Assembly: GCA_963817955.1 (NCBI GenBank)
Contig: CAWFQK010000002.1
Location: 448,001 to 512,000, forward strand
Direction: 5' to 3'
Length of the DNA stretch: 64,000 nt
Source of the DNA: an uncultured Gemmatimonadaceae bacterium
Lineage (GTDB): Bacteria > Gemmatimonadota > Gemmatimonadetes > Gemmatimonadales > Gemmatimonadaceae
In this document: in pieces, positions 1 through 64,000 of the stretch
Layout: every line of letters starts with the position of its first letter
Position numbering within the stretch: position 1 is the stretch's first letter
Notes under the pieces: generated by a model
What the model was told of the DNA's origin: nothing
What the model saw: only the letters and a program-made list of their open reading frames with translations
The model's database searches: none
Position numbers and translations under genes: made by a program

Positions 1-575
1 ACGGTGTCGCTCGCAATGTTACCCACCCAGCGCACGTTGGAGTAGCGCGGATCGACGAGCACCAAGCGAAGCACACCACGTCCGCCGGTGCCGGCCTTCT
101 CGAAGCGCAGCTCGACCGGCGCCAGCACCAGACGCGCGTTTTCATGGAGCGCGATGAGCGTCCGAAGTTGCGACGACAGTGGCTCGGGGAGCCGAACGTC
201 ACCCGCGAGATTGGGAGAGCGTAGCGGCTCCTCGGACAGCGCGTACGGATCCGTCGCGTACGTGGAGTTGCGCTGGTAGCTCGCCTGGAGATCGGCGGGA
301 AAGATCCAGACCTTTCTGAGGCCACGTTCGTCGAGCGCGGCCAGGATGTCGGCATCCAACATACGCTTCACAGCCGTCGGCGAGCCGATGGCCGCGGCCC
401 ACCCTAGCTCCGGCGCAATGGTGACGGCGTAGGTCGGCAAGACCACGATGGGCTGCCCCGCCAAACCCGAGAGTGCGTGCTCGGAGGGCTCCGGCGCGGT
501 GTTGGGCGCCGGCGTCCCGCCACACGCCGCGACGAACGCGATCGCGAAGAGAAGGCGGACGGAGGGGAGGCGCAT
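1..575 (-). CDS. Hypothetical lipoprotein (partial, runs off window start)
   Basis: Manual translation from ATG at 575: MRLPSVRLLFAIAFVAACGGTPAPN..., lipobox-like VAAC, frame open to position 1; absent from the ORF track because the stop is outside the window. Confidence 0.7.
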   Translation of the reverse strand, partial: MRLPSVRLLFAIAFVAACGGTPAPNTAPEPSEHALSGLAGQPIVVLPTYAVTIAPELGWAAAIGSPTAVKRMLDADILAALDERGLRKVWIFPADLQASYQRNSTYATDPYALSEEPLRSPNLAGDVRLPEPLSSQLRTLIALHENARLVLAPVELRFEKAGTGGRGVLRLVLVDPRYSNVRWVGNIASDT

Positions 576-665
576 GGGCGGAAGATAATGGGTGGCCCCT
601 TGTAGTCACGTTCCTCATGCGACAATTTGGCCGCGAGCTTCGCCCCTCTCCGGAGTCACTCCTCA

Positions 666-2732
666 ATGTCAAAGTTGTTCCGCGCCGGCCTCTGGGCGCT
701 GGTGGCTATTCTTGGAGCCGCGGCGTTCGCGCGTCTGGCGTTATCGCGCGGCGAGACGGTGAATGCCGCATGGCTGCTCACAGCGGCTCTCTGCAGCTAC
801 GCCGTGGCGTATCGATTCTACAGCAAGTTCTTGGCGTCGAAGATCTTCGCGCTCGATGCCAACCGCGCCACCCCCGCGGTGCGACTGGACGACGGCCGCG
901 ACTTCGTGCCGACCAACCGGTGGATCGTGTTCGGACACCATTTCGCGGCGATTGCCGGGCCCGGTCCGCTCGTGGGGCCAACGCTCGCCGCGCAATTCGG
1001 GTTCCTGCCCGGCGTGATCTGGATTGTGGTAGGCGTGGCGCTCGGCGGTGCGGTGCAAGACTTCGTGATACTCGCATCGTCTGTGCGGCGGGACGGAAAG
1101 TCACTCGGACAGATGGCGCGCGAGGAGATCGGGCCGGTAGCGGGGGTAACGGCGCTCGTGGCGGTGCTCGGCATCATGATCGTACTCCTCGCCGTACTCG
1201 CGCTGGTGGTGGTCAATGCGCTCAAGTCGAGCCCATGGGGAACGGTGACTATCGCGCTGACCATCCCCATTGCCATGCTGATGGGCGTGTACCTGCGCTG
1301 GGTGCGGCCGGGACGTGTGCTCGAAGCGAGCGCCATGGGCCTGGTGCTGTTGGTTGCCGCACTCTACGGCGGACGCTGGGTGTCGGAGAGTGCCTCGCTC
1401 GCGTCCACCTTCACGCTGAGCGGGACGACGCTGGCGATCGCGATCATGATCTACAGCTTCGCCGCGTCGGTCGCACCGGTCTGGTTGCTGCTCGCGCCGC
1501 GCGACTATCTCTCGGCATTCGTGAAGATTGGAGTGGTATTCGGGCTGGCGGCGGGCATTCTCATAGCGTTGCCGCCGCTGCAGATGCCGGCGCTCACGCA
1601 ATTCACCGATGGCTCGGGGCCGGTCTTTGCCGGAAAGGTATTTCCGTTCGCGTTCATCACCATCGCCTGCGGAGCGGTGTCGGGATTCCACGCGCTCATC
1701 GCATCGGGCACGACGCCGAAGATGCTGGAACGCGAGACTGACGCGCGCATGGTCGGCTATGGCGGCATGATCATGGAGTCGTTCGTGGCCGTGATGGCGC
1801 TCATCGCCGCCTGCGCGCTGACACCGGGCGTCTACTTCGCCATCAATGCACCGGCGAGCGCGATCGGCGCCACGGCCGCAAGCGCCGCCGAGGCGGTACG
1901 GCATTGGGGGTTCACGCTCGACCCTGCCGAGATGCAGCATCTGGCGCGGCAGGTGGGCGAGTCGTCGCTGCTGTCACGCACCGGGGGAGCGCCCAGCCTG
2001 GCGCTCGGCATGGCGCACATCTTCGCGAACGCGCTCGGCGGCGGCACGGCGATGGCGATCTGGTATCACTTCGCGATCATGTTCGAAGCGCTATTCATCT
2101 TGACCACGCTCGACGCGGGAACGCGCGTCGGACGATTCATGTTGCAGGACCTGGGGCGCCACGTCTGGGAGCCGTTCGGGCGCGTATCATGGTACCCCGC
2201 CGTGGTGGTATCGAGCGCAGTCGTCGTCGCACTCTGGGGCAATTTTCTGTATCAGGGTGTGCTCGATCCCCTTGGCGGCATCAACTCGTTGTGGCCGCTG
2301 TTCGGGATCTCTAATCAGCTCCTCGCGGCAGTCGCACTCTGCCTGGGCACGACGGTGCTCATCAAGATGGGCAAGGTGCGGTACGTCTGGGTCACGCTTG
2401 CTCCACTCGCCTGGCTCACGTTGGTGACGATGACCGCCGGGTGGGACAAGCTGTTCTCGGCTGATCCAAAGCTCGGGTTTCTCTCGCACGCGCACCTGAT
2501 CGAAGGCAACGTGGCGAGCGGCGTCCTGCCGGCCGCGGTCAAGACCGTGAGCGATGCCCACCGAATGATCTACAACGACTATCTCGACGCAGCCGTCGCG
2601 GCGTTCTTCATGGTCTCGGTGGTCGTGATTCTTGCCGACAGTATCCGCGAATGGATCGCCGTACTCGGCGGGCGGAAACCCCTCGTCTCCACCGAGGTCC
2701 CGTTCCAGGCCCTTGCGCCCGCGGGAGATTGA
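666..2732 (+). CDS. cstA: Carbon starvation protein A family peptide/pyruvate transporter
   Basis: Motifs FGHHFAAIAGPGPLVGP, LLAPRDYLS, ITIACGAVSGFH, LWPLFGISNQLLA; many TM segments. Confidence 0.95.
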   Translation: MSKLFRAGLWALVAILGAAAFARLALSRGETVNAAWLLTAALCSYAVAYRFYSKFLASKIFALDANRATPAVRLDDGRDFVPTNRWIVFGHHFAAIAGPGPLVGPTLAAQFGFLPGVIWIVVGVALGGAVQDFVILASSVRRDGKSLGQMAREEIGPVAGVTALVAVLGIMIVLLAVLALVVVNALKSSPWGTVTIALTIPIAMLMGVYLRWVRPGRVLEASAMGLVLLVAALYGGRWVSESASLASTFTLSGTTLAIAIMIYSFAASVAPVWLLLAPRDYLSAFVKIGVVFGLAAGILIALPPLQMPALTQFTDGSGPVFAGKVFPFAFITIACGAVSGFHALIASGTTPKMLERETDARMVGYGGMIMESFVAVMALIAACALTPGVYFAINAPASAIGATAASAAEAVRHWGFTLDPAEMQHLARQVGESSLLSRTGGAPSLALGMAHIFANALGGGTAMAIWYHFAIMFEALFILTTLDAGTRVGRFMLQDLGRHVWEPFGRVSWYPAVVVSSAVVVALWGNFLYQGVLDPLGGINSLWPLFGISNQLLAAVALCLGTTVLIKMGKVRYVWVTLAPLAWLTLVTMTAGWDKLFSADPKLGFLSHAHLIEGNVASGVLPAAVKTVSDAHRMIYNDYLDAAVAAFFMVSVVVILADSIREWIAVLGGRKPLVSTEVPFQALAPAGD

Positions 2733-2749
2733 TCGTGCGGACTCATGAA

Positions 2750-2944
2750 ATGAAACGCGCGGCGCGCGCCATGGTCGCGCGCGCTGCCGCCGTGCTCCGG
2801 CGCGTCATTGGCGTTCCGGATTACGAGCACTACCTGTCGCACCTGACGATGCGGCATCCGGGCACGAAAGCCCTGTCTCGTGATGAATTCATGCGACAGC
2901 GGCTCGACGATCGGTACAGCCGCCCCGGGTCGCGCTGCTGCTGA
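2750..2944 (+). CDS. ybdD: YbdD/YjiX family (DUF466) small protein, CstA partner
   Basis: GVPDYEHYLSH...HP...RQRLDDRY...RCC pattern directly downstream of cstA. Confidence 0.9.
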   Translation: MKRAARAMVARAAAVLRRVIGVPDYEHYLSHLTMRHPGTKALSRDEFMRQRLDDRYSRPGSRCC

Positions 2945-4141
2945 TCAGGGTTTCGATCGCGGCAGGAAAAGCATGGCCACGGCGGCAATCAGCGCGAGCG
3001 CGCCCCCGACGTCGAATGCCGTCATGGACCCGAACCGGTCCCAGAGCAGACCGAAGAGCAGCGACGCTGGCAAGGCGCCAATGCCGATGGCGAGATAGTA
3101 CCAGCCGTACGCCGCACCCCGTCGCGCGGCCGGAACGACATCGGCCACGAGGGCGAGCTCCGAGCCTTCGGTGAGACCGAAGTACAGTCCGTATGCGGCA
3201 AACAGTCCCCAAGCGTGCCACGCCTGCGTCGCTCGGCCAAACAGAAAGTAGACTGTCGCGTATACCAGCCACCCGGCGATCACCGTCGGTCGCCGGCCGA
3301 TACGGTCGGAGAGCGCGCCGCCCGGCACGTTGAAGACGCTCTTTACGCCATTGAGCAGCGCCCAGAGAATTGGCGCCAACGCGACTGCCACGCCAAGCTG
3401 CTTGGCGCGCAAGAGCAGGAACGCGTCGGTCGAATTCCCCAGCGTGAAGACGAAGATCACGCCGAGAAAGGACCAGAAGCGGGCGCCCATGTGCCCCTGG
3501 AGCTCCAGATGGCTACTCGCCGCCGGCCTATGACGCGCCACCTCGCGAATGCCAAAGAGCGCGACGAACACCGCGATGGCGCCGGGAATCGCCGCCAGCC
3601 AGAACACCGTACGCAGCGGTACATGCCACCAGGACAGGATGCCAAACGCGATGAGCGGGCCGAGCAACGCCCCCGCGTTGTCAGCGGCGCTCCGCACGCC
3701 GAACGCCCGGCCGCGCACGGTCGGGTGCACCGAATCGGCGATCAGTGCATCGCGAGGCGAATTGCGGATACCCTTGCCCACGCGATCGCTCACCCGAATG
3801 AGCAACACCTGGCTCGCCGACTGGGCGATGGCAACGAGCGGGCGCACGGCGGAGGCGATCAGGTAGCCGGCCACGACGAGCGGCTTGCGGCGGCGCACCC
3901 GATCGGACCACCAGCCGCTCGCCAGCTTGAGCAGCGCGGACACTGATTCTGCCGTCCCCTCGATCGCCCCGATGAACCCGGCGCTCGCACCGAGGACCGA
4001 TGTGAGAAACACCGGCAATAACGGGTAGATCATCTCGCTCGAGACATCGGTGAAGAAGCTCACCGCGGCGAGGACATACACGTTGCGGCCGAGCCGGGGC
4101 GGCGAATTGTCCTGGCCGGGGTCGGTGTTCGGTGTCGTCAT
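2945..4141 (-). CDS. MFS transporter
   Basis: About 12 hydrophobic segments; GWWSDRVRRRK and GALSDRIGRR MFS loop motifs; DRVGKGIR. Confidence 0.9.
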   Translation of the reverse strand: MTTPNTDPGQDNSPPRLGRNVYVLAAVSFFTDVSSEMIYPLLPVFLTSVLGASAGFIGAIEGTAESVSALLKLASGWWSDRVRRRKPLVVAGYLIASAVRPLVAIAQSASQVLLIRVSDRVGKGIRNSPRDALIADSVHPTVRGRAFGVRSAADNAGALLGPLIAFGILSWWHVPLRTVFWLAAIPGAIAVFVALFGIREVARHRPAASSHLELQGHMGARFWSFLGVIFVFTLGNSTDAFLLLRAKQLGVAVALAPILWALLNGVKSVFNVPGGALSDRIGRRPTVIAGWLVYATVYFLFGRATQAWHAWGLFAAYGLYFGLTEGSELALVADVVPAARRGAAYGWYYLAIGIGALPASLLFGLLWDRFGSMTAFDVGGALALIAAVAMLFLPRSKP

Positions 4142-4194
4142 GAGATTCGAATCTACCACTTGCGATTAGCCCGAGACGGGTAGCAAATGTAGGC

Positions 4195-5400
4195 ATGGCA
4201 ACGCGCGCGCCGTCACCGTCGGAGACCACCGCCACGCACCGTTCGCTCGCAGCAGCGCGCGCGCGGCTGGCGGCGCGCGATGATGCGATCATCCGCACAC
4301 AGATCACCGTGGCGCAGATCGCTGCGCCCACCGGCGAAGAGCATGAGCGCGGCTGCTGGGTGGCGCGCCGATATCAGGATTGCGGACTATCACAGATCCA
4401 CACCGACGAGGCAGGCAACGTCATTGGCCGTCGCGACGGCGCAAAGGCTTTGCCGCCCGTGGTCATCTGTGCGCATCTCGACACGGTCTTTCCACGCGAG
4501 ACGAATCTCGCCGTTCGGCGCGATGGTGCACGTCTCATCGGCCCGGGGATCAACGATAACGGCAGAGGGCTCGCCGTGATGCTGGCGCTGGCCGCCGAGA
4601 TCGACGGCACGCGGTTGCAGTCGCTGCATCCGATCGAATTCGTGGCCACGACGGGCGAAGAAGGGTTGGGCGATCTGCGCGGCGCGAAACACTACTTCGC
4701 CGACCGCGGCCGGGAGGCATACGCCGTGGTCGCGCTGGACGGCGCGGGCGACGAACGCATCATCCATCGCGCGCTGGGGTCGCGGCGATTTCGCGTATCG
4801 TTCGCTGGCCCGGGGGGGCATTCGTGGGCTGCGTACGGCGTGGCGAACGCGGTGCATGCCGCCGCCGGGGCGGCAGCACGTTTGGCGTCGCTCACTCTGC
4901 CGACGTCGCCGCGCACGACGCTGTCGGTGGGCCGTATTGGCGGCGGACTATCGGTGAATTCGATTCCCGATGCGGCGTGGCTGGAAATCGATCTGCGGTC
5001 GACATCGGCCCTACAGCTCGACGAGCTCGAACAGGCCATTCATACGATCGCACACATGGCGGCGGGCGACGAGAATGGCAAACGTGCCATGGGAACACGC
5101 GCGCTCAGCGTGCGCATAGAGTCCATTGGATCACGCCCCTGCGGCGAGACCCCAAAGGATCATGCACTGGTGCGCGCCGCCATGGAGGCGACACGCCTCG
5201 TGGGACGGCAACCCGATCTCGCGCTGGCCTCCACCGATGCGAATGTGCCGATCAGCCAGGGCATTCCGGCTATCGCGATCGGTGCCGGCGGACGGGGCGG
5301 CGACGCCCACACGCACGCCGAGTGGTTTGACAACGTTCACGGCACGATCGGTGTGGCGCGAGCCCTCACGATCGTCATGACCACCGCGGGCATGGTGTAA
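4195..5400 (+). CDS. M20/M25/M40 family metallopeptidase (peptidase T-like)
   Basis: Metal-ligand motifs AHLDTV, NDN, GEEGLG and C-terminal AHT. Confidence 0.85.
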   Translation: MATRAPSPSETTATHRSLAAARARLAARDDAIIRTQITVAQIAAPTGEEHERGCWVARRYQDCGLSQIHTDEAGNVIGRRDGAKALPPVVICAHLDTVFPRETNLAVRRDGARLIGPGINDNGRGLAVMLALAAEIDGTRLQSLHPIEFVATTGEEGLGDLRGAKHYFADRGREAYAVVALDGAGDERIIHRALGSRRFRVSFAGPGGHSWAAYGVANAVHAAAGAAARLASLTLPTSPRTTLSVGRIGGGLSVNSIPDAAWLEIDLRSTSALQLDELEQAIHTIAHMAAGDENGKRAMGTRALSVRIESIGSRPCGETPKDHALVRAAMEATRLVGRQPDLALASTDANVPISQGIPAIAIGAGGRGGDAHTHAEWFDNVHGTIGVARALTIVMTTAGMV

Positions 5401-5444
5401 ACGGGGCGGTTGAAACTACCGTTACCGCCGTAACAAAATCGGTA

Positions 5445-7139
5445 TCAGTCTGTCTGCGCCGGCTCAGCGCGGGCGAACACGCGACCGAGATACAGCATTG
5501 CCAGGTACGTCTCGGCGGCGAGTATGCACGACGCCAGCAGGGCCACGAGGCCGATCGCCGCGCCGTGCGTTTGGTGCAACCCACCAACGACGCCCCACGC
5601 GATGAGCGCGGGCACAATCAGCGCGAGCGCGAGCGCGATGAGATTGGCGACTGTACCGAGCACATTCTGTCCGAGGGTCTCGACGCCGGTGCTCACGTTG
5701 GGACCCAGGCGGACCCACGCGGGGAACAGCACCGCCATGCCATTCTGGATCGTGAGGAGCGCAGCGTTGAGCGCCAGCAATGCGACGGGCGACACAAGTG
5801 CCAGGGCGCCCAGTTCTCCCACGAGCGGACGCGTGGGCGACAGAAGCAGCGCGATATAGGCAACCAATACCAGAGCGGCCTGGATGGCTCCCATCGGCAC
5901 CGCCGACGACGCGACTTCGGCGAGCACGATCTGCTCCGACGGAATGGGAAGTGACTTGAGGAGCGGCAGGTGTTTCATATCATGTCGCAAATCATTGCGA
6001 ATCATGCGGCCGCCAAAGAGGAGCAGCAGCGCGGCCAGGGAAACCGAACACGCAGCCACGGTCTCGGCCGCAGTCGCTCCTTCGCTCGTAGTGGTAAAGC
6101 CAATGGCAATTGCCATGACGAACGGGCCGATGAACACGCGGAGCTGAGCCGTTCGCCGAAGGCAGAGCATGTTCTTCCAGAAGATCGCCATGGCCGGGTG
6201 GCCGCGCACGGCCAGACGAAGTGTCGAACCAGCAGTGCGTGGGGCGACGGTCGCGCCCGAACGACGGGCCCGCATCGCCTCGATCTTCCGCGCGCGCTCG
6301 GCCGACGCCTGGATCGCGGCGTCCTCGAACGCGGCATCCGTGCGAAGCACCCACCACGCGTGGAGCGCCAGCACGCCGGCGGCAGGCACGATCGCGCGGC
6401 CCCACTCCGATACGTTGTGCGCGAATGTCGGCGCGACCACCAGATGGAAGAGGTACAATCCCCAGTACGCCGGTGCGGTGGCGAGCACGTGACCGAGCGC
6501 GGTAAAGAACACGTGCGGCGCGTCGGCGTCGAGAAGCGGGCCACGCGCTTCGATCAGACCGGCGGCAATCAACACCAGCACCACGCCGAACGCAGCGAGC
6601 GAGACAATGTTCCGCCGCGCGCCAGAGCCGCCATGCTCGCGCCAGGAGGTCCGGACCAATGCCGCTCCCAACCGATGGAGGCTGAGTGTCGAGAACAGCA
6701 CCCACAGGCCGACCGCGCGGAGGGGCGCCGGCAGAAGCGTGCCGCCGCGTCGCAGCACGAACACCCAGATCATCGCGTTGATCATCACGGCGACCTGCGA
6801 GCGGTACAGCTTGTAGGCAATGAGCTGGCGCCGCGACAGCGGCGCCGGGAAGAGCATCGAGACCTCGGCCGGCGTAAAAGCGAGCGCTGTCGCGTCCGCG
6901 CCAAACACCCAGGAACCCATGAGCGTGACGACAGCGAGGAGGGTGACGATCATCTCCGCCGGCTGGCCGAGGAACATCGGCACCGAGCCGCCGCGGTTGA
7001 CGGGACGCACCAGAAAGGCATAGACGTACAGCACGCCGACCGCGAGTGCGATGGCATATCGAGGGCTGCGTGCGCGCCGCAGCGCGAAGCGCAGACGGTT
7101 GCGCGCCGAGCTCGCGGTCAGGTAGAGGAACGCGTTCAC
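5445..7139 (-). CDS. Putative ABC exporter permease
   Basis: Multi-TM protein with FTPAEVSMLFPAPLSRRQL motif; overlaps the adjacent ABC ATPase by 4 bp. Confidence 0.8.
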   Translation of the reverse strand: MNAFLYLTASSARNRLRFALRRARSPRYAIALAVGVLYVYAFLVRPVNRGGSVPMFLGQPAEMIVTLLAVVTLMGSWVFGADATALAFTPAEVSMLFPAPLSRRQLIAYKLYRSQVAVMINAMIWVFVLRRGGTLLPAPLRAVGLWVLFSTLSLHRLGAALVRTSWREHGGSGARRNIVSLAAFGVVLVLIAAGLIEARGPLLDADAPHVFFTALGHVLATAPAYWGLYLFHLVVAPTFAHNVSEWGRAIVPAAGVLALHAWWVLRTDAAFEDAAIQASAERARKIEAMRARRSGATVAPRTAGSTLRLAVRGHPAMAIFWKNMLCLRRTAQLRVFIGPFVMAIAIGFTTTSEGATAAETVAACSVSLAALLLLFGGRMIRNDLRHDMKHLPLLKSLPIPSEQIVLAEVASSAVPMGAIQAALVLVAYIALLLSPTRPLVGELGALALVSPVALLALNAALLTIQNGMAVLFPAWVRLGPNVSTGVETLGQNVLGTVANLIALALALIVPALIAWGVVGGLHQTHGAAIGLVALLASCILAAETYLAMLYLGRVFARAEPAQTD

Positions 7140-7870
7140 TGCGCTGGCGTTTCGTCGCCGGTCAGCGCCAGGAACACGTCTTCGAGCGAGCGGCCGGCAA
7201 GCGCTGGATGCGCTCCAATGATCTCATCAAGGGTGCCGTAGGCGACGCGCTCGCCGCGCCGCACGACGAGTAGCTTGGTGCACAGTTCCTCGACCAGATA
7301 GAGCAGATGCGAACTGAGAATGACCGCCGCGCCGGCCGCGGCGCGCGCGGCGATCGTCTCGCGCATGCGCCGCATGCCTCCTGGATCGAGGCCGGTGAGC
7401 GGCTCGTCGAGAATCAGGACGGAGGGGTCGTGCAGCAAGCCGCAGGCAATCGCGAGCTTCTGGCGCATGCCGCGCGACAGTTCTCCGGGCAGCGCTTGCC
7501 GTTTGTCGGTGAGCTCGAGCTCGTGCAACAGTCGAGGCATGCGCACCTCGACGTCGTCCACGCCATACAGCCGCGCAATGAAGCGCAGATGTTCTTCGAC
7601 GGAGAGGTAGTCAAACAGGTGCGGCTCGTCGGGAATGAACGCGAGCGCCCGCTTGGCCGCAATCGGATCCGTGACGATGTCGTGCCCGCCGATCGCGACG
7701 CTCCCGGCAGACGGACCGATGATGCCGGCCAGGCAGCGAAGCGTCGTCGTCTTTCCGGCACCGTTCGGGCCGACGAGGCCAAGCACCTCGCCGGCACCCG
7801 CCTCGAACGACATGCCTCGAACGGCAGGAAACGAGCCGTAGAGTTTCGACAGCTCGCGGACGGCAATCAT
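7136..7870 (-). CDS. ABC transporter ATP-binding protein
   Basis: Walker A GPNGAGKTT, signature LSRGMRQK, Walker B LILDEP, SSH. Confidence 0.95.
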   Translation of the reverse strand: MIAVRELSKLYGSFPAVRGMSFEAGAGEVLGLVGPNGAGKTTTLRCLAGIIGPSAGSVAIGGHDIVTDPIAAKRALAFIPDEPHLFDYLSVEEHLRFIARLYGVDDVEVRMPRLLHELELTDKRQALPGELSRGMRQKLAIACGLLHDPSVLILDEPLTGLDPGGMRRMRETIAARAAAGAAVILSSHLLYLVEELCTKLLVVRRGERVAYGTLDEIIGAHPALAGRSLEDVFLALTGDETPAQ

Positions 7871-7874
7871 GCGG

Positions 7875-8864
7875 TCAGGACTCGAGCCGCACTACCGAGT
7901 GATCGGCAATGTTCACCTGTCCGCGGGCGCCTTCGACGATGGCCGCATCGCCGACGATCGATTTCGTGAGCAGAGAGTTCGTAATCCTGGTGCCGGCGCC
8001 AACGATGGTGTCACGCAGTTCCGAACCTTCGATCTGCGCGCCGGCACTGATCGAGACGTTCGGGCCGATCGTCGACGCCAGGAGCGTCACACCGTCCTCC
8101 ACGTACACCGGATCGATGACGGTGACCCCGTCGGGTACCGAGGTCGGTCGCCGCGCACGGCCCCGCTCGAGGATCGTGCGGTTGGTCTCCAGGAGCGTTC
8201 CCTGCTCGCCCGCATCGTACCATCCTTCGACGTCGATCACCTTGATCTTGGCGCCGTGGTCGATCATGTACTGGAACGCGTCGGTCAGATAGTACTCACC
8301 CTTGTTCTTCGGCTGCCGGAGCGTCCAGTCAATTCCCTCGTACAGCAGCTTCCAGTTCTTGATATAGTACAGCCCAATGTTGGCTCGTTTGGATACCGGC
8401 GTGGACGGCTTCTCGACGATCCGCGTCATGTTACCATCCGCGTCGGTGACCACGACGCCGAAGCGCTGGTAGTCCTCGACCGTCTTCACCCAGATGATCC
8501 CGTCTGCGTCGGTGGTCTTCACGACGGAAAGGTCGGCGTCGAAGATCGTGTCCACGAAAATGATGAACACCGGCTGGTCCACGAACTCGCGAGCCAGCGC
8601 AACCGCGCCCGCCGTGCCGTCCTGCACCTTCTGCTCGATGAACACGGCGTCGAACGGATACGTGGCCCGCGCGTAGGCTTCGACCTTGTCCTTGAGATGC
8701 CCGGTGATGTAGATGACCTGCTCGACATCGCCGAGCCGTTGCAGATCTTCCATCACGTAGTCGATCACCGGCTTGCCGGCAATCTTGAGCATGGGCTTCG
8801 GCGTGATGTGCGTGTGCGGGCGCAGGCGCGTGCCTTTCCCCGCAAGCGGAATGATGACCTTCAT
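7875..8864 (-). CDS. Sugar-phosphate nucleotidyltransferase with C-terminal hexapeptide repeats
   Basis: MKVIIPLAGKGTRLRPHTHITPKP N-terminal motif, EKP, beta-helix-like tail. Confidence 0.9.
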   Translation of the reverse strand: MKVIIPLAGKGTRLRPHTHITPKPMLKIAGKPVIDYVMEDLQRLGDVEQVIYITGHLKDKVEAYARATYPFDAVFIEQKVQDGTAGAVALAREFVDQPVFIIFVDTIFDADLSVVKTTDADGIIWVKTVEDYQRFGVVVTDADGNMTRIVEKPSTPVSKRANIGLYYIKNWKLLYEGIDWTLRQPKNKGEYYLTDAFQYMIDHGAKIKVIDVEGWYDAGEQGTLLETNRTILERGRARRPTSVPDGVTVIDPVYVEDGVTLLASTIGPNVSISAGAQIEGSELRDTIVGAGTRITNSLLTKSIVGDAAIVEGARGQVNIADHSVVRLES

Positions 8865-9232
8865 GGGTTGCTGGTCCCTTCCCGACCGTAGCGGTCCTTG
8901 AGGCGGACGACGTCGTCGAGGTGTGGTGTCGACACTTCGATGATGTCGCAATCGGTCACGGCTTCCATCTGGTGGATCGTGCCGGGCGTGACGTGAAACG
9001 CCTCGCCGAGCCGGAGCTCGACGTCGCGCGGCTCGTCATGCTCCCAGATGCGGTAGATCAATTCTCCCGAAAGCAGATAGACAGTTTCGTCTTTCACGTT
9101 GTGATATTGCACGGACAGGGCGTGTCCCGCCTTGATGTGCAGAATCTTGCCGACGTAGGCGTCGGTACGCGCCCAGATCGTCTCGTGGCCCCAGGGTTTC
9201 GGAACGTGCGTGATGGTGGCGCGCTCGCTCAT
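8861..9232 (-). CDS. Cupin protein (mannose-6-phosphate isomerase type II-like)
   Basis: KPWG, LSVQYH..KDE and PGTIH cupin motifs; 4-bp overlap with the nucleotidyltransferase. Confidence 0.8.
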   Translation of the reverse strand: MSERATITHVPKPWGHETIWARTDAYVGKILHIKAGHALSVQYHNVKDETVYLLSGELIYRIWEHDEPRDVELRLGEAFHVTPGTIHQMEAVTDCDIIEVSTPHLDDVVRLKDRYGREGTSNP

Positions 9233-9245
9233 ATGGTGATGGTAA

Positions 9246-9800
9246 TCAAGTAAGGTGAATGGAGCTGGGCTCGGTGACGCATGCGGCTACACAGATGCCG
9301 CAGCCAGTACAGGCGGCGCCAATCCGCGGATGACCGTCGGTGTCGATGTGAATGGCGTCCGGTCCAGCCGGACACACCCGCGCGCAGACGCCGCACTCGA
9401 CGTCGCGATTGGTGATGCAACGATCGTCGATCGCAACAGACGCAAAGTGCACCCGAGCCCAACCGTCCGGCGGCACTTCGAGCGCGCCGGTGGGACACGC
9501 GCCTGCGCAGGGCATGTCCGCACACATCACGCAGGCGTCGAGTGCCGGCTGCAGCAACGGCGTGCCGCTCGCAAGGCCGTGGTCACTTCCGACGCGCGTG
9601 ATTGCCGCAACGGGACAGACCGTGATGCAGTCCCCACAGCGCGTGCACGCCGCGAGAAACGCCGCCTCCGGCAACGCGCCGGGCGGACGCACATACTGTC
9701 GCGTCACGACTCCGTTGCCCAGCGCGTTCACGGCCCGGCCCACGACCTTGAAGAGGCCGCTAGTGAAAAAGGCGCGACGGCTGACGGATGGGTCGGACAT
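9246..9800 (-). CDS. MauM/NapG-like multi-[4Fe-4S] ferredoxin
   Basis: SRRAFF N-terminus, VRPPGA, CTRCGDCITVCP and three further Cys clusters. Confidence 0.8.
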   Translation of the reverse strand: MSDPSVSRRAFFTSGLFKVVGRAVNALGNGVVTRQYVRPPGALPEAAFLAACTRCGDCITVCPVAAITRVGSDHGLASGTPLLQPALDACVMCADMPCAGACPTGALEVPPDGWARVHFASVAIDDRCITNRDVECGVCARVCPAGPDAIHIDTDGHPRIGAACTGCGICVAACVTEPSSIHLT

Positions 9801-9826
9801 GCGCGAAATAAACCCTTGTCCCCTCT

Positions 9827-11065
9827 CTACCACAAATCCCCTACCGTGATCGTCCACCGTGGCGCGATGGATCCGTGTCCCCCCAACCCGTGTCCCACGG
9901 CAAGGCCTGATTGATTCACGAAGACCGGCGCATCGAAACGCACGTAGACGTCGCGATCGTAGAGTCTTCCCCGGGCGATCAGACCTGCGCCAGCATCCGT
10001 GAGTAGCGCGTTGTCGAGCGCGATCTGCCTCGATGAGGCAATACCGGCATCGCCGAAGACGCTCACGGACAGGGAGCCGCGCCCCCACGAGCCATGCGCG
10101 CTCGCCACCTGCTGCACGACTTCCCCGTTCGCTGCCACGACGCCATCGAGCGGCACATCGAAGCCGAATCCGCGGAGACCCGCACCGCCGATCGGCAGAT
10201 AGTTCACGCCGCTCTGTTTGAGGAGTGCACCGCGCGGACGGAAGAGATCGTTGTTGAAAGTCTCGAACGGATCGGATGACGAGGCAAAGATCGCCCGCTG
10301 TCGGGGCGCGTTGTGCGCCAACCCGCCATACACGCGCACGTGGAGCTGCGAAGTCGTGCTCACGAGCGAGCGCACCAGCCCCAACGAGCCCTCGGCGCGC
10401 AGATAGCCGCGCGTTGGCTCGGCGGTCGTCGAGGAGTTGTCCGACGCCAACCCTCCGGCGAGGGAAGCCCGCACGGTCGTGTATTCGCTATCCGCAGTGA
10501 CCACGCTTCGGTAGGCGCCCGAACCACCGATTTCTGCCACGTTCGCATTCGACCACTGCTCCGGCAGCAACAGCGAGTCACTCGGCATCGCGACGGTGAC
10601 GTATGCCTTGGCCGTGATCGCCGGCCCCGGATTGAAGATGTACGGGCTCAGATCCCACTTCCGGAACACATCAAGCTTGAGCAGACCGTCGAGGTAATTG
10701 AACGCGCCGCCATAGTCCATCAGCGGGCGCTCCATTCCGGGGAGATAGAGGTTCTCCGCTCGCGCCCACACCTGCGCGCGAGTCGCGATGCTCGGCGACT
10801 GGCCGTTCGATGCGCGCGGCGCGCGCGTAGCGAATGCGATGCCGCCGTCGTAGATGTCGACTGTCGACAAATAATTGGTCTTGGCACGAATGCCGAACAC
10901 CGCGCCCTGCGGGTCGCTGTACCATGCAGCGGGCGCGAGCGCCACGATGGTGTGCGCTCGGTCGGTCTGATTGAGGTATGGCCAGTTGTACGTGATCCGC
11001 GGCTCGCGCACGCTGATCAGAAGACTGGCGTTGATGTCGTTGCGCCTATCCCAGTCCCACGTCAC
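9827..11065 (-). CDS. C-terminal outer-membrane beta-barrel (Omp85-like) part of the frameshifted M1 peptidase gene
   Basis: Amphipathic strands, GLRGFG and VFGDAG motifs, terminal Trp; becomes in-frame with the upstream ORF if one base at 11077/11078 is removed. Confidence 0.6.
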   Translation of the reverse strand: MTWDWDRRNDINASLLISVREPRITYNWPYLNQTDRAHTIVALAPAAWYSDPQGAVFGIRAKTNYLSTVDIYDGGIAFATRAPRASNGQSPSIATRAQVWARAENLYLPGMERPLMDYGGAFNYLDGLLKLDVFRKWDLSPYIFNPGPAITAKAYVTVAMPSDSLLLPEQWSNANVAEIGGSGAYRSVVTADSEYTTVRASLAGGLASDNSSTTAEPTRGYLRAEGSLGLVRSLVSTTSQLHVRVYGGLAHNAPRQRAIFASSSDPFETFNNDLFRPRGALLKQSGVNYLPIGGAGLRGFGFDVPLDGVVAANGEVVQQVASAHGSWGRGSLSVSVFGDAGIASSRQIALDNALLTDAGAGLIARGRLYDRDVYVRFDAPVFVNQSGLAVGHGLGGHGSIAPRWTITVGDLW

Positions 11066-12917
11066 GTGGTTCGGGTCCGAGCTGCACCAACAGTGGGCGG
11101 TCCGGCGTGAACACGTGCACGTAACTGTGATCCATCAGCGGATCGCCCCGGGCAACCGTCCATCCCGCGGAGGTCAACACCCCGACCGGCATCGGATGCC
11201 GCAACTCGCCACGGCGGTCCACGCGCGCGATCGTCTCGTACCGCGTGCCGTCGGTATTGACGCCCACAGGTCCGAGCGCGTAGTCCATCAATCCCGTGCC
11301 GTGCACCCACTCGTCGAAGAACCAGCCGAGCGGGCGGCCGTAGGCGCGTTCGGCCGATGCGCGCATGGCGCGCTCGTCCACGTGCTTGAGCGCCCAGCGG
11401 TCATAGTAGTCATGCAGGAAGGCGTGGAACACCGTGTCGCCCATGGCATCGCGAAGCTGTCCGTACATCAACTTCGCACGATTGTAGATCATTTCGTTAT
11501 AGATCCCAAACTCGCGAAAATCGGCGGAATTCGTACCGATGGGTTGTGCGCGCCCGTGTACCTCGAGCGACCACTGCGAGAGGTTCGTGCTGTCGTTCCC
11601 CGGAATCGTGACGGCATTCACGCGATACCCCTCCGGCAGCCGCGGCGGCTCAAGCACCCGGCCGATTCGCTCCTGCGGTGTGAGACGCTGCGCCCAGTCC
11701 GTCTGGTAATCCGTGAGCCCCTCGTCCATCCAGCCAGACCTCCACTCATTGTTGGCGAGGATGCCATAGGTGAACACGTGCCCGCTTTCATGGAGAATGA
11801 GCCCCTGCGACGCCGATCCGTCCATGATCATCATGGGAAACTCGGTGCCGCCGGGATCGAGGCGATGCACGTTCGAGAGCTGCGGATAGGCGTACGGTCC
11901 CCAGATCGACTCGAGCCAACGGAGCGCGAACATCGTGCGCTCGAGCGCGCGTCCGCCGCCCCACGTGCTGTCGTCGCCTGCCTTGTACAGCACGTGCACC
12001 GCAACCGTGTCCCACGTGGGGAAATGCATCCGGCCGACGTGTCGGACATACACGCCGCCCTCATAGCGATAATCCGGCGACGCACTCCAGGCAAAATGAT
12101 GCACGTTCTCGGCAACGAATCGCACGGCGCGGTAGCCATCGGGAACCACCAGCGCACTGCCGGCCGGCTGCTCACGATAGGCGCTCGCGGCCAGATGGGG
12201 CGGTCCATTCCGCGACACCCGCGCCCATCCTGGATCGCCGGACACGGGAACACCCGTGGACGCCAGGACCTGATCGTCGCGCACGATCATGGTCACGTCG
12301 TAGGTGCCGAACTCGCCGTACAGCTCGCCGGCCGGGATGAGCGGGTTTGGTTCCCAGCCGCCGCGATCGTACACGGCGACCTTCGGATACCACTGGGCGA
12401 AATCCCACGTGCGGCCGCGGCGCCCCTGTCGGCGTGTCACCGTGGACGGACGCGCGTCCCACGCAAAGTGAATCTGCACCGAATCGCCGGGCGGGAGAGG
12501 CTTCGGCAGGCGGAAGTGCATGACGGTGCTGTCGGGCGTGCCGGGATAGTCGATGATTACCGGCGTGCCGTTGACGGTCGGCGCCTGCGTGAGTCGTTCG
12601 TAGCCGAAATTCGGTTCGGCAAGATACTGAAAGCGAACGCGGTTTTCGCGGGCGTCGGCCGCGCTCCACTTGGAGCCTGGACGAAACGCATTCAGGTACT
12701 GGTGGAAGTACATCTCACGCAGCGTGTCGGGCGATTGGTTGGTGTACACCAACGTGCCATCCGCGCGCAACTTGGTTTGCGACTCGTCGAGCGTGGCGAC
12801 GATCTGATAGTGCACGTGCTGCTGCCAATAGCCGGTCGTGTCGCCGGAGGGCGGTGTCGTCGCGCCCTGATAGGTGCCTTGCTGAAGCAGAGCGAGCAGT
12901 CCGAGAAGCTGAATCAT
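11046..12917 (-). CDS. M1 family zinc aminopeptidase (N-terminal part; frameshift near 11077)
   Basis: GGTEFP, HESGH-x18-E (WMDEG), YWQQ, YNRA; hydrophobic N-terminus. Confidence 0.9.
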   Translation of the reverse strand: MIQLLGLLALLQQGTYQGATTPPSGDTTGYWQQHVHYQIVATLDESQTKLRADGTLVYTNQSPDTLREMYFHQYLNAFRPGSKWSAADARENRVRFQYLAEPNFGYERLTQAPTVNGTPVIIDYPGTPDSTVMHFRLPKPLPPGDSVQIHFAWDARPSTVTRRQGRRGRTWDFAQWYPKVAVYDRGGWEPNPLIPAGELYGEFGTYDVTMIVRDDQVLASTGVPVSGDPGWARVSRNGPPHLAASAYREQPAGSALVVPDGYRAVRFVAENVHHFAWSASPDYRYEGGVYVRHVGRMHFPTWDTVAVHVLYKAGDDSTWGGGRALERTMFALRWLESIWGPYAYPQLSNVHRLDPGGTEFPMMIMDGSASQGLILHESGHVFTYGILANNEWRSGWMDEGLTDYQTDWAQRLTPQERIGRVLEPPRLPEGYRVNAVTIPGNDSTNLSQWSLEVHGRAQPIGTNSADFREFGIYNEMIYNRAKLMYGQLRDAMGDTVFHAFLHDYYDRWALKHVDERAMRASAERAYGRPLGWFFDEWVHGTGLMDYALGPVGVNTDGTRYETIARVDRRGELRHPMPVGVLTSAGWTVARGDPLMDHSYVHVFTPDRPLLVQLGPEPRDVGLG

Positions 12918-12955
12918 GGTCGAATTGTATCTGCAAGCCCGACTAATTTCAGTGC

Positions 12956-13786
12956 ATGGCACTTTCCCGCCCCAACGCGCTCGCCCCAATTGTCGGCGGC
13001 ACCTGGCACGTCACACTCGCCGCCATCGTCCTCGTCGTCGCGGCGGCGGCGGCGATGGGGCAGACGCCGGCCACGATGCCCTCCGCGCGCGTCACGCTCC
13101 AGATCGACTCAGCCACCGTCGCGCGCTTCGATGCGCGGTCGTTCGACCTCGGCGTCACGCAACAGGCGCCATGGCCCGACGGGTCGGCGGCGGCGGCCGA
13201 GATTCAGTTCGTGAAACAGGCCGGCGCGTTCTCGGGGGACCTCATCCGTCTCGGTGCGAGCGGCGCCCGCGCGCCGTCCGGCACGATCGAGGTGCTTGAC
13301 TCGCTCGGCGCCGCGACGCTGACCGTTCACCTCAGCGACGTGGTCGTCGTTTCGGATCACATTTCGTTGTCCAGCGCTCGGGTGGCGCTCGAGCAGCAGC
13401 GCATCTCGCAGCAGGAGACGCTGACGCAGCTCAACGCCGACTCCCAGGAAGCGCAGCGGCAGCTTGCCACGGCGGAAGAACTTGGCAAGAGCCATGTCAC
13501 CACGCGCCAGGATCTGGCCCATGCGCGCGCAATAGCGTCGGAACTCCAGCAGCGTCTGGAGCTGGCGCGCCAGCGACAGGCGTTGCTCGTGCGACAACTT
13601 CAGGCGCAGGGCGCGCTGGACGAAACGGTCGTGTTGCACTTCGGCCGACTGGAAATCGACAGCCCAATGCCGGGCGGGCATGCAAGTTGGGATTTCAGCA
13701 CCGGCCGACGGACGGCGCCGACACCAGATTCGGTGTCACGGCGCGGTCCGGGGCGGCCCAACGCCGCACCGCCCCTGCGGCCGTAG
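12956..13786 (+). CDS. Secreted Hcp-fold-like protein with inserted coiled-coil hairpin (hypothetical)
   Basis: Signal-peptide-like segment; Hcp-like blocks FDLGVTQ, IQFVK..FSGDL..G, VHLSDVVV, ETVVLHFGRL, SWDF; Q/E/R/L-rich insert at aa ~139-219. Confidence 0.55.
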   Translation: MALSRPNALAPIVGGTWHVTLAAIVLVVAAAAAMGQTPATMPSARVTLQIDSATVARFDARSFDLGVTQQAPWPDGSAAAAEIQFVKQAGAFSGDLIRLGASGARAPSGTIEVLDSLGAATLTVHLSDVVVVSDHISLSSARVALEQQRISQQETLTQLNADSQEAQRQLATAEELGKSHVTTRQDLAHARAIASELQQRLELARQRQALLVRQLQAQGALDETVVLHFGRLEIDSPMPGGHASWDFSTGRRTAPTPDSVSRRGPGRPNAAPPLRP

Positions 13787-14026
13787 CCGTTCAGGACGTC
13801 GCGTCAGGCGGACTCGAGCACGTGGCGCTGGCGGACTGAACCCGTCCTCCGCGCGGTGAGAGCTTGCTCAACCCATGTGCGATGTCAAACGCAAGTCCGT
13901 ATTCCCGCATGACCTGACACGAGAATCCCGATAGGCAAGACGAACGCGCCACGTACACTGGAATGCGTTCGCTTTTCCCATTCAACGGCTGGTCGAGTTT
14001 GTTTACAGTCGTCACAAGGAGGAATT

Positions 14027-14242
14027 ATGAATGAGATGAACAAGGATGAGCTGATCAAACAGGTCACGCAGCACGCGGGAATTCCGGCCGACAAGGCGAA
14101 GCTCGCAGCGGACTCGGTCGTCACGTTTCTCAAGTCGAAGCTGCCGGCACCCGTCGCCGGGCAGATCGACTCGGTAACCGGGGGCCGGTTCGCCGACGTC
14201 ACCAAGAAGGCCGGTGACTTCATGGGATCGAAGGACAAGTAG
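14027..14242 (+). CDS. Small helical hypothetical protein
   Basis: Strong RBS AAGGAGG upstream; MNKDELIKQV..AGI...KAKLAADSV resembles the HU N-terminal helices/DUF2267-like proteins; followed by a terminator. Confidence 0.75.
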   Translation: MNEMNKDELIKQVTQHAGIPADKAKLAADSVVTFLKSKLPAPVAGQIDSVTGGRFADVTKKAGDFMGSKDK

Positions 14243-14255
14243 TCGTCCGAAGAAG

Positions 14256-14294
14256 AAAACGCCCGGGAGGCTCTCAGAGCCTCCCGGGCGTTTT
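14256..14294. terminator. Bidirectional intrinsic terminator
   Basis: AAAACGCCCGGGAGGCTC-TCA-GAGCCTCCCGGGCGTTTT between convergent genes. Confidence 0.9.
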
Positions 14295-14331
14295 CAGCAC
14301 ACGTCATGGCGTCGCCACGGACGCCGATCCG

Positions 14332-17010
14332 TTACGGCACGACTGCCGCCTTGCTTTCCTTCTGGACCGGGTTCTTCACGTAGATGTCGAACCACGCGAT
14401 CCACCGCGCCCACTGGTCGAGGTCGGACTCGCGCGTCGCGGGGCCGTGATCCTCGTACGGGTACATGAACAACGCCGCCTGCTTCCCCTGCCCCTGCAGC
14501 GCCTGCATCATGCGAATCGAGCTGATCGGGTCGGTGCCGACGTTCTGATCTTCGAGCGAGTGGTACATGAGCAGCGCACCACTCAACCGGTCGGCATACA
14601 GGAACGGCGACATTTCGAGGTACGTGTCCTTGGCGTCCCACAACGTGCGACGTTCGTTCTGGAAGTTGAACGGCGTGAGGGTACGGTTGTACATGCCGTC
14701 GCCGGCGATGCCCGCCTTGAAGTACGGTGTGTGGGTCATCGCATTCACGGTGCTGAACGCCCCATAGCTATGGCCGCCGATTCCCACGCGACCACGGTCG
14801 AGGTAGCCAGCCTTCTCCACCGCCTCGAGGGTGAGATCGAGATCCTCGCGTAGCTCGTCCACATAATGGTCGTTCATGCGCCCAGCCGGCCCAACGATCG
14901 GGATGTCCACCGGTTGAATGACGACGTACCCCTGCGTCACCCAGATTTCAGGGCTGCGCGGCGCAACGTTGGCGAACTGATTGATGTTCGTCGTGCGACG
15001 ACGCTGATCGTACTCGGCCTGCGTCGAGAATTCCGTCGGATAGAACCAGATGATGCCCGGCAGACGCGTGCCCTCGCGATAATCCTTGGGCAGCGTGACG
15101 TCGATATAGAACTTGTAACCGTCCCGTGGACGTTCGACGAGCAAACGCTTCCGAATAGCCTGCGTCACCTCGGGCGCGACGTCCACATTCTTCGTGAGCT
15201 TCGTTTCGCTCCCGGTCTTCATGTCGCGCAAATACGAATCGGAGATCATCGACGGCGACTGCCGCAACACGATCGCCTTGTTGTAGTCGTCGTCGAGCGG
15301 CGCAACGACATCTTCCGCGACGTCACTCGTTCCTTCGTACAGACGCGTCTTCTGCCCGCTCTCGAAGTCGACGCGATCCACGAAGTTGTGCGGTGCCTGC
15401 TTGTTCCAGTCGGGGAAGTACTTGGTGCCCTCGAGAAAGACACTCTTGTTATCGGAGGCCACCCGCACGACCGGCACGCCATTCGCTCCGCGCTTTGTCT
15501 GGAGCGCTCCCGGGTTGTTGAAGAACGCCGAGTCGCTCACATTGCCGCGACCACCGCCGGCGCCACCCGCTCCACCGCGGCCGCCGCGGCCAGCAGCGAT
15601 CGAGGCGCCCTTCGCAATCTCGTAATGCTTTGCCGGATCCGCGAGACGAACCGCGTACAGATCGGTCCCCTCAGCCACGAACAGCGTCTTGCCGTCTGGG
15701 CTGAACTCGGCGGACGTGATGCGACTGTTCGCCTCGAAGATCTGTTTGGCGTCATTCGCACCAAAGGGCGGCAGCCACGTGTACAGCCGATCCTTCCGCG
15801 CCGCCGTCGCGCCGCCCCGGCCACCGCGACCGCCCGCCGGCGCTGCGCCACGTTGTCCGCCAGTGCCGGCTGCCGGCGCTTCGGACAACAGGTACACCAG
15901 ACCCGGGCCAACCGGATTCCACTGCAGGTTGCGCTTGGCAGTATCCGACTGCGCGCCGCCGCGTCCACCGAACCCGCCAGTCGAGTCGCTTCCGCCGGCC
16001 GAACCTTCGTTGAGCGGGCGCTTCGCCAGTACCGTGATCACTTTGCCAGTCGCGTCCCAGAGCTGCTCCACGGTGCCGAAACTCGTGACCTGCACGAGAT
16101 ACGAGTAGGGCCTCACTTGCAGCGTGACGCGGAAATACTGGCCATCGGGCGACGCATCGACGGCTGTGATGAGCGCCGGCGCGCCGATCTTCTTCACCGC
16201 TTTGGATTTCACATCGATGAGCGCAAGCTGACCGAGCGTGTAGTAGTCGAGTAAATCCTTGTCGTACGGGTCGCGCAGCAGGCTCGCGTAGTTGCGGTTC
16301 TGGAGCACCTTGCCCGCCTCGCTCGTGCGCACGAGCGGCCCCGTCTCGATCGCTGGCCGTTTCGGCTCGGCGGGACGGTTGTCGGGGAGTAGCACGGCAA
16401 CGATGCACTTGCTGTCCGCCGTCCAATCGAGCGTGGTCACGCGAGTGGCAAGCAACGGCGTCTTCGTGATCTGCACCGACTTGCCCGTTGCGACGTCGGC
16501 GACATAGACGTGCGTAGCCGCGTCGAAGCTGGCGATGTAGGCGATCGATTTGCCGTCGGGAGACCACGTCGCCCCATTCACTACGGCGCCTTTGGGCGTC
16601 TCGATCGCGCGCGCTGCGCCGGTGTTGGGATCGAGAATGGTGAGGCCGATGCTCCCGCGCGTGGTGAGCGCACGGACCCGATTGGCCTTGAAGTCGATCT
16701 CGAGGCCCGCGAGCCGGTAATGAGGCTTACCGAAGACGTCCACGGAGGGCAGCCCATCGTTCTCCGCCTTCAGGAAGAAGCGGTTGTCGGGGCTGGGGTT
16801 GGTGAAGGCAACGCCATTCCGCGGCGCCGTGACAATGCGCTCGACGATCTCCGGCGGCTTGACGTAAGTCTCTTTGGCGAGGACTTCCTTCGGATTCCAC
16901 CCTTGTTGGGCGACGTTCTGGGCGCCGAGAGGTAGGGCGAATGCCGCGAGACCGGCGGCGCCGATCATGAAGCGCGTCAGGAGGCGCTTCGGCGGGGAAA
17001 AGCGGTTCAT
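14332..17010 (-). CDS. S9 family prolyl oligopeptidase-like serine peptidase, exported
   Basis: Signal peptide, WSPDG/ASPDG/FSPDG propeller repeats, nucleophile motif GGHSYGA, catalytic D (EDQNV) and H (EDHG). Confidence 0.9.
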   Translation of the reverse strand: MNRFSPPKRLLTRFMIGAAGLAAFALPLGAQNVAQQGWNPKEVLAKETYVKPPEIVERIVTAPRNGVAFTNPSPDNRFFLKAENDGLPSVDVFGKPHYRLAGLEIDFKANRVRALTTRGSIGLTILDPNTGAARAIETPKGAVVNGATWSPDGKSIAYIASFDAATHVYVADVATGKSVQITKTPLLATRVTTLDWTADSKCIVAVLLPDNRPAEPKRPAIETGPLVRTSEAGKVLQNRNYASLLRDPYDKDLLDYYTLGQLALIDVKSKAVKKIGAPALITAVDASPDGQYFRVTLQVRPYSYLVQVTSFGTVEQLWDATGKVITVLAKRPLNEGSAGGSDSTGGFGGRGGAQSDTAKRNLQWNPVGPGLVYLLSEAPAAGTGGQRGAAPAGGRGGRGGATAARKDRLYTWLPPFGANDAKQIFEANSRITSAEFSPDGKTLFVAEGTDLYAVRLADPAKHYEIAKGASIAAGRGGRGGAGGAGGGRGNVSDSAFFNNPGALQTKRGANGVPVVRVASDNKSVFLEGTKYFPDWNKQAPHNFVDRVDFESGQKTRLYEGTSDVAEDVVAPLDDDYNKAIVLRQSPSMISDSYLRDMKTGSETKLTKNVDVAPEVTQAIRKRLLVERPRDGYKFYIDVTLPKDYREGTRLPGIIWFYPTEFSTQAEYDQRRRTTNINQFANVAPRSPEIWVTQGYVVIQPVDIPIVGPAGRMNDHYVDELREDLDLTLEAVEKAGYLDRGRVGIGGHSYGAFSTVNAMTHTPYFKAGIAGDGMYNRTLTPFNFQNERRTLWDAKDTYLEMSPFLYADRLSGALLMYHSLEDQNVGTDPISSIRMMQALQGQGKQAALFMYPYEDHGPATRESDLDQWARWIAWFDIYVKNPVQKESKAAVVP

Positions 17011-17107
17011 TGCGTACTCCACGAATGGGGCGGCGATCGGAGGAGACATATTGGGTCAGACGAGATATACGATATACGACGCCTCGGCGCAGGACGCTGT
17101 GGCGGGG

Positions 17108-17158
17108 GGACACCGGACACCGGACACCGGACACGGGACAACGGGACAACGGGACAAG
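17108..17158. repeat. Intergenic 7-8 bp tandem repeat
   Basis: GGACACC x3, GGACACG, GGACAACG x2, GGACAAG. Confidence 0.9.
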
Positions 17159-17195
17159 AAAATCCCGGCCGCAGGTGGAGGCGAGCCGGGACTTC
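17156..17195 (-). terminator. Intrinsic terminator after atpH
   Basis: Minus strand TCCCGGCTCGC-loop-GCGGCCGGGA followed by TTTTCTT. Confidence 0.75.
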
Positions 17196-17249
17196 GATGA
17201 CTACGAACGACCAGCAGCAACCACGAACGACCAGCGGCCCAACCAGCGC

Positions 17250-17792
17250 CTACCTCCCCGCCAGCATCTTCGACCGAAGCGTTGCCAAGCGGCGACGAAC
17301 GGAGCCATCGAGGACGGTTTCACCGACACGCACGATGACGCCGCCCAGGATGCCAGGATTCACGTGGAAGTGCGGCACCACGTCCTTGCCGAGAGTGCGC
17401 GAGAGCTGTGCGACGATGAGCTGACGGTCCGCATCGTCTGCTTCGCGGGCCACCGTGACTGACGCATGGATGCGACCTTCGACCTGATCCACCAGGTCGT
17501 GATACGCTTGCGCGATCGTCGGGATCAGCATCTGGCGGCGGTGGCTCACCAGCGCCTGCAGAAAGCGTACGAAGTTGCGGGGCAACTGCCCGCCGTACGC
17601 TCGCTGGATGATCTCGTTCTTGCGCTGGGCGCTGGCGCGCGGCGACTCGAGGAACATGCGGAGCCGACGATCGGACTCCATCGCGTTGGCGACGGAGTCG
17701 ATCATCTCGCCCCAACCGCGCAAGTCGCCCGCTCGTTGCGCCAGTTCGAGCAGCGTCTCGGCGTAATTCCGAGCGATCGTTGGCTCGCGCAT
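17250..17792 (-). CDS. atpH: ATP synthase F1 subunit delta
   Basis: IARNYAETL, ILGGVIVRVGETVLDGSV. Confidence 0.95.
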   Translation of the reverse strand: MREPTIARNYAETLLELAQRAGDLRGWGEMIDSVANAMESDRRLRMFLESPRASAQRKNEIIQRAYGGQLPRNFVRFLQALVSHRRQMLIPTIAQAYHDLVDQVEGRIHASVTVAREADDADRQLIVAQLSRTLGKDVVPHFHVNPGILGGVIVRVGETVLDGSVRRRLATLRSKMLAGR

Positions 17793-18385
17793 TACTGGCT
17801 GACCTGCAGCGAACCGATCGAGGAGAGATACGCCTCGACGAGCTGACGGTTCTTCGCGCTCTCGAGGTTCTGCTCGATCACCTTGCTGGCGCCGGCGAGC
17901 GCGAGGTCCACTGCTTCGCGGCGGAGCTGGATGATGGCGCGCCCCTTCTCCGTTTCAATGTCACGGCGGGCGCGCTCCAGCATGTCCTGCTGTTCCTTGC
18001 GCGTGTGATCCAGGAGGTCAGCGCGCATCTTCTCTGCGAGCGCCCGTCCGTCGGCAATCAGCTTCTGCGCCTCGCCGCGCGCGGCGTCGAGTTGCGCCTG
18101 ATGCTGGCGAAGGAGCTCGGCGGCCGCGTCGCGGTCGCGCTTCGCGCCCTCGATCGCGTCCTCCAACGCCTTCTCGCGTGCTTCGACGGCCTTGGTGATC
18201 GGGCCGAACGCGAACTTCGTGAGAATGAAGAAGAGGACGACAAAGATTATGAGCGTCCAGAACATCAGATTGATCTGGAGGCTCACGAGGCTGCCACCAC
18301 CGCTCGCGGCATGTCCGCCTTCCTGGGCGAGCGCGGCGGTAGCGTTCAGCGCGAGAAGCGCGACAGACAGCGAAAACTTGCGCAT
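17792..18385 (-). CDS. atpF: ATP synthase F0 subunit b
   Basis: FWTLIIFVVLFFILTKFAFGPI..REK followed by a long coiled coil; position in operon. Confidence 0.95.
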   Translation of the reverse strand: MRKFSLSVALLALNATAALAQEGGHAASGGGSLVSLQINLMFWTLIIFVVLFFILTKFAFGPITKAVEAREKALEDAIEGAKRDRDAAAELLRQHQAQLDAARGEAQKLIADGRALAEKMRADLLDHTRKEQQDMLERARRDIETEKGRAIIQLRREAVDLALAGASKVIEQNLESAKNRQLVEAYLSSIGSLQVSQ

Positions 18386-18416
18386 AATGAGAAGTCCCGA
18401 TTGACAGAGAGAGATC

Positions 18417-18448
18417 TTGAAAGCTGCGCCCCGGGGCGCAGCTTTCAA
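18417..18448. other. 32-bp perfect palindrome immediately after the atpE stop
   Basis: TTGAAAGCTGCGCCCCGGGGCGCAGCTTTCAA is its own reverse complement. Confidence 0.9.
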
Positions 18449-18727
18449 TTAGAACTTGAGTGAAATCAGCAGCGTGACGACCACAGCGAACAGCGCGACG
18501 CCTTCCACGAGAGCGGCCAGAATCAGCGCGCCCGTCTGGATGGTGCCGGCGATCTCCGGCTGACGTGCCATTGCCTCGGTGGCCGAGCCACCGATGCGGC
18601 CGATGCCCAGACCGGCACCGATCACCGCGAGTCCGGCGCCAATGCCGGCGCCGAGCATTGCCCACGCACCCTGGTACTCCTTGGGCGCGTACGACGCAGC
18701 TGCCTGAAGAAGCGGAAGAATAGCCAT
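18449..18727 (-). CDS. atpE: ATP synthase F0 subunit c
   Basis: GAGLGIG, ARQPE, ALVEG (ion-binding Glu). Confidence 0.97.
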   Translation of the reverse strand: MAILPLLQAAASYAPKEYQGAWAMLGAGIGAGLAVIGAGLGIGRIGGSATEAMARQPEIAGTIQTGALILAALVEGVALFAVVVTLLISLKF

Positions 18728-18898
18728 GTGTCTCTCCAAACTATACGAACAGTTATTGCCACTGCTTCGCACCGAGGAACGCACCGTCCCAGGACGCCTC
18801 CCGTCACCGAGCCCCGGGGCTCAACGGGATTCACCAGGCATTCACCTGGCTACGAACCGTCGGCAGTGAAGCGGAAAGCCGACGGGACTACACACTGC

Positions 18899-19879
18899 TC
18901 AGTGATGCGCGGCTCTGATCTGTCCAATGAACACGGCAGCCAACAGTGAGAAGATGAAGGCCTGGATGAACGCGACGAGAATCTCGAGCAACATGATGAA
19001 CAACGCCATCGCCAACGGCGCGAGGGCAACCTTGAAGCCGAACATGAAGATCAAACCGATCAGCGCCAGGATGATGACGTGTCCCGCGATCATGTTCGCG
19101 AAGAGACGGATCGTGAGCGCGAACGGCTTCGTGAATTTTCCAATGATCTCGACCGGCGTCATGATGAGCGTCAACGGCAGCTTCATGATCAGCGGCATGT
19201 CGTGCGGCCAGTAGAAGATCGTGCCGAGATAGCCTGCGCCGAGCGACTTGATGCCCGCCGCCTCGATCATGATGAAGGTGATGCCCGCCAGCGTCGCCGT
19301 CACGGCGATGTTGCCCGTTGGCGTCGAACCGTAGGGCACGAGACCGAACAGGTTGCAGAACAAGATGAAGAAAAACAGCGTGAGCACGAACGGCACGTAC
19401 GCCCCGCCGCCGTGTCCGCCGAGCACCGGCAGGTAGATCTCGTTGCGCAGGTACAGAATCACCGCCTCGAGGCCAGCCGCGAAGCCCTTGGGGCGTCCGC
19501 GCTCGTGCGTCGCCTTCGCGTGCGAACGCGCCGCGAGCGTGAGCATCAGCGTCACGATGACCGCGGCGAGGATCTCGAAGAAGATGTGCTTGGTGAGGCC
19601 GAGATCGATTGTCTTGCTGCCGATCTGGACGTTCCACGTGGGGAACGTGTACTCGCAGGCCCACTCGCTGGTGCTGCGAATGCACGGATAGTCGATCGTC
19701 TTCGAGTCCGTGATGTGCGGCATGATGATGTCCGCCGGCCCGAGCTTCTTATCGATCACATGTCCGGGCTCCGACTGTGGCATCACGCCGGGCTCCTGCG
19801 CCCGCGCCGCCGCGGGAGTCAGGGGCAGCGTCAATATCGCAAGCGTCAACAAGCCGGAGAGGAACGAGCGCAATCTCAT
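18899..19879 (-). CDS. atpB: ATP synthase F0 subunit a
   Basis: KPFALTIRLFANMIAGH, EILVAFIQAFIF. Confidence 0.97.
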   Translation of the reverse strand: MRLRSFLSGLLTLAILTLPLTPAAARAQEPGVMPQSEPGHVIDKKLGPADIIMPHITDSKTIDYPCIRSTSEWACEYTFPTWNVQIGSKTIDLGLTKHIFFEILAAVIVTLMLTLAARSHAKATHERGRPKGFAAGLEAVILYLRNEIYLPVLGGHGGGAYVPFVLTLFFFILFCNLFGLVPYGSTPTGNIAVTATLAGITFIMIEAAGIKSLGAGYLGTIFYWPHDMPLIMKLPLTLIMTPVEIIGKFTKPFALTIRLFANMIAGHVIILALIGLIFMFGFKVALAPLAMALFIMLLEILVAFIQAFIFSLLAAVFIGQIRAAHH

Positions 19880-20229
19880 TGTTTGATCAACAAAGGTTCG
19901 ATCAAGGTCGTCAGGAAGAAGAACGTCAAGAGACTCACCAGCGCCGCGGTCAGGGGCACCGTGAGCGCCTTGGCTACGATCAGCGCGTACGTAATGATCG
20001 TCATCATCCGCAGTAGCGCGCCCGTGCCGATGCGCGCCATCACGTTGTTACTCAGCCCCGCTACCCGCCCCAACGAGGACGCCGCGAGTTGGACCGGGAT
20101 CGCGACGGCGGCGCTGAGCCAGATGGCCGCGGAGTCACCCCGCCCGCGAAACACCAACGTGAGCAGCGCGCCCACCACGATCACCACACCACATGTTGCC
20201 GCCGAATACCGGGCCAGGGCCGGCCTCAC
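19876..20229 (-). CDS. AtpI-like 4-TM membrane protein
   Basis: Four hydrophobic segments, located between atpZ and atpB with 4-bp overlaps. Confidence 0.65.
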   Translation of the reverse strand: MRPALARYSAATCGVVIVVGALLTLVFRGRGDSAAIWLSAAVAIPVQLAASSLGRVAGLSNNVMARIGTGALLRMMTIITYALIVAKALTVPLTAALVSLLTFFFLTTLIEPLLIKQ

Positions 20230-20492
20230 CGGCGCCGCTCCGACCGGTGCTGTGCGTCACGTCGCTGCGCGGCGGTCACTTTCCGGTACATGGAGTAGAA
20301 GCCGCCTCCGGCGCCGATAAAAACACAGAGAAGGAGGAACCAGGGAGAGCTGTGCAAACGCCGGTCGAGCCAGGTTCCCGCAAAGACGAAAACGAGGATT
20401 GTGGCCGCGAATTGAACGCCGACCCCGGCGAATTCCGCCCCGGACAACGCGCCGCCCTGCGCTGCGTGTTTCGATCCTCGTCCATCATCCAT
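20226..20492 (-). CDS. atpZ: AtpZ/AtpI family protein
   Basis: GVQFAATILVFVFAGTWLDRRLHSSPWFLL..GAGGG motif; first gene of the atp operon. Confidence 0.85.
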   Translation of the reverse strand: MDDGRGSKHAAQGGALSGAEFAGVGVQFAATILVFVFAGTWLDRRLHSSPWFLLLCVFIGAGGGFYSMYRKVTAAQRRDAQHRSERRR

Positions 20493-20502
20493 TGCGGCGC
20501 GG

Positions 20503-20531
20503 AATTTAGGAGCTTGTGAAATTTTTCGCAA
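20503..20531 (-). promoter_or_regulatory. Putative sigma70 promoter of the atp operon
   Basis: Minus strand TTGCGA-17bp-TAAATT, 10 nt before the atpZ ATG. Confidence 0.55.
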
Positions 20532-20625
20532 GCGAAGCGACAGCCATAAACCGAAGATGTTCCGAACGGCGGAGCTCGTGACATAACTCCCTGATCCGCC
20601 AATACTTCGGCTGTTACGCTTCACG

Positions 20626-20654
20626 TTGACTATTCGTCTTACGGTTGATAAGTT
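20626..20654 (+). promoter_or_regulatory. Putative sigma70 promoter (extended -10)
   Basis: TTGACT-17bp-TAAGTT with TGn before the -10, upstream of the gene at 20725. Confidence 0.45.
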
Positions 20655-20724
20655 CGCGGAGGCATGATTTGTGAGCGGTCGTGCGCTCACCTTCATGACA
20701 GACCCGACCCGCCGACCTCGGGAA

Positions 20725-21243
20725 ATGAACACTCGTTTGATCGTCCCATTGCTTATCGCTGGCGCGCTCGCCTTTGCGTGCGGCCCGCGCACGCGCTCCG
20801 AAGCGCCTGCCACACTTGCCAGCCGCCTGCCAGTCCGGAGCGCACTCGTCACTGTGCGCCCACATGGACGACACGACCGCGAACCAAGCACGACCGCACG
20901 GGTAACACTCGAGTCGCAGCTGGATATCGCGGTGGCACCACGCGAGATCACCTTCGCGCTGAACGTGACCAACACGAGCACGAAGCACGCGGAAATTGAT
21001 TTCACGAGCGGCCATGCATACGACTTCGTCGTCGTCGACTCCGTCGGCCGCGAGGTGTGGCGTTGGTCGACGGGGCGTTTGTTCACGCAGAGCGTGCAGA
21101 ACAAGCAACTCGGCTCCGGCGAATCGATGCGCGTGAGCGAATCGTGGAAGCCGCAGGGGAAAGCCGGACACTACATCGCCATCGCGACGCTCAAGAGCTC
21201 CAATTTTCCCATCGAACAACGGGCTGAGTTCGTGGTGAAGTAG
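20725..21243 (+). CDS. Lipoprotein with BsuPI-like proteinase-inhibitor domain
   Basis: Lipobox LAFAC; FTSGHAYDFVV..GREVWRWS.GRLFTQ motif. Confidence 0.8.
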   Translation: MNTRLIVPLLIAGALAFACGPRTRSEAPATLASRLPVRSALVTVRPHGRHDREPSTTARVTLESQLDIAVAPREITFALNVTNTSTKHAEIDFTSGHAYDFVVVDSVGREVWRWSTGRLFTQSVQNKQLGSGESMRVSESWKPQGKAGHYIAIATLKSSNFPIEQRAEFVVK

Positions 21244-21283
21244 GGGTTAAATTCCCCACACTCATCCTCCCGGAGCCCAACGA

Positions 21284-22288
21284 GTGGCCACGCGACTGAA
21301 GCCGTCTGACGACTCACGCGACATCGAGCTGCTCGACCAGTTGGCACGCGCCCACTCGGCGCTCGTCGAACAGATCGGGCGTCGCATCATCGGACAGCAC
21401 AAGATCGTCGATGATCTCGTCGCCGCGCTCCTTGCCGGCGGTCACGTACTCCTCGTCGGCGTTCCCGGCCTGGCAAAGACGCTGCTGGTGCAGACCGTGG
21501 CACAGGCGCTCGACCTGAGCTTCTCGCGCGTGCAATTCACGCCGGATCTCATGCCGAGCGACATCACCGGCACGGAGCTCCTCGAAGAGGATCATGCGAC
21601 GGGCCGCCGCCTGTTCAAGTTTGTGAAAGGCCCGATCTTCGCCAACGTCGTGCTCGCCGACGAAATCAACCGCGCCCCACCGAAGACGCAGGCGGCGCTG
21701 CTGCAGGCCATGCAGGAACACGCCGTGACTGCCGCCGGCCAGACGCATCGATTGCCCGAACCGTTCTTCGTGCTCGCGACGCAGAACCCCATCGAGCAGG
21801 AAGGCACGTACCCGCTGCCCGAGGCACAACTCGACCGGTTCATGATGCAGCTCAACGTCGGCTATCCAACCCGAGACGAGGAAGAGCGCATCGTCCTGGC
21901 GACGACGAGCGACCTCGACGTGGACATCAAGCCGATGTTGAACGCCCAGCAATTGCTCGACCTGCAGCGCCTGGTGCGACGCCTGCCTGCTCCGCCAAGC
22001 GTGGTGAGCTACGCCGTGAGACTGGCGCGCTCCACGCGTCCGGGCGCCGAAGAAGCGACGGCGATGGTGAAGAAGTACGTCAGCTGGGGCGCCGGCCCGC
22101 GCGCGTCGCAGTACCTCATCCTCGGCGCCAAGGCACGCGCGGCGATGGACGGGCGCGCCATGCCGGATATCGAGGACGTGAATGCGATGGCGATCCCGGT
22201 GCTGAGCCACCGTGTGGTGGTGAATTTTCAGGCAGAAGCCGAAGGGCTGTCGCCGGAGAAGCTCGTGGCCATACCGGAGCGGCCTTAA
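21284..22288 (+). CDS. moxR: MoxR family AAA+ ATPase
   Basis: [58 protein letters not shown]. Confidence 0.95.
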
Positions 22289-22299
22289 GCCCAGTGGAC

Positions 22300-23226
22300 A
22301 TGCAGATCCTTCGCTCCCTACTTCTCCTCGTGTCGACCGCGGTCGGCGTCGCATCGGCACAGGCACCAACGGTACAGCACACATTCGATGAGTCCCGCCC
22401 GCCTGGCGCCAACTACGACAAGGCCGAGTTCCGGCTCTGGCTGCCGAATGTCGCGGGCCCGCTCCGGACAGTCGTGGCCCTCGTGCCGGGCTCGAACGGC
22501 GACGGACGCCCTATGGTGGAGGACACCGTCTGGCAGGCCTTTGCCAACAAGAATCGCGTTGCGCTATTCGGCGTGCGGTTCACCGACAAGCCTCACGATC
22601 AGAGTTTCATCGAGGAGTACGTCGACGTCAGCAAGGGGAGCGGCCAGACCTTCCTCGATGCGCTGACGTCGCTCGCCACCAAGGCGAATCATGCGGAGCT
22701 CTCCACCGCGCCACTGTTCATGTGGGGCATGTCGGCTGGTGGGCAGTTCGACTACGAGTTCGTCGCTTGGAAACCGGAGCGCGTCGCCGCGTTTGTCGTC
22801 AACAAAGGCGGGATCTACTACAGCGCGCTCCTCCCGCGCGCCGCGCGTGAAGTTCCCGGCCTATTGTTCACTGGCGGCAAGGACCTCGAGACGCGCATCA
22901 ACACGATCGTCGGGCTCTTCGCGGTGAACCGGCGAGGCGGCGCGCTATGGGCGCTCACCGAAGAGCCCGGCGCCGCGCATGTCGTAGGCAGGTCGCGCGA
23001 CCTGGGCGCGATGTTCTTTGAGGACGTACTTGCTCTGCGCTACCCCGAAGGAGCGACGTCGCTCAAGCCGCTTGTCGAGAATGCCGGCTTCATTGGCGAT
23101 CTCAAGGCGAAGACCTTCGCGCCGATGGGCAATTCCAAGGCACCGTCAGCTCCGTCTGCCTGGCTGCCCACGCTGCGAATTGCAAAGGCGTGGCAATCCG
23201 TCATCACGGACACGCCTTTCCAGTAG
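22300..23226 (+). CDS. Exported alpha/beta-hydrolase-fold hypothetical protein
   Basis: Signal peptide (ASA-Q); GMSAGG nucleophile elbow; candidate catalytic D (GKD) and H (AAH). Confidence 0.7.
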   Translation: MQILRSLLLLVSTAVGVASAQAPTVQHTFDESRPPGANYDKAEFRLWLPNVAGPLRTVVALVPGSNGDGRPMVEDTVWQAFANKNRVALFGVRFTDKPHDQSFIEEYVDVSKGSGQTFLDALTSLATKANHAELSTAPLFMWGMSAGGQFDYEFVAWKPERVAAFVVNKGGIYYSALLPRAAREVPGLLFTGGKDLETRINTIVGLFAVNRRGGALWALTEEPGAAHVVGRSRDLGAMFFEDVLALRYPEGATSLKPLVENAGFIGDLKAKTFAPMGNSKAPSAPSAWLPTLRIAKAWQSVITDTPFQ

Positions 23227-23397
23227 TAGACACGTGCGTACAAAACGAGACTGCACCGCCGTTTGGACGCTAGCCCCACCGACGATGCAGAGCCCGCCGA
23301 TGACAATGCTCCGACCGCCATCGTCTTCGCCGGTATGCTTCATGCGCGCGCCTTCCGCCTTCGACGGCAACACTCACTTCGGAGCGGAGAACACGAC

Positions 23398-23721
23398 ATG
23401 CCATACGCGGTCACGCATCACTTCCCGGGCGGTACCAAGGAGCAGTACGAGGCATCGCTTGCTGCTGTGCATCCTGCCAAAGGCGTGCTGCCAGAGGGTC
23501 AGATCTTCCACGCGGCTGGCCCATCGGCTGGTGGCTGGACGATCCTGGCGATCCACGATACCAAGGAAAGCTGGGAGCGCTTCCGCGACGGCATTCTGAT
23601 GCCTCGCCTGCAGAAGGGCATCAAGGGCGGGTTCACGTCGCAACCACAGGTGACGGAATTCGAGGTTTACAATCTGCACCTTGAACCCGCCGTGCAGGAG
23701 TATGCAATGAGCGGCCGTTAA
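23398..23721 (+). CDS. Small hypothetical protein (dimeric alpha-beta barrel-like)
   Basis: GGAGA RBS; FPGGTKEQY...FHAAGP..GW...W.RF pattern. Confidence 0.7.
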   Translation: MPYAVTHHFPGGTKEQYEASLAAVHPAKGVLPEGQIFHAAGPSAGGWTILAIHDTKESWERFRDGILMPRLQKGIKGGFTSQPQVTEFEVYNLHLEPAVQEYAMSGR

Positions 23722-23831
23722 CGTCGCCGGCTCGCACCACTGCGACGGGTTGGGCGGCCGATGGCGTCAGGGCTATGCGCTTCGGACTCTGGCGCGTAAC
23801 TGACCAAGTCGTCCGCCCAAGGCTGGAGTCG

Positions 23832-24137
23832 TTAGTTCCGCCTCTCGTGTCCCAACTCGGTGTTGAGCTCGCGCATCGCCGCCTCGTAGTACGGATCGAC
23901 TGGTGGCAGCTCGCGGATCTCCGGCACGGCGGGCTTGGGCGTCGGCGCGATCATGGACCGCGCGAGGCGGAACAGCCCGTAACCCACGACCGCGATGACC
24001 GCGAACTTGAGCGCCATGGTCGCCAGTCCGATCAGCGCGCCGAGTACGCCGAACGTGAGCGCCAGCAGCAGAATGCCGACCGGGATCGCGATCGCGAACC
24101 CAACGATGATCTTGAAGAACGTCCACAGGGTGCGCAT
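23832..24137 (-). CDS. Small membrane protein
   Basis: GGAGG RBS, two long hydrophobic segments, charged tail. Confidence 0.75.
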   Translation of the reverse strand: MRTLWTFFKIIVGFAIAIPVGILLLALTFGVLGALIGLATMALKFAVIAVVGYGLFRLARSMIAPTPKPAVPEIRELPPVDPYYEAAMRELNTELGHERRN

Positions 24138-24263
24138 TGGGCCTCCACGCCGGCGCCAATAATACTACGGGCGTGCGCGCTCGCGGGTTTCAGATCGTAT
24201 CCATGGCGTACGACTTCTCGAGCGATCTAGCGTTTGAGGCGATTCCGCCCAAGGGCAATCGAT

Positions 24264-25457
24264 CTACGCCGCGCGCTTGGCGTGCTGCCTGACAGCCAGG
24301 AACAACACGATCGGAGCATAGATCACCAGCACGAGCAGTGGATGCACCAGATCCCGCACGCCCGCGCCCTTGAGCAGCACGTCCCGGGCGATGGTGATGA
24401 AATGGCGCACGGGATTCAGCTCCGAGACCATCTGCACCCACCCCGGCATGCTGTCGATCGGCGTGAACAGCCCGCTCATCAACAAGTACACCATCATGAC
24501 GAAGAACGTGACGAACATCGCCTGTTGCTGGGTATCGACGATCGCCGAGATATAGAGGCCAATGCCGAGGGCGGAGAGCAGGTAGATGCCTGCCGCGGCG
24601 AACAGCAGCAGAGGGTTCCCCACGATGGGCACGTGATAGACGGCAACCCCTACCGCAAGCCCCACCGCCAGATCCAGCATCGCCAGCACCCAGAACGGGA
24701 GCAGTTTGGCAATGATGAATTGGCCACGCGTGATCGGCGTGACGTTGAGCTGCTCCAGCGTGCCCACTTCCTTTTCGCGGGCGATGTTCTGCGCCGTGAG
24801 GAGGGTGCCCATCATCGTCACGAGTTGTACCAGGATTCCCGGCACCATGTAGTGGGTGTAGTCGAGCTCCGGGTTGTACCAGCTACGCCGCTGGACTTCT
24901 ATTCTTGGCACGCCGCGGATCGGTATGAGCGCGCTCACACCGCCACGCCCGCTGCCACTGGTGCTCTGCGCACGAATGGCCGCCAGGGTCGGCCGCATTT
25001 GCGTCGTCAGCTCCCCGGAGTAGGCGTCGAGAATCTGCATGGCGTATGACTGGACGATTCCCGCCGCAGTCCCCTTTTCCGCGTTCACGTCGAGCTGCAC
25101 CGGCGCCGTCCCAGTGCGTACGAGTGTGGCCTCGAAGTCGTGCGGGATCGTGAGCACGATCGTCGCCGTGCCGTGCAGCAGTGCGTCGTCCGCACTGTCG
25201 GGCGACGTCGACTGCCCAATGATGCTGAAGAACCGAGAGGCAGCGAGGCGGGTGACGACGCCGCGCGACGTACTCGTCCGGTCGTAATCGACCACGTACG
25301 CTGGCGTGGCGTGGATGGCGAAGCTAGCGACCCGGGCCAGGACCAGGAGCTGCACGATCGGCATCACCAGGATCTGCGTGAGCGTCGCGCGATCGCGCGT
25401 CACGTGGAGCACCTCCGTGCGCGCGAGAAAGAGTATCCGTCGAAGGCCGGTGTACAC
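24264..25457 (-). CDS. ABC-2 type permease (YbhR-like)
   Basis: WYNPEL, IAREKEVGTLEQLNVTP, LMSGLFTPI. Confidence 0.9.
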   Translation of the reverse strand: MYTGLRRILFLARTEVLHVTRDRATLTQILVMPIVQLLVLARVASFAIHATPAYVVDYDRTSTSRGVVTRLAASRFFSIIGQSTSPDSADDALLHGTATIVLTIPHDFEATLVRTGTAPVQLDVNAEKGTAAGIVQSYAMQILDAYSGELTTQMRPTLAAIRAQSTSGSGRGGVSALIPIRGVPRIEVQRRSWYNPELDYTHYMVPGILVQLVTMMGTLLTAQNIAREKEVGTLEQLNVTPITRGQFIIAKLLPFWVLAMLDLAVGLAVGVAVYHVPIVGNPLLLFAAAGIYLLSALGIGLYISAIVDTQQQAMFVTFFVMMVYLLMSGLFTPIDSMPGWVQMVSELNPVRHFITIARDVLLKGAGVRDLVHPLLVLVIYAPIVLFLAVRQHAKRAA

Positions 25458-25458
25458 G

Positions 25459-26571
25459 TCAGTCCAGCCGCGGCTTGAATGAGCGGGTGCTGATGACGAG
25501 GAGCACCAGCGTCATCGTGGCCAGGATTGCCGTCTCACGCCCGAGATACGCCAGGCCGATTCCTTTGAGCATGATCCCGCGGGAGATCGCCACAAACCAC
25601 CGGGCAGGCGACAGTACCGAGATCCACCGCAGCACGACCGGCATGCTCTCAATAGGGAAGATGAAACCGGACAACAGCACGTTCGGCAGCATCGTTCCGA
25701 GGAGCACGCCCATCATGGCCGTCCGCTGTGAATTGGTCCGCGAGGACACGAGAATTCCCACCGACAGCGACGCCAACGTGAACAACAATCCTTCTGCGAC
25801 GAGCAATGTCACGCTACCGCGCAACGGGACGTGAAAGATCAATCGCGCTTCCACCAAGATCAGTACTATGCTCAACAGCCCGATCCCGAGATACGGCGCC
25901 ACCTTGCCGACGATGATGTGCCACGGCCGGAGCGGCGAGACGAGCAGCGCCTCCATCGTCCCCGTTTCCCGCTCGCGTGCCAGCGACAGCGCGGTCATCA
26001 GCGCCGAAATGATCGTCAGCACGTACGCCATGAGTCCCGGTATGAACAGGTTCGAGCTCTCGCGCGTGGGATTGAATCGCATCCGGCTCTCCGGCGCAAT
26101 GCGTATCGCGCCGACGCCGCGCTGGGCCGCACCGAGCTCGCGCTGATAGTTCTGGATCACGGCCGCCGCGTACGCCTGGCGGGCCGCGCCGCTGTTCGGC
26201 TCTGTCGCGTCGGTGATGAGAGAAATTTGCGCCGGCAGTCCGCGTGCGAGCTGCGTGGCAAAGCCGGGCTGAAACACGACCGCTTCCTGTGCACGGTCCG
26301 TGCGGAACAGTGGCTCCAACTCGCGCTGGTCGCGCAACACCGCAACCACGCGGAACACACCGCCCGCCGTAAGCCGGGAGCGCAGATCCAGCGTCGTCGC
26401 ATCCGGCGTCGGATCCACCACCGCGAGCCGTACGTCCTGCACGTCGGTGCGAATGGAGTACCCGAACAACACCACCTCGAGCACCGGTAGCAGCACGAGC
26501 ACGGCAAGTGTGCGACGATCGCGGAGGATGTGGCGCACCTCCTTCACGAGGAGCCCGCGCAGCGCGCTCAT
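25459..26571 (-). CDS. ABC-2 type permease (YbhS-like)
   Basis: KEVRHILRD, ARERETGTMEALLVSP, LLSGFIFPI. Confidence 0.9.
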   Translation of the reverse strand: MSALRGLLVKEVRHILRDRRTLAVLVLLPVLEVVLFGYSIRTDVQDVRLAVVDPTPDATTLDLRSRLTAGGVFRVVAVLRDQRELEPLFRTDRAQEAVVFQPGFATQLARGLPAQISLITDATEPNSGAARQAYAAAVIQNYQRELGAAQRGVGAIRIAPESRMRFNPTRESSNLFIPGLMAYVLTIISALMTALSLARERETGTMEALLVSPLRPWHIIVGKVAPYLGIGLLSIVLILVEARLIFHVPLRGSVTLLVAEGLLFTLASLSVGILVSSRTNSQRTAMMGVLLGTMLPNVLLSGFIFPIESMPVVLRWISVLSPARWFVAISRGIMLKGIGLAYLGRETAILATMTLVLLVISTRSFKPRLD

Positions 26572-27341
26572 GCGGCTTCCGTGGGCTTCACGGTTCCGTT
26601 GGCAGGCCGGGCCAGTCGCACGAACAGCTCGTCGATGCTCTCCACATCAAAGCGGCGCTTGAGCTCCGCCGGCGTGCCCAGGGCGCCGATCCGCCCCGCC
26701 ACCATGATCGAGATGCGATCGCAGTACTCCGCCTCGTCCATGTAGTGAGTCGTGACAATTGCCGTCGTTCCGGCCTGTGCGGCCTCATAGATCAATTCCC
26801 AGAACTGCCGGCGCGTCACGGGGTCCACGCCGCTCGTCGGCTCGTCGAGAAACACGATGCGGGGCTGGTGCAGCAGCGCCACCGAAAATGCCAGCTTCTG
26901 TTTCCATCCCAACGGGAGGTCTCGTACCATGGACCGCTCGGCGCGCTCGAGTCCCAGCCGTCCGAGAATCCGATGCATGCGCTCGACTATCTCGCGGTCG
27001 CTGAGGTCGTAGATCCCCCCATAGAGCACGATGTTCTCACGCACCGTGAGATCGTCGTACAGCGAGAAGCGCTGACTCATGTAGCCGATGTCCCGCTTGA
27101 TGGCTTCCGCTTCCGTGTACACGTCGTGTCCGGCCACCGTCGCATGACCGTCGCTCGGCGCGAGCAGCCCCGTCAGCATGCGCATCGCTGTCGTCTTCCC
27201 TGCGCCGTTCGCGCCAAGGAAGCCGAACACCTCGCCAACGCGAACGTCGAAGGTGATGCGGTCAACGGCGGTGAATTCGCCGAATCGCCGCGTCAGGTCG
27301 CGCGCGTCGATGGCGAGCGAAGGGCTTGCCGCGTTCGTCAT
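26568..27341 (-). CDS. ABC ATP-binding protein (resembles the YbhF second domain)
   Basis: GANGAGKTT, LPLGWKQK, FLDEPTSGVDP, THYMDEAE. Confidence 0.92.
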   Translation of the reverse strand: MTNAASPSLAIDARDLTRRFGEFTAVDRITFDVRVGEVFGFLGANGAGKTTAMRMLTGLLAPSDGHATVAGHDVYTEAEAIKRDIGYMSQRFSLYDDLTVRENIVLYGGIYDLSDREIVERMHRILGRLGLERAERSMVRDLPLGWKQKLAFSVALLHQPRIVFLDEPTSGVDPVTRRQFWELIYEAAQAGTTAIVTTHYMDEAEYCDRISIMVAGRIGALGTPAELKRRFDVESIDELFVRLARPANGTVKPTEAA

Positions 27342-28312
27342 GCGGCCTCCCCGGGTGTTGCAGCGTCTTCTCCCTCAGGGGCACCCATGCGGGCGATGAA
27401 CACGTCTTCGATCGTCGGCGACGTGGGCGACACCTCGGCCCCAGCGATCCCTTCGGACGCCAGAAAGGCGCCCAACTCCCGCTGCACAACGTCCGCGGAC
27501 ACATCGGCCCGCTCGTCGGTGTAGTGCAGCGCTTCGCCGAATGGGTACACGGAGTGCGCGTGGGCAAAGCGACGCACCGCGCCCAGTGTGCGATACCGCT
27601 CCGGCGCGCGTACGGCGAACAGCGGCCGCTCGAAAGAGCGGATGATCGCGGCGGGCGTGTCGATGGCCAGGATGTGCCCGCGCTGGATGAGCGCGACGCG
27701 ATCGCAGCGCGTCGCCTCATCCATGTACGGCGTCGATACGACGATCGTGAGACCGGACTTCCTGAGCTCTGCCAGCAGATCCCAGAACTCCCGTCGGGAT
27801 ACCGCATCCACACCGGTCGTGGGCTCATCGAGCAGGAGCAGCTCCGGCCGGTGCACGAGCGCGCAGCAGAGCGCGAGCTTCTGCTTCATGCCCCCGGACA
27901 ACGCGGCGGCGCGCCGATCTTTGAACGCCACGAGCTGGTCATATATAGGCGCGATTCGCGCGTACTGGTCCTCGATCGTCGTTCCGAATACCGATGCGAA
28001 GAAGCGCAGGTTCTCCTCCACGCTGAGATCGGGATACAGCGAGAACCGTCCCGGCATGTAGCCGAGTCGTTTGCGAAGATCCCACATGTCGGTCACGACG
28101 TCGCGTCCCAACACCTGCGCCTGACCCTCGTCGGCTACCACGAGCGTGGCAAGAATGCGGAACAGTGTCGTCTTCCCTGCTCCATCGGGGCCGATGAAGC
28201 CGAACAGCTCTCCGGGGGCCACACTGAACGACACGCCGGCGAGCGCCGTCGTCGTCGCGTACCGCTTGGCGACGTCATGCACCTCGACGGCCGCGCCCGC
28301 TGACGTCGTCAC
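27338..28312 (-). CDS. ABC ATP-binding protein (resembles the YbhF first domain)
   Basis: GPDGAGKTT, LSGGMKQK, LLDEPTTGVD, STPYMDEA. Confidence 0.92.
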   Translation of the reverse strand: MTTSAGAAVEVHDVAKRYATTTALAGVSFSVAPGELFGFIGPDGAGKTTLFRILATLVVADEGQAQVLGRDVVTDMWDLRKRLGYMPGRFSLYPDLSVEENLRFFASVFGTTIEDQYARIAPIYDQLVAFKDRRAAALSGGMKQKLALCCALVHRPELLLLDEPTTGVDAVSRREFWDLLAELRKSGLTIVVSTPYMDEATRCDRVALIQRGHILAIDTPAAIIRSFERPLFAVRAPERYRTLGAVRRFAHAHSVYPFGEALHYTDERADVSADVVQRELGAFLASEGIAGAEVSPTSPTIEDVFIARMGAPEGEDAATPGEAA

Positions 28313-29235
28313 CGGGCTGCGACCACTGGCACAAATCGCACGTCCGCGGGCATGCCAATCTTTAGAATACCTTTCTCGTTGGGCACGCGGATCTTGATCG
28401 CGTACACGAGATTACGCCGCTCGTCGACCGTCTGGATGGGGGTTGGCGTGAACTCAGCGTCAGACGAGATCCACGACACCTGGCCAGGCAGCGACAGCCG
28501 CGGTTCGGATCCGTTCGCCACGTCCACCGTGACCCGAGCCTCCTGGCCGAGCCGCACGTGTGCGAGCTGAGGTTCGGTGACGTAGGCACGGAGCTCCAGC
28601 GTGTCGAGATTCGCGATCTTGTATAGCGGCTGGCCGGGCTGGACGAACTCCCCCGCCTTGGTGTAGGTGGCCAGCACCGTTCCGCTCACCGGATTCGACA
28701 CCGCGCTCCGCGTGATCTGATCGCGCACCTGCGCCATGCGGGCGGCGTTCGACGCAACATCCTGGGTGGCGGACTGGCGCTGCGCGTGTGCAGCGTCGAG
28801 TTGCGCGCCGAGAACACGGAAGTCGCGCTCGGCCTGATCGAGCTGTTGAGCGGTGGCGGCTTTCTGGTCGAACAGCCGACGCGTGCGGTCGTACGTCCGC
28901 TGTGCGATCTGGCGCTGCACCTCCAGCACGCCGATCTGTTGCGTCACTTCGTTGACGTGCGACGCCGCGCCCGAGCGTTGTGCGAACACCTGCTGCAGTT
29001 GGAGCAGCAGCGGCGTCGTATCGATCACCGCCATCGGCACGCCGGCCGCAAGCCGATTCCCCTCCACCGGAACGAATTTCAGCAGACGCCCCGACGTCTC
29101 GGCGCCGACGACGACTTCTGTGGCCTCCATGTTCCCATAGGCATCGGGAGCGGGACCGCGCGCGCAACCGGCCAGCGCGAGCATCGCGACGAGCCCACTC
29201 ACCGTGTGCCTCGACTGAGTCCAGAACATGTTCAA
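28309..29235 (-). CDS. HlyD family membrane fusion protein (YbhG-like)
   Basis: Lipobox LAGC, lipoyl-hybrid halves, alpha-hairpin, AEFTP..IQT..ER..LVY, LKIGMPA. Confidence 0.92.
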   Translation of the reverse strand: MNMFWTQSRHTVSGLVAMLALAGCARGPAPDAYGNMEATEVVVGAETSGRLLKFVPVEGNRLAAGVPMAVIDTTPLLLQLQQVFAQRSGAASHVNEVTQQIGVLEVQRQIAQRTYDRTRRLFDQKAATAQQLDQAERDFRVLGAQLDAAHAQRQSATQDVASNAARMAQVRDQITRSAVSNPVSGTVLATYTKAGEFVQPGQPLYKIANLDTLELRAYVTEPQLAHVRLGQEARVTVDVANGSEPRLSLPGQVSWISSDAEFTPTPIQTVDERRNLVYAIKIRVPNEKGILKIGMPADVRFVPVVAAR

Positions 29236-30554
29236 TGCACCTCCAAGCCAAGCGTCGTCAAGAAGTGGGCGCGCGTCTGCGTGAGGTCTATACGATGCTG
29301 CGCGCGCGCCAGTCGAGCGGTGAGCAGATCGGTGCTACGGTCGGTGTAGTCGGCGGCCGTCACGACTCCTTCTTCGAACCGAATGCGCGTCTCGCGCTCC
29401 ACCAATTCACGCAGGGCAATGATCCGGTCGTCGGCGGCGAGCGTGGAGTCGAGCCGTGCGATGGTGGAGACGTCGCTCTCGATGCTCCGCCGGATCTGGC
29501 GCGTGAATGCCGCCTCGTTGGTGGTCACGATGTCCCGCTGTAATGCGAGGACCTCACGATCGCGCGATGTCGAGCCCCACGTCCAAGGCATCCACTGCAC
29601 CTGCAGACCCGCCAACCAATACGTCTCGAAGCTGGTGTTCAGCATGTTGAGTCCGGGACGTCCGTAGCCCCACCGGCCAAACGCCGAGAGCTTTGGCTTG
29701 TCCTGCGCGGCATCGACGGTTTCCTGCGTCGACAGACGCGCACGAGTGGCGGCAAACTGCGCATACTCCGGCCGGGAGCGGAGCCCATCGACCGCATTCG
29801 AAGCTTGCGCCGATTCAGCCACGAGATCCGAATATCCAAGACGTACGTCGTCCGCGACGGGCCGCCCGATCAGATCTCCGAGCCGCGCCAGCGCGGCGTG
29901 TCGGTCGGCGCCAAGCTGCAGTGAGTCTTGCTGGCGCTGTAGCAGCGTCGCGGCAAGAATGGCCGTGTCGCTCGGCAATGCCGTGCCACCGCGCACACGA
30001 TCGCGCGCATCGCGGAGCCGCTCCCGGAGGTCCTGCATCGCAATCTCGACCTCCGTGGACCTTGCCTGTAGCGACGCGGCAGCAAAGAATGCGTCGTTCA
30101 CCTCCTGGCGTAGTCCAAAGAGAGTGGCGCGTACCTGCGACTCCGATTCCGCGAGCTGCGTGCGCTCGAGCGCTTCGCGTGGGGAGATGGTGGGGTCGAG
30201 GATCGGTTGCTGCGCGTTGACGTGTCCGTCGTACGTATCGTGCGGCTGCGTGGGGATGTGCAGATTGGGCGGAAGCGCTGCGCTGAAGCCCGTGACATCG
30301 GATTGATACTGTCCCTGTCCATTGATGCTGAGCGCTGGATACCAGCTCGTGGCCAACGTGCGCAGCCGAAGCGCGGATTGACGCGCTTGAAGCTCGAGCT
30401 GCCGGCCGCGCGGATCCGCCGCCACCGCTTGGACCTGGGCGATGCCGAGCGACAGGGAATCGCCGGCGATGGTCTGCTGTGCATTTAGCTGCGGCGTATG
30501 CACCGCAAGCATTGCGGCGCCGGCGAGCGCGGTGATCTGGTGCGTTGCTCTCAT
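29232..30554 (-). CDS. TolC family outer membrane efflux protein
   Basis: Signal peptide, two OEP-like repeats (GTALPSD; FEEGVVTAADY), operon context. Confidence 0.85.
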   Translation of the reverse strand: MRATHQITALAGAAMLAVHTPQLNAQQTIAGDSLSLGIAQVQAVAADPRGRQLELQARQSALRLRTLATSWYPALSINGQGQYQSDVTGFSAALPPNLHIPTQPHDTYDGHVNAQQPILDPTISPREALERTQLAESESQVRATLFGLRQEVNDAFFAAASLQARSTEVEIAMQDLRERLRDARDRVRGGTALPSDTAILAATLLQRQQDSLQLGADRHAALARLGDLIGRPVADDVRLGYSDLVAESAQASNAVDGLRSRPEYAQFAATRARLSTQETVDAAQDKPKLSAFGRWGYGRPGLNMLNTSFETYWLAGLQVQWMPWTWGSTSRDREVLALQRDIVTTNEAAFTRQIRRSIESDVSTIARLDSTLAADDRIIALRELVERETRIRFEEGVVTAADYTDRSTDLLTARLARAQHRIDLTQTRAHFLTTLGLEVH

Positions 30555-31234
30555 GGCCTGAGTCCCCTCAGGTAGAACTCGGGCAGCTCTTTCTTCCGGC
30601 GCGTGATGAAGCGGCGGAAGGCATCATCGTCCATCTGCAGGGCGAAGCCGAGCATGGGCCGGGCGACGAAGGGGAAGATGCAGAGGCCGAGCAGGTTGAC
30701 GATGAAGTCCTCAATGGCGATCGGGCGGATGGTACCGGCGCGCACCGCCGCTTTGACTTTGGCGTCGATCACCTTGAACACGCGCAGGCGCAGCGCGGCG
30801 AGGTCGACTCCGCCGCCGGCTTGCATGGCGCCGAGCAACCGCTCCGGATGTTGGTGCAGCTCGCCGACGACGTATGGCGCGAAATACGGGTGCTGGAGGA
30901 GGAGATCGAGATACAGCGCGACAATGCGACGCACGATGTGCTCGAGTGCGGCGTCTTCGGCAATGATCTCGGTGAGGGGCGGCACGAACGCCGAGGCGAC
31001 GCGGCCGAAAATGACGGCGGCGAGGCGGTCCTTGTTGCGGAAGTAGTAGTGGAGGAGCGCCTTGTTGACGCCGGCCTCGTCGGCGATCTCCTGCATGCGG
31101 GCGCCGGCGGTGCCGCGGCGGAGGAAGACCGAGTGGGCGGCGTCGAGAATGCGGGCCTCGGTATCGAGGTCGTGCGCGGCGGCGGTCGAGGGGCGGGTCG
31201 CCGTGCGGCGCCGCTGACCAGCGGGTTTAGCCAT
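30551..31234 (-). CDS. TetR/AcrR family transcriptional regulator
   Basis: RILDAA..F...G....MQEIADEAGVNKALLHYYFRNK. Confidence 0.95.
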   Translation of the reverse strand: MAKPAGQRRRTATRPSTAAAHDLDTEARILDAAHSVFLRRGTAGARMQEIADEAGVNKALLHYYFRNKDRLAAVIFGRVASAFVPPLTEIIAEDAALEHIVRRIVALYLDLLLQHPYFAPYVVGELHQHPERLLGAMQAGGGVDLAALRLRVFKVIDAKVKAAVRAGTIRPIAIEDFIVNLLGLCIFPFVARPMLGFALQMDDDAFRRFITRRKKELPEFYLRGLRP

Positions 31235-31260
31235 GTGGTTTGGTCATATGGTTAAACCAG
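31223..31260. promoter_or_regulatory. Putative TetR autoregulatory operator overlapping the start codon
   Basis: AT-rich imperfect dyad TGGTTT-GGT-CATATG-GTT-AAACCA plus an adjacent related copy (TTTAGCCATGTGGTTT). Confidence 0.55.
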
Positions 31261-31419
31261 GATACGACGAATGGACGCGAAGCGCAAGAGCGAGGGAGAC
31301 CGTGGGTGGTTCTTGCCGCAGCCGCCACTAGCGACTCGTTGGTCCCCAGTGGCCCCCACAACCAGCACGTCGATTCTCGATGGCTATTTGTGCGATCGGA
31401 TTCGATTGGCACCGCTCGC

Positions 31420-31890
31420 TTAGACTTTGCCCAAGAGAGAGCCGAGAGTCGCGTCGGCCTTTACCAACGCCGTACGAATGAGCGGCAGCGTCCGCACAAT
31501 CCAGCTGAGTGCCAGCGTTCGCTCGGCTTCTCCGGCAATCGCCGGATCGTACATTGAGCCCTTCCTGAGCCCGCGGATTTCCTCTGAGTCCGCAACAAGG
31601 TCTTCGAGAATATCACCACCGAGCGCCGCAGCGGCGTGAAACGTCATCTCGTGATGGCCCTGTCCCGAGGACGGTTTCAGCCCATGAACCGCAAGCAGCG
31701 CGAGCGCGGCGAGGTGTCCACCATCGTACGCAAGGCGAATCGCGCTATCGACGCTCAACTGCTTGATCGCGGCGTCGCACGCCGACTCGGTGGCTTTTTG
31801 CCAGACGGCCGCAACATCCACCTGCGCGAATTCTTGCTCCTTGAGCCGACGATCGTCGAGCAAGAGACGAATCCGGTCAGGGACGTTCAC
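31420..31890 (-). CDS. HEPN-like protein (putative toxin); start uncertain
   Basis: Helical protein with AY, G.GHH and R-x4-YD (RKGSMYD); lies downstream of an MNT gene. Confidence 0.65.
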   Translation of the reverse strand: MNVPDRIRLLLDDRRLKEQEFAQVDVAAVWQKATESACDAAIKQLSVDSAIRLAYDGGHLAALALLAVHGLKPSSGQGHHEMTFHAAAALGGDILEDLVADSEEIRGLRKGSMYDPAIAGEAERTLALSWIVRTLPLIRTALVKADATLGSLLGKV

Positions 31891-31945
31891 ACCGAGCCGA
31901 TACGTCACGGCGTTTGTCGGCCGTCGCTTGTCCGCGGCCACGCGC

Positions 31946-32653
31946 TCAGCCGCCCCTGACCTGATCGACCGAAATGCCAGCCGCGAGAGCGACGGGCGTG
32001 AGCGCCTCTGGAGTTCCAGCAACCCACTGCTTCGGACCTGTCAACACCTCGCGTACGAAGCGAGATCCAGGCAGCGTATGATTGCCCAAGCGCTCGGCCA
32101 ACGTCTCGAGCGTGTATCGAGTTGGATTGACTTCGCGACCAAGAAGTACAGCTGCTTCGGCGAGCTGTCGATGAAGCGCCTTCGGATCCGCCGCGACGCC
32201 TTCCACCACGAACACGTCGATGTCGCTGTCTGGACGAGCGGTTCCTTTTGCGCTCGAGCCGAAGACGAATGCCGCTTTCACGCCCGCAACGTCACAGAGA
32301 GAATCGCGCAACAATTCGGCCGGGTTGCTTGGATCCGCAATGAGAAATCGTATACCGCGCCAAAATCGCGAGTTCGGTTGCGCAACGTATCGAACAAGCC
32401 GACCGTCTACTACTCGCTTGAGCGCGCCAATCTCGGTCAGGTGATCCAAGTCGCGCTGTGCGGACGCGCCGCCGAGGCCGAGCGTCCGCTGCAACTCGCG
32501 TGCGTATGGCCGTGTCGCTGGATGCGTAGCGAAATATCGGACCGTTTTCTCAGCGGACGTCGGCACGCCGAGCGCATCGAGCATCGTAACAGGACGATCG
32601 GACGTCTTCTTGCTCTGCCCGACACGCCGAGCCCGCTTTTGGATCGTTGACAT
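31946..32653 (-). CDS. Winged-HTH + minimal nucleotidyltransferase (MNT) protein, putative antitoxin
   Basis: YARELQR.LG....SAQRDL..L wHTH; FGS-x10-DID (FGSSAKGTARPDSDIDVFVV); LGREV. Confidence 0.85.
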   Translation of the reverse strand: MSTIQKRARRVGQSKKTSDRPVTMLDALGVPTSAEKTVRYFATHPATRPYARELQRTLGLGGASAQRDLDHLTEIGALKRVVDGRLVRYVAQPNSRFWRGIRFLIADPSNPAELLRDSLCDVAGVKAAFVFGSSAKGTARPDSDIDVFVVEGVAADPKALHRQLAEAAVLLGREVNPTRYTLETLAERLGNHTLPGSRFVREVLTGPKQWVAGTPEALTPVALAAGISVDQVRGG

Positions 32654-32671
32654 GATCTATAATTTAGATCA
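32653..32671. promoter_or_regulatory. Palindromic operator over a -10-like box at the MNT start
   Basis: TGATCTA-TAATT-TAGATCA; minus-strand TAAATT lies 7 nt before the ATG. Confidence 0.6.
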
Positions 32672-32834
32672 ATCCCTCGATCCGAGCAACGGTCTAGAGA
32701 TGGTCAGCGCGCCTTCGCGATGCTCAATGAGCCAGACGGCGTGCGCCTCAATGACCTTCGCGAAGGTTCGGCGACGCGCGACGCGCGACCCAACGTCACC
32801 TGACCTCTGTGAAGATCATTGGGGGTACGAACGC

Positions 32835-34079
32835 CTACTTGGCGTTACGAAGCCAGAGTACGTACCAGGTCGGATGGGTATTTTTACGCAGGCTATGATC
32901 GTCCTGCACGCGGCACCTGCCGGTCATTCGTGCGGAGAGCAGGCCGCCGGGGTCAGTGAATGATGGATAGACCTCGACGAGATCGACATCACTTGCCGAG
33001 TAGGCACGCAGCGGCTGGAAGCGCTGTGTGGTGCCGTTGATGAGGAGGCAGCGGCTGATCGTATCGGCGTCGGTCTGTGGCGCCTTATCAACTGCGGCGG
33101 GGATGGGCTGGGCCTTTGCCCTACTCCGCACCGGCAAGTTTCCTGTAGAAGAAGATGGCGTGACCACAGGCGCGGCGCTCGAACCAGCCATCTGCAGGAC
33201 ACCACTCTGCGCATGCATTGTCGCGGCATTCTCCGCGGCCGGCACGCCAGCGAACGTGAGCGCCAGGTCGAGCCGCATTCCACCAAATCGCCGCAGGTCT
33301 TCGGAGCCAACGAGGATATCGCGCGCACCAGAACGCCACCGCTGGCGCGCGTCCAAGTCATCCCATGCCGCCTGGCTGCCACCGTAGCCGCTCCGTTCGC
33401 TCACCACGACCGGATCGAGCTGCGTCGGCAGTTGACGGATCTTGATTGCCAATTCCCGCTCGTCGCCGTCCTGGAGCTCTACCGCCAGCACGTTCGGCTC
33501 ATATCCTAGCTTTCGTACGCGTACCAGGTATTGTCCCACAGGCAGCTGTCGAAAGGCGAACCCGCCGTTTTCACGCGTGACGCCGATGCGATCGGCTCCG
33601 ATGAGCTGGACCTCGGCCTCGGCAATGGTGTTGCCCAGCGAGTCGACGACAAATCCCACAATCGCCGAGCGTCCGCGCATTTTCTTGTCTTCCTGGGCAC
33701 GGACGACGACCGGATCCAGGGTGTGCGGCAGGAGGCGCAGCGTAACCGCCACGTCCGTGCGCTCGTTGAACCGCGCCAACCAGGTGAACGAGGCCGTCGT
33801 GTAGCCGAGCTTTCGAAACAGCACGTCGTGAGAGCCCGGCGGGATGTCGGCGAGCGTGAATCGACCGTCCGCACCGGTGTGCGTCGTGCGTCGCTGATCC
33901 AGCGTCATGACCTCGGCGTCGGCCATGGGAGCACCGGTGGAGTCGCGCACGACACCGGCGAGCGACGCCAACGCAGGCGCCGGCGTACGTTGGCTATCAA
34001 TCTGCGCGCTTACGCCGGCCGCACGGACCGTAGCGAATGCCAGCGCAATCAGGAAACGGTGAAGCGGTATCGTTCGCAT
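32835..34079 (-). CDS. Exported protein with two carboxypeptidase-regulatory-like domains and a plug-like tail
   Basis: Signal peptide; two G.V.DS.G.P/T..AEV...G.F...G.Y/H...RKLGY repeats; VDLVEVY...VLW tail. Confidence 0.75.
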   Translation of the reverse strand: MRTIPLHRFLIALAFATVRAAGVSAQIDSQRTPAPALASLAGVVRDSTGAPMADAEVMTLDQRRTTHTGADGRFTLADIPPGSHDVLFRKLGYTTASFTWLARFNERTDVAVTLRLLPHTLDPVVVRAQEDKKMRGRSAIVGFVVDSLGNTIAEAEVQLIGADRIGVTRENGGFAFRQLPVGQYLVRVRKLGYEPNVLAVELQDGDERELAIKIRQLPTQLDPVVVSERSGYGGSQAAWDDLDARQRWRSGARDILVGSEDLRRFGGMRLDLALTFAGVPAAENAATMHAQSGVLQMAGSSAAPVVTPSSSTGNLPVRSRAKAQPIPAAVDKAPQTDADTISRCLLINGTTQRFQPLRAYSASDVDLVEVYPSFTDPGGLLSARMTGRCRVQDDHSLRKNTHPTWYVLWLRNAK

Positions 34080-34188
34080 GCCGCAACTTGTATGCAAAGG
34101 TGGATATGCGCAAGAGGAATTGCATAACACTTCCTGCTTCACCGCATGGCCCCCAATGGTCACACTGCCACCCTGGACGGTAGTGGGA

Positions 34189-34623
34189 TCAGATCGCCGT
34201 GGCGTGACGATCTGGTGCACGACTCCAGTCACGAGATGCTGTGATCCGGCAGCTGCATGTTAACCGGCCGGCGCCTGGGTCGAAGTCAGCGGGAAAATGG
34301 AGAACAGTCTTGTACGGTGGCTGGGGCATGACAGTCTGGGCGCGATAGACCTGACCTTCCCATACGACCTCGACCATGATCGTTCGACTCGTCCGCCGGG
34401 ATAACATGAAATCCCGGAACTCGCCGCCGGGAACCGACCCGAGCACGTCGCCGACACCGCTCGAGTCGGAGTATCGCACGCCGATGATGCGCCCAACGTC
34501 GTTTTGTACATTCAATAAGCATTGTTGCGGAAAGCAGGTCGTGAGCGCCGATGTCGACGGTCCTACCTGAAGCGACGCACACGCCGACGTCGCCACGATG
34601 CCCAGGGCGATGAGCGCACGCAT
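34189..34623 (-). CDS. Hypothetical lipoprotein
   Basis: MRALIALGIVATSAC lipobox; 3' end uncertain. Confidence 0.5.
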   Translation of the reverse strand: MRALIALGIVATSACASLQVGPSTSALTTCFPQQCLLNVQNDVGRIIGVRYSDSSGVGDVLGSVPGGEFRDFMLSRRTSRTIMVEVVWEGQVYRAQTVMPQPPYKTVLHFPADFDPGAGRLTCSCRITASRDWSRAPDRHATAI

Positions 34624-34853
34624 GGGTGAAAGCGACTGCATGGAACCCTCCGACGCGGGCGACCGCCAAGCGCAAGGTTCGATCCCTTCTCGCTCGCTGG
34701 CCGCGAGACCCGCAGTCCCGATCGCTTGCGCCCACCCCGCTCGATCATCGGGTCGAGTGCGCGAGCCTTGCCGCGGCCCTCCCAATTGGCCGATCCTGCG
34801 TTGCGCCGTATCTTCGGGTGGTCGCTGGCCAATCGACCGTCCGATCCCCTGAC

Positions 34854-36935
34854 ATGCTCCGATTTCTGTCCATTCCGCACGAGCCGCTCGCACGCTTCCG
34901 GCTGCTTTCCGTCTGGTTCGCGGCGGCGTTCGCGTTCATGCACGTCGGCCTGTTTGCGGTCGATTCGAGCCTCGCCCAGCCGCTGCGGTGGGGGGCAGCG
35001 GTCGCCGCGGCGCTGCTCGGCGCGTGGTGGCTGTACGGGTACCGTCGCGGCGGCTTTCCGATTGCCGGTTGGCTGGTCGATACGGTTCTGATGGTGTTGG
35101 TGGCGACAGAATCGCCCATGCCGGCGCGCGCGATCGGCCTGTTCTACGCTGGAATCCAGTTCCGGGCGCTGTACGTGCCACGCCGAGAACTGGCGCTGCT
35201 TCCCCTGTCGTACGCGATCGCGCGCGTCGCGTCGATCGCCATGGGGCCGAGCGATCAGTCCTTGACGGCACTCTCCGCATTGTCGTTCGTCCAGATCCTG
35301 GGGCTGACCGTCATCGCCGTCACCTTGCACCTCTTCGTTGAGGCGACTCAGCGGCAGGCCGTGATCGAGCAGGCGCTGAAGCGCAGCGACGAACGCTATC
35401 AACTCCTGGCCGGGGCGATGCGCGACGTCGTCTACGACTGGAACGTTGCGACGGGCACCATCGAATGGACAGAATCGATGCGGACCGTGTTCGGGATCGC
35501 ACCAGAGTCAGTCGGGACAACACTCGCGTGGTGGGTCGACCGCGTACATCCAGACGACCGCGCGACCCTCGAGCGCGGCGTCGCCGCCACGCTCGCTGAT
35601 CCGGCTGTCGCCCTGGAAACCGTTCAGTACCGCGTGCGTCGCGCCGACGACAGCTACGCGTACGTGTCGGGCAGCATGATCGTGCAGCGCACGGCGAGTG
35701 GCGTGGCGGAGCGCGTGGTGGGGTCCATTCGCGACGTCACCACTGAGCAGCAGCTCGAGGAGCGGCTCCGGCAGTCTCAGAAGATGGAAGCAGTTGGCCA
35801 GCTCGCTGGCGGCGTCGCGCACGACTTCAATAACATGCTCACCGTGGTCGGCGGGCACGTCTACATGCTCGAGCATTACCTGCCGGCCACGCCGCTCACC
35901 ACCAAACACCTGGGCGGGATCACGCAGGCGGCCGAGCGTGCCGCGTCGCTCACCAAGCAACTCCTCGCCTTTGGTCGCAAGCAGCTTCTCACCCCAACCC
36001 TGCTCAACCTCAACACCGTGGTCGGCGACGTGCTGGCGATGATGCAGCCCGTCCTCGGCGAGCATGTACAGATCGTCACACAGCGCGACCCGGTGCTCTC
36101 ACCGGTCTTCGCCGATTCGGGACAACTCGTGCAGGTGCTGGTGAACCTGGTGCTCAACGCGCGCGACGCCATGTCTGGCGGCGGCACGCTCACCATCGAA
36201 ACCAGAAATACGACAATCCAACCGTGGCCAGGTGATGTGACCGCGGCGCCGCTGCCGCCGGGCGATTATGCGCGACTGACCATTCGCGATACCGGCGCGG
36301 GCATGGACGCACAAACGCTCGCGCGCGCATTCGAGCCGTTCTTCACCACCAAGCCATACGGACAGGGCACGGGTCTCGGGCTGTCGACCGCGTACGGCAT
36401 TGTGAAGCAGTCGGGCGGCGACATTCAGGCAACGAGCGTACTCGGCGCCGGCTCGACCTTCACGATTCTCCTCCCTGTCGCGGAGCGCCCGGCGGACCAG
36501 TCCAGTCCGCATCTGCCGACGGCCGACGCCCACGCGGCGCTGACGTCGCGACAACTCCGCGTGTTATTGGTGGAGGACGACGAGTCCCTGCGCGCGTTCG
36601 CGCTGCAGGTCCTCAGCCATGCGGGCTGCCGCGTCCGTGCGGCATCCAACGGCGTCGACGCCCTCGATAAGGTGCGTGCACAGATTGCGTCGATCGACGT
36701 GGTCGTCACCGATGTTGTAATGCCCGAAATGGGAGGACGCGAACTGGTGAAACAGCTGCACCTGCGGCGGCCGGACCTCCCCGTGCTCTACATCACCGGG
36801 TACACTGACGATTTGCAAATGCTCACCGAGCTGCGCGCCACGAACGGGCGACTGCTCGAAAAGCCGTTCACCGCGAGCGCTCTGGAGTTAGCGGTGAACG
36901 AACTGGTGGAAGCAACCGAGGCCAGCGGCGCGTAA
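34854..36935 (+). CDS. Hybrid sensor kinase (membrane domain-PAS-HisKA-HATPase-REC)
   Basis: VHPDD PAS; QKMEAVGQLAGGVAHDFNN; NARDAM; DTGAGM; FFTTK; GTGLGL; receiver LVEDD/TDVVMP/EKPF. Confidence 0.95.
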   Translation: MLRFLSIPHEPLARFRLLSVWFAAAFAFMHVGLFAVDSSLAQPLRWGAAVAAALLGAWWLYGYRRGGFPIAGWLVDTVLMVLVATESPMPARAIGLFYAGIQFRALYVPRRELALLPLSYAIARVASIAMGPSDQSLTALSALSFVQILGLTVIAVTLHLFVEATQRQAVIEQALKRSDERYQLLAGAMRDVVYDWNVATGTIEWTESMRTVFGIAPESVGTTLAWWVDRVHPDDRATLERGVAATLADPAVALETVQYRVRRADDSYAYVSGSMIVQRTASGVAERVVGSIRDVTTEQQLEERLRQSQKMEAVGQLAGGVAHDFNNMLTVVGGHVYMLEHYLPATPLTTKHLGGITQAAERAASLTKQLLAFGRKQLLTPTLLNLNTVVGDVLAMMQPVLGEHVQIVTQRDPVLSPVFADSGQLVQVLVNLVLNARDAMSGGGTLTIETRNTTIQPWPGDVTAAPLPPGDYARLTIRDTGAGMDAQTLARAFEPFFTTKPYGQGTGLGLSTAYGIVKQSGGDIQATSVLGAGSTFTILLPVAERPADQSSPHLPTADAHAALTSRQLRVLLVEDDESLRAFALQVLSHAGCRVRAASNGVDALDKVRAQIASIDVVVTDVVMPEMGGRELVKQLHLRRPDLPVLYITGYTDDLQMLTELRATNGRLLEKPFTASALELAVNELVEATEASGA

Positions 36936-36949
36936 CATTCGGCAGGCCC

Positions 36950-37450
36950 TTACTCAGGATCAGTATCGGGTGGACTCGACGTCATACCCGGTGGAGGGCT
37001 CAGCAGCTTGGGCGACTCGTGGATGATCTTGCCGCCCAGATACGCCGTCCACGTGATCACGCCGAGTCCGACGGCAGCGAGCAGAACGACGACGGCACGT
37101 AGCCAAACCGGAGGCAGGCCCATCACCTCGCGGCGCAGCATTCTCCACCACGCGTACGCGCTCACCGCGCCCATCACGAGCACGACGGGGAGCGCGTATC
37201 CCGCTGCCTCATCGTGCGCGTCGACCATCGATCGGACGACGTACCACGTGTTGCGCAGTGCGTGCGCCGCCGCATTGCCGGTATAGAACGCCGGATAGAT
37301 GCTGAGGCCGGCCAACGTCAGCGTGGCAAGCGCATAGAGCCAAACGCTGCGGCGATTGCCAATGAGCGTCAGCACGAGCGCGGCACTTCCGACCACCGTG
37401 AGGATGATCGGGAAGTGGTTGACGAGCGGATGGATGTATGGCCAGTTCAT
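36950..37450 (-). CDS. DUF2231-like membrane protein
   Basis: HPLVNHFPI, TG, H and GG..IH conserved His pattern with 4 TMs. Confidence 0.7.
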   Translation of the reverse strand: MNWPYIHPLVNHFPIILTVVGSAALVLTLIGNRRSVWLYALATLTLAGLSIYPAFYTGNAAAHALRNTWYVVRSMVDAHDEAAGYALPVVLVMGAVSAYAWWRMLRREVMGLPPVWLRAVVVLLAAVGLGVITWTAYLGGKIIHESPKLLSPPPGMTSSPPDTDPE

Positions 37451-37611
37451 GACAAGCCCGGTTGCAGGTATGTAGGGCGCTGGGTCTCACCGGCGTTGCA
37501 TCATAGCGCGTGCCCGTTTCCAACGCTTCTCTCCACGGGAGTGTCGAAGTGACGTGGCGCCGCCACCCGTTATTGTCCACGAACGCCTTCATCCAGCGGC
37601 GGGAGCGTCCC

Positions 37612-40047
37612 ATGGAGCTCAAGGACCAGTGGCAAGTTGTCAGGCAGGACGTGGTGTTTGGCCTCCGCCAACTGCGGAAAAGCCCGGGCTTTACGGTCGC
37701 GGCGCTGCTGACGCTGGCGCTCGGAATAGGCGCGAACAGCGCCATTTTCAGCGTCCTGTACAGTGTCATGCTCAACCCGCTGCCATTCGCCAACAGCGAA
37801 CGCATGATCACGATCGGCGAGCGCACCGGCAGCAGCACCAACGCCGTGACGTTCGGCAACTACGCCACGTGGAAGGCCGCCGCGCACAGCCTCCAGACGA
37901 TCGCCGCGTACTGGGGCGGCGGCCCTCGCACCCTCACCGGCACCGGCGATCCTACGCCGATCGCGACGCTCTCCACGACTGGAAGCTACTGGCAAGCTGA
38001 GTTCATTCCGCCCGTCGTAGGACAGTATTACAACGAGGACGCCGAGCGCGCCGGCACGACACCGGTCGCCGTGCTCTCGTACTCGCTCTGGCAGTCGCGA
38101 TTCAACGGCGACCGCGCGATCGTCGGCAAACAGATCACGCTGAGCGGCACCGATTTCACGGTCGTCGGTGTTGCGCCGGCGGACTACAATCTCGGAGCGC
38201 AGCCCGATCGGATCTGGGTGCCGATGAAAGTGGAGCCGGCCCGATGGAACGATCACAGCGACCATGAGCTCACGGTCATTGCGCTCGTGAAACCCGGTGT
38301 GCCGATCGCGCAGGCGACGCGCGAGCTGTCGGCCATCGAACGTGGTCTCGCCAAGCAATACCCCAACTCTGGATTCGAGGACGTTGACGTCCGTCTGTTC
38401 GCCGACGACCTGGTCGGCGCGGTCAACCGCACGCTGCTCTTCACGCTGCTCGGAGCAGTCGGCCTCGTGCTGCTCATCGCGTGCGCGAATGTCGCGAATC
38501 TTCTCATCGCGCGCGCCGGCGTCCGGCGCGCCGAGATCGCCATTCGCGCGGCGCTCGGCGCGTCGCGCCGGCGCATCGTGGCCCAGCTACTCGTTGAGAG
38601 CTTGCTCCTGGCACTGGCAGGCGGTGTGCTCGGGTTACTCGTCGCGTGGGCGGGCGTTCGGTTCCTCGTCACGAGCCCGGCGTCCATGGCGCGACTCAAG
38701 GATGCGACGCTCAACGGGCCCGTGGTCGCGTTCACGCTTGTCCTCGCGATGGCGTGCGCCGTCGTGTTCGGGCTGCTGCCAGCGCTGCGCGCGACCCGGC
38801 TCGACCTGCAGCAGACGTTACGCGACGGCGGACGTGAAGCCTCGCTGTCATCGCGGGATCGTCTGCGCGGTCTGCTCGTCGTCGGCGAGCTGTGTTTGAC
38901 GCAGGTGTTGCTCATCGGCGCGGCCCTGCTGATTCGCAGCGCCCTGCTCGTACAGGCCGTGCCTCCGGGCTTCGCCACGAACAACGTGCTGATCACCAAC
39001 GTCTTGTTGCCGGCGCAACGGTATGGCGGCCCGGGCGCGGTCGAGGCGGGCTTCCTGCGCCTCGATGAAGCCATCGCGGCGGTGCCTGGCGTTCAGGCCG
39101 TCGGCCGAACGTCGCTCGCCCCGGTGCAGAACGGACAGGCATGGAACTGCATGGCCATGCGGCCGGGCAGCAACGGCCACGACGACGGCGCGTTCGTCGC
39201 CAACATGCGCGGCGCCAACGCCGCCTACTTCTCGGTGCTCGGCGTACCACTCTTGAGAGGGCGCGCATTCAACAACACTGACGTCGCCGGCGGACCATCG
39301 GTGGCAATCATCACGCGCACGTTGGCGCGCGATCTCTATGGCACCGCCGACCCCATCGGCCAGGTCATTGCCAGTTGCGTCGGCGGCACGCAGGCCGCGC
39401 CCCTGTGGCGGACGGTCGTCGGCGTGATCGGCGACACACGCGCACGTGGCCGAGCCACCGAGCCGCCGCGCGAGATGTACATGCCGAGCGCGCAGTGGCA
39501 GGGAAACACCGGCATGGCATTTCTCGTTCGTGGCGGCGTTCCAGTGCTGACGCTCGTCCCGGCCATTCGGCGCGCGGTCGCGACCGTCGACCCACAGCTC
39601 GCGCTCTCGAACACGACCACCATGGACGACGCGTTCGCTCGCCTGCAAGCGCTGCCGCGCTTCACCATGTGGCTGCTCACGCTGCTGGGCGCGACCGGCC
39701 TCGTCCTGGCTGTCGTCGGCGTCTACGGAGTCATTGCGTACTTCGTGACGCAGCGGACGCACGAGTTCGGCGTTCGCATGGCGCTTGGTGCAACCGGCGC
39801 CTCACTGCAGCGATTGGTAGTCCGCGAGGGTCTCGTGTTCGCACTCGCGGGCGTGGCCACGGGCACGCTTGCCGCGTACGGCCTGACCCGTTTCCTCGCG
39901 GGGTTCATGTTCGGGATCACGACGCACGATCCGGTGACCTATGCGTTGGTGGCCGGCATCCTGGGGGTCGTGGCCGCGCTCGCCAGCTTCATCCCCGCTC
40001 GGCGTGCGACGCGGATCGACCCGTTGGTGGCGTTGCGAAGCTCATGA
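37612..40047 (+). CDS. Duplicated MacB/FtsX-type orphan ABC permease (ADOP-like)
   Basis: QD..FGLRQLRKSPGFT..LALGIGANSAIFS; LLIACANVANL; two EI/EFG.R.ALGA repeats; PARRATRIDP..ALR. Confidence 0.92.
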   Translation: MELKDQWQVVRQDVVFGLRQLRKSPGFTVAALLTLALGIGANSAIFSVLYSVMLNPLPFANSERMITIGERTGSSTNAVTFGNYATWKAAAHSLQTIAAYWGGGPRTLTGTGDPTPIATLSTTGSYWQAEFIPPVVGQYYNEDAERAGTTPVAVLSYSLWQSRFNGDRAIVGKQITLSGTDFTVVGVAPADYNLGAQPDRIWVPMKVEPARWNDHSDHELTVIALVKPGVPIAQATRELSAIERGLAKQYPNSGFEDVDVRLFADDLVGAVNRTLLFTLLGAVGLVLLIACANVANLLIARAGVRRAEIAIRAALGASRRRIVAQLLVESLLLALAGGVLGLLVAWAGVRFLVTSPASMARLKDATLNGPVVAFTLVLAMACAVVFGLLPALRATRLDLQQTLRDGGREASLSSRDRLRGLLVVGELCLTQVLLIGAALLIRSALLVQAVPPGFATNNVLITNVLLPAQRYGGPGAVEAGFLRLDEAIAAVPGVQAVGRTSLAPVQNGQAWNCMAMRPGSNGHDDGAFVANMRGANAAYFSVLGVPLLRGRAFNNTDVAGGPSVAIITRTLARDLYGTADPIGQVIASCVGGTQAAPLWRTVVGVIGDTRARGRATEPPREMYMPSAQWQGNTGMAFLVRGGVPVLTLVPAIRRAVATVDPQLALSNTTTMDDAFARLQALPRFTMWLLTLLGATGLVLAVVGVYGVIAYFVTQRTHEFGVRMALGATGASLQRLVVREGLVFALAGVATGTLAAYGLTRFLAGFMFGITTHDPVTYALVAGILGVVAALASFIPARRATRIDPLVALRSS

Positions 40048-40119
40048 CGACGAATCGGGTCGTTATCTTGCAGCTCGGGGTCGCCATAGAGTAGCGACAG
40101 GGCGGAGGCGAGGTGAAGC

Positions 40120-40392
40120 ATGTCACGAGCATTTCTGAGAGACGACGCGGAAGGCGAGATGCCGCGCCGTCATTACGATCTCCCTGAACGGGATGATCCC
40201 GAGTACGATCGCGCCGCTGCTCGCGCGCTAGTCGGCGCGGCGCGCGTCAATGAGACGCAGCTCGCCGAGCGTGCCACAGGCTACTACTGGGGCGAGCCGC
40301 GGCTTCGGCCTTACGTGCAGGAGCTTCTCGCCGAAGCCGAGCGTTCGCAGGATGATCGTCTCGAGCAGGTCGCACGTCGATTCCTGCGTTAG
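40120..40392 (+). CDS. Small hypothetical protein
   Basis: GAGGTGA RBS; MSRAFLRDD start; charged helical composition. Confidence 0.7.
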   Translation: MSRAFLRDDAEGEMPRRHYDLPERDDPEYDRAAARALVGAARVNETQLAERATGYYWGEPRLRPYVQELLAEAERSQDDRLEQVARRFLR

Positions 40393-40419
40393 AGTAGTGC
40401 TAAGGAAAGATCTACTCTA

Positions 40420-42939
40420 CTACCCACGGAGCGTCGAGGACGGGTCCACGCGGGTCGTGCGTGCGGCCGGCACATACGCCGCAATGACTCCAATGATCAA
40501 GAGGATGACCGCTGCCGCAGCAACGCTGAGCGGATTGCCTGAGCCCACACCATAGAGGACTCCGCGCATGACCCGGGCCGCCACAATGCTTCCCAGAATA
40601 CCAATGGTGATCCCGACGCAGACCGGAGATAGCGCGCGACCAACGACTGACGCTCTCACGTCGGCGGGAGTCGCACCGATCGCCATCCGGATTGCGAGCT
40701 CGTGGCGGCGTTCCTGAACGGCGGCAGCAACCAACGCGTACAGGCCGATTGCGGCAATGAGCGCCGCCGCAGTTGACAATGCCGCGAGGGTGCCGGCAAG
40801 GAACCGTGGTCGCGCTAGGCGATCCGCCAGGATCTCGCCGCCCGTCTGCACTTCCCGGAGGCCAAAGGCTGGATTCGCCGCATGAAGCACGCGCGTCATG
40901 ATCGGGAGCGCGGCGCGTGGGTCTGGTCCAGTGGTGCGCAGGAGCAAGAACATGGGTGCAGAAGTGGTCTGTCGGACGGGGACGTACACCGTTGGGGCCG
41001 CTGGCATGACCAGGTCGCGTTCGCGGGCATCGGCGGCGACGCCGACGACTGTGCGCCATGGCTGTGCCGAGTCCGCGGGATTCAGCCGCACCCGGTGGCC
41101 AATTAGGTCGGTGCCGCCCCACGCGTTGCGTGCGAACGCCTCGTTCACCACCGCGACAGGAAGAGTCCCCTCTCGATCGAAGCGTGTGAAATCTCGGCCG
41201 TGCCGCAGCACGATACCGAGCGTGGCGAAGTGGTTCTCGAGTCCCGGCTCGAACGCTGCGCGCCGCGTAGCGGCTGCGGTCGCGTTGAGCGCATCGCCAC
41301 CGTCGATCTCATATGCGATTCCTCCGCCGGAACCGGAAAACGGGCGCATGAGCGTTGTGGTGACACCGCGAATGCCGGGCGACTTCGGTAGCTCCGTGGC
41401 CATGGCATCCAGTACTGCGCGGTATCGTGCGGCGCCCATACTCCAGTTCTCTGTCCTGGCATCGAAAGGAGTCATGTCCTCGAGTCCCACTATGAGGAGC
41501 GACTCAGCCGCGAAGCCAACCGGTATGTGCTGCAGCGCATTCATGGTTTGAACGAGGAGTCCGGCGCCAGAGAGAACGACGACCGCCAGCGCGACCTGCG
41601 CGCCCACCAGGAGCCGCCTGCTCTGTTCACTCGCATGGGCGCCAACCAGCGTCCGGCTCCCGCTCCGCATTGCGCGATCAAGGCTGTGGCGGACTGCGGA
41701 TCGCGCCGGCGCCAGGCCAAACACGAGGATGGCGCCGCAGGAAATCGCGAAAGCCAGCCCGAGAACGCTCCCATTCAGGCCGATCTCCTTGAAGCGGACG
41801 AGCGCGGGCGGTGCGGCGCGCGCAGCAACCTCCAACAGCGTCGCGGCGCCCATCGTGCCCAGAAGGCCCGCAGCGAGCGCAAGGAGAAAGCTCTCGACCA
41901 GAAGTTGCTGCACGAGCCGCCCGGGGCCTGCTCCGAGCGCTGCACGAGTGGCGAGCTCGAGTTGGCGCTTGAGACCGCGGGTAATCAGCAGCCCCGTAGC
42001 GTTCGCAAGCGCCATCACGAAGACGAGAACGACCGCAGCGGCGAAAATGAACAGCACGGGTCGGAGGTCGCCCAGGATGTACTGAATGAGCGGTACGACG
42101 GCGGCGACCCGCGTGTTCCCGGGGCCCAGCGTTGCTGGCAGAGGGAATTCGCTCAGATAGCTGTTGAACGCGGAGCGAGCCTGCGCCGCGGTCGCTCCCG
42201 GTCGCAGTCGTGCGACGATCTCCGCCGGGAACCCTGACGTCGGTCCCGGATTTGACATGAGCAAACGCTCAACAGGGTGGAGCGATGCCCAGACATCGGT
42301 CCCATTCGGAAAATCCAGGCCCGGCGGTGCGACGCCGATGATTCGCTCTGGACCATCGATGAGCGTCAGTGTACGACCGACCACGCTCGGGTCAGCGCCG
42401 AAGTCGCGCTGCCACGTTGTATATCCGAGGACCACGCTTGGAGGCGCACCCGGCGCGTCGTCGGCTGCGCTGAATAGTCTTCCAGCCACGGGTGCGACTC
42501 CGAGCACGTCGAAGAAGGCTCCGTCTACCATTGAGACGGACATCGGAAGTAACCGATCTTGGTATGATGCGGCGAAGGGCTGCGGACTGGCCTGCGCGAA
42601 TGCGGCGACTCGCGCGAACGCCGCCCCTTTGCCAGCAAGAGCTGGCACACCGCCACTCGGCAGGCCAAGCGCAACGTCTGTTTTCCCTCGTTGGGCAGCC
42701 CGGAGCACTACGAGCCGATCCTGATCCCGCACTGGAAGTGGATGGAGCACCACTGCATCGAGGATCCCGGCCGTGGCAGTCACCCCTCCAATGCCGATCC
42801 CAAGAGTGAGCACCACGAGGATCGCTGTGCCGCGGCCGGTCCGAAGCAACGACCGAACACCAAAACTGACATCTCGGCGAAGAGCAGCGAACGCGCGACC
42901 AATCCTGTAGGGAGCGCCGAATACGGGGCTGGGCATCAT
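40420..42939 (-). CDS. Duplicated MacB/FtsX-type orphan ABC permease (ADOP-like), divergent copy
   Basis: RDVSFGVRSLLR; ELATRAALGA; ELAIRMAIGA; PAARTTRVDP. Confidence 0.88.
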   Translation of the reverse strand: MMPSPVFGAPYRIGRAFAALRRDVSFGVRSLLRTGRGTAILVVLTLGIGIGGVTATAGILDAVVLHPLPVRDQDRLVVLRAAQRGKTDVALGLPSGGVPALAGKGAAFARVAAFAQASPQPFAASYQDRLLPMSVSMVDGAFFDVLGVAPVAGRLFSAADDAPGAPPSVVLGYTTWQRDFGADPSVVGRTLTLIDGPERIIGVAPPGLDFPNGTDVWASLHPVERLLMSNPGPTSGFPAEIVARLRPGATAAQARSAFNSYLSEFPLPATLGPGNTRVAAVVPLIQYILGDLRPVLFIFAAAVVLVFVMALANATGLLITRGLKRQLELATRAALGAGPGRLVQQLLVESFLLALAAGLLGTMGAATLLEVAARAAPPALVRFKEIGLNGSVLGLAFAISCGAILVFGLAPARSAVRHSLDRAMRSGSRTLVGAHASEQSRRLLVGAQVALAVVVLSGAGLLVQTMNALQHIPVGFAAESLLIVGLEDMTPFDARTENWSMGAARYRAVLDAMATELPKSPGIRGVTTTLMRPFSGSGGGIAYEIDGGDALNATAAATRRAAFEPGLENHFATLGIVLRHGRDFTRFDREGTLPVAVVNEAFARNAWGGTDLIGHRVRLNPADSAQPWRTVVGVAADARERDLVMPAAPTVYVPVRQTTSAPMFLLLRTTGPDPRAALPIMTRVLHAANPAFGLREVQTGGEILADRLARPRFLAGTLAALSTAAALIAAIGLYALVAAAVQERRHELAIRMAIGATPADVRASVVGRALSPVCVGITIGILGSIVAARVMRGVLYGVGSGNPLSVAAAAVILLIIGVIAAYVPAARTTRVDPSSTLRG

Positions 42940-42999
42940 TGGATTTCTGACTCAGGCGTAATAGGAGGACCGTCCGACCCACATCACACGCGCCGCCTG

Positions 43000-43028
43000 T
43001 TTATATACAATACTCAACGTATTGTAAA
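43000..43028 (-). promoter_or_regulatory. Sigma70-like promoter with an embedded palindromic operator upstream of the permease
   Basis: Minus strand TTTACA-17bp-TATAAA; perfect dyad TACAATAC-n5-GTATTGTA at 43006-43026. Confidence 0.65.
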
Positions 43029-43042
43029 GCCTGGCAACGCCT

Positions 43043-44989
43043 TCAGATCGGGCCGACCATCCGCTGCAACGCGTGCACGATCGCCCGCGAGAGCTGATCC
43101 GGATGCCGCACGATCGTGTAGCCTGTCGGACCGAACACGTGCGGCAGATACTCGGCGCCTTCCTGGTCGATCGTCAGACAGAAAGGGCGCACGCCCGCCG
43201 CCCGCGCCTCGAGCACCGCGCGCCGCGAATCCTCGATGCCGTACTCCCCGTGGTACCCATCCGCATCGTTCGGTCGCCCGTCGGACACGAGCAGCAGCAC
43301 GCGATGCCCCGCCTGTTGCGCGATGAGCTCTGCCGTCGCGTAGCGGACCACGCCACCGAGCCGCGTGAAGCCGCGCGGCTCCACGGGCGCCATACGGCGC
43401 CGGCTCAGCGCGCCGCCAGTTTCGTGAAATCGCTTGATCGGCACGACCGCCACGTTCTCGACCGTCTGGCCGGCGAACGCGAACACGGCATACGGATCGC
43501 CCATCGCATCGAGGGCGCTGGCCGCAACCATCATCGCTTGCTTTTCGACATCGATGATTCGAGACCCATCACCCAGCAGCTTGCCCGTCGACCCACTGGC
43601 ATCGACGAGTAGCGCGATCGCGAGCGGGCGCCGGGCCCGGCGCACCCCGCGATACACGCGATCGTCCGGTGACATCCCGAGCCGTCGTTCGATCGTCGCC
43701 TCGACCCAGGCCGCAAGATCGATCTCGTCGCCGGTCGTCTGCCGCGACTCGTGCACGCGCCGCGCCGCACGGACCTCGAGCACGCGCCGTGCCTCGGCGA
43801 TCATCGGCCGCAGCGCGGGCGCGATGATCGCATCAGCAGCTCCGCCGACTGCGGGCTCGTACACGCGAACGCCAGTCGCGGCGCGCTTATACGAATTCGA
43901 ATTCGCGTCCCACTCGTCGAACCAGATCGGGTCGGGCAGCACGGCCGCATCGGGGTCGTTCGAGAGTCGCCAATCCTGACGCGGTGGCGGCAGCGGCCGA
44001 CTCGCGTCAGCCGGTGGACGCGCCTGCCGATCGGCGCGCGGCGGCGGCGCGCCAGTCCACTTCGGCGGCGCGGCGTTCGTGTTGCTCGCGCCGGAGTCCG
44101 TCAGCTCCTCGATCGTCGAGCGCCCGTCGAACGAGTCACTGGTCTTGCGCGTCGCCGCCTCCGAGTTGGCTTCGGTGCGCCCGCCCGAGAACTTGCGCAT
44201 GGTGATGTGCTCCATCGGCCGCGCGTGCTCTCGCTTCCAATCAGGTGAGCGCGGATCTGGATTGATCGCGTCCCCGTCGACGCGGCCCCACGACACCACG
44301 GGCGGAAGCCCGCGATAGTCGGTCGACCGCAGGCGAATCGTACCCGCACACGCCTGGGCCCAGGCGAGCGATTCCTCCGGCGACGGCGCGTTGACGGGCG
44401 GCACTTCGGCGGCCGATGTCAGCGTGGCGCGGATGATGTCTTCGACTGCTCGCTCGGAAGTCGTCATCCCAGCCACCCACGGGCGCCGTTTCAATGCCCG
44501 CGCGCGCTCCGCCCGTACCGTGGGCGCGAGCGGCGGATGTCGGCTGACAATAATGGCGTCAATCGCCGCACCTTCGGCGAGCAGAAAGAGATCGCGCGCG
44601 AGCGGATCGCCCGCCGGCATCGCGAGCCGCGTACCGCGTACGATCCGCTCCGACTGCTGCAGTGCCATCAGACGATAGATGTCGAGCGCCGCCGCTGCCG
44701 TATGCTTGCGGGTGAGCGCTGCGGGCAATTGCACGCGCTCACCATCCGTGCTGGGCAGCGCGATCGGTCGTTGCGCCACTGCATACCACAGCCGCTCGTA
44801 TGGGCTGTCCGGCGGATCCGGCGTCGCCTGAATGGGGATCGGCCGGCCGTACAGTGCCGAGACGAAGAGTTCGACGCGCCGGCGAACGCCCGCGAGCTGT
44901 GGCGTCTCCGGGCGTGCGACATGCTCCGCAAGCACGTCACGGGCGCGACAGACCGCCGCACGAAGTTTCAGGCGATAGCGTCGCAACAT
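43043..44989 (-). CDS. norD: NorD/CbbO-type vWA-domain activation protein
   Basis: FDEWD....Y, GDEIDL, MIDAS DASGST, FTRLG, SDGRPND.DGY.G.YGIEDSR.AV.EAR, PFCLTID. Confidence 0.85.
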   Translation of the reverse strand: MLRRYRLKLRAAVCRARDVLAEHVARPETPQLAGVRRRVELFVSALYGRPIPIQATPDPPDSPYERLWYAVAQRPIALPSTDGERVQLPAALTRKHTAAAALDIYRLMALQQSERIVRGTRLAMPAGDPLARDLFLLAEGAAIDAIIVSRHPPLAPTVRAERARALKRRPWVAGMTTSERAVEDIIRATLTSAAEVPPVNAPSPEESLAWAQACAGTIRLRSTDYRGLPPVVSWGRVDGDAINPDPRSPDWKREHARPMEHITMRKFSGGRTEANSEAATRKTSDSFDGRSTIEELTDSGASNTNAAPPKWTGAPPPRADRQARPPADASRPLPPPRQDWRLSNDPDAAVLPDPIWFDEWDANSNSYKRAATGVRVYEPAVGGAADAIIAPALRPMIAEARRVLEVRAARRVHESRQTTGDEIDLAAWVEATIERRLGMSPDDRVYRGVRRARRPLAIALLVDASGSTGKLLGDGSRIIDVEKQAMMVAASALDAMGDPYAVFAFAGQTVENVAVVPIKRFHETGGALSRRRMAPVEPRGFTRLGGVVRYATAELIAQQAGHRVLLLVSDGRPNDADGYHGEYGIEDSRRAVLEARAAGVRPFCLTIDQEGAEYLPHVFGPTGYTIVRHPDQLSRAIVHALQRMVGPI

Positions 44990-45076
44990 TCACCGGCTCC
45001 GGCTCAATGACGCCGAGCACCAGTCGCGAGCCGGCGTCAGAAGCACGCCGATAGCGCACCGCCCGCAGCCCGTCTC

Positions 45077-45892
45077 CTAAAACGTGGCATCCACAACATC
45101 CCCGATCGCCGAAAGCAGCTCCGGATCGTCGGTGAGGGGCCCGGCCAACCCGACGAGGCACGCCTCGCGCGGCTTGATCCCCTCCCCAATCAGCCTTCCA
45201 ACGCTCACTAGCAGACGCGTCCCTGGCACTTCGGCCAACCCCTGGTCCTTGAGCGCGCGCACGCGCTGGGCAAGCGCGACGAGCCGCTTGGCCGTCGACT
45301 GGTCGACGCCCGTTTCGTGGACGACGATTTTCGCCTCGATCTTGGGGTCTGGAAACTCGAATTCCAGCGTGATGAAGCGCTGTCGAGTGCTCGGCTTGAG
45401 GTCTTTGATGGCGCGCTGGTAGCCTGGATTGTAGGAGACGACGAGCTGGAACTCGTCGCCCGCCTGGATCAACTCGCCCGTCTTGTCGAGCGGCAAGGTG
45501 CGCCGGTCGTCGGTAAGCGAGTGGATGACGACGGTCGTGTCCTGACGCGCCTCGACGACCTCGTCGAGATAGCAGATGGCGCCGATGCGAGCGGCGACCG
45601 TGAGGGGCCCGTCCATCCAGACGGTGTCGCCGCCCCGAATCAGGTAGCGGCCGAGCAGGTCGCTCGCCGAGAGATCGTCGTGGCACGAGATGGTGATCAG
45701 CGGCCTCCCCAGGCGCCACGCCATGTGTTCGACGAAGCGCGTCTTGCCGCACCCGGTCGGCCCCTTGAGCATCACAGGAAGTCGCCGCGCGTGCGCCGCG
45801 GTGAAGACGTCGATCTCTTGGGCCGCCGGAATGTAGAATGGCTCGTGGGCGAATCGGCGCGCCTCTCGCTCGTTGGGTACGCGCTCGCTCAC
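45077..45892 (-). CDS. norQ: CbbQ/NirQ/NorQ family AAA+ ATPase
   Basis: LKGPTGCGKTRFVEHMA, CHDDLSASDL.GRY, YLDEVVEARQD, SYNPGYQ..KDLKPSTRQRF. Confidence 0.93.
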   Translation of the reverse strand: MSERVPNEREARRFAHEPFYIPAAQEIDVFTAAHARRLPVMLKGPTGCGKTRFVEHMAWRLGRPLITISCHDDLSASDLLGRYLIRGGDTVWMDGPLTVAARIGAICYLDEVVEARQDTTVVIHSLTDDRRTLPLDKTGELIQAGDEFQLVVSYNPGYQRAIKDLKPSTRQRFITLEFEFPDPKIEAKIVVHETGVDQSTAKRLVALAQRVRALKDQGLAEVPGTRLLVSVGRLIGEGIKPREACLVGLAGPLTDDPELLSAIGDVVDATF

Positions 45893-46204
45893 GGCGCGGT
45901 CGGTGTTCGCTCGAAGGGATGTCACGGGAGACAGATTATACAGGATTCCATAAGAGCGCCACTGGGCCGCGACCGATGGCGATGCGGATATCGACGGATC
46001 TGGGAGGCCTTCACAAGCTACGCATTCAACCACTTTGCCAGACAGACGCTGGTCTTAGGCGACGACGCATACTCCCCATACGCTGCGATTCCGACCAATC
46101 CCACGCTGCAGGAGCTCCGCATTCATGGCTGCAATGAGCGCCGCCGAAACAGGACTGTGTAGCGCCGCATCAGTGATATGCAGCGCATTGCTCGTTGCGA
46201 TCAT

Positions 46205-47206
46205 CTAGCCGGCGTTCAGGATCAACCGCAGACGATCGGACAGGGCGCGGCTCTTGTCGTCGCCGGTCACGATCTCGATCGCATCGGGGCCGGTGGCGCC
46301 GAGCCCCAACTCCACGGCACGCGCGATCTGCTCCTGCTTCCAGATGCCGCGGCTCATGATGGCGTCGTTCGCGCCGAGCGACTTGAGCATGGCAACACCC
46401 ACGGCGTCCACGGCTACGCGGTCGTGGCCGGCGATCATCACGTTGCCCTGCTTCAGCACGCCCTGTGACGGTCCACCATCCGTGAACACCGACACGCCAT
46501 CGAGCACGATGAGTTGTGGCTGGTATCCGGTGTTGAGCTCGGCAATCATCCGCCGCATGTCGGGCGAGCGGTGCATCGTTCGGCGGATGGGTTTCGGGGT
46601 GAGACCAACCGACAACTTGAGCGACATGGTGAATACGCCGCCCGAGCCATGCGTCTTGAGGCAGCAGGTCGACACCGTGTACGGTGATTCGACGATGAGC
46701 CGCGGCAGGTGAAAGCCGTCGGGCCAGTGACTGCTCGGCGGATTGAGCGACACCCAGTCATTCTCGCTGATCTGCTCAAAGTCCACGATGTCGAAACGCA
46801 GATCGCGCGCAAGATCGAAGGTGCCCTTCTTCTCCATGACCCCGTGCGTCTGCGGCGGCCCGCTCGATTCACCGAGCGTTACACTGCGCGCTCCACGCTC
46901 GTGCAGCTCGGTGACGATCTGCGACAGCGTATCATTGTGCGTGGATGCAGGCGTGTCGTCCGCAGAATTGAAGTTGGGCTTCACCACGACGCGCTTGCCG
47001 TTGATGGCACGCAAGTCGAGCAGCTTCAGAACCTGGGCGACGCCCTGCTTGCGGTCGGCCGTGGCGACCAGGGCCACGCGACTCCGGGATGGGGGCGGTG
47101 CAAGCACGCGAGCCATACGCTGAAGGTCTAGTCCGGGCGCGAGCGCAATGCCGACGGACGCCGAGCGGACGAAATCGCGACGAGAGATACCGCGCGCTGA
47201 GGCCAC
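46205..47206 (-). CDS. DUF362 domain protein with Tat-like signal
   Basis: SRRDFVR; VKPNFN, GES, LKTH..FTMSLK, D.VAVD motifs. Confidence 0.8.
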   Translation of the reverse strand: MASARGISRRDFVRSASVGIALAPGLDLQRMARVLAPPPSRSRVALVATADRKQGVAQVLKLLDLRAINGKRVVVKPNFNSADDTPASTHNDTLSQIVTELHERGARSVTLGESSGPPQTHGVMEKKGTFDLARDLRFDIVDFEQISENDWVSLNPPSSHWPDGFHLPRLIVESPYTVSTCCLKTHGSGGVFTMSLKLSVGLTPKPIRRTMHRSPDMRRMIAELNTGYQPQLIVLDGVSVFTDGGPSQGVLKQGNVMIAGHDRVAVDAVGVAMLKSLGANDAIMSRGIWKQEQIARAVELGLGATGPDAIEIVTGDDKSRALSDRLRLILNAG

Positions 47207-47369
47207 AATCGCTTCCTTGGTTGAGCGTCTCGGGGAGGGGCATCCCAATGTGCGCATCGACAAGAAATTCCGAAAGAGACAAGATCGAAGAGCCGCATCT
47301 CGCTACCATTCCCTTCCCGTTCGCTCGGAATTGTCGCATCACGTTGCGGCCGACGAGGCTCGCCTTTCA

Positions 47370-48500
47370 TCATTTCATACTAGGAAACGAAAGACTATGG
47401 TAAGCGCGTACGGCCGGCGGACAGAAGTCGCAACGGCGCGCCAGCACGCGGAACTGGCTCAGCGTGACGTCGGGTGAGAGAAACCCGGGCTTCACTGGCT
47501 CGACGCGCATCAGATCGGTGCTGAAGTACTTCTGGTTGGAGTCGGCAAACACTGTCGCCACGATCGCGCCGGCGCCAAGCCGTTGCTGTGCCTCGATGGC
47601 GCCGAGGAAGTTGGCGCCGGACGAGATGCCGACGGCCAGGCCCAGCGAACTGGCCAGCGCTTGCGCCATGAGGATCGCGTCGCCGTCATCCACCGCCAGC
47701 ACGTCGTCGAGAAACGCAAAGTCCACGATGGCGGGCACGAACTCGTCAGAGATCCCTTGTATACGGTGTTTGCCCACTTTGTGGCCAGTGGACATGGTGG
47801 GAGAATTGGCCGGCTCGAGCGGAAAGACCTTTGCGTCGGCACGTTGCGCCCTCAGGTAGCGTCCCACTCCCATCACCGTCCCGCCGGTTCCGACGCCGGC
47901 CACGAATGCATCGGGGCCGTTCATGGCGACCGTACAGAGTTGGGCGACTATCTCGGGGCCCGTCGTCAACTCGTGCGCCTCTGGGTTGAAGGTGTTGCTG
48001 AACTGGCGCGGCAGGAACGACCCAGGCGTCCGCGCGCCGAGCGACTCGGCTCGTTCTATGGAACCAAGGAAGCCGCCTTCTGCTTTCGAGACGAGCTGGA
48101 TATCGGCCCCGAGCGAGCGGATGAGGTTGATGCGCTCACTGGACATCCAGTCGGGCATGAAGATCGTCACCGGATTGCCCAACGCACGCCCCAGCGCGGC
48201 GAAAGAAATACCGGTGTTGCCACTGGTCGCCTCGATAATGCGTCCGCCAGGCACGAGCGCCCCGCATTCATAGGCGCGCCGCAGAATGTGAAGCGCCATG
48301 CGGTCCTTGACGCTTCCCGTGAGGTTCATCGATTCCAGCTTCGCGTACACCGTGCGAGGTTCACCGCGAAAGGTGAAGTCGATTGCGGCTAACGGCGAGT
48401 TGCCGACCAGGGCGGTCAGCGACTCGATGCGGTTGAGGGCCGCCGTCGATTCGGCGTCCAGGAGCACAGGCAGGGGCGCGGCTTCAGATGGCGTAGACAT
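47370..48500 (-). CDS. cysK: PLP-dependent cysteine synthase family protein
   Basis: [42 protein letters not shown]. Confidence 0.85.
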
Positions 48501-48771
48501 GGCGTGAAATCTATGGAATGGTCAGCGCACGTAGAGCTCGGCGCTCCCAAAGGGCTTGGAAGGGTTATGTTCGGTCCAAGTTATTCGGTTGCCTTGGTTT
48601 GCGCACCGTGGATGTCGCGCGTCCAGGCGCGACGCCATTGCACATGGCGTAACCCACGTCGGAGTAAGGGGGCTGTAGCATCCGCCAAGTCGTCGTATAA
48701 TGTCGAGCGGCGGGGGAAGGCGAACGGAGTCTCCGCACGAAGACCTTGGCTGTCAACCGAGGTGGTAGACA

Positions 48772-49548
48772 ATGGCATGCCGACATATAGCCTCTATCGC
48801 ACTCATCGCGGCTGCGTGGCAAGCCATGCCGGTAATGGCACAGTCGACGACGCTCGTGGTGAGCGTCGCCGATGCCCATTCCGGTAAACCGCTGATGGGC
48901 GCTCAAGTCCGCCTGCCAACGCTTGGCCGACTCGCGCGTGCAGACTGGCTCGGCGAAACGCGCATCTCCGCCGTGCCGCGCGGACGCTACGAAATCGTAG
49001 TGAGAGCGCTGGGATATGCGCCCTCTGACATCATGCTCGATGTGGCCGGCGATAGCGTGGGCGCCGTGTTCATGCTCGAACCCGTTGCGACTGGATTGGA
49101 TACGGTTCGCGTGTTCGCACCGGTCGTCTCGCAACGCCTGGAACCGTTCGAGATGCGACGCCGGATGGGCATCGGGCGCTTTCTTGCCGAGTCAGCCCTT
49201 GTGAAGGAAGGGACGCGCAGTCTCGCAAACGTTCTCGTAACTCACTTGCCGGGATTGCGACTCGTACCCGACGACCCGGCGTCGTTCATGACGGTCAAGT
49301 CCAGTGGTACGAGCGGCAATATATGGGACTTCGACAACACGGCCCTGGGAACCTGTAAGGTGGATATCTACCTGGACGGCGTTCCGCTCATTGATCACTT
49401 GGAGTCGGTGTTCCCGGCTGACCTGGCGGGTGTCGAACTGTACAACATGTCGTCGGCGCCGGCTCAGTATCGTCAGGCCGCGGGGATTGGCTCACCGGGC
49501 GGCCGATACGCCTCGTGCAAAGTGCTACTACTCTGGACCAAGTTCTAG
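48772..49548 (+). CDS. Exported carboxypeptidase-regulatory-like domain protein with plug-like tail
   Basis: Signal peptide; GKPL.GA.V, RALGY, FE.RRR.G.GRF, YLDG, GVELY, C.VLLLWTK. Confidence 0.75.
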   Translation: MACRHIASIALIAAAWQAMPVMAQSTTLVVSVADAHSGKPLMGAQVRLPTLGRLARADWLGETRISAVPRGRYEIVVRALGYAPSDIMLDVAGDSVGAVFMLEPVATGLDTVRVFAPVVSQRLEPFEMRRRMGIGRFLAESALVKEGTRSLANVLVTHLPGLRLVPDDPASFMTVKSSGTSGNIWDFDNTALGTCKVDIYLDGVPLIDHLESVFPADLAGVELYNMSSAPAQYRQAAGIGSPGGRYASCKVLLLWTKF

Positions 49549-49877
49549 CAGAAGCCGCGACTACCCTGCACGATTGATGAGAAAAGAGAACTGGAAAAGG
49601 GGACTACAAAGAGAACTGCAAGCGTACGGAAGAGGGAGGCGCGTATCGGTGGAATGAATCGTGATTGCCGAGTCCACAATCATTCCGCCTATATCGTTGA
49701 TGATCCCGACCTGGGCGATAGCGTCGGAGCGTCACGACGGCATCAGCCAAGACTTCCAGGCGAAACAATCCTTCACGGTCCTCTGCCGTTCTCTGCGTTC
49801 TCTTGCAGTGCTCTGCGACCTCTGCGTTCAAAAGTTGTTGGGCCGCTGTGCGGTAAAACGCCGTTCTGCCGGTCGCA

Positions 49878-49906
49878 GAGATCCTTCGCTTCGCTCAGGA
49901 TGACAG
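49878..49906 (-). repeat. REP-like dispersed element CTGTCATCCTGAGCGAAGCGAAGGATCTC
   Basis: The same core CTGTCATCCTGAGCGAAG recurs at 63972-63989 on the opposite strand; intergenic between convergent genes. Confidence 0.7.
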
Positions 49907-49958
49907 GGTTTCGTTCACGACGACTGGCTTCCCGTGTCCCGTTTCCCGTATCCCCGAA

Positions 49959-50165
49959 TCAGCGCGATCGCCGGCGCTCCAGGATCAGCCCGTACACATT
50001 GACCGGGATCGCGCAACAACAGGCTATCCACAGTTTGAACCACGTCCCCTGTACGCCTACCAGGGTCATCAAGCCGAACATCGCAAGCGTGGTCAGGATC
50101 GCGACTGATATGAACTTTACAATGAGGACGACTGAGGCTTGGCGTGTGTCGACTTCAGCGTCCAT
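49959..50165 (-). CDS. Small 2-TM hypothetical protein
   Basis: AAGGA RBS then MDAEVDTRQ..., two hydrophobic segments, basic tail. Confidence 0.55.
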   Translation of the reverse strand: MDAEVDTRQASVVLIVKFISVAILTTLAMFGLMTLVGVQGTWFKLWIACCCAIPVNVYGLILERRRSR

Positions 50166-50260
50166 ATCCTTGTTCGGTGGAAGTCCAAATCGATCGGATC
50201 GACGTAACCATTGATCGCGCGGCCGGGCGACAGGTCGTCGCCCGGACCGGCCCCCTCGGC

Positions 50261-51160
50261 TTACAGGTTCGCTCCACGACCCGTCACCGCCCGCAGCGAG
50301 TTCCACCGGGCGTTCACATTCTCCTGCACCTGCTGGATATCCGCATCGCTCATGTGGCGGAAGCGACCCTGCCGGCGCAGATAGCTCTCGACGGGCACAC
50401 CCTCGTGCTCCACCGTGAACCGCCACGTACCGGACTCCACTTCGAGCAACGGGAACACGCGTGTCTGCACGGCTAGGCGCGCGAGATCGATGCTGTCCTC
50501 GTCGGGGAACTTCCAGCCTGGGGGACAGGGCGCCAGAATGTGCAGAAAGCGCGTGCCCTGTATGGCCTTTGCCTTGCGCACTTTCTCCAGGAGATCGACC
50601 GGGTACGCCATCGATGCCGTGGCCGCGTACGGAATGCCGTGCGCCGCCATGATGGCGAGGATGTCTTTCTTGTTGGTGGCCTGCGGCTGCGACGTCGGCG
50701 TCGTGGTGGTCCACGCGCCCCACGGCGTAGCCGAGGACCGCTGGATGCCCGTGTTCATGTACGCTTCGTTGTCGTAGCAGACGTACAGGAAATTCTCATT
50801 ACGCTCGGCAGCGCCCGACAGCGCCTGCAATCCAATGTCGAAGGTGCCGCCGTCGCCCGCCCAGACCATGACGGTGGTCTCCGTCTCGCCGCGCATGTCG
50901 AGCGCTGCACGAACGCCAGACGCCACGGCCGCACCAGTCTCGAAGGCCGTGTGGTAGAGCGGCACGCGCAGTGACGACTGCGGAAACGGACCGGCAATGA
51001 TGCTCCAGCAACACGCCGGGAGCACGACGATCGTCTTGTCCCCGAGCTCCTTCAAGACCATGCGCATGGCCAGCGCGCCGCCGCACCCCGGACAGGCCAG
51101 ATGTCCGGACGTCATCAGCTCCCGCCCGGCAACGCGATCCTTGATGAGAACCTGGCTCAT
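50261..51160 (-). CDS. porB: 2-oxoacid:acceptor oxidoreductase beta subunit (TPP-binding)
   Basis: GHLACPGCG, GDGGTFDIG, YDNEAYMNTGIQRS, PCPPGW. Confidence 0.93.
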   Translation of the reverse strand: MSQVLIKDRVAGRELMTSGHLACPGCGGALAMRMVLKELGDKTIVVLPACCWSIIAGPFPQSSLRVPLYHTAFETGAAVASGVRAALDMRGETETTVMVWAGDGGTFDIGLQALSGAAERNENFLYVCYDNEAYMNTGIQRSSATPWGAWTTTTPTSQPQATNKKDILAIMAAHGIPYAATASMAYPVDLLEKVRKAKAIQGTRFLHILAPCPPGWKFPDEDSIDLARLAVQTRVFPLLEVESGTWRFTVEHEGVPVESYLRRQGRFRHMSDADIQQVQENVNARWNSLRAVTGRGANL

Positions 51161-52317
51161 GCTTTCACTCCCACCCAGAGGTCGGCGCGTTCCGGCGCAT
51201 CGGCGGCGCCGGTGCGCTCGAGGATCTGCTCGATGGTCTCGGGGGTCACATCGCGACCTCCCAAGCCGAGGACGTACCCGTAGACCTGCGGGCGGTTTTC
51301 CGAAGGCACATTGCACAGGGCCGCGCGAAGTTCCTGCGCGAAAATACCGCCCACTCCCGGCGAGAGATTCCGGTCCAGCACCGCGACGCGTTCGGCGCCA
51401 CTGAGTGCGGCGCACAGCTCGGCGCCTGGAAAGGGACGGAACGCTTTCACCTTGACCAGCCCCACCGATTCGCCGCGATCTCGCGCGGCGTCGACTACAT
51501 CGCGGGCCGTTGACGTGATCGTGCCCGACGTCACGAGAATGAGCTTCGCGTCGCTCGCGCGATAGGACTCGATGGCACCATAGCGCCGGCCGAATACCGC
51601 ATGGAACTCGTCCTCGACGCGCTTGAATTCCGCCAACGAGTTCAGCATGGCGTCCTGCAAGTGCCAGCGCATCTCGAGGAAGTCGTCCGGCCGCACCAGC
51701 GCACCAAAGGCGCGCGGCTCGTTCACGTCCAGGCGATAACGCGGCTGCCGCGGAGGCAAGAAGCGGTCGACCATGTCCGCGCTGGGAATGTCGACCGGCT
51801 CGGACGTGTGCGACAGATAGAATGCGTCGAGCAGGACCATCACCGGCAGCTCAACGAGCTCCGCCAGCCGGAACGCCATCAGCGTGGTGTCGAGCACTTC
51901 CTGGTTCGTCTCGCAGTAGAGCTGAATCCACCCGGTGTCCCGCTGCGACAAGCTGTCGGTCTGGTCCGCCCAGATGTTCCAGCCAGGCCCGAGGGAACGA
52001 TTGACGTTCGCCATCACGATCGGATGGCGCGCCGCCGCCGCCCAGTGCAGCATCTCGTGCATGAGCGCCAGACCCTGCGACGACGACGCGGTGAACGCAC
52101 GTGCTCCGGCTGCCGATGCGCCGACGCAGGCCGCCATGGCGGAGTGCTCCGACTCCACCTTGATGAACCGCGCTTTCAATGCACCGCTGGCGCACATCTC
52201 GGAGAGTTCCTCCACGATCTGCGTCTGCGGCGTGATGGGATAGGCCGAGATCACCTCGGTGCGCGCCAACTGCACCGCCCAGGAGACCGCGTGGTTGCCG
52301 ATGATGACTTTTCTCAT
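51157..52317 (-). CDS. porA: 2-oxoacid:acceptor oxidoreductase alpha subunit
   Basis: AYPITPQT, VESEHSA, SSQGL, NVNR, FRPFP, GLGGRD. Confidence 0.93.
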   Translation of the reverse strand: MRKVIIGNHAVSWAVQLARTEVISAYPITPQTQIVEELSEMCASGALKARFIKVESEHSAMAACVGASAAGARAFTASSSQGLALMHEMLHWAAAARHPIVMANVNRSLGPGWNIWADQTDSLSQRDTGWIQLYCETNQEVLDTTLMAFRLAELVELPVMVLLDAFYLSHTSEPVDIPSADMVDRFLPPRQPRYRLDVNEPRAFGALVRPDDFLEMRWHLQDAMLNSLAEFKRVEDEFHAVFGRRYGAIESYRASDAKLILVTSGTITSTARDVVDAARDRGESVGLVKVKAFRPFPGAELCAALSGAERVAVLDRNLSPGVGGIFAQELRAALCNVPSENRPQVYGYVLGLGGRDVTPETIEQILERTGAADAPERADLWVGVKA

Positions 52318-52673
52318 ACTCCGCCCTCTCTCACCATCGTGATGGCGCCGCGGGGACACTCCTGCACGCACACGCCGCAGCCCTTGCAGTAATCGAGATT
52401 GATGTCGAATCGTTGTCCGTTGCCGCCGCGCGTGATGGCGACATCGGAGCAGTAGATCATGCACAGCTCGCATTCGGTGCAGACGCCGCATTGCAGACAG
52501 CGGCCGGCTTCCATCAGCGCGTCATCCGACGCCAAACCGAGATTCACTTCCGCGAATTGGTCGGCGCGGCTGCTCATGGCCGTTGCCATGTGGCCGTCCG
52601 CATGGCGCGGGACGCGTGCGAAATCGCTGAGGTTCAACTCCTCGAACGGCACGACCGTGTTCCGTGGCGACAC
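52314..52673 (-). CDS. C-terminal 2x[4Fe-4S] (delta-subunit-like) part of the frameshifted flavoprotein
   Basis: EAGRCLQCGVCTECELCMIYC and DYCKGCGVCVQECPRGAI; joins the upstream ORF if one base is added at 52677-52679. Confidence 0.8.
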   Translation of the reverse strand: MSPRNTVVPFEELNLSDFARVPRHADGHMATAMSSRADQFAEVNLGLASDDALMEAGRCLQCGVCTECELCMIYCSDVAITRGGNGQRFDINLDYCKGCGVCVQECPRGAITMVREGGV

Positions 52674-54073
52674 ACGTTTACGGGATCGTCACCGCGCCAC
52701 CGGGTGATGCTTGGCACACCACGCTCGCCAGCACGCAAGGTCTCGACGGCGACGTCGTTCGACTCACCGCGACTCTGGCTGAAGTAGCGATCGATGCCGA
52801 TCGCGGCCCGCTTTCCCGCGCCCAGGGCACGGGCGACGGTCCGCTGTTCACCCGTCACATCACCGCCGCTGAAGACCGCGGTGTCACCGGTCGCGCCCCA
52901 CGCGTCTGTCCTGAGCGACCCATCTTCACCGAGCACCAGCGGGAATCCGTCGAGGGCGACGTCTTCGCCGATCGCCAGCAGCACCGTGTCCGCAGCCATC
53001 CGCTTGGGCTTTTCGCCTGTGGGCACCGGGCGCCGTCGTCCGCTTGCATCTGGTTCGCCCAACTCCATTGGCGTACAGACCACCGACAGGCGGCCGTTCT
53101 TCATCTCGAATGCCGACGGTGCCGCCAGGAAGATGAACTTCACACCCTCATGCATGGCGTCGGCCACTTCATCGGCGATCGCCGGCATTTCTTCGCGGGT
53201 GCGGCGATACAGAACCACTACAGTGGTTCCCTTTCCGCCGAGCCGCAGCGCTGTGCGCGCACAATCCATTGCCGTGTTGCCGCCGCCAATGACGACGACC
53301 TGGCTCCCGGTGGCCGGAGTTTCTCCGTTGTTGGCGGCGCGCAGGAAATCGAGTCCCTGTCGCACACCAGCCAACTGCTCACCAGGAACGCCCATCTTGC
53401 GGCCGCGCTGCGCTCCGACGCCCACGAACACCGCATCATGCGATGCCGCGAGCGTGGGCCACGTGGGCCACGTGCCGACCTCCGCGTTACAATGGAATGA
53501 AACGCCGAGGGATTCGAGTCGCTCGATCTCACGATCCAACACTTCGCGAGGAAGACGATACGTGGGGATTCCCTGCCGCAGCATGCCGCCCGGCTGAGCG
53601 CCATGCTCGAACACGTCGACGCCGTAGCCAAGGCGCACCAGATGATAGGCGCATGCCAGTCCTGCCGGGCCACTTCCTACGACTGCGACGTTCTCGGAAT
53701 GGCTCCGTTCGGCGCGAGCCGGCAGCGGCGCCGCCAGGATGCGGTCGCCGAGCATGCGCTCGACGGAATGGATCGCGACAGCGCCGTCGTAGCTGCTGCG
53801 ATTGCAGCGGCTCTCGCACGGGTGATCGCAGACGCGGCCGGTGACGGCGGGAATCGGATGCTCGCGGAGGAGCAGGTCACAGGCGTCGTCTATCCGGCCG
53901 TCACGCAGCAGCGACATGTAGCCTTCAATGTCGACGCCCACCGGGCACCCTTCCACGCAGGGCGCCACGCGATCGTGATACTCGGGGTGGAGGTACTTCC
54001 AGGAACCGGTGTGATTGACCTCGGTCGTCCGGTCACTCACCGACATGGGCGGAGTGTTCGGCCGCTCAGACAT
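52634..54073 (-). CDS. GltD/SudA-like FAD/NAD(P)-binding Fe-S oxidoreductase (N-terminal part)
   Basis: PC...CP, GRVCDHPCE..C, VVGSGPAG, GIP.YRLP, IGGGNTAMD, YRR....MPA, GGD. Confidence 0.9.
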   Translation of the reverse strand: MSERPNTPPMSVSDRTTEVNHTGSWKYLHPEYHDRVAPCVEGCPVGVDIEGYMSLLRDGRIDDACDLLLREHPIPAVTGRVCDHPCESRCNRSSYDGAVAIHSVERMLGDRILAAPLPARAERSHSENVAVVGSGPAGLACAYHLVRLGYGVDVFEHGAQPGGMLRQGIPTYRLPREVLDREIERLESLGVSFHCNAEVGTWPTWPTLAASHDAVFVGVGAQRGRKMGVPGEQLAGVRQGLDFLRAANNGETPATGSQVVVIGGGNTAMDCARTALRLGGKGTTVVVLYRRTREEMPAIADEVADAMHEGVKFIFLAAPSAFEMKNGRLSVVCTPMELGEPDASGRRRPVPTGEKPKRMAADTVLLAIGEDVALDGFPLVLGEDGSLRTDAWGATGDTAVFSGGDVTGEQRTVARALGAGKRAAIGIDRYFSQSRGESNDVAVETLRAGERGVPSITRWRGDDPVNVCRHGTRSCRSRS

Positions 54074-54644
54074 GCAGCACCTCTCGATTGCCGGCAATTC
54101 GCACCGACTCCGCCGCAGCGCGCGCAGCGCGCACGTTCGCCTCGCGGTAGAGCGGCACTTCATCCATGATGGCGTCGCAGACCGCATCCAGATCCACGAG
54201 ATCGGCCAATCCCGCGACTGCGCCGAGAATGGCGGTGTTCACGATCGGCTGCGTGCGCGAGCCGAGGCCGTGACTGGCCGCGATCGCGTTGGCGTCCACG
54301 GTCGCAACGCGAAACCGCTCCAGGAGTTTGCCATATGTCTCCGGAGCGGCGGGCGAGTTGATGAGGATCCGGCCACCAGGCTTGAGGCCGGCCGTCACGT
54401 CGATCACGAGCATGAGCGTTGGATCGAGTACGACCACCTCGTCGGGGCGTGTCACCTCGCAGCGTACCCGAATGGGGTTGCTCGAGGCGCGCAGGAAAGC
54501 GGCGACAGGCGCGCCTCGGCGTTCGACGCCGAATGCGGGGAAGGATTGGACCCAAAGACCTTTGCGGAACAGCGCGGCAGCCAGCACTTTCGAGGCGATG
54601 ACAGCCCCCTGGCCGCCGCGCCCGTGAAAGCGCAGCTCATGCAT
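54066..54644 (-). CDS. porC: 2-oxoacid:acceptor oxidoreductase gamma subunit
   Basis: ELRFHGRGGQG, FGVERRGAPV, NTAILGA. Confidence 0.93.
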   Translation of the reverse strand: MHELRFHGRGGQGAVIASKVLAAALFRKGLWVQSFPAFGVERRGAPVAAFLRASSNPIRVRCEVTRPDEVVVLDPTLMLVIDVTAGLKPGGRILINSPAAPETYGKLLERFRVATVDANAIAASHGLGSRTQPIVNTAILGAVAGLADLVDLDAVCDAIMDEVPLYREANVRAARAAAESVRIAGNREVLHV

Positions 54645-55040
54645 GAGATTCTCCCCGGTTTGTCGGGCAATCAGGCGTCATCGGTACCAAGGCACGGGAG
54701 CAATGCTCACAATCGCAGTCAGGGTCGGGACATGGGACCCCGTCCCCCTGCGACTCAGCGCAACGCGCGCCGAAGGAGTTCGGTTCGCGCTTGGCGAGCA
54801 GCCGGCATAGGCGCTCGCCGTTGTCTGGGAGCAGCATTGCTTCCCCCCGTGGAACGAGTGGATGCTACAGTATTATTCGGTGATTCGGGTGTTCGTCAGG
54901 TGAGTCAATGGCACGGAATAGCAGACTATACCAATGTGGCTGCTAGCGGCCAACCAGGGAATCCCCGACGGGCGGTAATCAGGCGTGCGAATCTCGATGC
55001 GTCCCAATCGTTCGACTCGCCGACACGCTGGAATCACCAT

Positions 55041-56987
55041 CTAAGACACCTCGGCAAGCGGCCGCGAGCCGACGCCAGCGCGCCCAACGGGCCGGCCAGT
55101 GAGTCGTGTCATCGCCCGGTAGACTGCGTCGCGTAACGCTTTCTCGCGCGGGTCTTCCTCCAGATAGAAGTCCATCTTGTTCATCACGTAGGCATAGCCC
55201 AGGCATGCGTCGGGATCGGCGAATGCGAACGAACCGCCCGCGCCGGGTGCGCCGAAGGCGCGTGAGCTCGACCCGAATACGACACCAGGCCCCGGGCGCA
55301 GGAATCCGAGCGAGAAGTAGCTCGGCACACCCAGCACCAAGTCTTTGGGACGCGTAGCCGGGAGCGGACCGGTGACACGGGCGAAAGTCACGGGTGTGAT
55401 ACCGAACTCGCCGCCGCCTTCGGCAAATGCGGAATACGCGCGCGCGATCGCACGCGCGGTGCCAACGCCGTTGCCCCCGGGCAGCTCCACCTCGAATGAC
55501 CGCCGGTCGTTCATGTCCAGGTCCGGCAGGAGCATCGACCGGCGAAGCAGCGAACCAGGCTGCAGCATCTTCGTCGTCACCCGGACACCAGGGGTCGTGA
55601 ACAACGCCTGCAGCGCACGCCGCCTGGACAGGGTCACGAGGGTCGCGATACGGTCGTCGGGAATCCCGCGCGACAGTCCGATATAGAACTCCAGGCCCAG
55701 GGGAACGGCGATCTCCTCGTGAAAGAAGCGACCGATGCTCCGATGCGCGGGATCCACTCGGCGTATAATTTCTTGCATATACAAACCGAGTGTCATCGTG
55801 TGATAGCCGTGACGCGTGCCTGGCGGCCACGCCGGCTTCTGCCGCGCCAGCACGCGGGCCACGCTGTCGAGGTCGCGCAACTTCTCGAGCGTCAGCTTCT
55901 CATCGAGCAGAACCAGCCCGGCCTCGTGCCCGAGGAGTTGGCGAATGGTGATCGCGTCTTTGCCATTCTGTGCGAACTCGGGCCAGTAGCGCGCGACCGG
56001 CGCATCGTAGTCCAGCCAGTTGCGCGCGTTTGCCAACGCCAGCGTCATCGCCGCGAGGCCCTTGGTGGTGGACATGACGGCAACCATCGTGTCCTCCTTC
56101 CACAGGGCGTCACCTGCAGGCGTGCGTCGGCCACCCCACAGATCGACCACCTTTTCGCCGTGCCAGTATGCAGCGACGGCCGCGCCGATCTCGCCTCGTT
56201 CGGCAAAATTGCGCTCGAACTCGGCGCGTACCTCCTCGAAACCGGGAGCGACGAGTCCTTCTATGTGAAGAGGCGCCGCCACCAGCACGGCACCGCCGGC
56301 GCCTCGGTGCAACGGACGCCGCAGGAGCGCCATGGCCAAGACCGACGCCCAGGCCAGGGATGCGTAAATGCTGATGCGCTCGAGAATCCCCAATCCCGGC
56401 GTTGGCTGGCCTGCGGCCAGTCGAGCGCGGTACGGGGCGACGATCGCACCGAACACGATCATGATCACGAGTGTGCCGAACGAATAGAGACGGAATCGCT
56501 TACCGAGTGCGACTCCCCCGAATCCAATCGCGAGCAGCGTGAGCAACACGAGCACCATCGTGAGAATGATGTGCGGCGCATCGCTATCAAGGCTGCCACT
56601 CCCGCGCTGATGCATCTCGTACAGCGTGGGACCCGCGAAGCCGAGCGCTGCGTACGCGATCAGCAGCGCTCCGGTGGTTTCCAAGGCGCGACTGCGACTC
56701 GCTCCCTCGCGAAACACGCCCACACCAAAGGCCAACGCGAGCGCACCATATAGGATGAACAGCGGATCGACAAAGCCCTCCGACGGAGCGCCGATCGCCA
56801 TCAGTTCGCTGATGGCCTGTGAGGTGAAGCTGTACCCCTCATATCGCATTCCCCCGAGCACGTCAGTCGCGACGTACACCAGCGCAGCGAGCAGGCCGCA
56901 GACGAGCAGGGCTCTGCGCACCATGCTTCCCTGGCCCTGCTGGATGTCCGGCTGGACCTGATCGTGTCGGATCGCGATTGTCGACAT
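55041..56987 (-). CDS. DUF998-like membrane domain fused to a serine hydrolase (class C beta-lactamase/family VIII esterase-like)
   Basis: N-terminal Y....QAISEL.A.GAP...GILER multi-TM domain; C-terminal VDLWGG, STTK, LLGHEAG, GYH, FGAPGAGGS, ADP. Confidence 0.85.
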   Translation of the reverse strand: MSTIAIRHDQVQPDIQQGQGSMVRRALLVCGLLAALVYVATDVLGGMRYEGYSFTSQAISELMAIGAPSEGFVDPLFILYGALALAFGVGVFREGASRSRALETTGALLIAYAALGFAGPTLYEMHQRGSGSLDSDAPHIILTMVLVLLTLLAIGFGGVALGKRFRLYSFGTLVIMIVFGAIVAPYRARLAAGQPTPGLGILERISIYASLAWASVLAMALLRRPLHRGAGGAVLVAAPLHIEGLVAPGFEEVRAEFERNFAERGEIGAAVAAYWHGEKVVDLWGGRRTPAGDALWKEDTMVAVMSTTKGLAAMTLALANARNWLDYDAPVARYWPEFAQNGKDAITIRQLLGHEAGLVLLDEKLTLEKLRDLDSVARVLARQKPAWPPGTRHGYHTMTLGLYMQEIIRRVDPAHRSIGRFFHEEIAVPLGLEFYIGLSRGIPDDRIATLVTLSRRRALQALFTTPGVRVTTKMLQPGSLLRRSMLLPDLDMNDRRSFEVELPGGNGVGTARAIARAYSAFAEGGGEFGITPVTFARVTGPLPATRPKDLVLGVPSYFSLGFLRPGPGVVFGSSSRAFGAPGAGGSFAFADPDACLGYAYVMNKMDFYLEEDPREKALRDAVYRAMTRLTGRPVGRAGVGSRPLAEVS

Positions 56988-57073
56988 CACGCCTCCCAGT
57001 GCCGATCGCGCTCATCGCGCGAGCTGGCATCAAGATCGTCGGCGTGCACCTACCGGTGGTCGGGAGAAGGCAG

Positions 57074-58879
57074 TTATCGAGTAGGGGAGACGCTTGGCGT
57101 GACCATCGCCGTCGCGGGCGTCGCGCGTGCCTCACTGAGCAGGTCGACGGCCGTGTGATAGAGATCCGCCCGCAGCGCCGACCGCTCTTGCACGTGCGCG
57201 AGATACCGGACCGTGATCTCCATGCCGCCCACGATCGGTTTGATGTTGGTCGCCGGCGCGGCGGCGAGGGCGCTCACCCGCGCCGAGCGTGTTCGGCCGG
57301 TCCACTCTCGCTCGGCCCTGCCGGCGCTCCCGGCGGTCGCAGCCTCCACATGCTGCTGCAGCGCACGGGCGATCGGATACGGATCGCGGCCGTCGGGCAC
57401 GACGATCTGCACCTCGTCCCACAGCCACTGGCCAGACGTCGAGAAGTTGAAGTAGTGTCCTTCAATTGCAAAGCTGTTCGTGAACGTCACGCGGCGGCCG
57501 GTGAGATGTCCGGAATCGCTCCAGTGCCCGGTCTCGAGCAGCACGGTATGGAAGATCCCGATCTCCACGACCTCGCCAGTCACCCCATTGATCTCGACGA
57601 GGTCGCCAATGCCGATGCCGTCCTTGCCGAGCAGCACGAACCAGCCGAGGAAGCCAATGATGAAATCCTTCAACGCCACGGTGAGGCCGGCGCCGGCCAG
57701 GCCGAGCATCGTGCCGACGTTCCCCGGCGCGCCGAAGACGACGAGCAGCACCAGCAGCACGCCGACCACCTGCAGCGTCACGCGCACCACGATGCACAAC
57801 GTCTGCGTCCGCCGCTGGTCCGTCGACGTGGTGCGCAGCAAATGCTCGATCCAGCGGTCGACGAGCAGGGCGAGTAGGGCGATGAGCAGGATGATGCCAA
57901 TGCCGCGCAACGCCTGATTGAGCATGGTGCGCTGTTGTCCCCGCACCACGCTCATCCACAGCCCGTAGACATTGGCGAGACCCCGTTGATTCTCGGCGTG
58001 CTGGTCGAGTCGCGCCTGGGCCTTTTGCTCGGCGGCGCGGCGTCTGGTGGCGCGCAGCAATGCATCGGATGAATCGTGACTCAGCCCCGCGGTAGTCGCG
58101 GGCGCGGAGTCATCCGGCGCCACCGGCTGTTGCTCGATCGCACCGTGTTGCTTCGCAAAGACGACGCTCGCTGATTCCGCGGCCGCTTTCGCGTTCCGTA
58201 ACTGCGTCTCTTTTTGCTGCAACGACGACCATGCTTGCAGTTGTCGAACCAGTCCAGGCGGCGTGGTAGGCGGAGTGATGGCAATGCGCGTGCTGTCGGC
58301 GCCCTTCGACGAGGCTTCGTGCTCGTCCATGAGCGCCTGCATGCGGCCCTGCGGATCGCCGCCGGCGCGCATCAGATCCTGCTTGGCGTCGTCGATTTCG
58401 TCCTGATCGAGCTCCAGGCGCGCCCTGATCAATGAGAGTCGGTCATCGAGCGTGGCCTTGTTGGCACCCGTCGCCGACCCAGCGGCGGCCGAGAGTTGCG
58501 CGACGCGTGCCTGGTCGGCAGCCAGACCATCCTGCGCCGTTTTCAGGCGCGCCTCCATGACCTGGACTTCCGGCGTTGTCTGCCGTTGCCTGGCGGCCGC
58601 GTGGACCGCGTCGGCGAACGCGAGATCCATCTCCTTGTCGCCGAGCCGGAGGGCCTCCTGAGCGAGCGCGGCTTCGTCGGCCGTGGTATGAAGGCGGACG
58701 AGCCGAAGCGCAGTATTCAGGGACTGTTGATCGACCGCCGACGTGCCGGCGACGATGGACGCCGATGCGGCGTTCGTGGCCGGAGACGCCACCGGGCGGC
58801 TCGTGGCGAACAGGCCGTATCCGACGACCGCCAGGAGCACGAGGAGGATGATGGCAACGGTAGTCTGCTTGGATCTCAT
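57074..58879 (-). CDS. mscS: MscS family mechanosensitive channel with long N-terminal coiled coil
   Basis: LGLAGAGLTVALKD, IGDLVEINGVTGEV.EIG..T, N....FNFS. Confidence 0.88.
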   Translation of the reverse strand: MRSKQTTVAIILLVLLAVVGYGLFATSRPVASPATNAASASIVAGTSAVDQQSLNTALRLVRLHTTADEAALAQEALRLGDKEMDLAFADAVHAAARQRQTTPEVQVMEARLKTAQDGLAADQARVAQLSAAAGSATGANKATLDDRLSLIRARLELDQDEIDDAKQDLMRAGGDPQGRMQALMDEHEASSKGADSTRIAITPPTTPPGLVRQLQAWSSLQQKETQLRNAKAAAESASVVFAKQHGAIEQQPVAPDDSAPATTAGLSHDSSDALLRATRRRAAEQKAQARLDQHAENQRGLANVYGLWMSVVRGQQRTMLNQALRGIGIILLIALLALLVDRWIEHLLRTTSTDQRRTQTLCIVVRVTLQVVGVLLVLLVVFGAPGNVGTMLGLAGAGLTVALKDFIIGFLGWFVLLGKDGIGIGDLVEINGVTGEVVEIGIFHTVLLETGHWSDSGHLTGRRVTFTNSFAIEGHYFNFSTSGQWLWDEVQIVVPDGRDPYPIARALQQHVEAATAGSAGRAEREWTGRTRSARVSALAAAPATNIKPIVGGMEITVRYLAHVQERSALRADLYHTAVDLLSEARATPATAMVTPSVSPTR

Positions 58880-58916
58880 GGCGTCGCGGTGGGGAGGTCT
58901 CGGGGCAGCGATAGCC

Positions 58917-59288
58917 CTACGCCGGCGCGCCCTGGGCGTCGGGTGCTTCTTCCGGCGCGAACACCTCGACGGCGAAAGAGAATGTACATTGCTCGCCCGG
59001 CGGAATGGCTCCGACACCCACGACCTGGCGATTCACCTCCTCGCCGCGATCATTTGTGATCGTGACCACAACCGCGTACTCCCACGCCTCCCCCACAGTC
59101 GGATGGCGAATGGAGCCTTCCACCCGAAGGGGAGAGAATGTGGGGACAGCGGCGCTCCCATCGGCACCTGCAGCGAATCGCAGGTGCTTTCGGCACGACG
59201 GACACACACTCGTGCTTTGCAGGATCACCGCCCGACAGTGCGGGCAGATACGTGTCGCGCCAGCCGGAGTCCTCCGGACGGTGCTCAC
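58917..59288 (-). CDS. Zn-ribbon + beta-rich hypothetical protein
   Basis: CPHC-x9-CPSC; 4-bp overlap with the bactofilin gene. Confidence 0.75.
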   Translation of the reverse strand: MSTVRRTPAGATRICPHCRAVILQSTSVCPSCRKHLRFAAGADGSAAVPTFSPLRVEGSIRHPTVGEAWEYAVVVTITNDRGEEVNRQVVGVGAIPPGEQCTFSFAVEVFAPEEAPDAQGAPA

Positions 59289-59788
59289 GAGGCTTGGCGA
59301 GTCCCCAGTGTGAGCCCGGACTTGGCAGGAAGCTCCTCACCCCAACCGAACTCGGCCCGCCCGCGCATCCGCGAGCCTGCGGCGACGGTCAGCGTTCCAG
59401 CCTTGAGATCGCCGTTGAGAACGCCCGTCGTCAGCAACTCGACGCTGGCAGCGCTCTCGATATTACCGTCGACCTCTCCGCCGATCGCCACCGATTTTGC
59501 GTGAACGCCGCCGGTGAGCTTGGCGCCGACATCGATTATCAAATTGCCCTCGATGTGGACATCGCCCTCGAACCGGCCCGCGAGCCGCACGTTTCCCGTT
59601 CCGTCGATCTTTCCCGTAATGGTGATGTCGGCCGCAATCACCGACTCCTTCGACTCGCGCGAGGGCGAGTGCCGAACGAGCGACGGCGCCATGTCCGCCA
59701 CGTACTCGGGCTCTGCCTTCAGTGCGATCCCCGGCGACGGCGGCGCCACGTCCTTGTTGGGGCTGGTCTGCTCCTTCCAGATGGCCAT
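59285..59788 (-). CDS. Bactofilin (polymer-forming cytoskeletal protein)
   Basis: SVIAADITITGKI....VRLAGRFEGDV....LTGGV.A..V.IGGEVDGNI..GDL beta-solenoid pattern. Confidence 0.92.
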   Translation of the reverse strand: MAIWKEQTSPNKDVAPPSPGIALKAEPEYVADMAPSLVRHSPSRESKESVIAADITITGKIDGTGNVRLAGRFEGDVHIEGNLIIDVGAKLTGGVHAKSVAIGGEVDGNIESAASVELLTTGVLNGDLKAGTLTVAAGSRMRGRAEFGWGEELPAKSGLTLGTRQAS

Positions 59789-59933
59789 GCGAACATCCTG
59801 TTAGAGGTCGTTGATGGATATCAACGGGTTGACGTCTCTGCTGTTACCCGCGTCACGAGTTTTTGGCGAATTGTCGCTGAGCGCCGGCTCAGCCCGGTGG
59901 CGCCAAGGAACCGGTTGTTAGCGGCTCAGGCGC

Positions 59934-60659
59934 TCACGAAGAGGCGAGCCGAGCGAGGTACGCGCGCACGCGCGAGGCGTTCGTCCCGAGATCACTCTTG
60001 CCGACCCGCGAAACCGAACGAACATCCACCCGGGCCCCAGCGCCCTCGGGGCGAATGCGCACAACGACGTCATCCTTGAAACCGAACCATGACGTCGTCG
60101 CCGTCGCCTCGATGCGGCCCGACGTCGAATCGGCGGCGTCTATGGTCCAGCCCATGGCGTTCGCTGCGGCGAGCGCTCGTGCGAACGCCTCGCCAGGCGC
60201 CAGGCTGAGCTCCAGGGGTCGAATATCCGGATAGGCCTTCTGCTGCATTGCGGCTACGCTGTCGCCCGCGTACGTCGACGGATTTGCCGCGTCCTTGCGA
60301 AGGGGAAGCGCCGCGACGAATTGTGGTGGATCACGCGGGTCGGTCGTGATGTCGTGAATCGGCGGAACCCGCCTGGCTCGTTGGAGAAACATCCATGGCA
60401 CCACGAATGCCGCGCCTCCCATCAACAGTGCCACCGACAGCACGGCGAGCGCGCCACCTCGAGGACGGCTCGCGCCGAGCGCGATCAGCGACAGGATGAC
60501 GGCCGCGATGCCCACGTACGCGGCGTAGCGCAGGAGCATGAGCCCGATCCGATAATTCCAGACGCCAAAGCGCGTCCCCGGTCCCGCGACGATGAGCATC
60601 AGAACCGCGACCAGCGCAACGAGCTCAGCGAACACGCGCACGGCTTTCATTCGGATCAT
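59934..60659 (-). CDS. DUF1499 domain membrane protein
   Basis: Three TMs then PPIHDITTD, AYPDI.P, FGFKDD, VDVRSVSRVGKSDLGTNA.R. Confidence 0.88.
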   Translation of the reverse strand: MIRMKAVRVFAELVALVAVLMLIVAGPGTRFGVWNYRIGLMLLRYAAYVGIAAVILSLIALGASRPRGGALAVLSVALLMGGAAFVVPWMFLQRARRVPPIHDITTDPRDPPQFVAALPLRKDAANPSTYAGDSVAAMQQKAYPDIRPLELSLAPGEAFARALAAANAMGWTIDAADSTSGRIEATATTSWFGFKDDVVVRIRPEGAGARVDVRSVSRVGKSDLGTNASRVRAYLARLASS

Positions 60660-60895
60660 TCCCTTGAAGCGTGCTCAGGGAGCACAGTGGCACCTCGCGC
60701 CCAGACGTCCGCCATGCGGGCAGAACGCGTACCGCGTCGCCAGCACGAGTAGGTGTGCCGGCACGATGTCTGTGCCGGCATGATTTCGGCAGGCCGGAAC
60801 CTCCCGCCGCGCGCGTGACTTGCCCAGTGAACCTGGTGCCCGCGCCGGAAGGCGCGACACCGATCCTCGAGATCGCCACAACGAGGTGAGCACTG

Positions 60896-62233
60896 ATGAG
60901 AGTTCCCGCAACAACTTCGATTGAGTCCGCCACACGTCCGGGTTGTGCTCCCGGCGCGGCAACGCGAGCGCAGGCGCGCCCTGCCACCGAAAGCCGGTAC
61001 GCGGCGGTCCGCACCCAGACCGAGGCGCTCTGTACCACGCTCGCGACCGAAGACTATGTCGTCAGCAGCATGCCGGACGTCAGTCCGACCAAGTGGCACC
61101 TGGCGCACACGAGCTGGTTCTTCGAGACGTTCGTTCTCGCCGCGTTTGCGCCGCACTACCGCACGCCCAATCCGAAGTACGCCTATCTGTTCAATTCGTA
61201 CTACGTGCAGGCCGGCGAGCGCCACTGTCGCGCACAACGCGGACTGGTCACGCGACCGACCGTCGCGGAGGTCTTCGCCTATCGTGCGCACGTCGACGAC
61301 GCCATGCGGTCGCTCCTCTCGAGCATCGGCGACGATCCGGTACACCCTGCCCTGCCGTTGGTCGAATTGGGGCTGCACCATGAGCAACAACATCAGGAAT
61401 TGCTCCTGACGGATATCAAGCATGTGTTCTGGACCAATCCCTTACGGCCGACGTATCGGCCGCGGGTGCAGCAGATGGACGCGCGCTCATCCTCTGAGTT
61501 GCGCTGGCATGACATTCCGGCCGGCGTGCGCTCGATCGGACACGCCGGCGGCGGATTCACGTTCGACAACGAGCGCCCAGCACACCGCGTGTTCATCGAG
61601 CCAGTCCGGATCGCGTCGCGTCTCGTCACCAATGCCGAGTATCTCGCCTTCATTCAGGACGGCGGCTACCGTCGACCGGAGTTGTGGTTGTCAGCAGGAT
61701 ATGCGGCGGCTCAGGATGGGCACTGGGAGGCGCCGCTGTACTGGGACCATACAAGCGACAGCTGGACGGAATTCACGCTAACCGGAACCCGTCCGCTCGA
61801 CCCCGCTGCGCCGGCCTGCCACGTGAGCTATTACGAGGCGGACGCATTCGCGCGGTGGGCCGGCCACCGCTTGCCGACGGAAGCGGAATGGGAAGTTGCA
61901 GCCAGCAAAACACCCGTCGATGGGCAGTTCGTGGAAGCTGAGCATTTTCATCCCGCCCCCGCAGAGCAGAACGCAGACGCTGAGTACCCCGCGCAGCTCT
62001 ACGGCGACGTGTGGCAGTGGACCCAGAGCGCCTACACCGCGTATCCTGGTTATCGTCCACCGCCAGGAGCGATCGGCGAATACAACGGCAAGTGGATGTC
62101 GGACCAATGGGTGTTGCGCGGCGCATCATGCGCGACACCTCGAAGCCACGCACGTCTGACGTACAGAAACTTCTTCCCCTCGGCGATGCGATGGCAGTTT
62201 GCCGGCATCCGTCTCGCGGACGACGCGTCGTGA
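60896..62233 (+). CDS. egtB: Ergothioneine biosynthesis sulfoxide synthase
   Basis: SPTKWHLAHTSWFFE, FNSYY, HHEQQHQEL; FGE-like domain RLPTEAEWE, EYNGK, RG.SCAT. Confidence 0.93.
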   Translation: MRVPATTSIESATRPGCAPGAATRAQARPATESRYAAVRTQTEALCTTLATEDYVVSSMPDVSPTKWHLAHTSWFFETFVLAAFAPHYRTPNPKYAYLFNSYYVQAGERHCRAQRGLVTRPTVAEVFAYRAHVDDAMRSLLSSIGDDPVHPALPLVELGLHHEQQHQELLLTDIKHVFWTNPLRPTYRPRVQQMDARSSSELRWHDIPAGVRSIGHAGGGFTFDNERPAHRVFIEPVRIASRLVTNAEYLAFIQDGGYRRPELWLSAGYAAAQDGHWEAPLYWDHTSDSWTEFTLTGTRPLDPAAPACHVSYYEADAFARWAGHRLPTEAEWEVAASKTPVDGQFVEAEHFHPAPAEQNADAEYPAQLYGDVWQWTQSAYTAYPGYRPPPGAIGEYNGKWMSDQWVLRGASCATPRSHARLTYRNFFPSAMRWQFAGIRLADDAS

Positions 62234-62240
62234 GGAGCGA

Positions 62241-63209
62241 ATGACCTCACCGATCGAACTCCGTGCTGCCCTGGCCGACGTGCACGCGCAACGCTCGGCA
62301 CTCGCCGACGAAGTGTTGCGTGGTTTGCAGGCGCATCCGAAGACGCTGCCGCCGAAACTCTTTTACGACGAGACCGGAGCAAAGTTGTTCGAGGAAATCA
62401 CCGCCCTCCCGGAGTACTACCTGACGCGCGCGGAACTCGAGATTCTCCGCGAGCACGCGTCGGAGATCGCGGCGCTTGCCGGCCCTGGCGCGGCACTCGT
62501 CGAATTCGGGAGCGGCGCCGGCATCAAGGTCCGCCTGTTGCTCGACGCGTTCGAACACCCGGCGGCCTACGTGCCCATCGACGTGTCGCAAGCACAGCTG
62601 GCGAGCGTGGCGAGGGCGGTGGCATCAGACTACCCGGGACTCACCGTTCGTCCGCTATGTGCCGACTACGTCGGCCGCCTCGATCTGCCGCCGTTGCCCA
62701 AGAGCGGACGGCGGGTAGGTTTCTTTCCCGGTTCGACCATCGGTAACATGCATCCGATGGAAGCTGCGGCGTTCCTGCACCGCGTTCGGCGCATGGTCGG
62801 ACCCGCGGGCCAACTCGTGCTCGGTGTCGACCGGCGAAAGGATGCTCAAACACTCGAGGCCGCGTACAACGACTCGGCGGGAGTGACGGCGCGATTCAAC
62901 CTCAACATTCTTTCAAGAATGAACCGCGAGCTGGACGCCGACTTCGACCTCGCACACTTTCGCCATCTGGCATTCTTCAACTCCGACGCGAGTCGAATCG
63001 AGATGCACCTGATGAGCCGCGGCCGCCAGCGAGTCCACGTCGGAGACACGCCGATTGACTTCGAAGACGGCGAAACGATCTGGACTGAGTCGTCGTACAA
63101 GTACGACGAGCGTCGTCTGGAAAACCTCGTCAGAGGCGCAGGCTACGGTGTGGAACGCCTCTGGACTGATCGACGCGAGCAGTTCTGGGTCGCCGTGCTC
63201 AGCACGTGA
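62241..63209 (+). CDS. egtD: L-histidine N-alpha-trimethyltransferase
   Basis: LPPKLFYD..G..LFE.IT.LPEYYLTR.E, EFGSG, GSTIGN, AYND..GVTA.FN.N, TESSYKY. Confidence 0.95.
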   Translation: MTSPIELRAALADVHAQRSALADEVLRGLQAHPKTLPPKLFYDETGAKLFEEITALPEYYLTRAELEILREHASEIAALAGPGAALVEFGSGAGIKVRLLLDAFEHPAAYVPIDVSQAQLASVARAVASDYPGLTVRPLCADYVGRLDLPPLPKSGRRVGFFPGSTIGNMHPMEAAAFLHRVRRMVGPAGQLVLGVDRRKDAQTLEAAYNDSAGVTARFNLNILSRMNRELDADFDLAHFRHLAFFNSDASRIEMHLMSRGRQRVHVGDTPIDFEDGETIWTESSYKYDERRLENLVRGAGYGVERLWTDRREQFWVAVLST

Positions 63210-63877
63210 CGACGCGATCAGCGTCGGATCGGACCATCGTCGTGTTCGTTCGCGCGCCGGAGCGCGGTCGCGTGAAGACTCGTCTCGCCGCCGAACTGGG
63301 GACCGATGAAGCGCTGGGGATCTATCGGCGTCTGGCTGAACACACGCTACGCGCGGTGCGTCAGGTCGGCCATGCGCGTGTCGTGGTGTGTTACACGCCC
63401 GCCGACGCACGAGCGGCCGTTGCGGCGTGGCTTGGCGATGACGTCGAGCTTCGCGCGCAACGAGACGCCGATCTTGGAGTGCGGATGGCCGGTGCAATCG
63501 AGGATGCGCTTGCGGGTGGGACCGGTCCCGTTGCCATAGTTGGAACGGATTGTCCCGGTCTCGATCCGCAGCTCATCGATCGCGCCTTCGCCGAGCTCGC
63601 GAACGCGGATGTCGTTCTCGGCCCCGCGATGGACGGCGGCTACTATCTGCTGGCCGTGAAGCGGAATCACCCTGCCCTGTTCGCCGGCATTCCGTGGAGC
63701 TCGCCCGAGACATTCGCCGCAACGACGTCCGCCGCGGCGGTGGCAGGGCTGCGTGTCGGCCTGCTCGACCAGCGGCGCGACATCGACACGGCCGAGGATT
63801 GGGCGGCGTGGTGTGCCGAGGCGCCAGAGTGGGGATCGTACTCTCTGCCGAACACGTCACGGACCGAGGAGCCTTAG
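63206..63877 (+). CDS. DUF2064/TIGR04282-type (CofC-like, GT-A fold) transferase
   Basis: RAP..GRVKTRL, Q..DLG.RM, VGTDCP, VLGPA.DGGYYL, IPWS, DIDTAED; GTGA overlap with the egtD stop. Confidence 0.88.
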   Translation: MTTRSASDRTIVVFVRAPERGRVKTRLAAELGTDEALGIYRRLAEHTLRAVRQVGHARVVVCYTPADARAAVAAWLGDDVELRAQRDADLGVRMAGAIEDALAGGTGPVAIVGTDCPGLDPQLIDRAFAELANADVVLGPAMDGGYYLLAVKRNHPALFAGIPWSSPETFAATTSAAAVAGLRVGLLDQRRDIDTAEDWAAWCAEAPEWGSYSLPNTSRTEEP

Positions 63878-63952
63878 CAGACTGTTGAAACGGTGCTGGC
63901 CAGAAGTCAGGAAATCGAGGGCATGCTCGCCGAACGCCAAGTTCGGGGGACC

Positions 63953-64000
63953 CTGTCCGCCTGAGCGAAGGCTGTCATCCTGAGCGAAGGCTGTCATCCT
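63953..64000 (+). repeat. 19-bp tandem copies of the REP-like core (continues beyond window)
   Basis: CTGTCCGCCTGAGCGAAGG, CTGTCATCCTGAGCGAAGG, CTGTCATCCT... Confidence 0.8.

Follow-up and report, generated by a model that had tools for sequence, protein, structure and literature searches.

A Gemmatimonadaceae protein joining the Hcp tube fold to a MacA-type adaptor hairpin

A protein encoded in the genome of an uncultured Gemmatimonadaceae bacterium joins two structural elements, the tube fold of Hcp and the TolC-docking hairpin of efflux adaptors, and this architecture is well supported by structural models, sequence profiles and alignments of relatives. An 82-residue α-hairpin interrupts the Hcp fold, and the protein begins with a hydrophobic segment resembling a signal peptide. 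The gene lies in a stretch of 64,000 nucleotides, referred to here as the window, and the coordinates of its features are collected in Table 1. To our knowledge, tube proteins of the Hcp type belong to the cytoplasmic side of contractile injection machines, and TolC-docking hairpins are known only within inner-membrane-anchored adaptors. No description of an exported protein combining Hcp with an adaptor hairpin was found in the full-text literature outside subscription journals, in line with a preliminary description of this DNA, which had not recognised the architecture as one already described.

Table 1. Features of the gene and its product, in window coordinates
Feature	Residues	Position	Strand	Basis
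Whole CDS, exported Hcp-fold protein (putative export) with inserted MFP-type hairpin	276 aa plus stop	12956..13786	+	ORF listing, translation
Signal-like N-terminal segment	1-35	12956..13060	+	Candidate cleavage by signal peptidase I at A-M-G|Q; without lipobox Cys; read from sequence
Hcp β domain, N-terminal part	44-138	13085..13369	+	Model strands 44-137; aligned to Hcp1 1y12 residues 28-112
Inserted α-hairpin, homologous to MacA-like periplasmic adaptor hairpins	139-220	13370..13615	+	Helices 140-178, 184-217
Hairpin tip region, R168/L176/T183	168-186	13457..13513	+	Conservation counts, structural register
Hcp β domain, C-terminal part	221-247	13616..13696	+	Strands 222-229, 231-235, 242-246; aligned to Hcp1 residues 122-149
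Arg/Pro-rich C-terminal tail, low confidence	248-276	13697..13783	+	pLDDT 53-56, last three blocks

The ORF is a genuine conserved gene, with 95 relatives at E ≤ 0.001, and 53 cluster representatives were found among 1.84 billion. In the AlphaFold2 model (mean pLDDT 82), the two hairpin helices are placed between strands 120-137 and 222-229, where the preliminary description had proposed a helical insert of about 80 residues ahead of the ETVVLHF strand. According to the alignments of relatives, the hairpin is the best-conserved portion of the protein, and two residues of the C-terminal part of the β domain, E223 and L227, are invariant. The C-terminal tail varies in length and is missing or short in many relatives (alignments A1 and A2).

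The β domain is an Hcp fold, with detectable sequence homology to Hcp. The top Foldseek matches are all Hcp (E 2e-6), and VIA-align superposes the model (range 41-248) on Hcp1 with Z 15.7 and rmsd 3.1 Å over 124 aligned residues, both methods identifying an Hcp β-barrel. At the sequence level, the profile of the family built from the diverse alignment A2 matches Hcp1 (1y12) at E 3.1e-6, and the HMMER family profile aligns EIQ..VVVS with Hcp1 residues 55-112 and LDET..EID with residues 122-149, the insert falling between them; the ordered Hcp-like blocks first noticed by eye are thereby reproduced on both flanks of the insert, and a match of the β domain to Hcp is found by fold and by profile alike. 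Taken alone, the window protein reaches 14 bits with Pfam T6SS_HCP (E 0.064), below the cut-off of 23.5, and PF05638 is matched at E ≤ 1 by 20 of 38 relatives (best 2.3e-7). The fold is common to the window protein and Hcp/TssD (PF05638; P. aeruginosa Hcp1, 1y12; E. coli EAEC Hcp1, 4hkh), but only the window protein has a signal-like N-terminus and a hairpin of 82 residues, placed where Hcp1 runs from residue ~112 to residue ~122. No solved chain spanning both the β domain and the hairpin is present among the VIA matches listed.

The insert itself is, by profile comparison, a hairpin of the membrane fusion protein (MFP) type and not a generic coiled coil, and its homology to MFP hairpins is strongly supported. 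When a hairpin-only HMM was searched against the 43,595 six-frame ORFs of the 4.5-Mb genome, one non-self match fell below E 0.01 (E 7e-10), namely a 432-aa MacA-like HlyD_3/HlyD_D23 protein adjoining a MacB/DarD-type ABC ATPase, and it is through this protein, encoded elsewhere in the genome, that the MFP-like character proposed for the hairpin in the preliminary description is borne out by profile statistics. In a sample of the phylum, 149 of 401 genomes have matches at E ≤ 1e-5 (best E 3.8e-18); among the matches listed, all but five are hairpin-only matches in frames mostly of 415-450 aa, and the host proteins examined are HlyD-family MFPs in 10 of 10 cases. Comparison by hhalign of the hairpin with the MFP of genome G283 gives 97.7% (E 2e-12), the alignment is free of indels over 82 columns in 30/33 family hairpins and 20/21 MFP hairpins, and R149, A166, R168, L176, R200 and R207 are common to both sets. 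A PDB sequence search at E ≤ 10 returned no E. coli-type MFP, and the likeness is therefore closest to the lineage's own adaptors.

The hairpin also superposes on residues 97-179 of E. coli MacA with rmsd 1.5 Å over 83 residues. This structural match is non-specific, because seryl-tRNA synthetase, SMC and designed hairpins also score Z 10-11, and it was rejected as evidence of MFP identity. A second candidate relative, the HlyD protein of the window itself (28309-29235, minus strand), with which the hairpin had earlier been aligned by hand, did not hold up. The same register is recovered by hhalign (52 columns, 25% identity), but with a probability of 3.3% and E 0.013, and this ORF is absent from the hairpin-only HMM matches at E ≤ 10; the likeness is therefore barely more than chance, and the window HlyD was rejected as the hairpin's relative.

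R168, L176 and S/T183, at the tip of the hairpin, are shared with the MFPs. The adaptor tip motif is RxxxLxxxxxxS/T (RLS motif), as defined in PMC3391258, and L176 and T183 fall on its L and S in the structural register, which agrees with the earlier reading that the L and T of a hairpin-tip motif are present. R168 is invariant in both sets (33/33 family members, 21/21 MFPs), and L176 is found in 33/33 and 20/21. Position 183 is S or T in all 38 close kin, in 16 of 21 MFPs and in 21 of 33 diverse family members, the other 12 of which have A or P. No family member (0/33) and none of the MFPs related to them (0/21) has an Arg at the canonical motif position, 172. Their conserved Arg lies four residues earlier, so that the L and S/T of the window family are in register with the MacA-type tip motif but the Arg is displaced.

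At the N-terminus, residues ~19-34 form a hydrophobic segment, after which comes A-M-G|Q. A crude rule of our own, which is a heuristic and not SignalP (a 12-aa window scoring 1.6 or more on the Kyte-Doolittle scale, then an (AGSTVC)-x-(AGS) site), finds a comparable segment with a small-x-small site in 33/38 close relatives and 32/33 diverse relatives, and A-x-A|Q closes the segment in most close relatives. The signal-like segment pointed out previously is therefore kept across the family by this heuristic, and relatives retain it together with the insert. These features suggest that the protein is Sec-exported, soluble and periplasmic.

The protein is also predicted to self-associate. A model of four copies of residues 42-250 reaches a score of 0.63, and the best of three controls reaches 0.00; in the calibration of the score, 20 of 30 one-chain pairs of known structure reached the mark, as did 1 of 23 proteins solved as single chains, counts that were obtained with two copies and the tool's own alignments and apply only roughly to the four-copy model. 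Between the four-copy runs, at least 84% of contacts are the same, with a partner pLDDT of at least 77. In this model, strand 132-138 pairs with strand 62-69 of the neighbouring copy, a predicted contact through edge β strands as in Hcp/TssD, and helix 140-172 lies against helix 185-214 of the neighbour, as would be expected in an adaptor barrel. The model thus predicts both self-association and lateral packing of the hairpins, and the ring anticipated in the preliminary description has its counterpart in these ring-type and barrel-type contacts, for which the controls were passed. The number of subunits per ring is presumably six, by analogy with Hcp rings and MacA barrels. The four-copy score may stem from a resemblance to Hcp rings and MFP barrels of known structure.

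How far the protein departs from known adaptors is seen by comparison with MacA-type proteins (E. coli MacA, 3fpp and 5nik; Gemmatimonadota loci L009 and L011). The hairpins are homologous, of equal length and, in the model, packed laterally as in adaptor barrels, but the window protein is without lipoyl (barrel-sandwich), β-barrel and membrane-proximal domains, with no match to HlyD_3, HlyD_D23 or Biotin_lipoyl at E ≤ 10, and without a membrane anchor, a lipobox, or a transporter or OMF operon. The oligomerisation scaffold would be the Hcp domain instead.

For the assembly as a whole, we give an even chance to a periplasmic Hcp ring whose MacA-like hairpin barrel docks on a TolC-type channel. 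In such a chimera, a complete MacA-type α-hairpin would be inserted in the loop before the last β strands of the Hcp β domain, copies would line up next to one another like the subunits of Hcp rings, and the hairpins, standing parallel, would associate laterally to form a helical barrel of the MacA kind, the tips of which (R168, L176, S/T183) would dock in tip-to-tip fashion at the periplasmic end of a TolC-family OMF. The genome would offer ample targets, with 31 OEP-repeat matches and about 16 OMF (TolC-family) genes, one of them in the window at 29232-30554. Since the lipoyl, β-barrel and membrane-proximal domains and a transporter partner are all missing, the protein would cap the channel or sit on it as a funnel, independently of any transporter. 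Two options can be envisaged: the ring and barrel may occupy or gate the channel, or the channel may be joined to the open lumen of the ring, through which periplasmic cargo would leave. If ring and channel were both open, the outer membrane could become leaky, so a conduit role would need gating, and no gating is visible. Docking on an OMF and a physiological role as adaptor, plug or conduit are what we infer from these likenesses. The fuller proposal, in which a Sec-exported ring of the tail-tube fold plugs TolC-family channels with a MacA-type 12-helix barrel, as a passive duct or as a gate or cap for idle channels, is put forward tentatively and with more doubt than conviction.

If true, this proposal would give the first periplasmic re-use of the contractile-injection tube fold and the first OMF adaptor without any canonical adaptor body domain; it may represent a novel means of connecting to the exit channels of the outer membrane. 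The natural graft, together with periplasmic targeting, would present the hairpin as a portable docking module and the Hcp ring as a stand-alone six-fold scaffold. Docking on OMFs, if true, would also define a new class of regulator or conduit in tripartite efflux and secretion, and would supply a small soluble tool with which to probe the opening of channel tips.

The distribution of the gene is patchy, with 20 carriers among the 401 genomes of its family, and the preliminary description's view of it as an orphan has been sustained, no conserved neighbour and no T6SS linkage having been found. A search for related loci with alignment A1 gave 7 loci, and neighbourhoods were compared by clustering the ORFs of 100 aa or more in 15 contexts. 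Neighbours are common only to four closely related loci (that of the window, L001, L002 and L007); no neighbour shared across the 15 contexts indicates an association with tssB, tssC or vgrG, and neither an OMF nor a transporter is a conserved neighbour in them. The neighbours in the window are peptidases and unrelated genes, none of them conserved, and Rfam finds no family over 11000-18000. A theme of peptide use, seen in the M1 and S9 peptidases here and in OPT transporters in L004 and beside an insert-less Hcp in L010, was rejected as involving too few loci.

Such an accessory-gene-like distribution, with variable neighbourhoods and no partner among conserved neighbours, would fit another envelope role for the ring and barrel that involves no TolC-type channel, for example as a spacer or tether between layers or as a phage or bacteriocin receptor or decoy. 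This role is unlikely, as conservation is centred on the hairpin positions shared with OMF-docking adaptors, and no peptidoglycan-binding or membrane-anchoring module is found in the protein by Pfam or NCBIfam.

A different kind of periplasmic function is suggested by Skp, a periplasmic protein that shares with prefoldin the plan of a β oligomerisation body with inserted helical hairpins. The window protein could accordingly be a "jellyfish" holdase, an oligomeric β body whose helical tentacles would hold outer-membrane or secreted proteins that are still unfolded in the periplasm, and in outline its layout is alike, with a helical hairpin inserted in a small β oligomerisation domain of an apparently exported protein. 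Pfam OmpH (Skp) is weakly matched by 4/38 relatives (best E 0.019) and prefoldin is in the hairpin's fold list (Z 9.9), but such matches do not rise above what generic coiled coils give, no match beyond the generic hairpin is significant, and Skp is not among the VIA matches listed. The homology of the hairpin is specific to MFPs and not to Skp, and the multi-copy model is predicted to pack the hairpins side by side over their full length, in contrast to the splayed hairpins of Skp and prefoldin. The patchy distribution would in addition be odd for a general chaperone, and a holdase is quite improbable.

Little weight is likewise given to a modulator of the MacA-like pump, whose hairpins would intercalate with those of the adaptor or displace them, tuning or blocking the assembly of an ABC-type tripartite pump. 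The hairpin is indeed closest to one adaptor family, found beside MacB/DarD-type ATPases in 2/2 cases examined, and lateral packing residues are common to the two hairpin sets. In the model, however, the hairpins of the protein's own copies are predicted to pack against one another, so that a closed ring would have no free lateral face for an adaptor. The gene is also unlinked to pump genes, and it is rare where the adaptor is common (2 vs 149 of 401 genomes in the phylum sample).

The T6SS remains to be considered, as Hcp is normally one of its parts. No match to PF05638, PF05943, PF05947, PF04984, PF05954 or PF05591 was found in the whole assembly (94% complete), extending beyond the window the preliminary finding of no T6SS or tail genes, and a check of co-occurrence in the 19 other carrier genomes revealed no linkage, TssC being present in 7 of them, always on another contig, and missing from 12. 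Unlike Hcp/TssD, the window protein therefore has no T6SS gene linkage and occurs in genomes without T6SS genes, and with its signal-like N-terminus, kept in relatives by the heuristic, it does not resemble a leaderless, T6SS-exported Hcp. Although the Hcp fold and homology are real, extended Hcp proteins exist and TssC accompanies the gene in those seven genomes, a specialised T6SS Hcp, in which the hydrophobic segment would be no signal and a T6SS would fire the protein as a tube or carrier subunit, the hairpin serving as effector or adaptor module, is scarcely credible given the conserved signal-like N-terminus, the lack of TssB, TssC, TssF, VgrG-type, Hcp and sheath matches in its own genome, the carriers with TssC absent or on another contig, and a barrel on one ring face that should prevent head-to-tail stacking into a tube.

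For the ring and barrel proposed here, a possible origin is offered by insert-less Gemmatimonadota Hcp proteins with a signal-like N-terminus, namely P0144 (genome G214) and three close kin. The β domain of P0144 is related to that of the window protein (hhalign 96%, E 4.9e-9), the group shares with the window family a hydrophobic N-terminus ending in A-x-A|Q, and the P0144-type gene likewise stands alone, TssC being missing from the one genome examined. Unlike the window protein, P0144 is without the hairpin, a short loop linking the two strands, and it lies above the Pfam Hcp cut-off (46.9 bits). A P0144-type protein thus resembles the precursor that may have received the hairpin, and, together with the lineage's MacA-like adaptors, the insert-less exported Hcp would make this a traceable domain insertion that created a new envelope protein. 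In the source annotation, P0144 and its three kin are named "type VI secretion system tube protein Hcp".

The Hcp-hairpin open reading frame is a genuine gene, and the β domain of its 276-aa product is an Hcp domain. The Pfam T6SS_HCP model scores the window protein below threshold (14 bits, E = 0.064) and matches 20 of its 38 close relatives (alignment A1) at E ≤ 1, with a best value of 2.3e-7. When the A1 profile is compared with PDB sequences, the top match is Hcp1 (1y12; E = 0.026), aligned in two pieces, one on each side of the helical insert, and these are the same Hcp-like blocks that the preliminary description had aligned by hand. The profile of 33 diverse relatives (A2) finds Hcp1 at E = 3.1e-6, followed exclusively by other Hcp proteins. 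The AlphaFold2 model (mean pLDDT 82; 162 residues at ≥90) contains strands in residues 44–137 and 222–246 and helices in residues 140–178 and 184–217. The Hcp fold proposed in that description is recovered by Foldseek, which places only Hcp structures at the head of its PDB matches (E = 2e-6; target-normalised TM 0.57–0.74), and by VIA-align (Z 15.7; rmsd 3.1 Å; 124 residues aligned within model range 41–248); the top rows were identical in an independent all-representative structure search. None of the structure matches listed is a solved chain covering both the β domain and the hairpin.

The main new result is that the insert, judged from profile comparisons, is a MacA-type adaptor hairpin. 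A hairpin-only HMM, built from the A2 columns of residues 139–220, was run over the genome's complete set of 43,595 six-frame ORFs (minimum length 60 aa) and gives a single non-self match below E = 0.01 (7e-10; runner-up 0.14). This ORF encodes a protein of 432 aa that contains HlyD_3 and HlyD_D23 domains, and 3′ of it lies an ABC ATPase whose best models are DarD, MacB and LolD-type. The full A2 profile has matches at E ≤ 1e-5 in 149 of the 401 genomes sampled from the phylum, a tally that takes in the unpublished genomes G157 and G182. Among the matches listed, two are full-length (genomes G000 and G283), three cover the β part only (G214, G157 and G258), and the others cover the hairpin part within frames mostly of 415–450 aa (best E = 3.8e-18); all 10 host proteins examined are HlyD-family adaptors. 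In hhalign, A2 matches the G283 adaptor with 97.7% probability (E = 2e-12) and the adaptor of its own genome with 79.9% (E = 1.4e-5). The membrane-fusion-protein-like hairpin of the preliminary description is thus borne out, with a different partner: its likeness to the window's own HlyD protein keeps the register originally aligned and is weak (3.3%, E = 0.013).

In a joint alignment, 30 of 33 family hairpins and 20 of 21 adaptor hairpins are free of indels over 82 columns, and the conserved positions coincide (family and adaptors, respectively): L145 (30/33, 21/21), R149 (28/33, 19/21), A166 (32/33, 21/21), R168 (33/33, 21/21), L176 (33/33, 20/21), R200 (31/33, 20/21), and R207 (28/33, 20/21). 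In the PDB sequence set, no adaptor is matched by the A2 profile at E ≤ 10, which indicates that the hairpin resembles the adaptors of its own lineage rather than those of the E. coli type.

Hairpin 138–220 of the model superposes on residues 97–179 of E. coli MacA (rmsd 1.5–1.6 Å over 83 residues) and on AcrA 95–175. Superpositions of this kind are not specific to adaptors, with seryl-tRNA synthetase and SMC reaching similar scores; what they do provide, as modelled, is the register and an equal hairpin length. L176 and T183 would then fall on the motif residues, which we take to be L135/S142 in MacA and L132/S139 in AcrA, provided that this numbering is right. According to PMC3391258, MacA, AcrA, and MexA carry the TolC-binding RLS motif (RxxxLxxxxxxS) at the tip of their hairpins, its HlyD version is RLT, and single substitutions within it impair TolC binding. 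The L176-x6-T183 spacing agrees with this motif, and Ser or Thr occupies position 183 in 38/38 close and 21/33 diverse members. The motif is matched only in part, because Arg is never found at position 172 (0/33 family, 0/21 related adaptors) and an invariant Arg lies four residues earlier in both groups; the bona fide adaptors of the lineage share this pattern. In two divergent members, one in G283 and the other protein P0139, an insertion of six residues falls precisely at the tip (..EALAALEPRERTRL..), which would lengthen or reshape the putative docking tip.

Export of the protein is predicted. The hydrophobic N-terminus noted earlier is a 16-residue stretch followed by A-M-G|Q, without a lipobox cysteine, and the corresponding segment ends in A-x-A|Q in most A1 relatives. 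By a crude heuristic rule, rather than SignalP, a signal-like segment and site are present in 33/38 (A1) and 32/33 (A2) members; at least two misses (P0084 and P0095) start within the β domain, and so reflect N-terminal truncation or a wrongly assigned start.

In a complex model of four copies (residues 42–250, A1), the score was 0.63, as compared with 0.00 for the best of three controls. The score mark is reached by 20/30 proteins solved as one-chain pairs and 1/23 solved as single chains, counts that calibrate only roughly here, as the model used its own alignment and four copies. Contact agreement between runs was at least 84% and partner pLDDT at least 77, and the confident contacts join strand 132–138 to the neighbour's strand 62–69, and helix 140–172 to the neighbour's helix 185–214. 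As structures of Hcp rings and adaptor barrels are already available, this outcome may stem from resemblance to them rather than from binding. Contacts along the full length of both helices imply parallel hairpins, which in a cyclic assembly would project as a barrel from one face.

An exported Hcp fold carrying an adaptor hairpin is very probably the correct architecture, and a ring with a hairpin barrel is favoured with some reserve. Docking on a TolC-family channel is a tentative proposal, for which the genome offers about 16 OMF genes (31 OEP-repeat matches); the docked protein would act as a cap, a gate or an extension of the channel and, if confirmed, would represent a new class of outer-membrane-factor adaptor. 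Some other envelope role is unlikely. A Skp/prefoldin-like holdase is improbable, and we give equally little weight to a modulator of the MacA-like pump.

A specialised T6SS Hcp is very improbable: the reported lack of T6SS and phage tail genes in the window extends to the 4.53-Mb genome (94% complete), where Hcp, TssB, TssC, TssF, VgrG-type, and sheath models find no match. In the proposed check for co-occurrence with T6SS genes, TssC occurs in 7/19 other carriers, each time on a different contig. An Hcp of 158 aa that lacks the hairpin is encoded in genome G214; its N-terminus is signal-like (..CASAVQAQ|R), it scores above the Pfam cut-off (46.9 bits), and it matches the family's β domain in hhalign (96%, E = 4.9e-9). 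This genome has no TssC match, and the gene has an OPT oligopeptide transporter on one side and an amidohydrolase on the other. Together with three closely related proteins and several remoter Hcp relatives that have hydrophobic N-termini, this Hcp may represent a small separate family of exported, T6SS-independent Hcp proteins. The simplest history would be insertion of a complete MacA-type hairpin into an already exported Hcp.

The Hcp-hairpin protein joins two known kinds; no description of an exported Hcp with an adaptor hairpin was found among the listings and abstract openings of a full-text literature search, and its relatives are named "hypothetical protein". Among 8000 candidates scored, 95 relatives reach E ≤ 0.001, and the four with a stated organism are Gemmatimonadaceae or Gemmatimonas. 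An exhaustive, length-unrestricted scan of 1.84 billion cluster representatives gave 53 matches at E ≤ 0.001, 40 at E ≤ 1e-10, and 13 at E ≤ 1e-30; those at E ≤ 1e-10 are all ≤271 aa, no fused forms were seen, and matches of 1087 and 418 aa align through the tail or hairpin alone. Every full-length member of A1 and A2 keeps the insert, which is the best conserved region. Two hairpin residues, R168 and L176, and two that directly follow the hairpin, E223 and L227, are invariant in both alignments. A subset of A1 relatives share the end ..(S)LRP, preceded by a variable Arg/Pro/Ser-rich tail that many others lack.

A full-length member (E ≤ 1e-20) is present in 20 of the 401 genomes sampled from the same taxonomic family, in 9/77 genera, and in 3/14 genomes of its own genus; the present genome has one copy. 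ORF clustering over 15 contexts agrees with its description as an orphan gene: neighbours are common only to the window and three loci of close kin (L001, L002, and L007), and those elsewhere are unrelated (DUF3108 and OPT; DsrE-like and MFS; MOSC and racemase; response regulator), so the gene stands alone.

Features of the window and of related loci
Feature	Coordinates	Strand	Remark
412-aa ORF	9827-11065	-	
M1-family peptidase	11046-12989	-	longest frame; divergent from Hcp-hairpin gene
Hcp-hairpin gene	12956-13786	+	ORF, 276 aa
C-terminal tail	13697-13783	+	within Hcp-hairpin gene
71-aa ORF	14027-14242	+	between Hcp-hairpin gene and S9 peptidase
S9 peptidase	14332-17049	-	convergent with Hcp-hairpin gene
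Operon-like run	24264-31234	-	TetR, OMF, HlyD and ABC genes
ABC-2 permeases, two	25459-26571, 24264-25457	-	operon-like run
ABC ATPases, two	27338-28312, 26568-27341	-	operon-like run
HlyD-family adaptor	28309-29235	-	operon-like run
TolC-family OMF	29232-30554	-	operon-like run; one of ~16 candidate docking partners
TetR regulator	30551-31234	-	operon-like run
OPT transporter	L004:3956-5878		adjoins hairpin-Hcp gene
OPT transporter	L010:5766-8030		adjoins insert-less exported Hcp
Insert-less exported Hcp (G214)	L010:8082-8558	+	158 aa
Divergent member (G283)	L012:5518-6225	+	6-residue tip insertion

An F-type ATPase operon lies beyond the S9 peptidase. In its longest frame, the M1 peptidase extends into the 5′ end of the Hcp-hairpin gene; if it starts instead near 12917, at an internal Met that precedes a signal-like segment of the peptidase itself, the divergent gap is only ~38 bp and both promoters would have to overlap. 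The 71-aa ORF, Lys-rich and unlike its surroundings, has no match in Pfam or NCBIfam, nor by tblastn in L001–L007 (of which L001, L002, and L007 are syntenic), and may or may not be a gene. The two OPT transporters and the flanking peptidases of the window hint at a possible peptide-use theme, in too few cases to count. The 412-aa ORF has no match in Pfam or NCBIfam and is 71–73% identical to its counterparts in L001 and L002.
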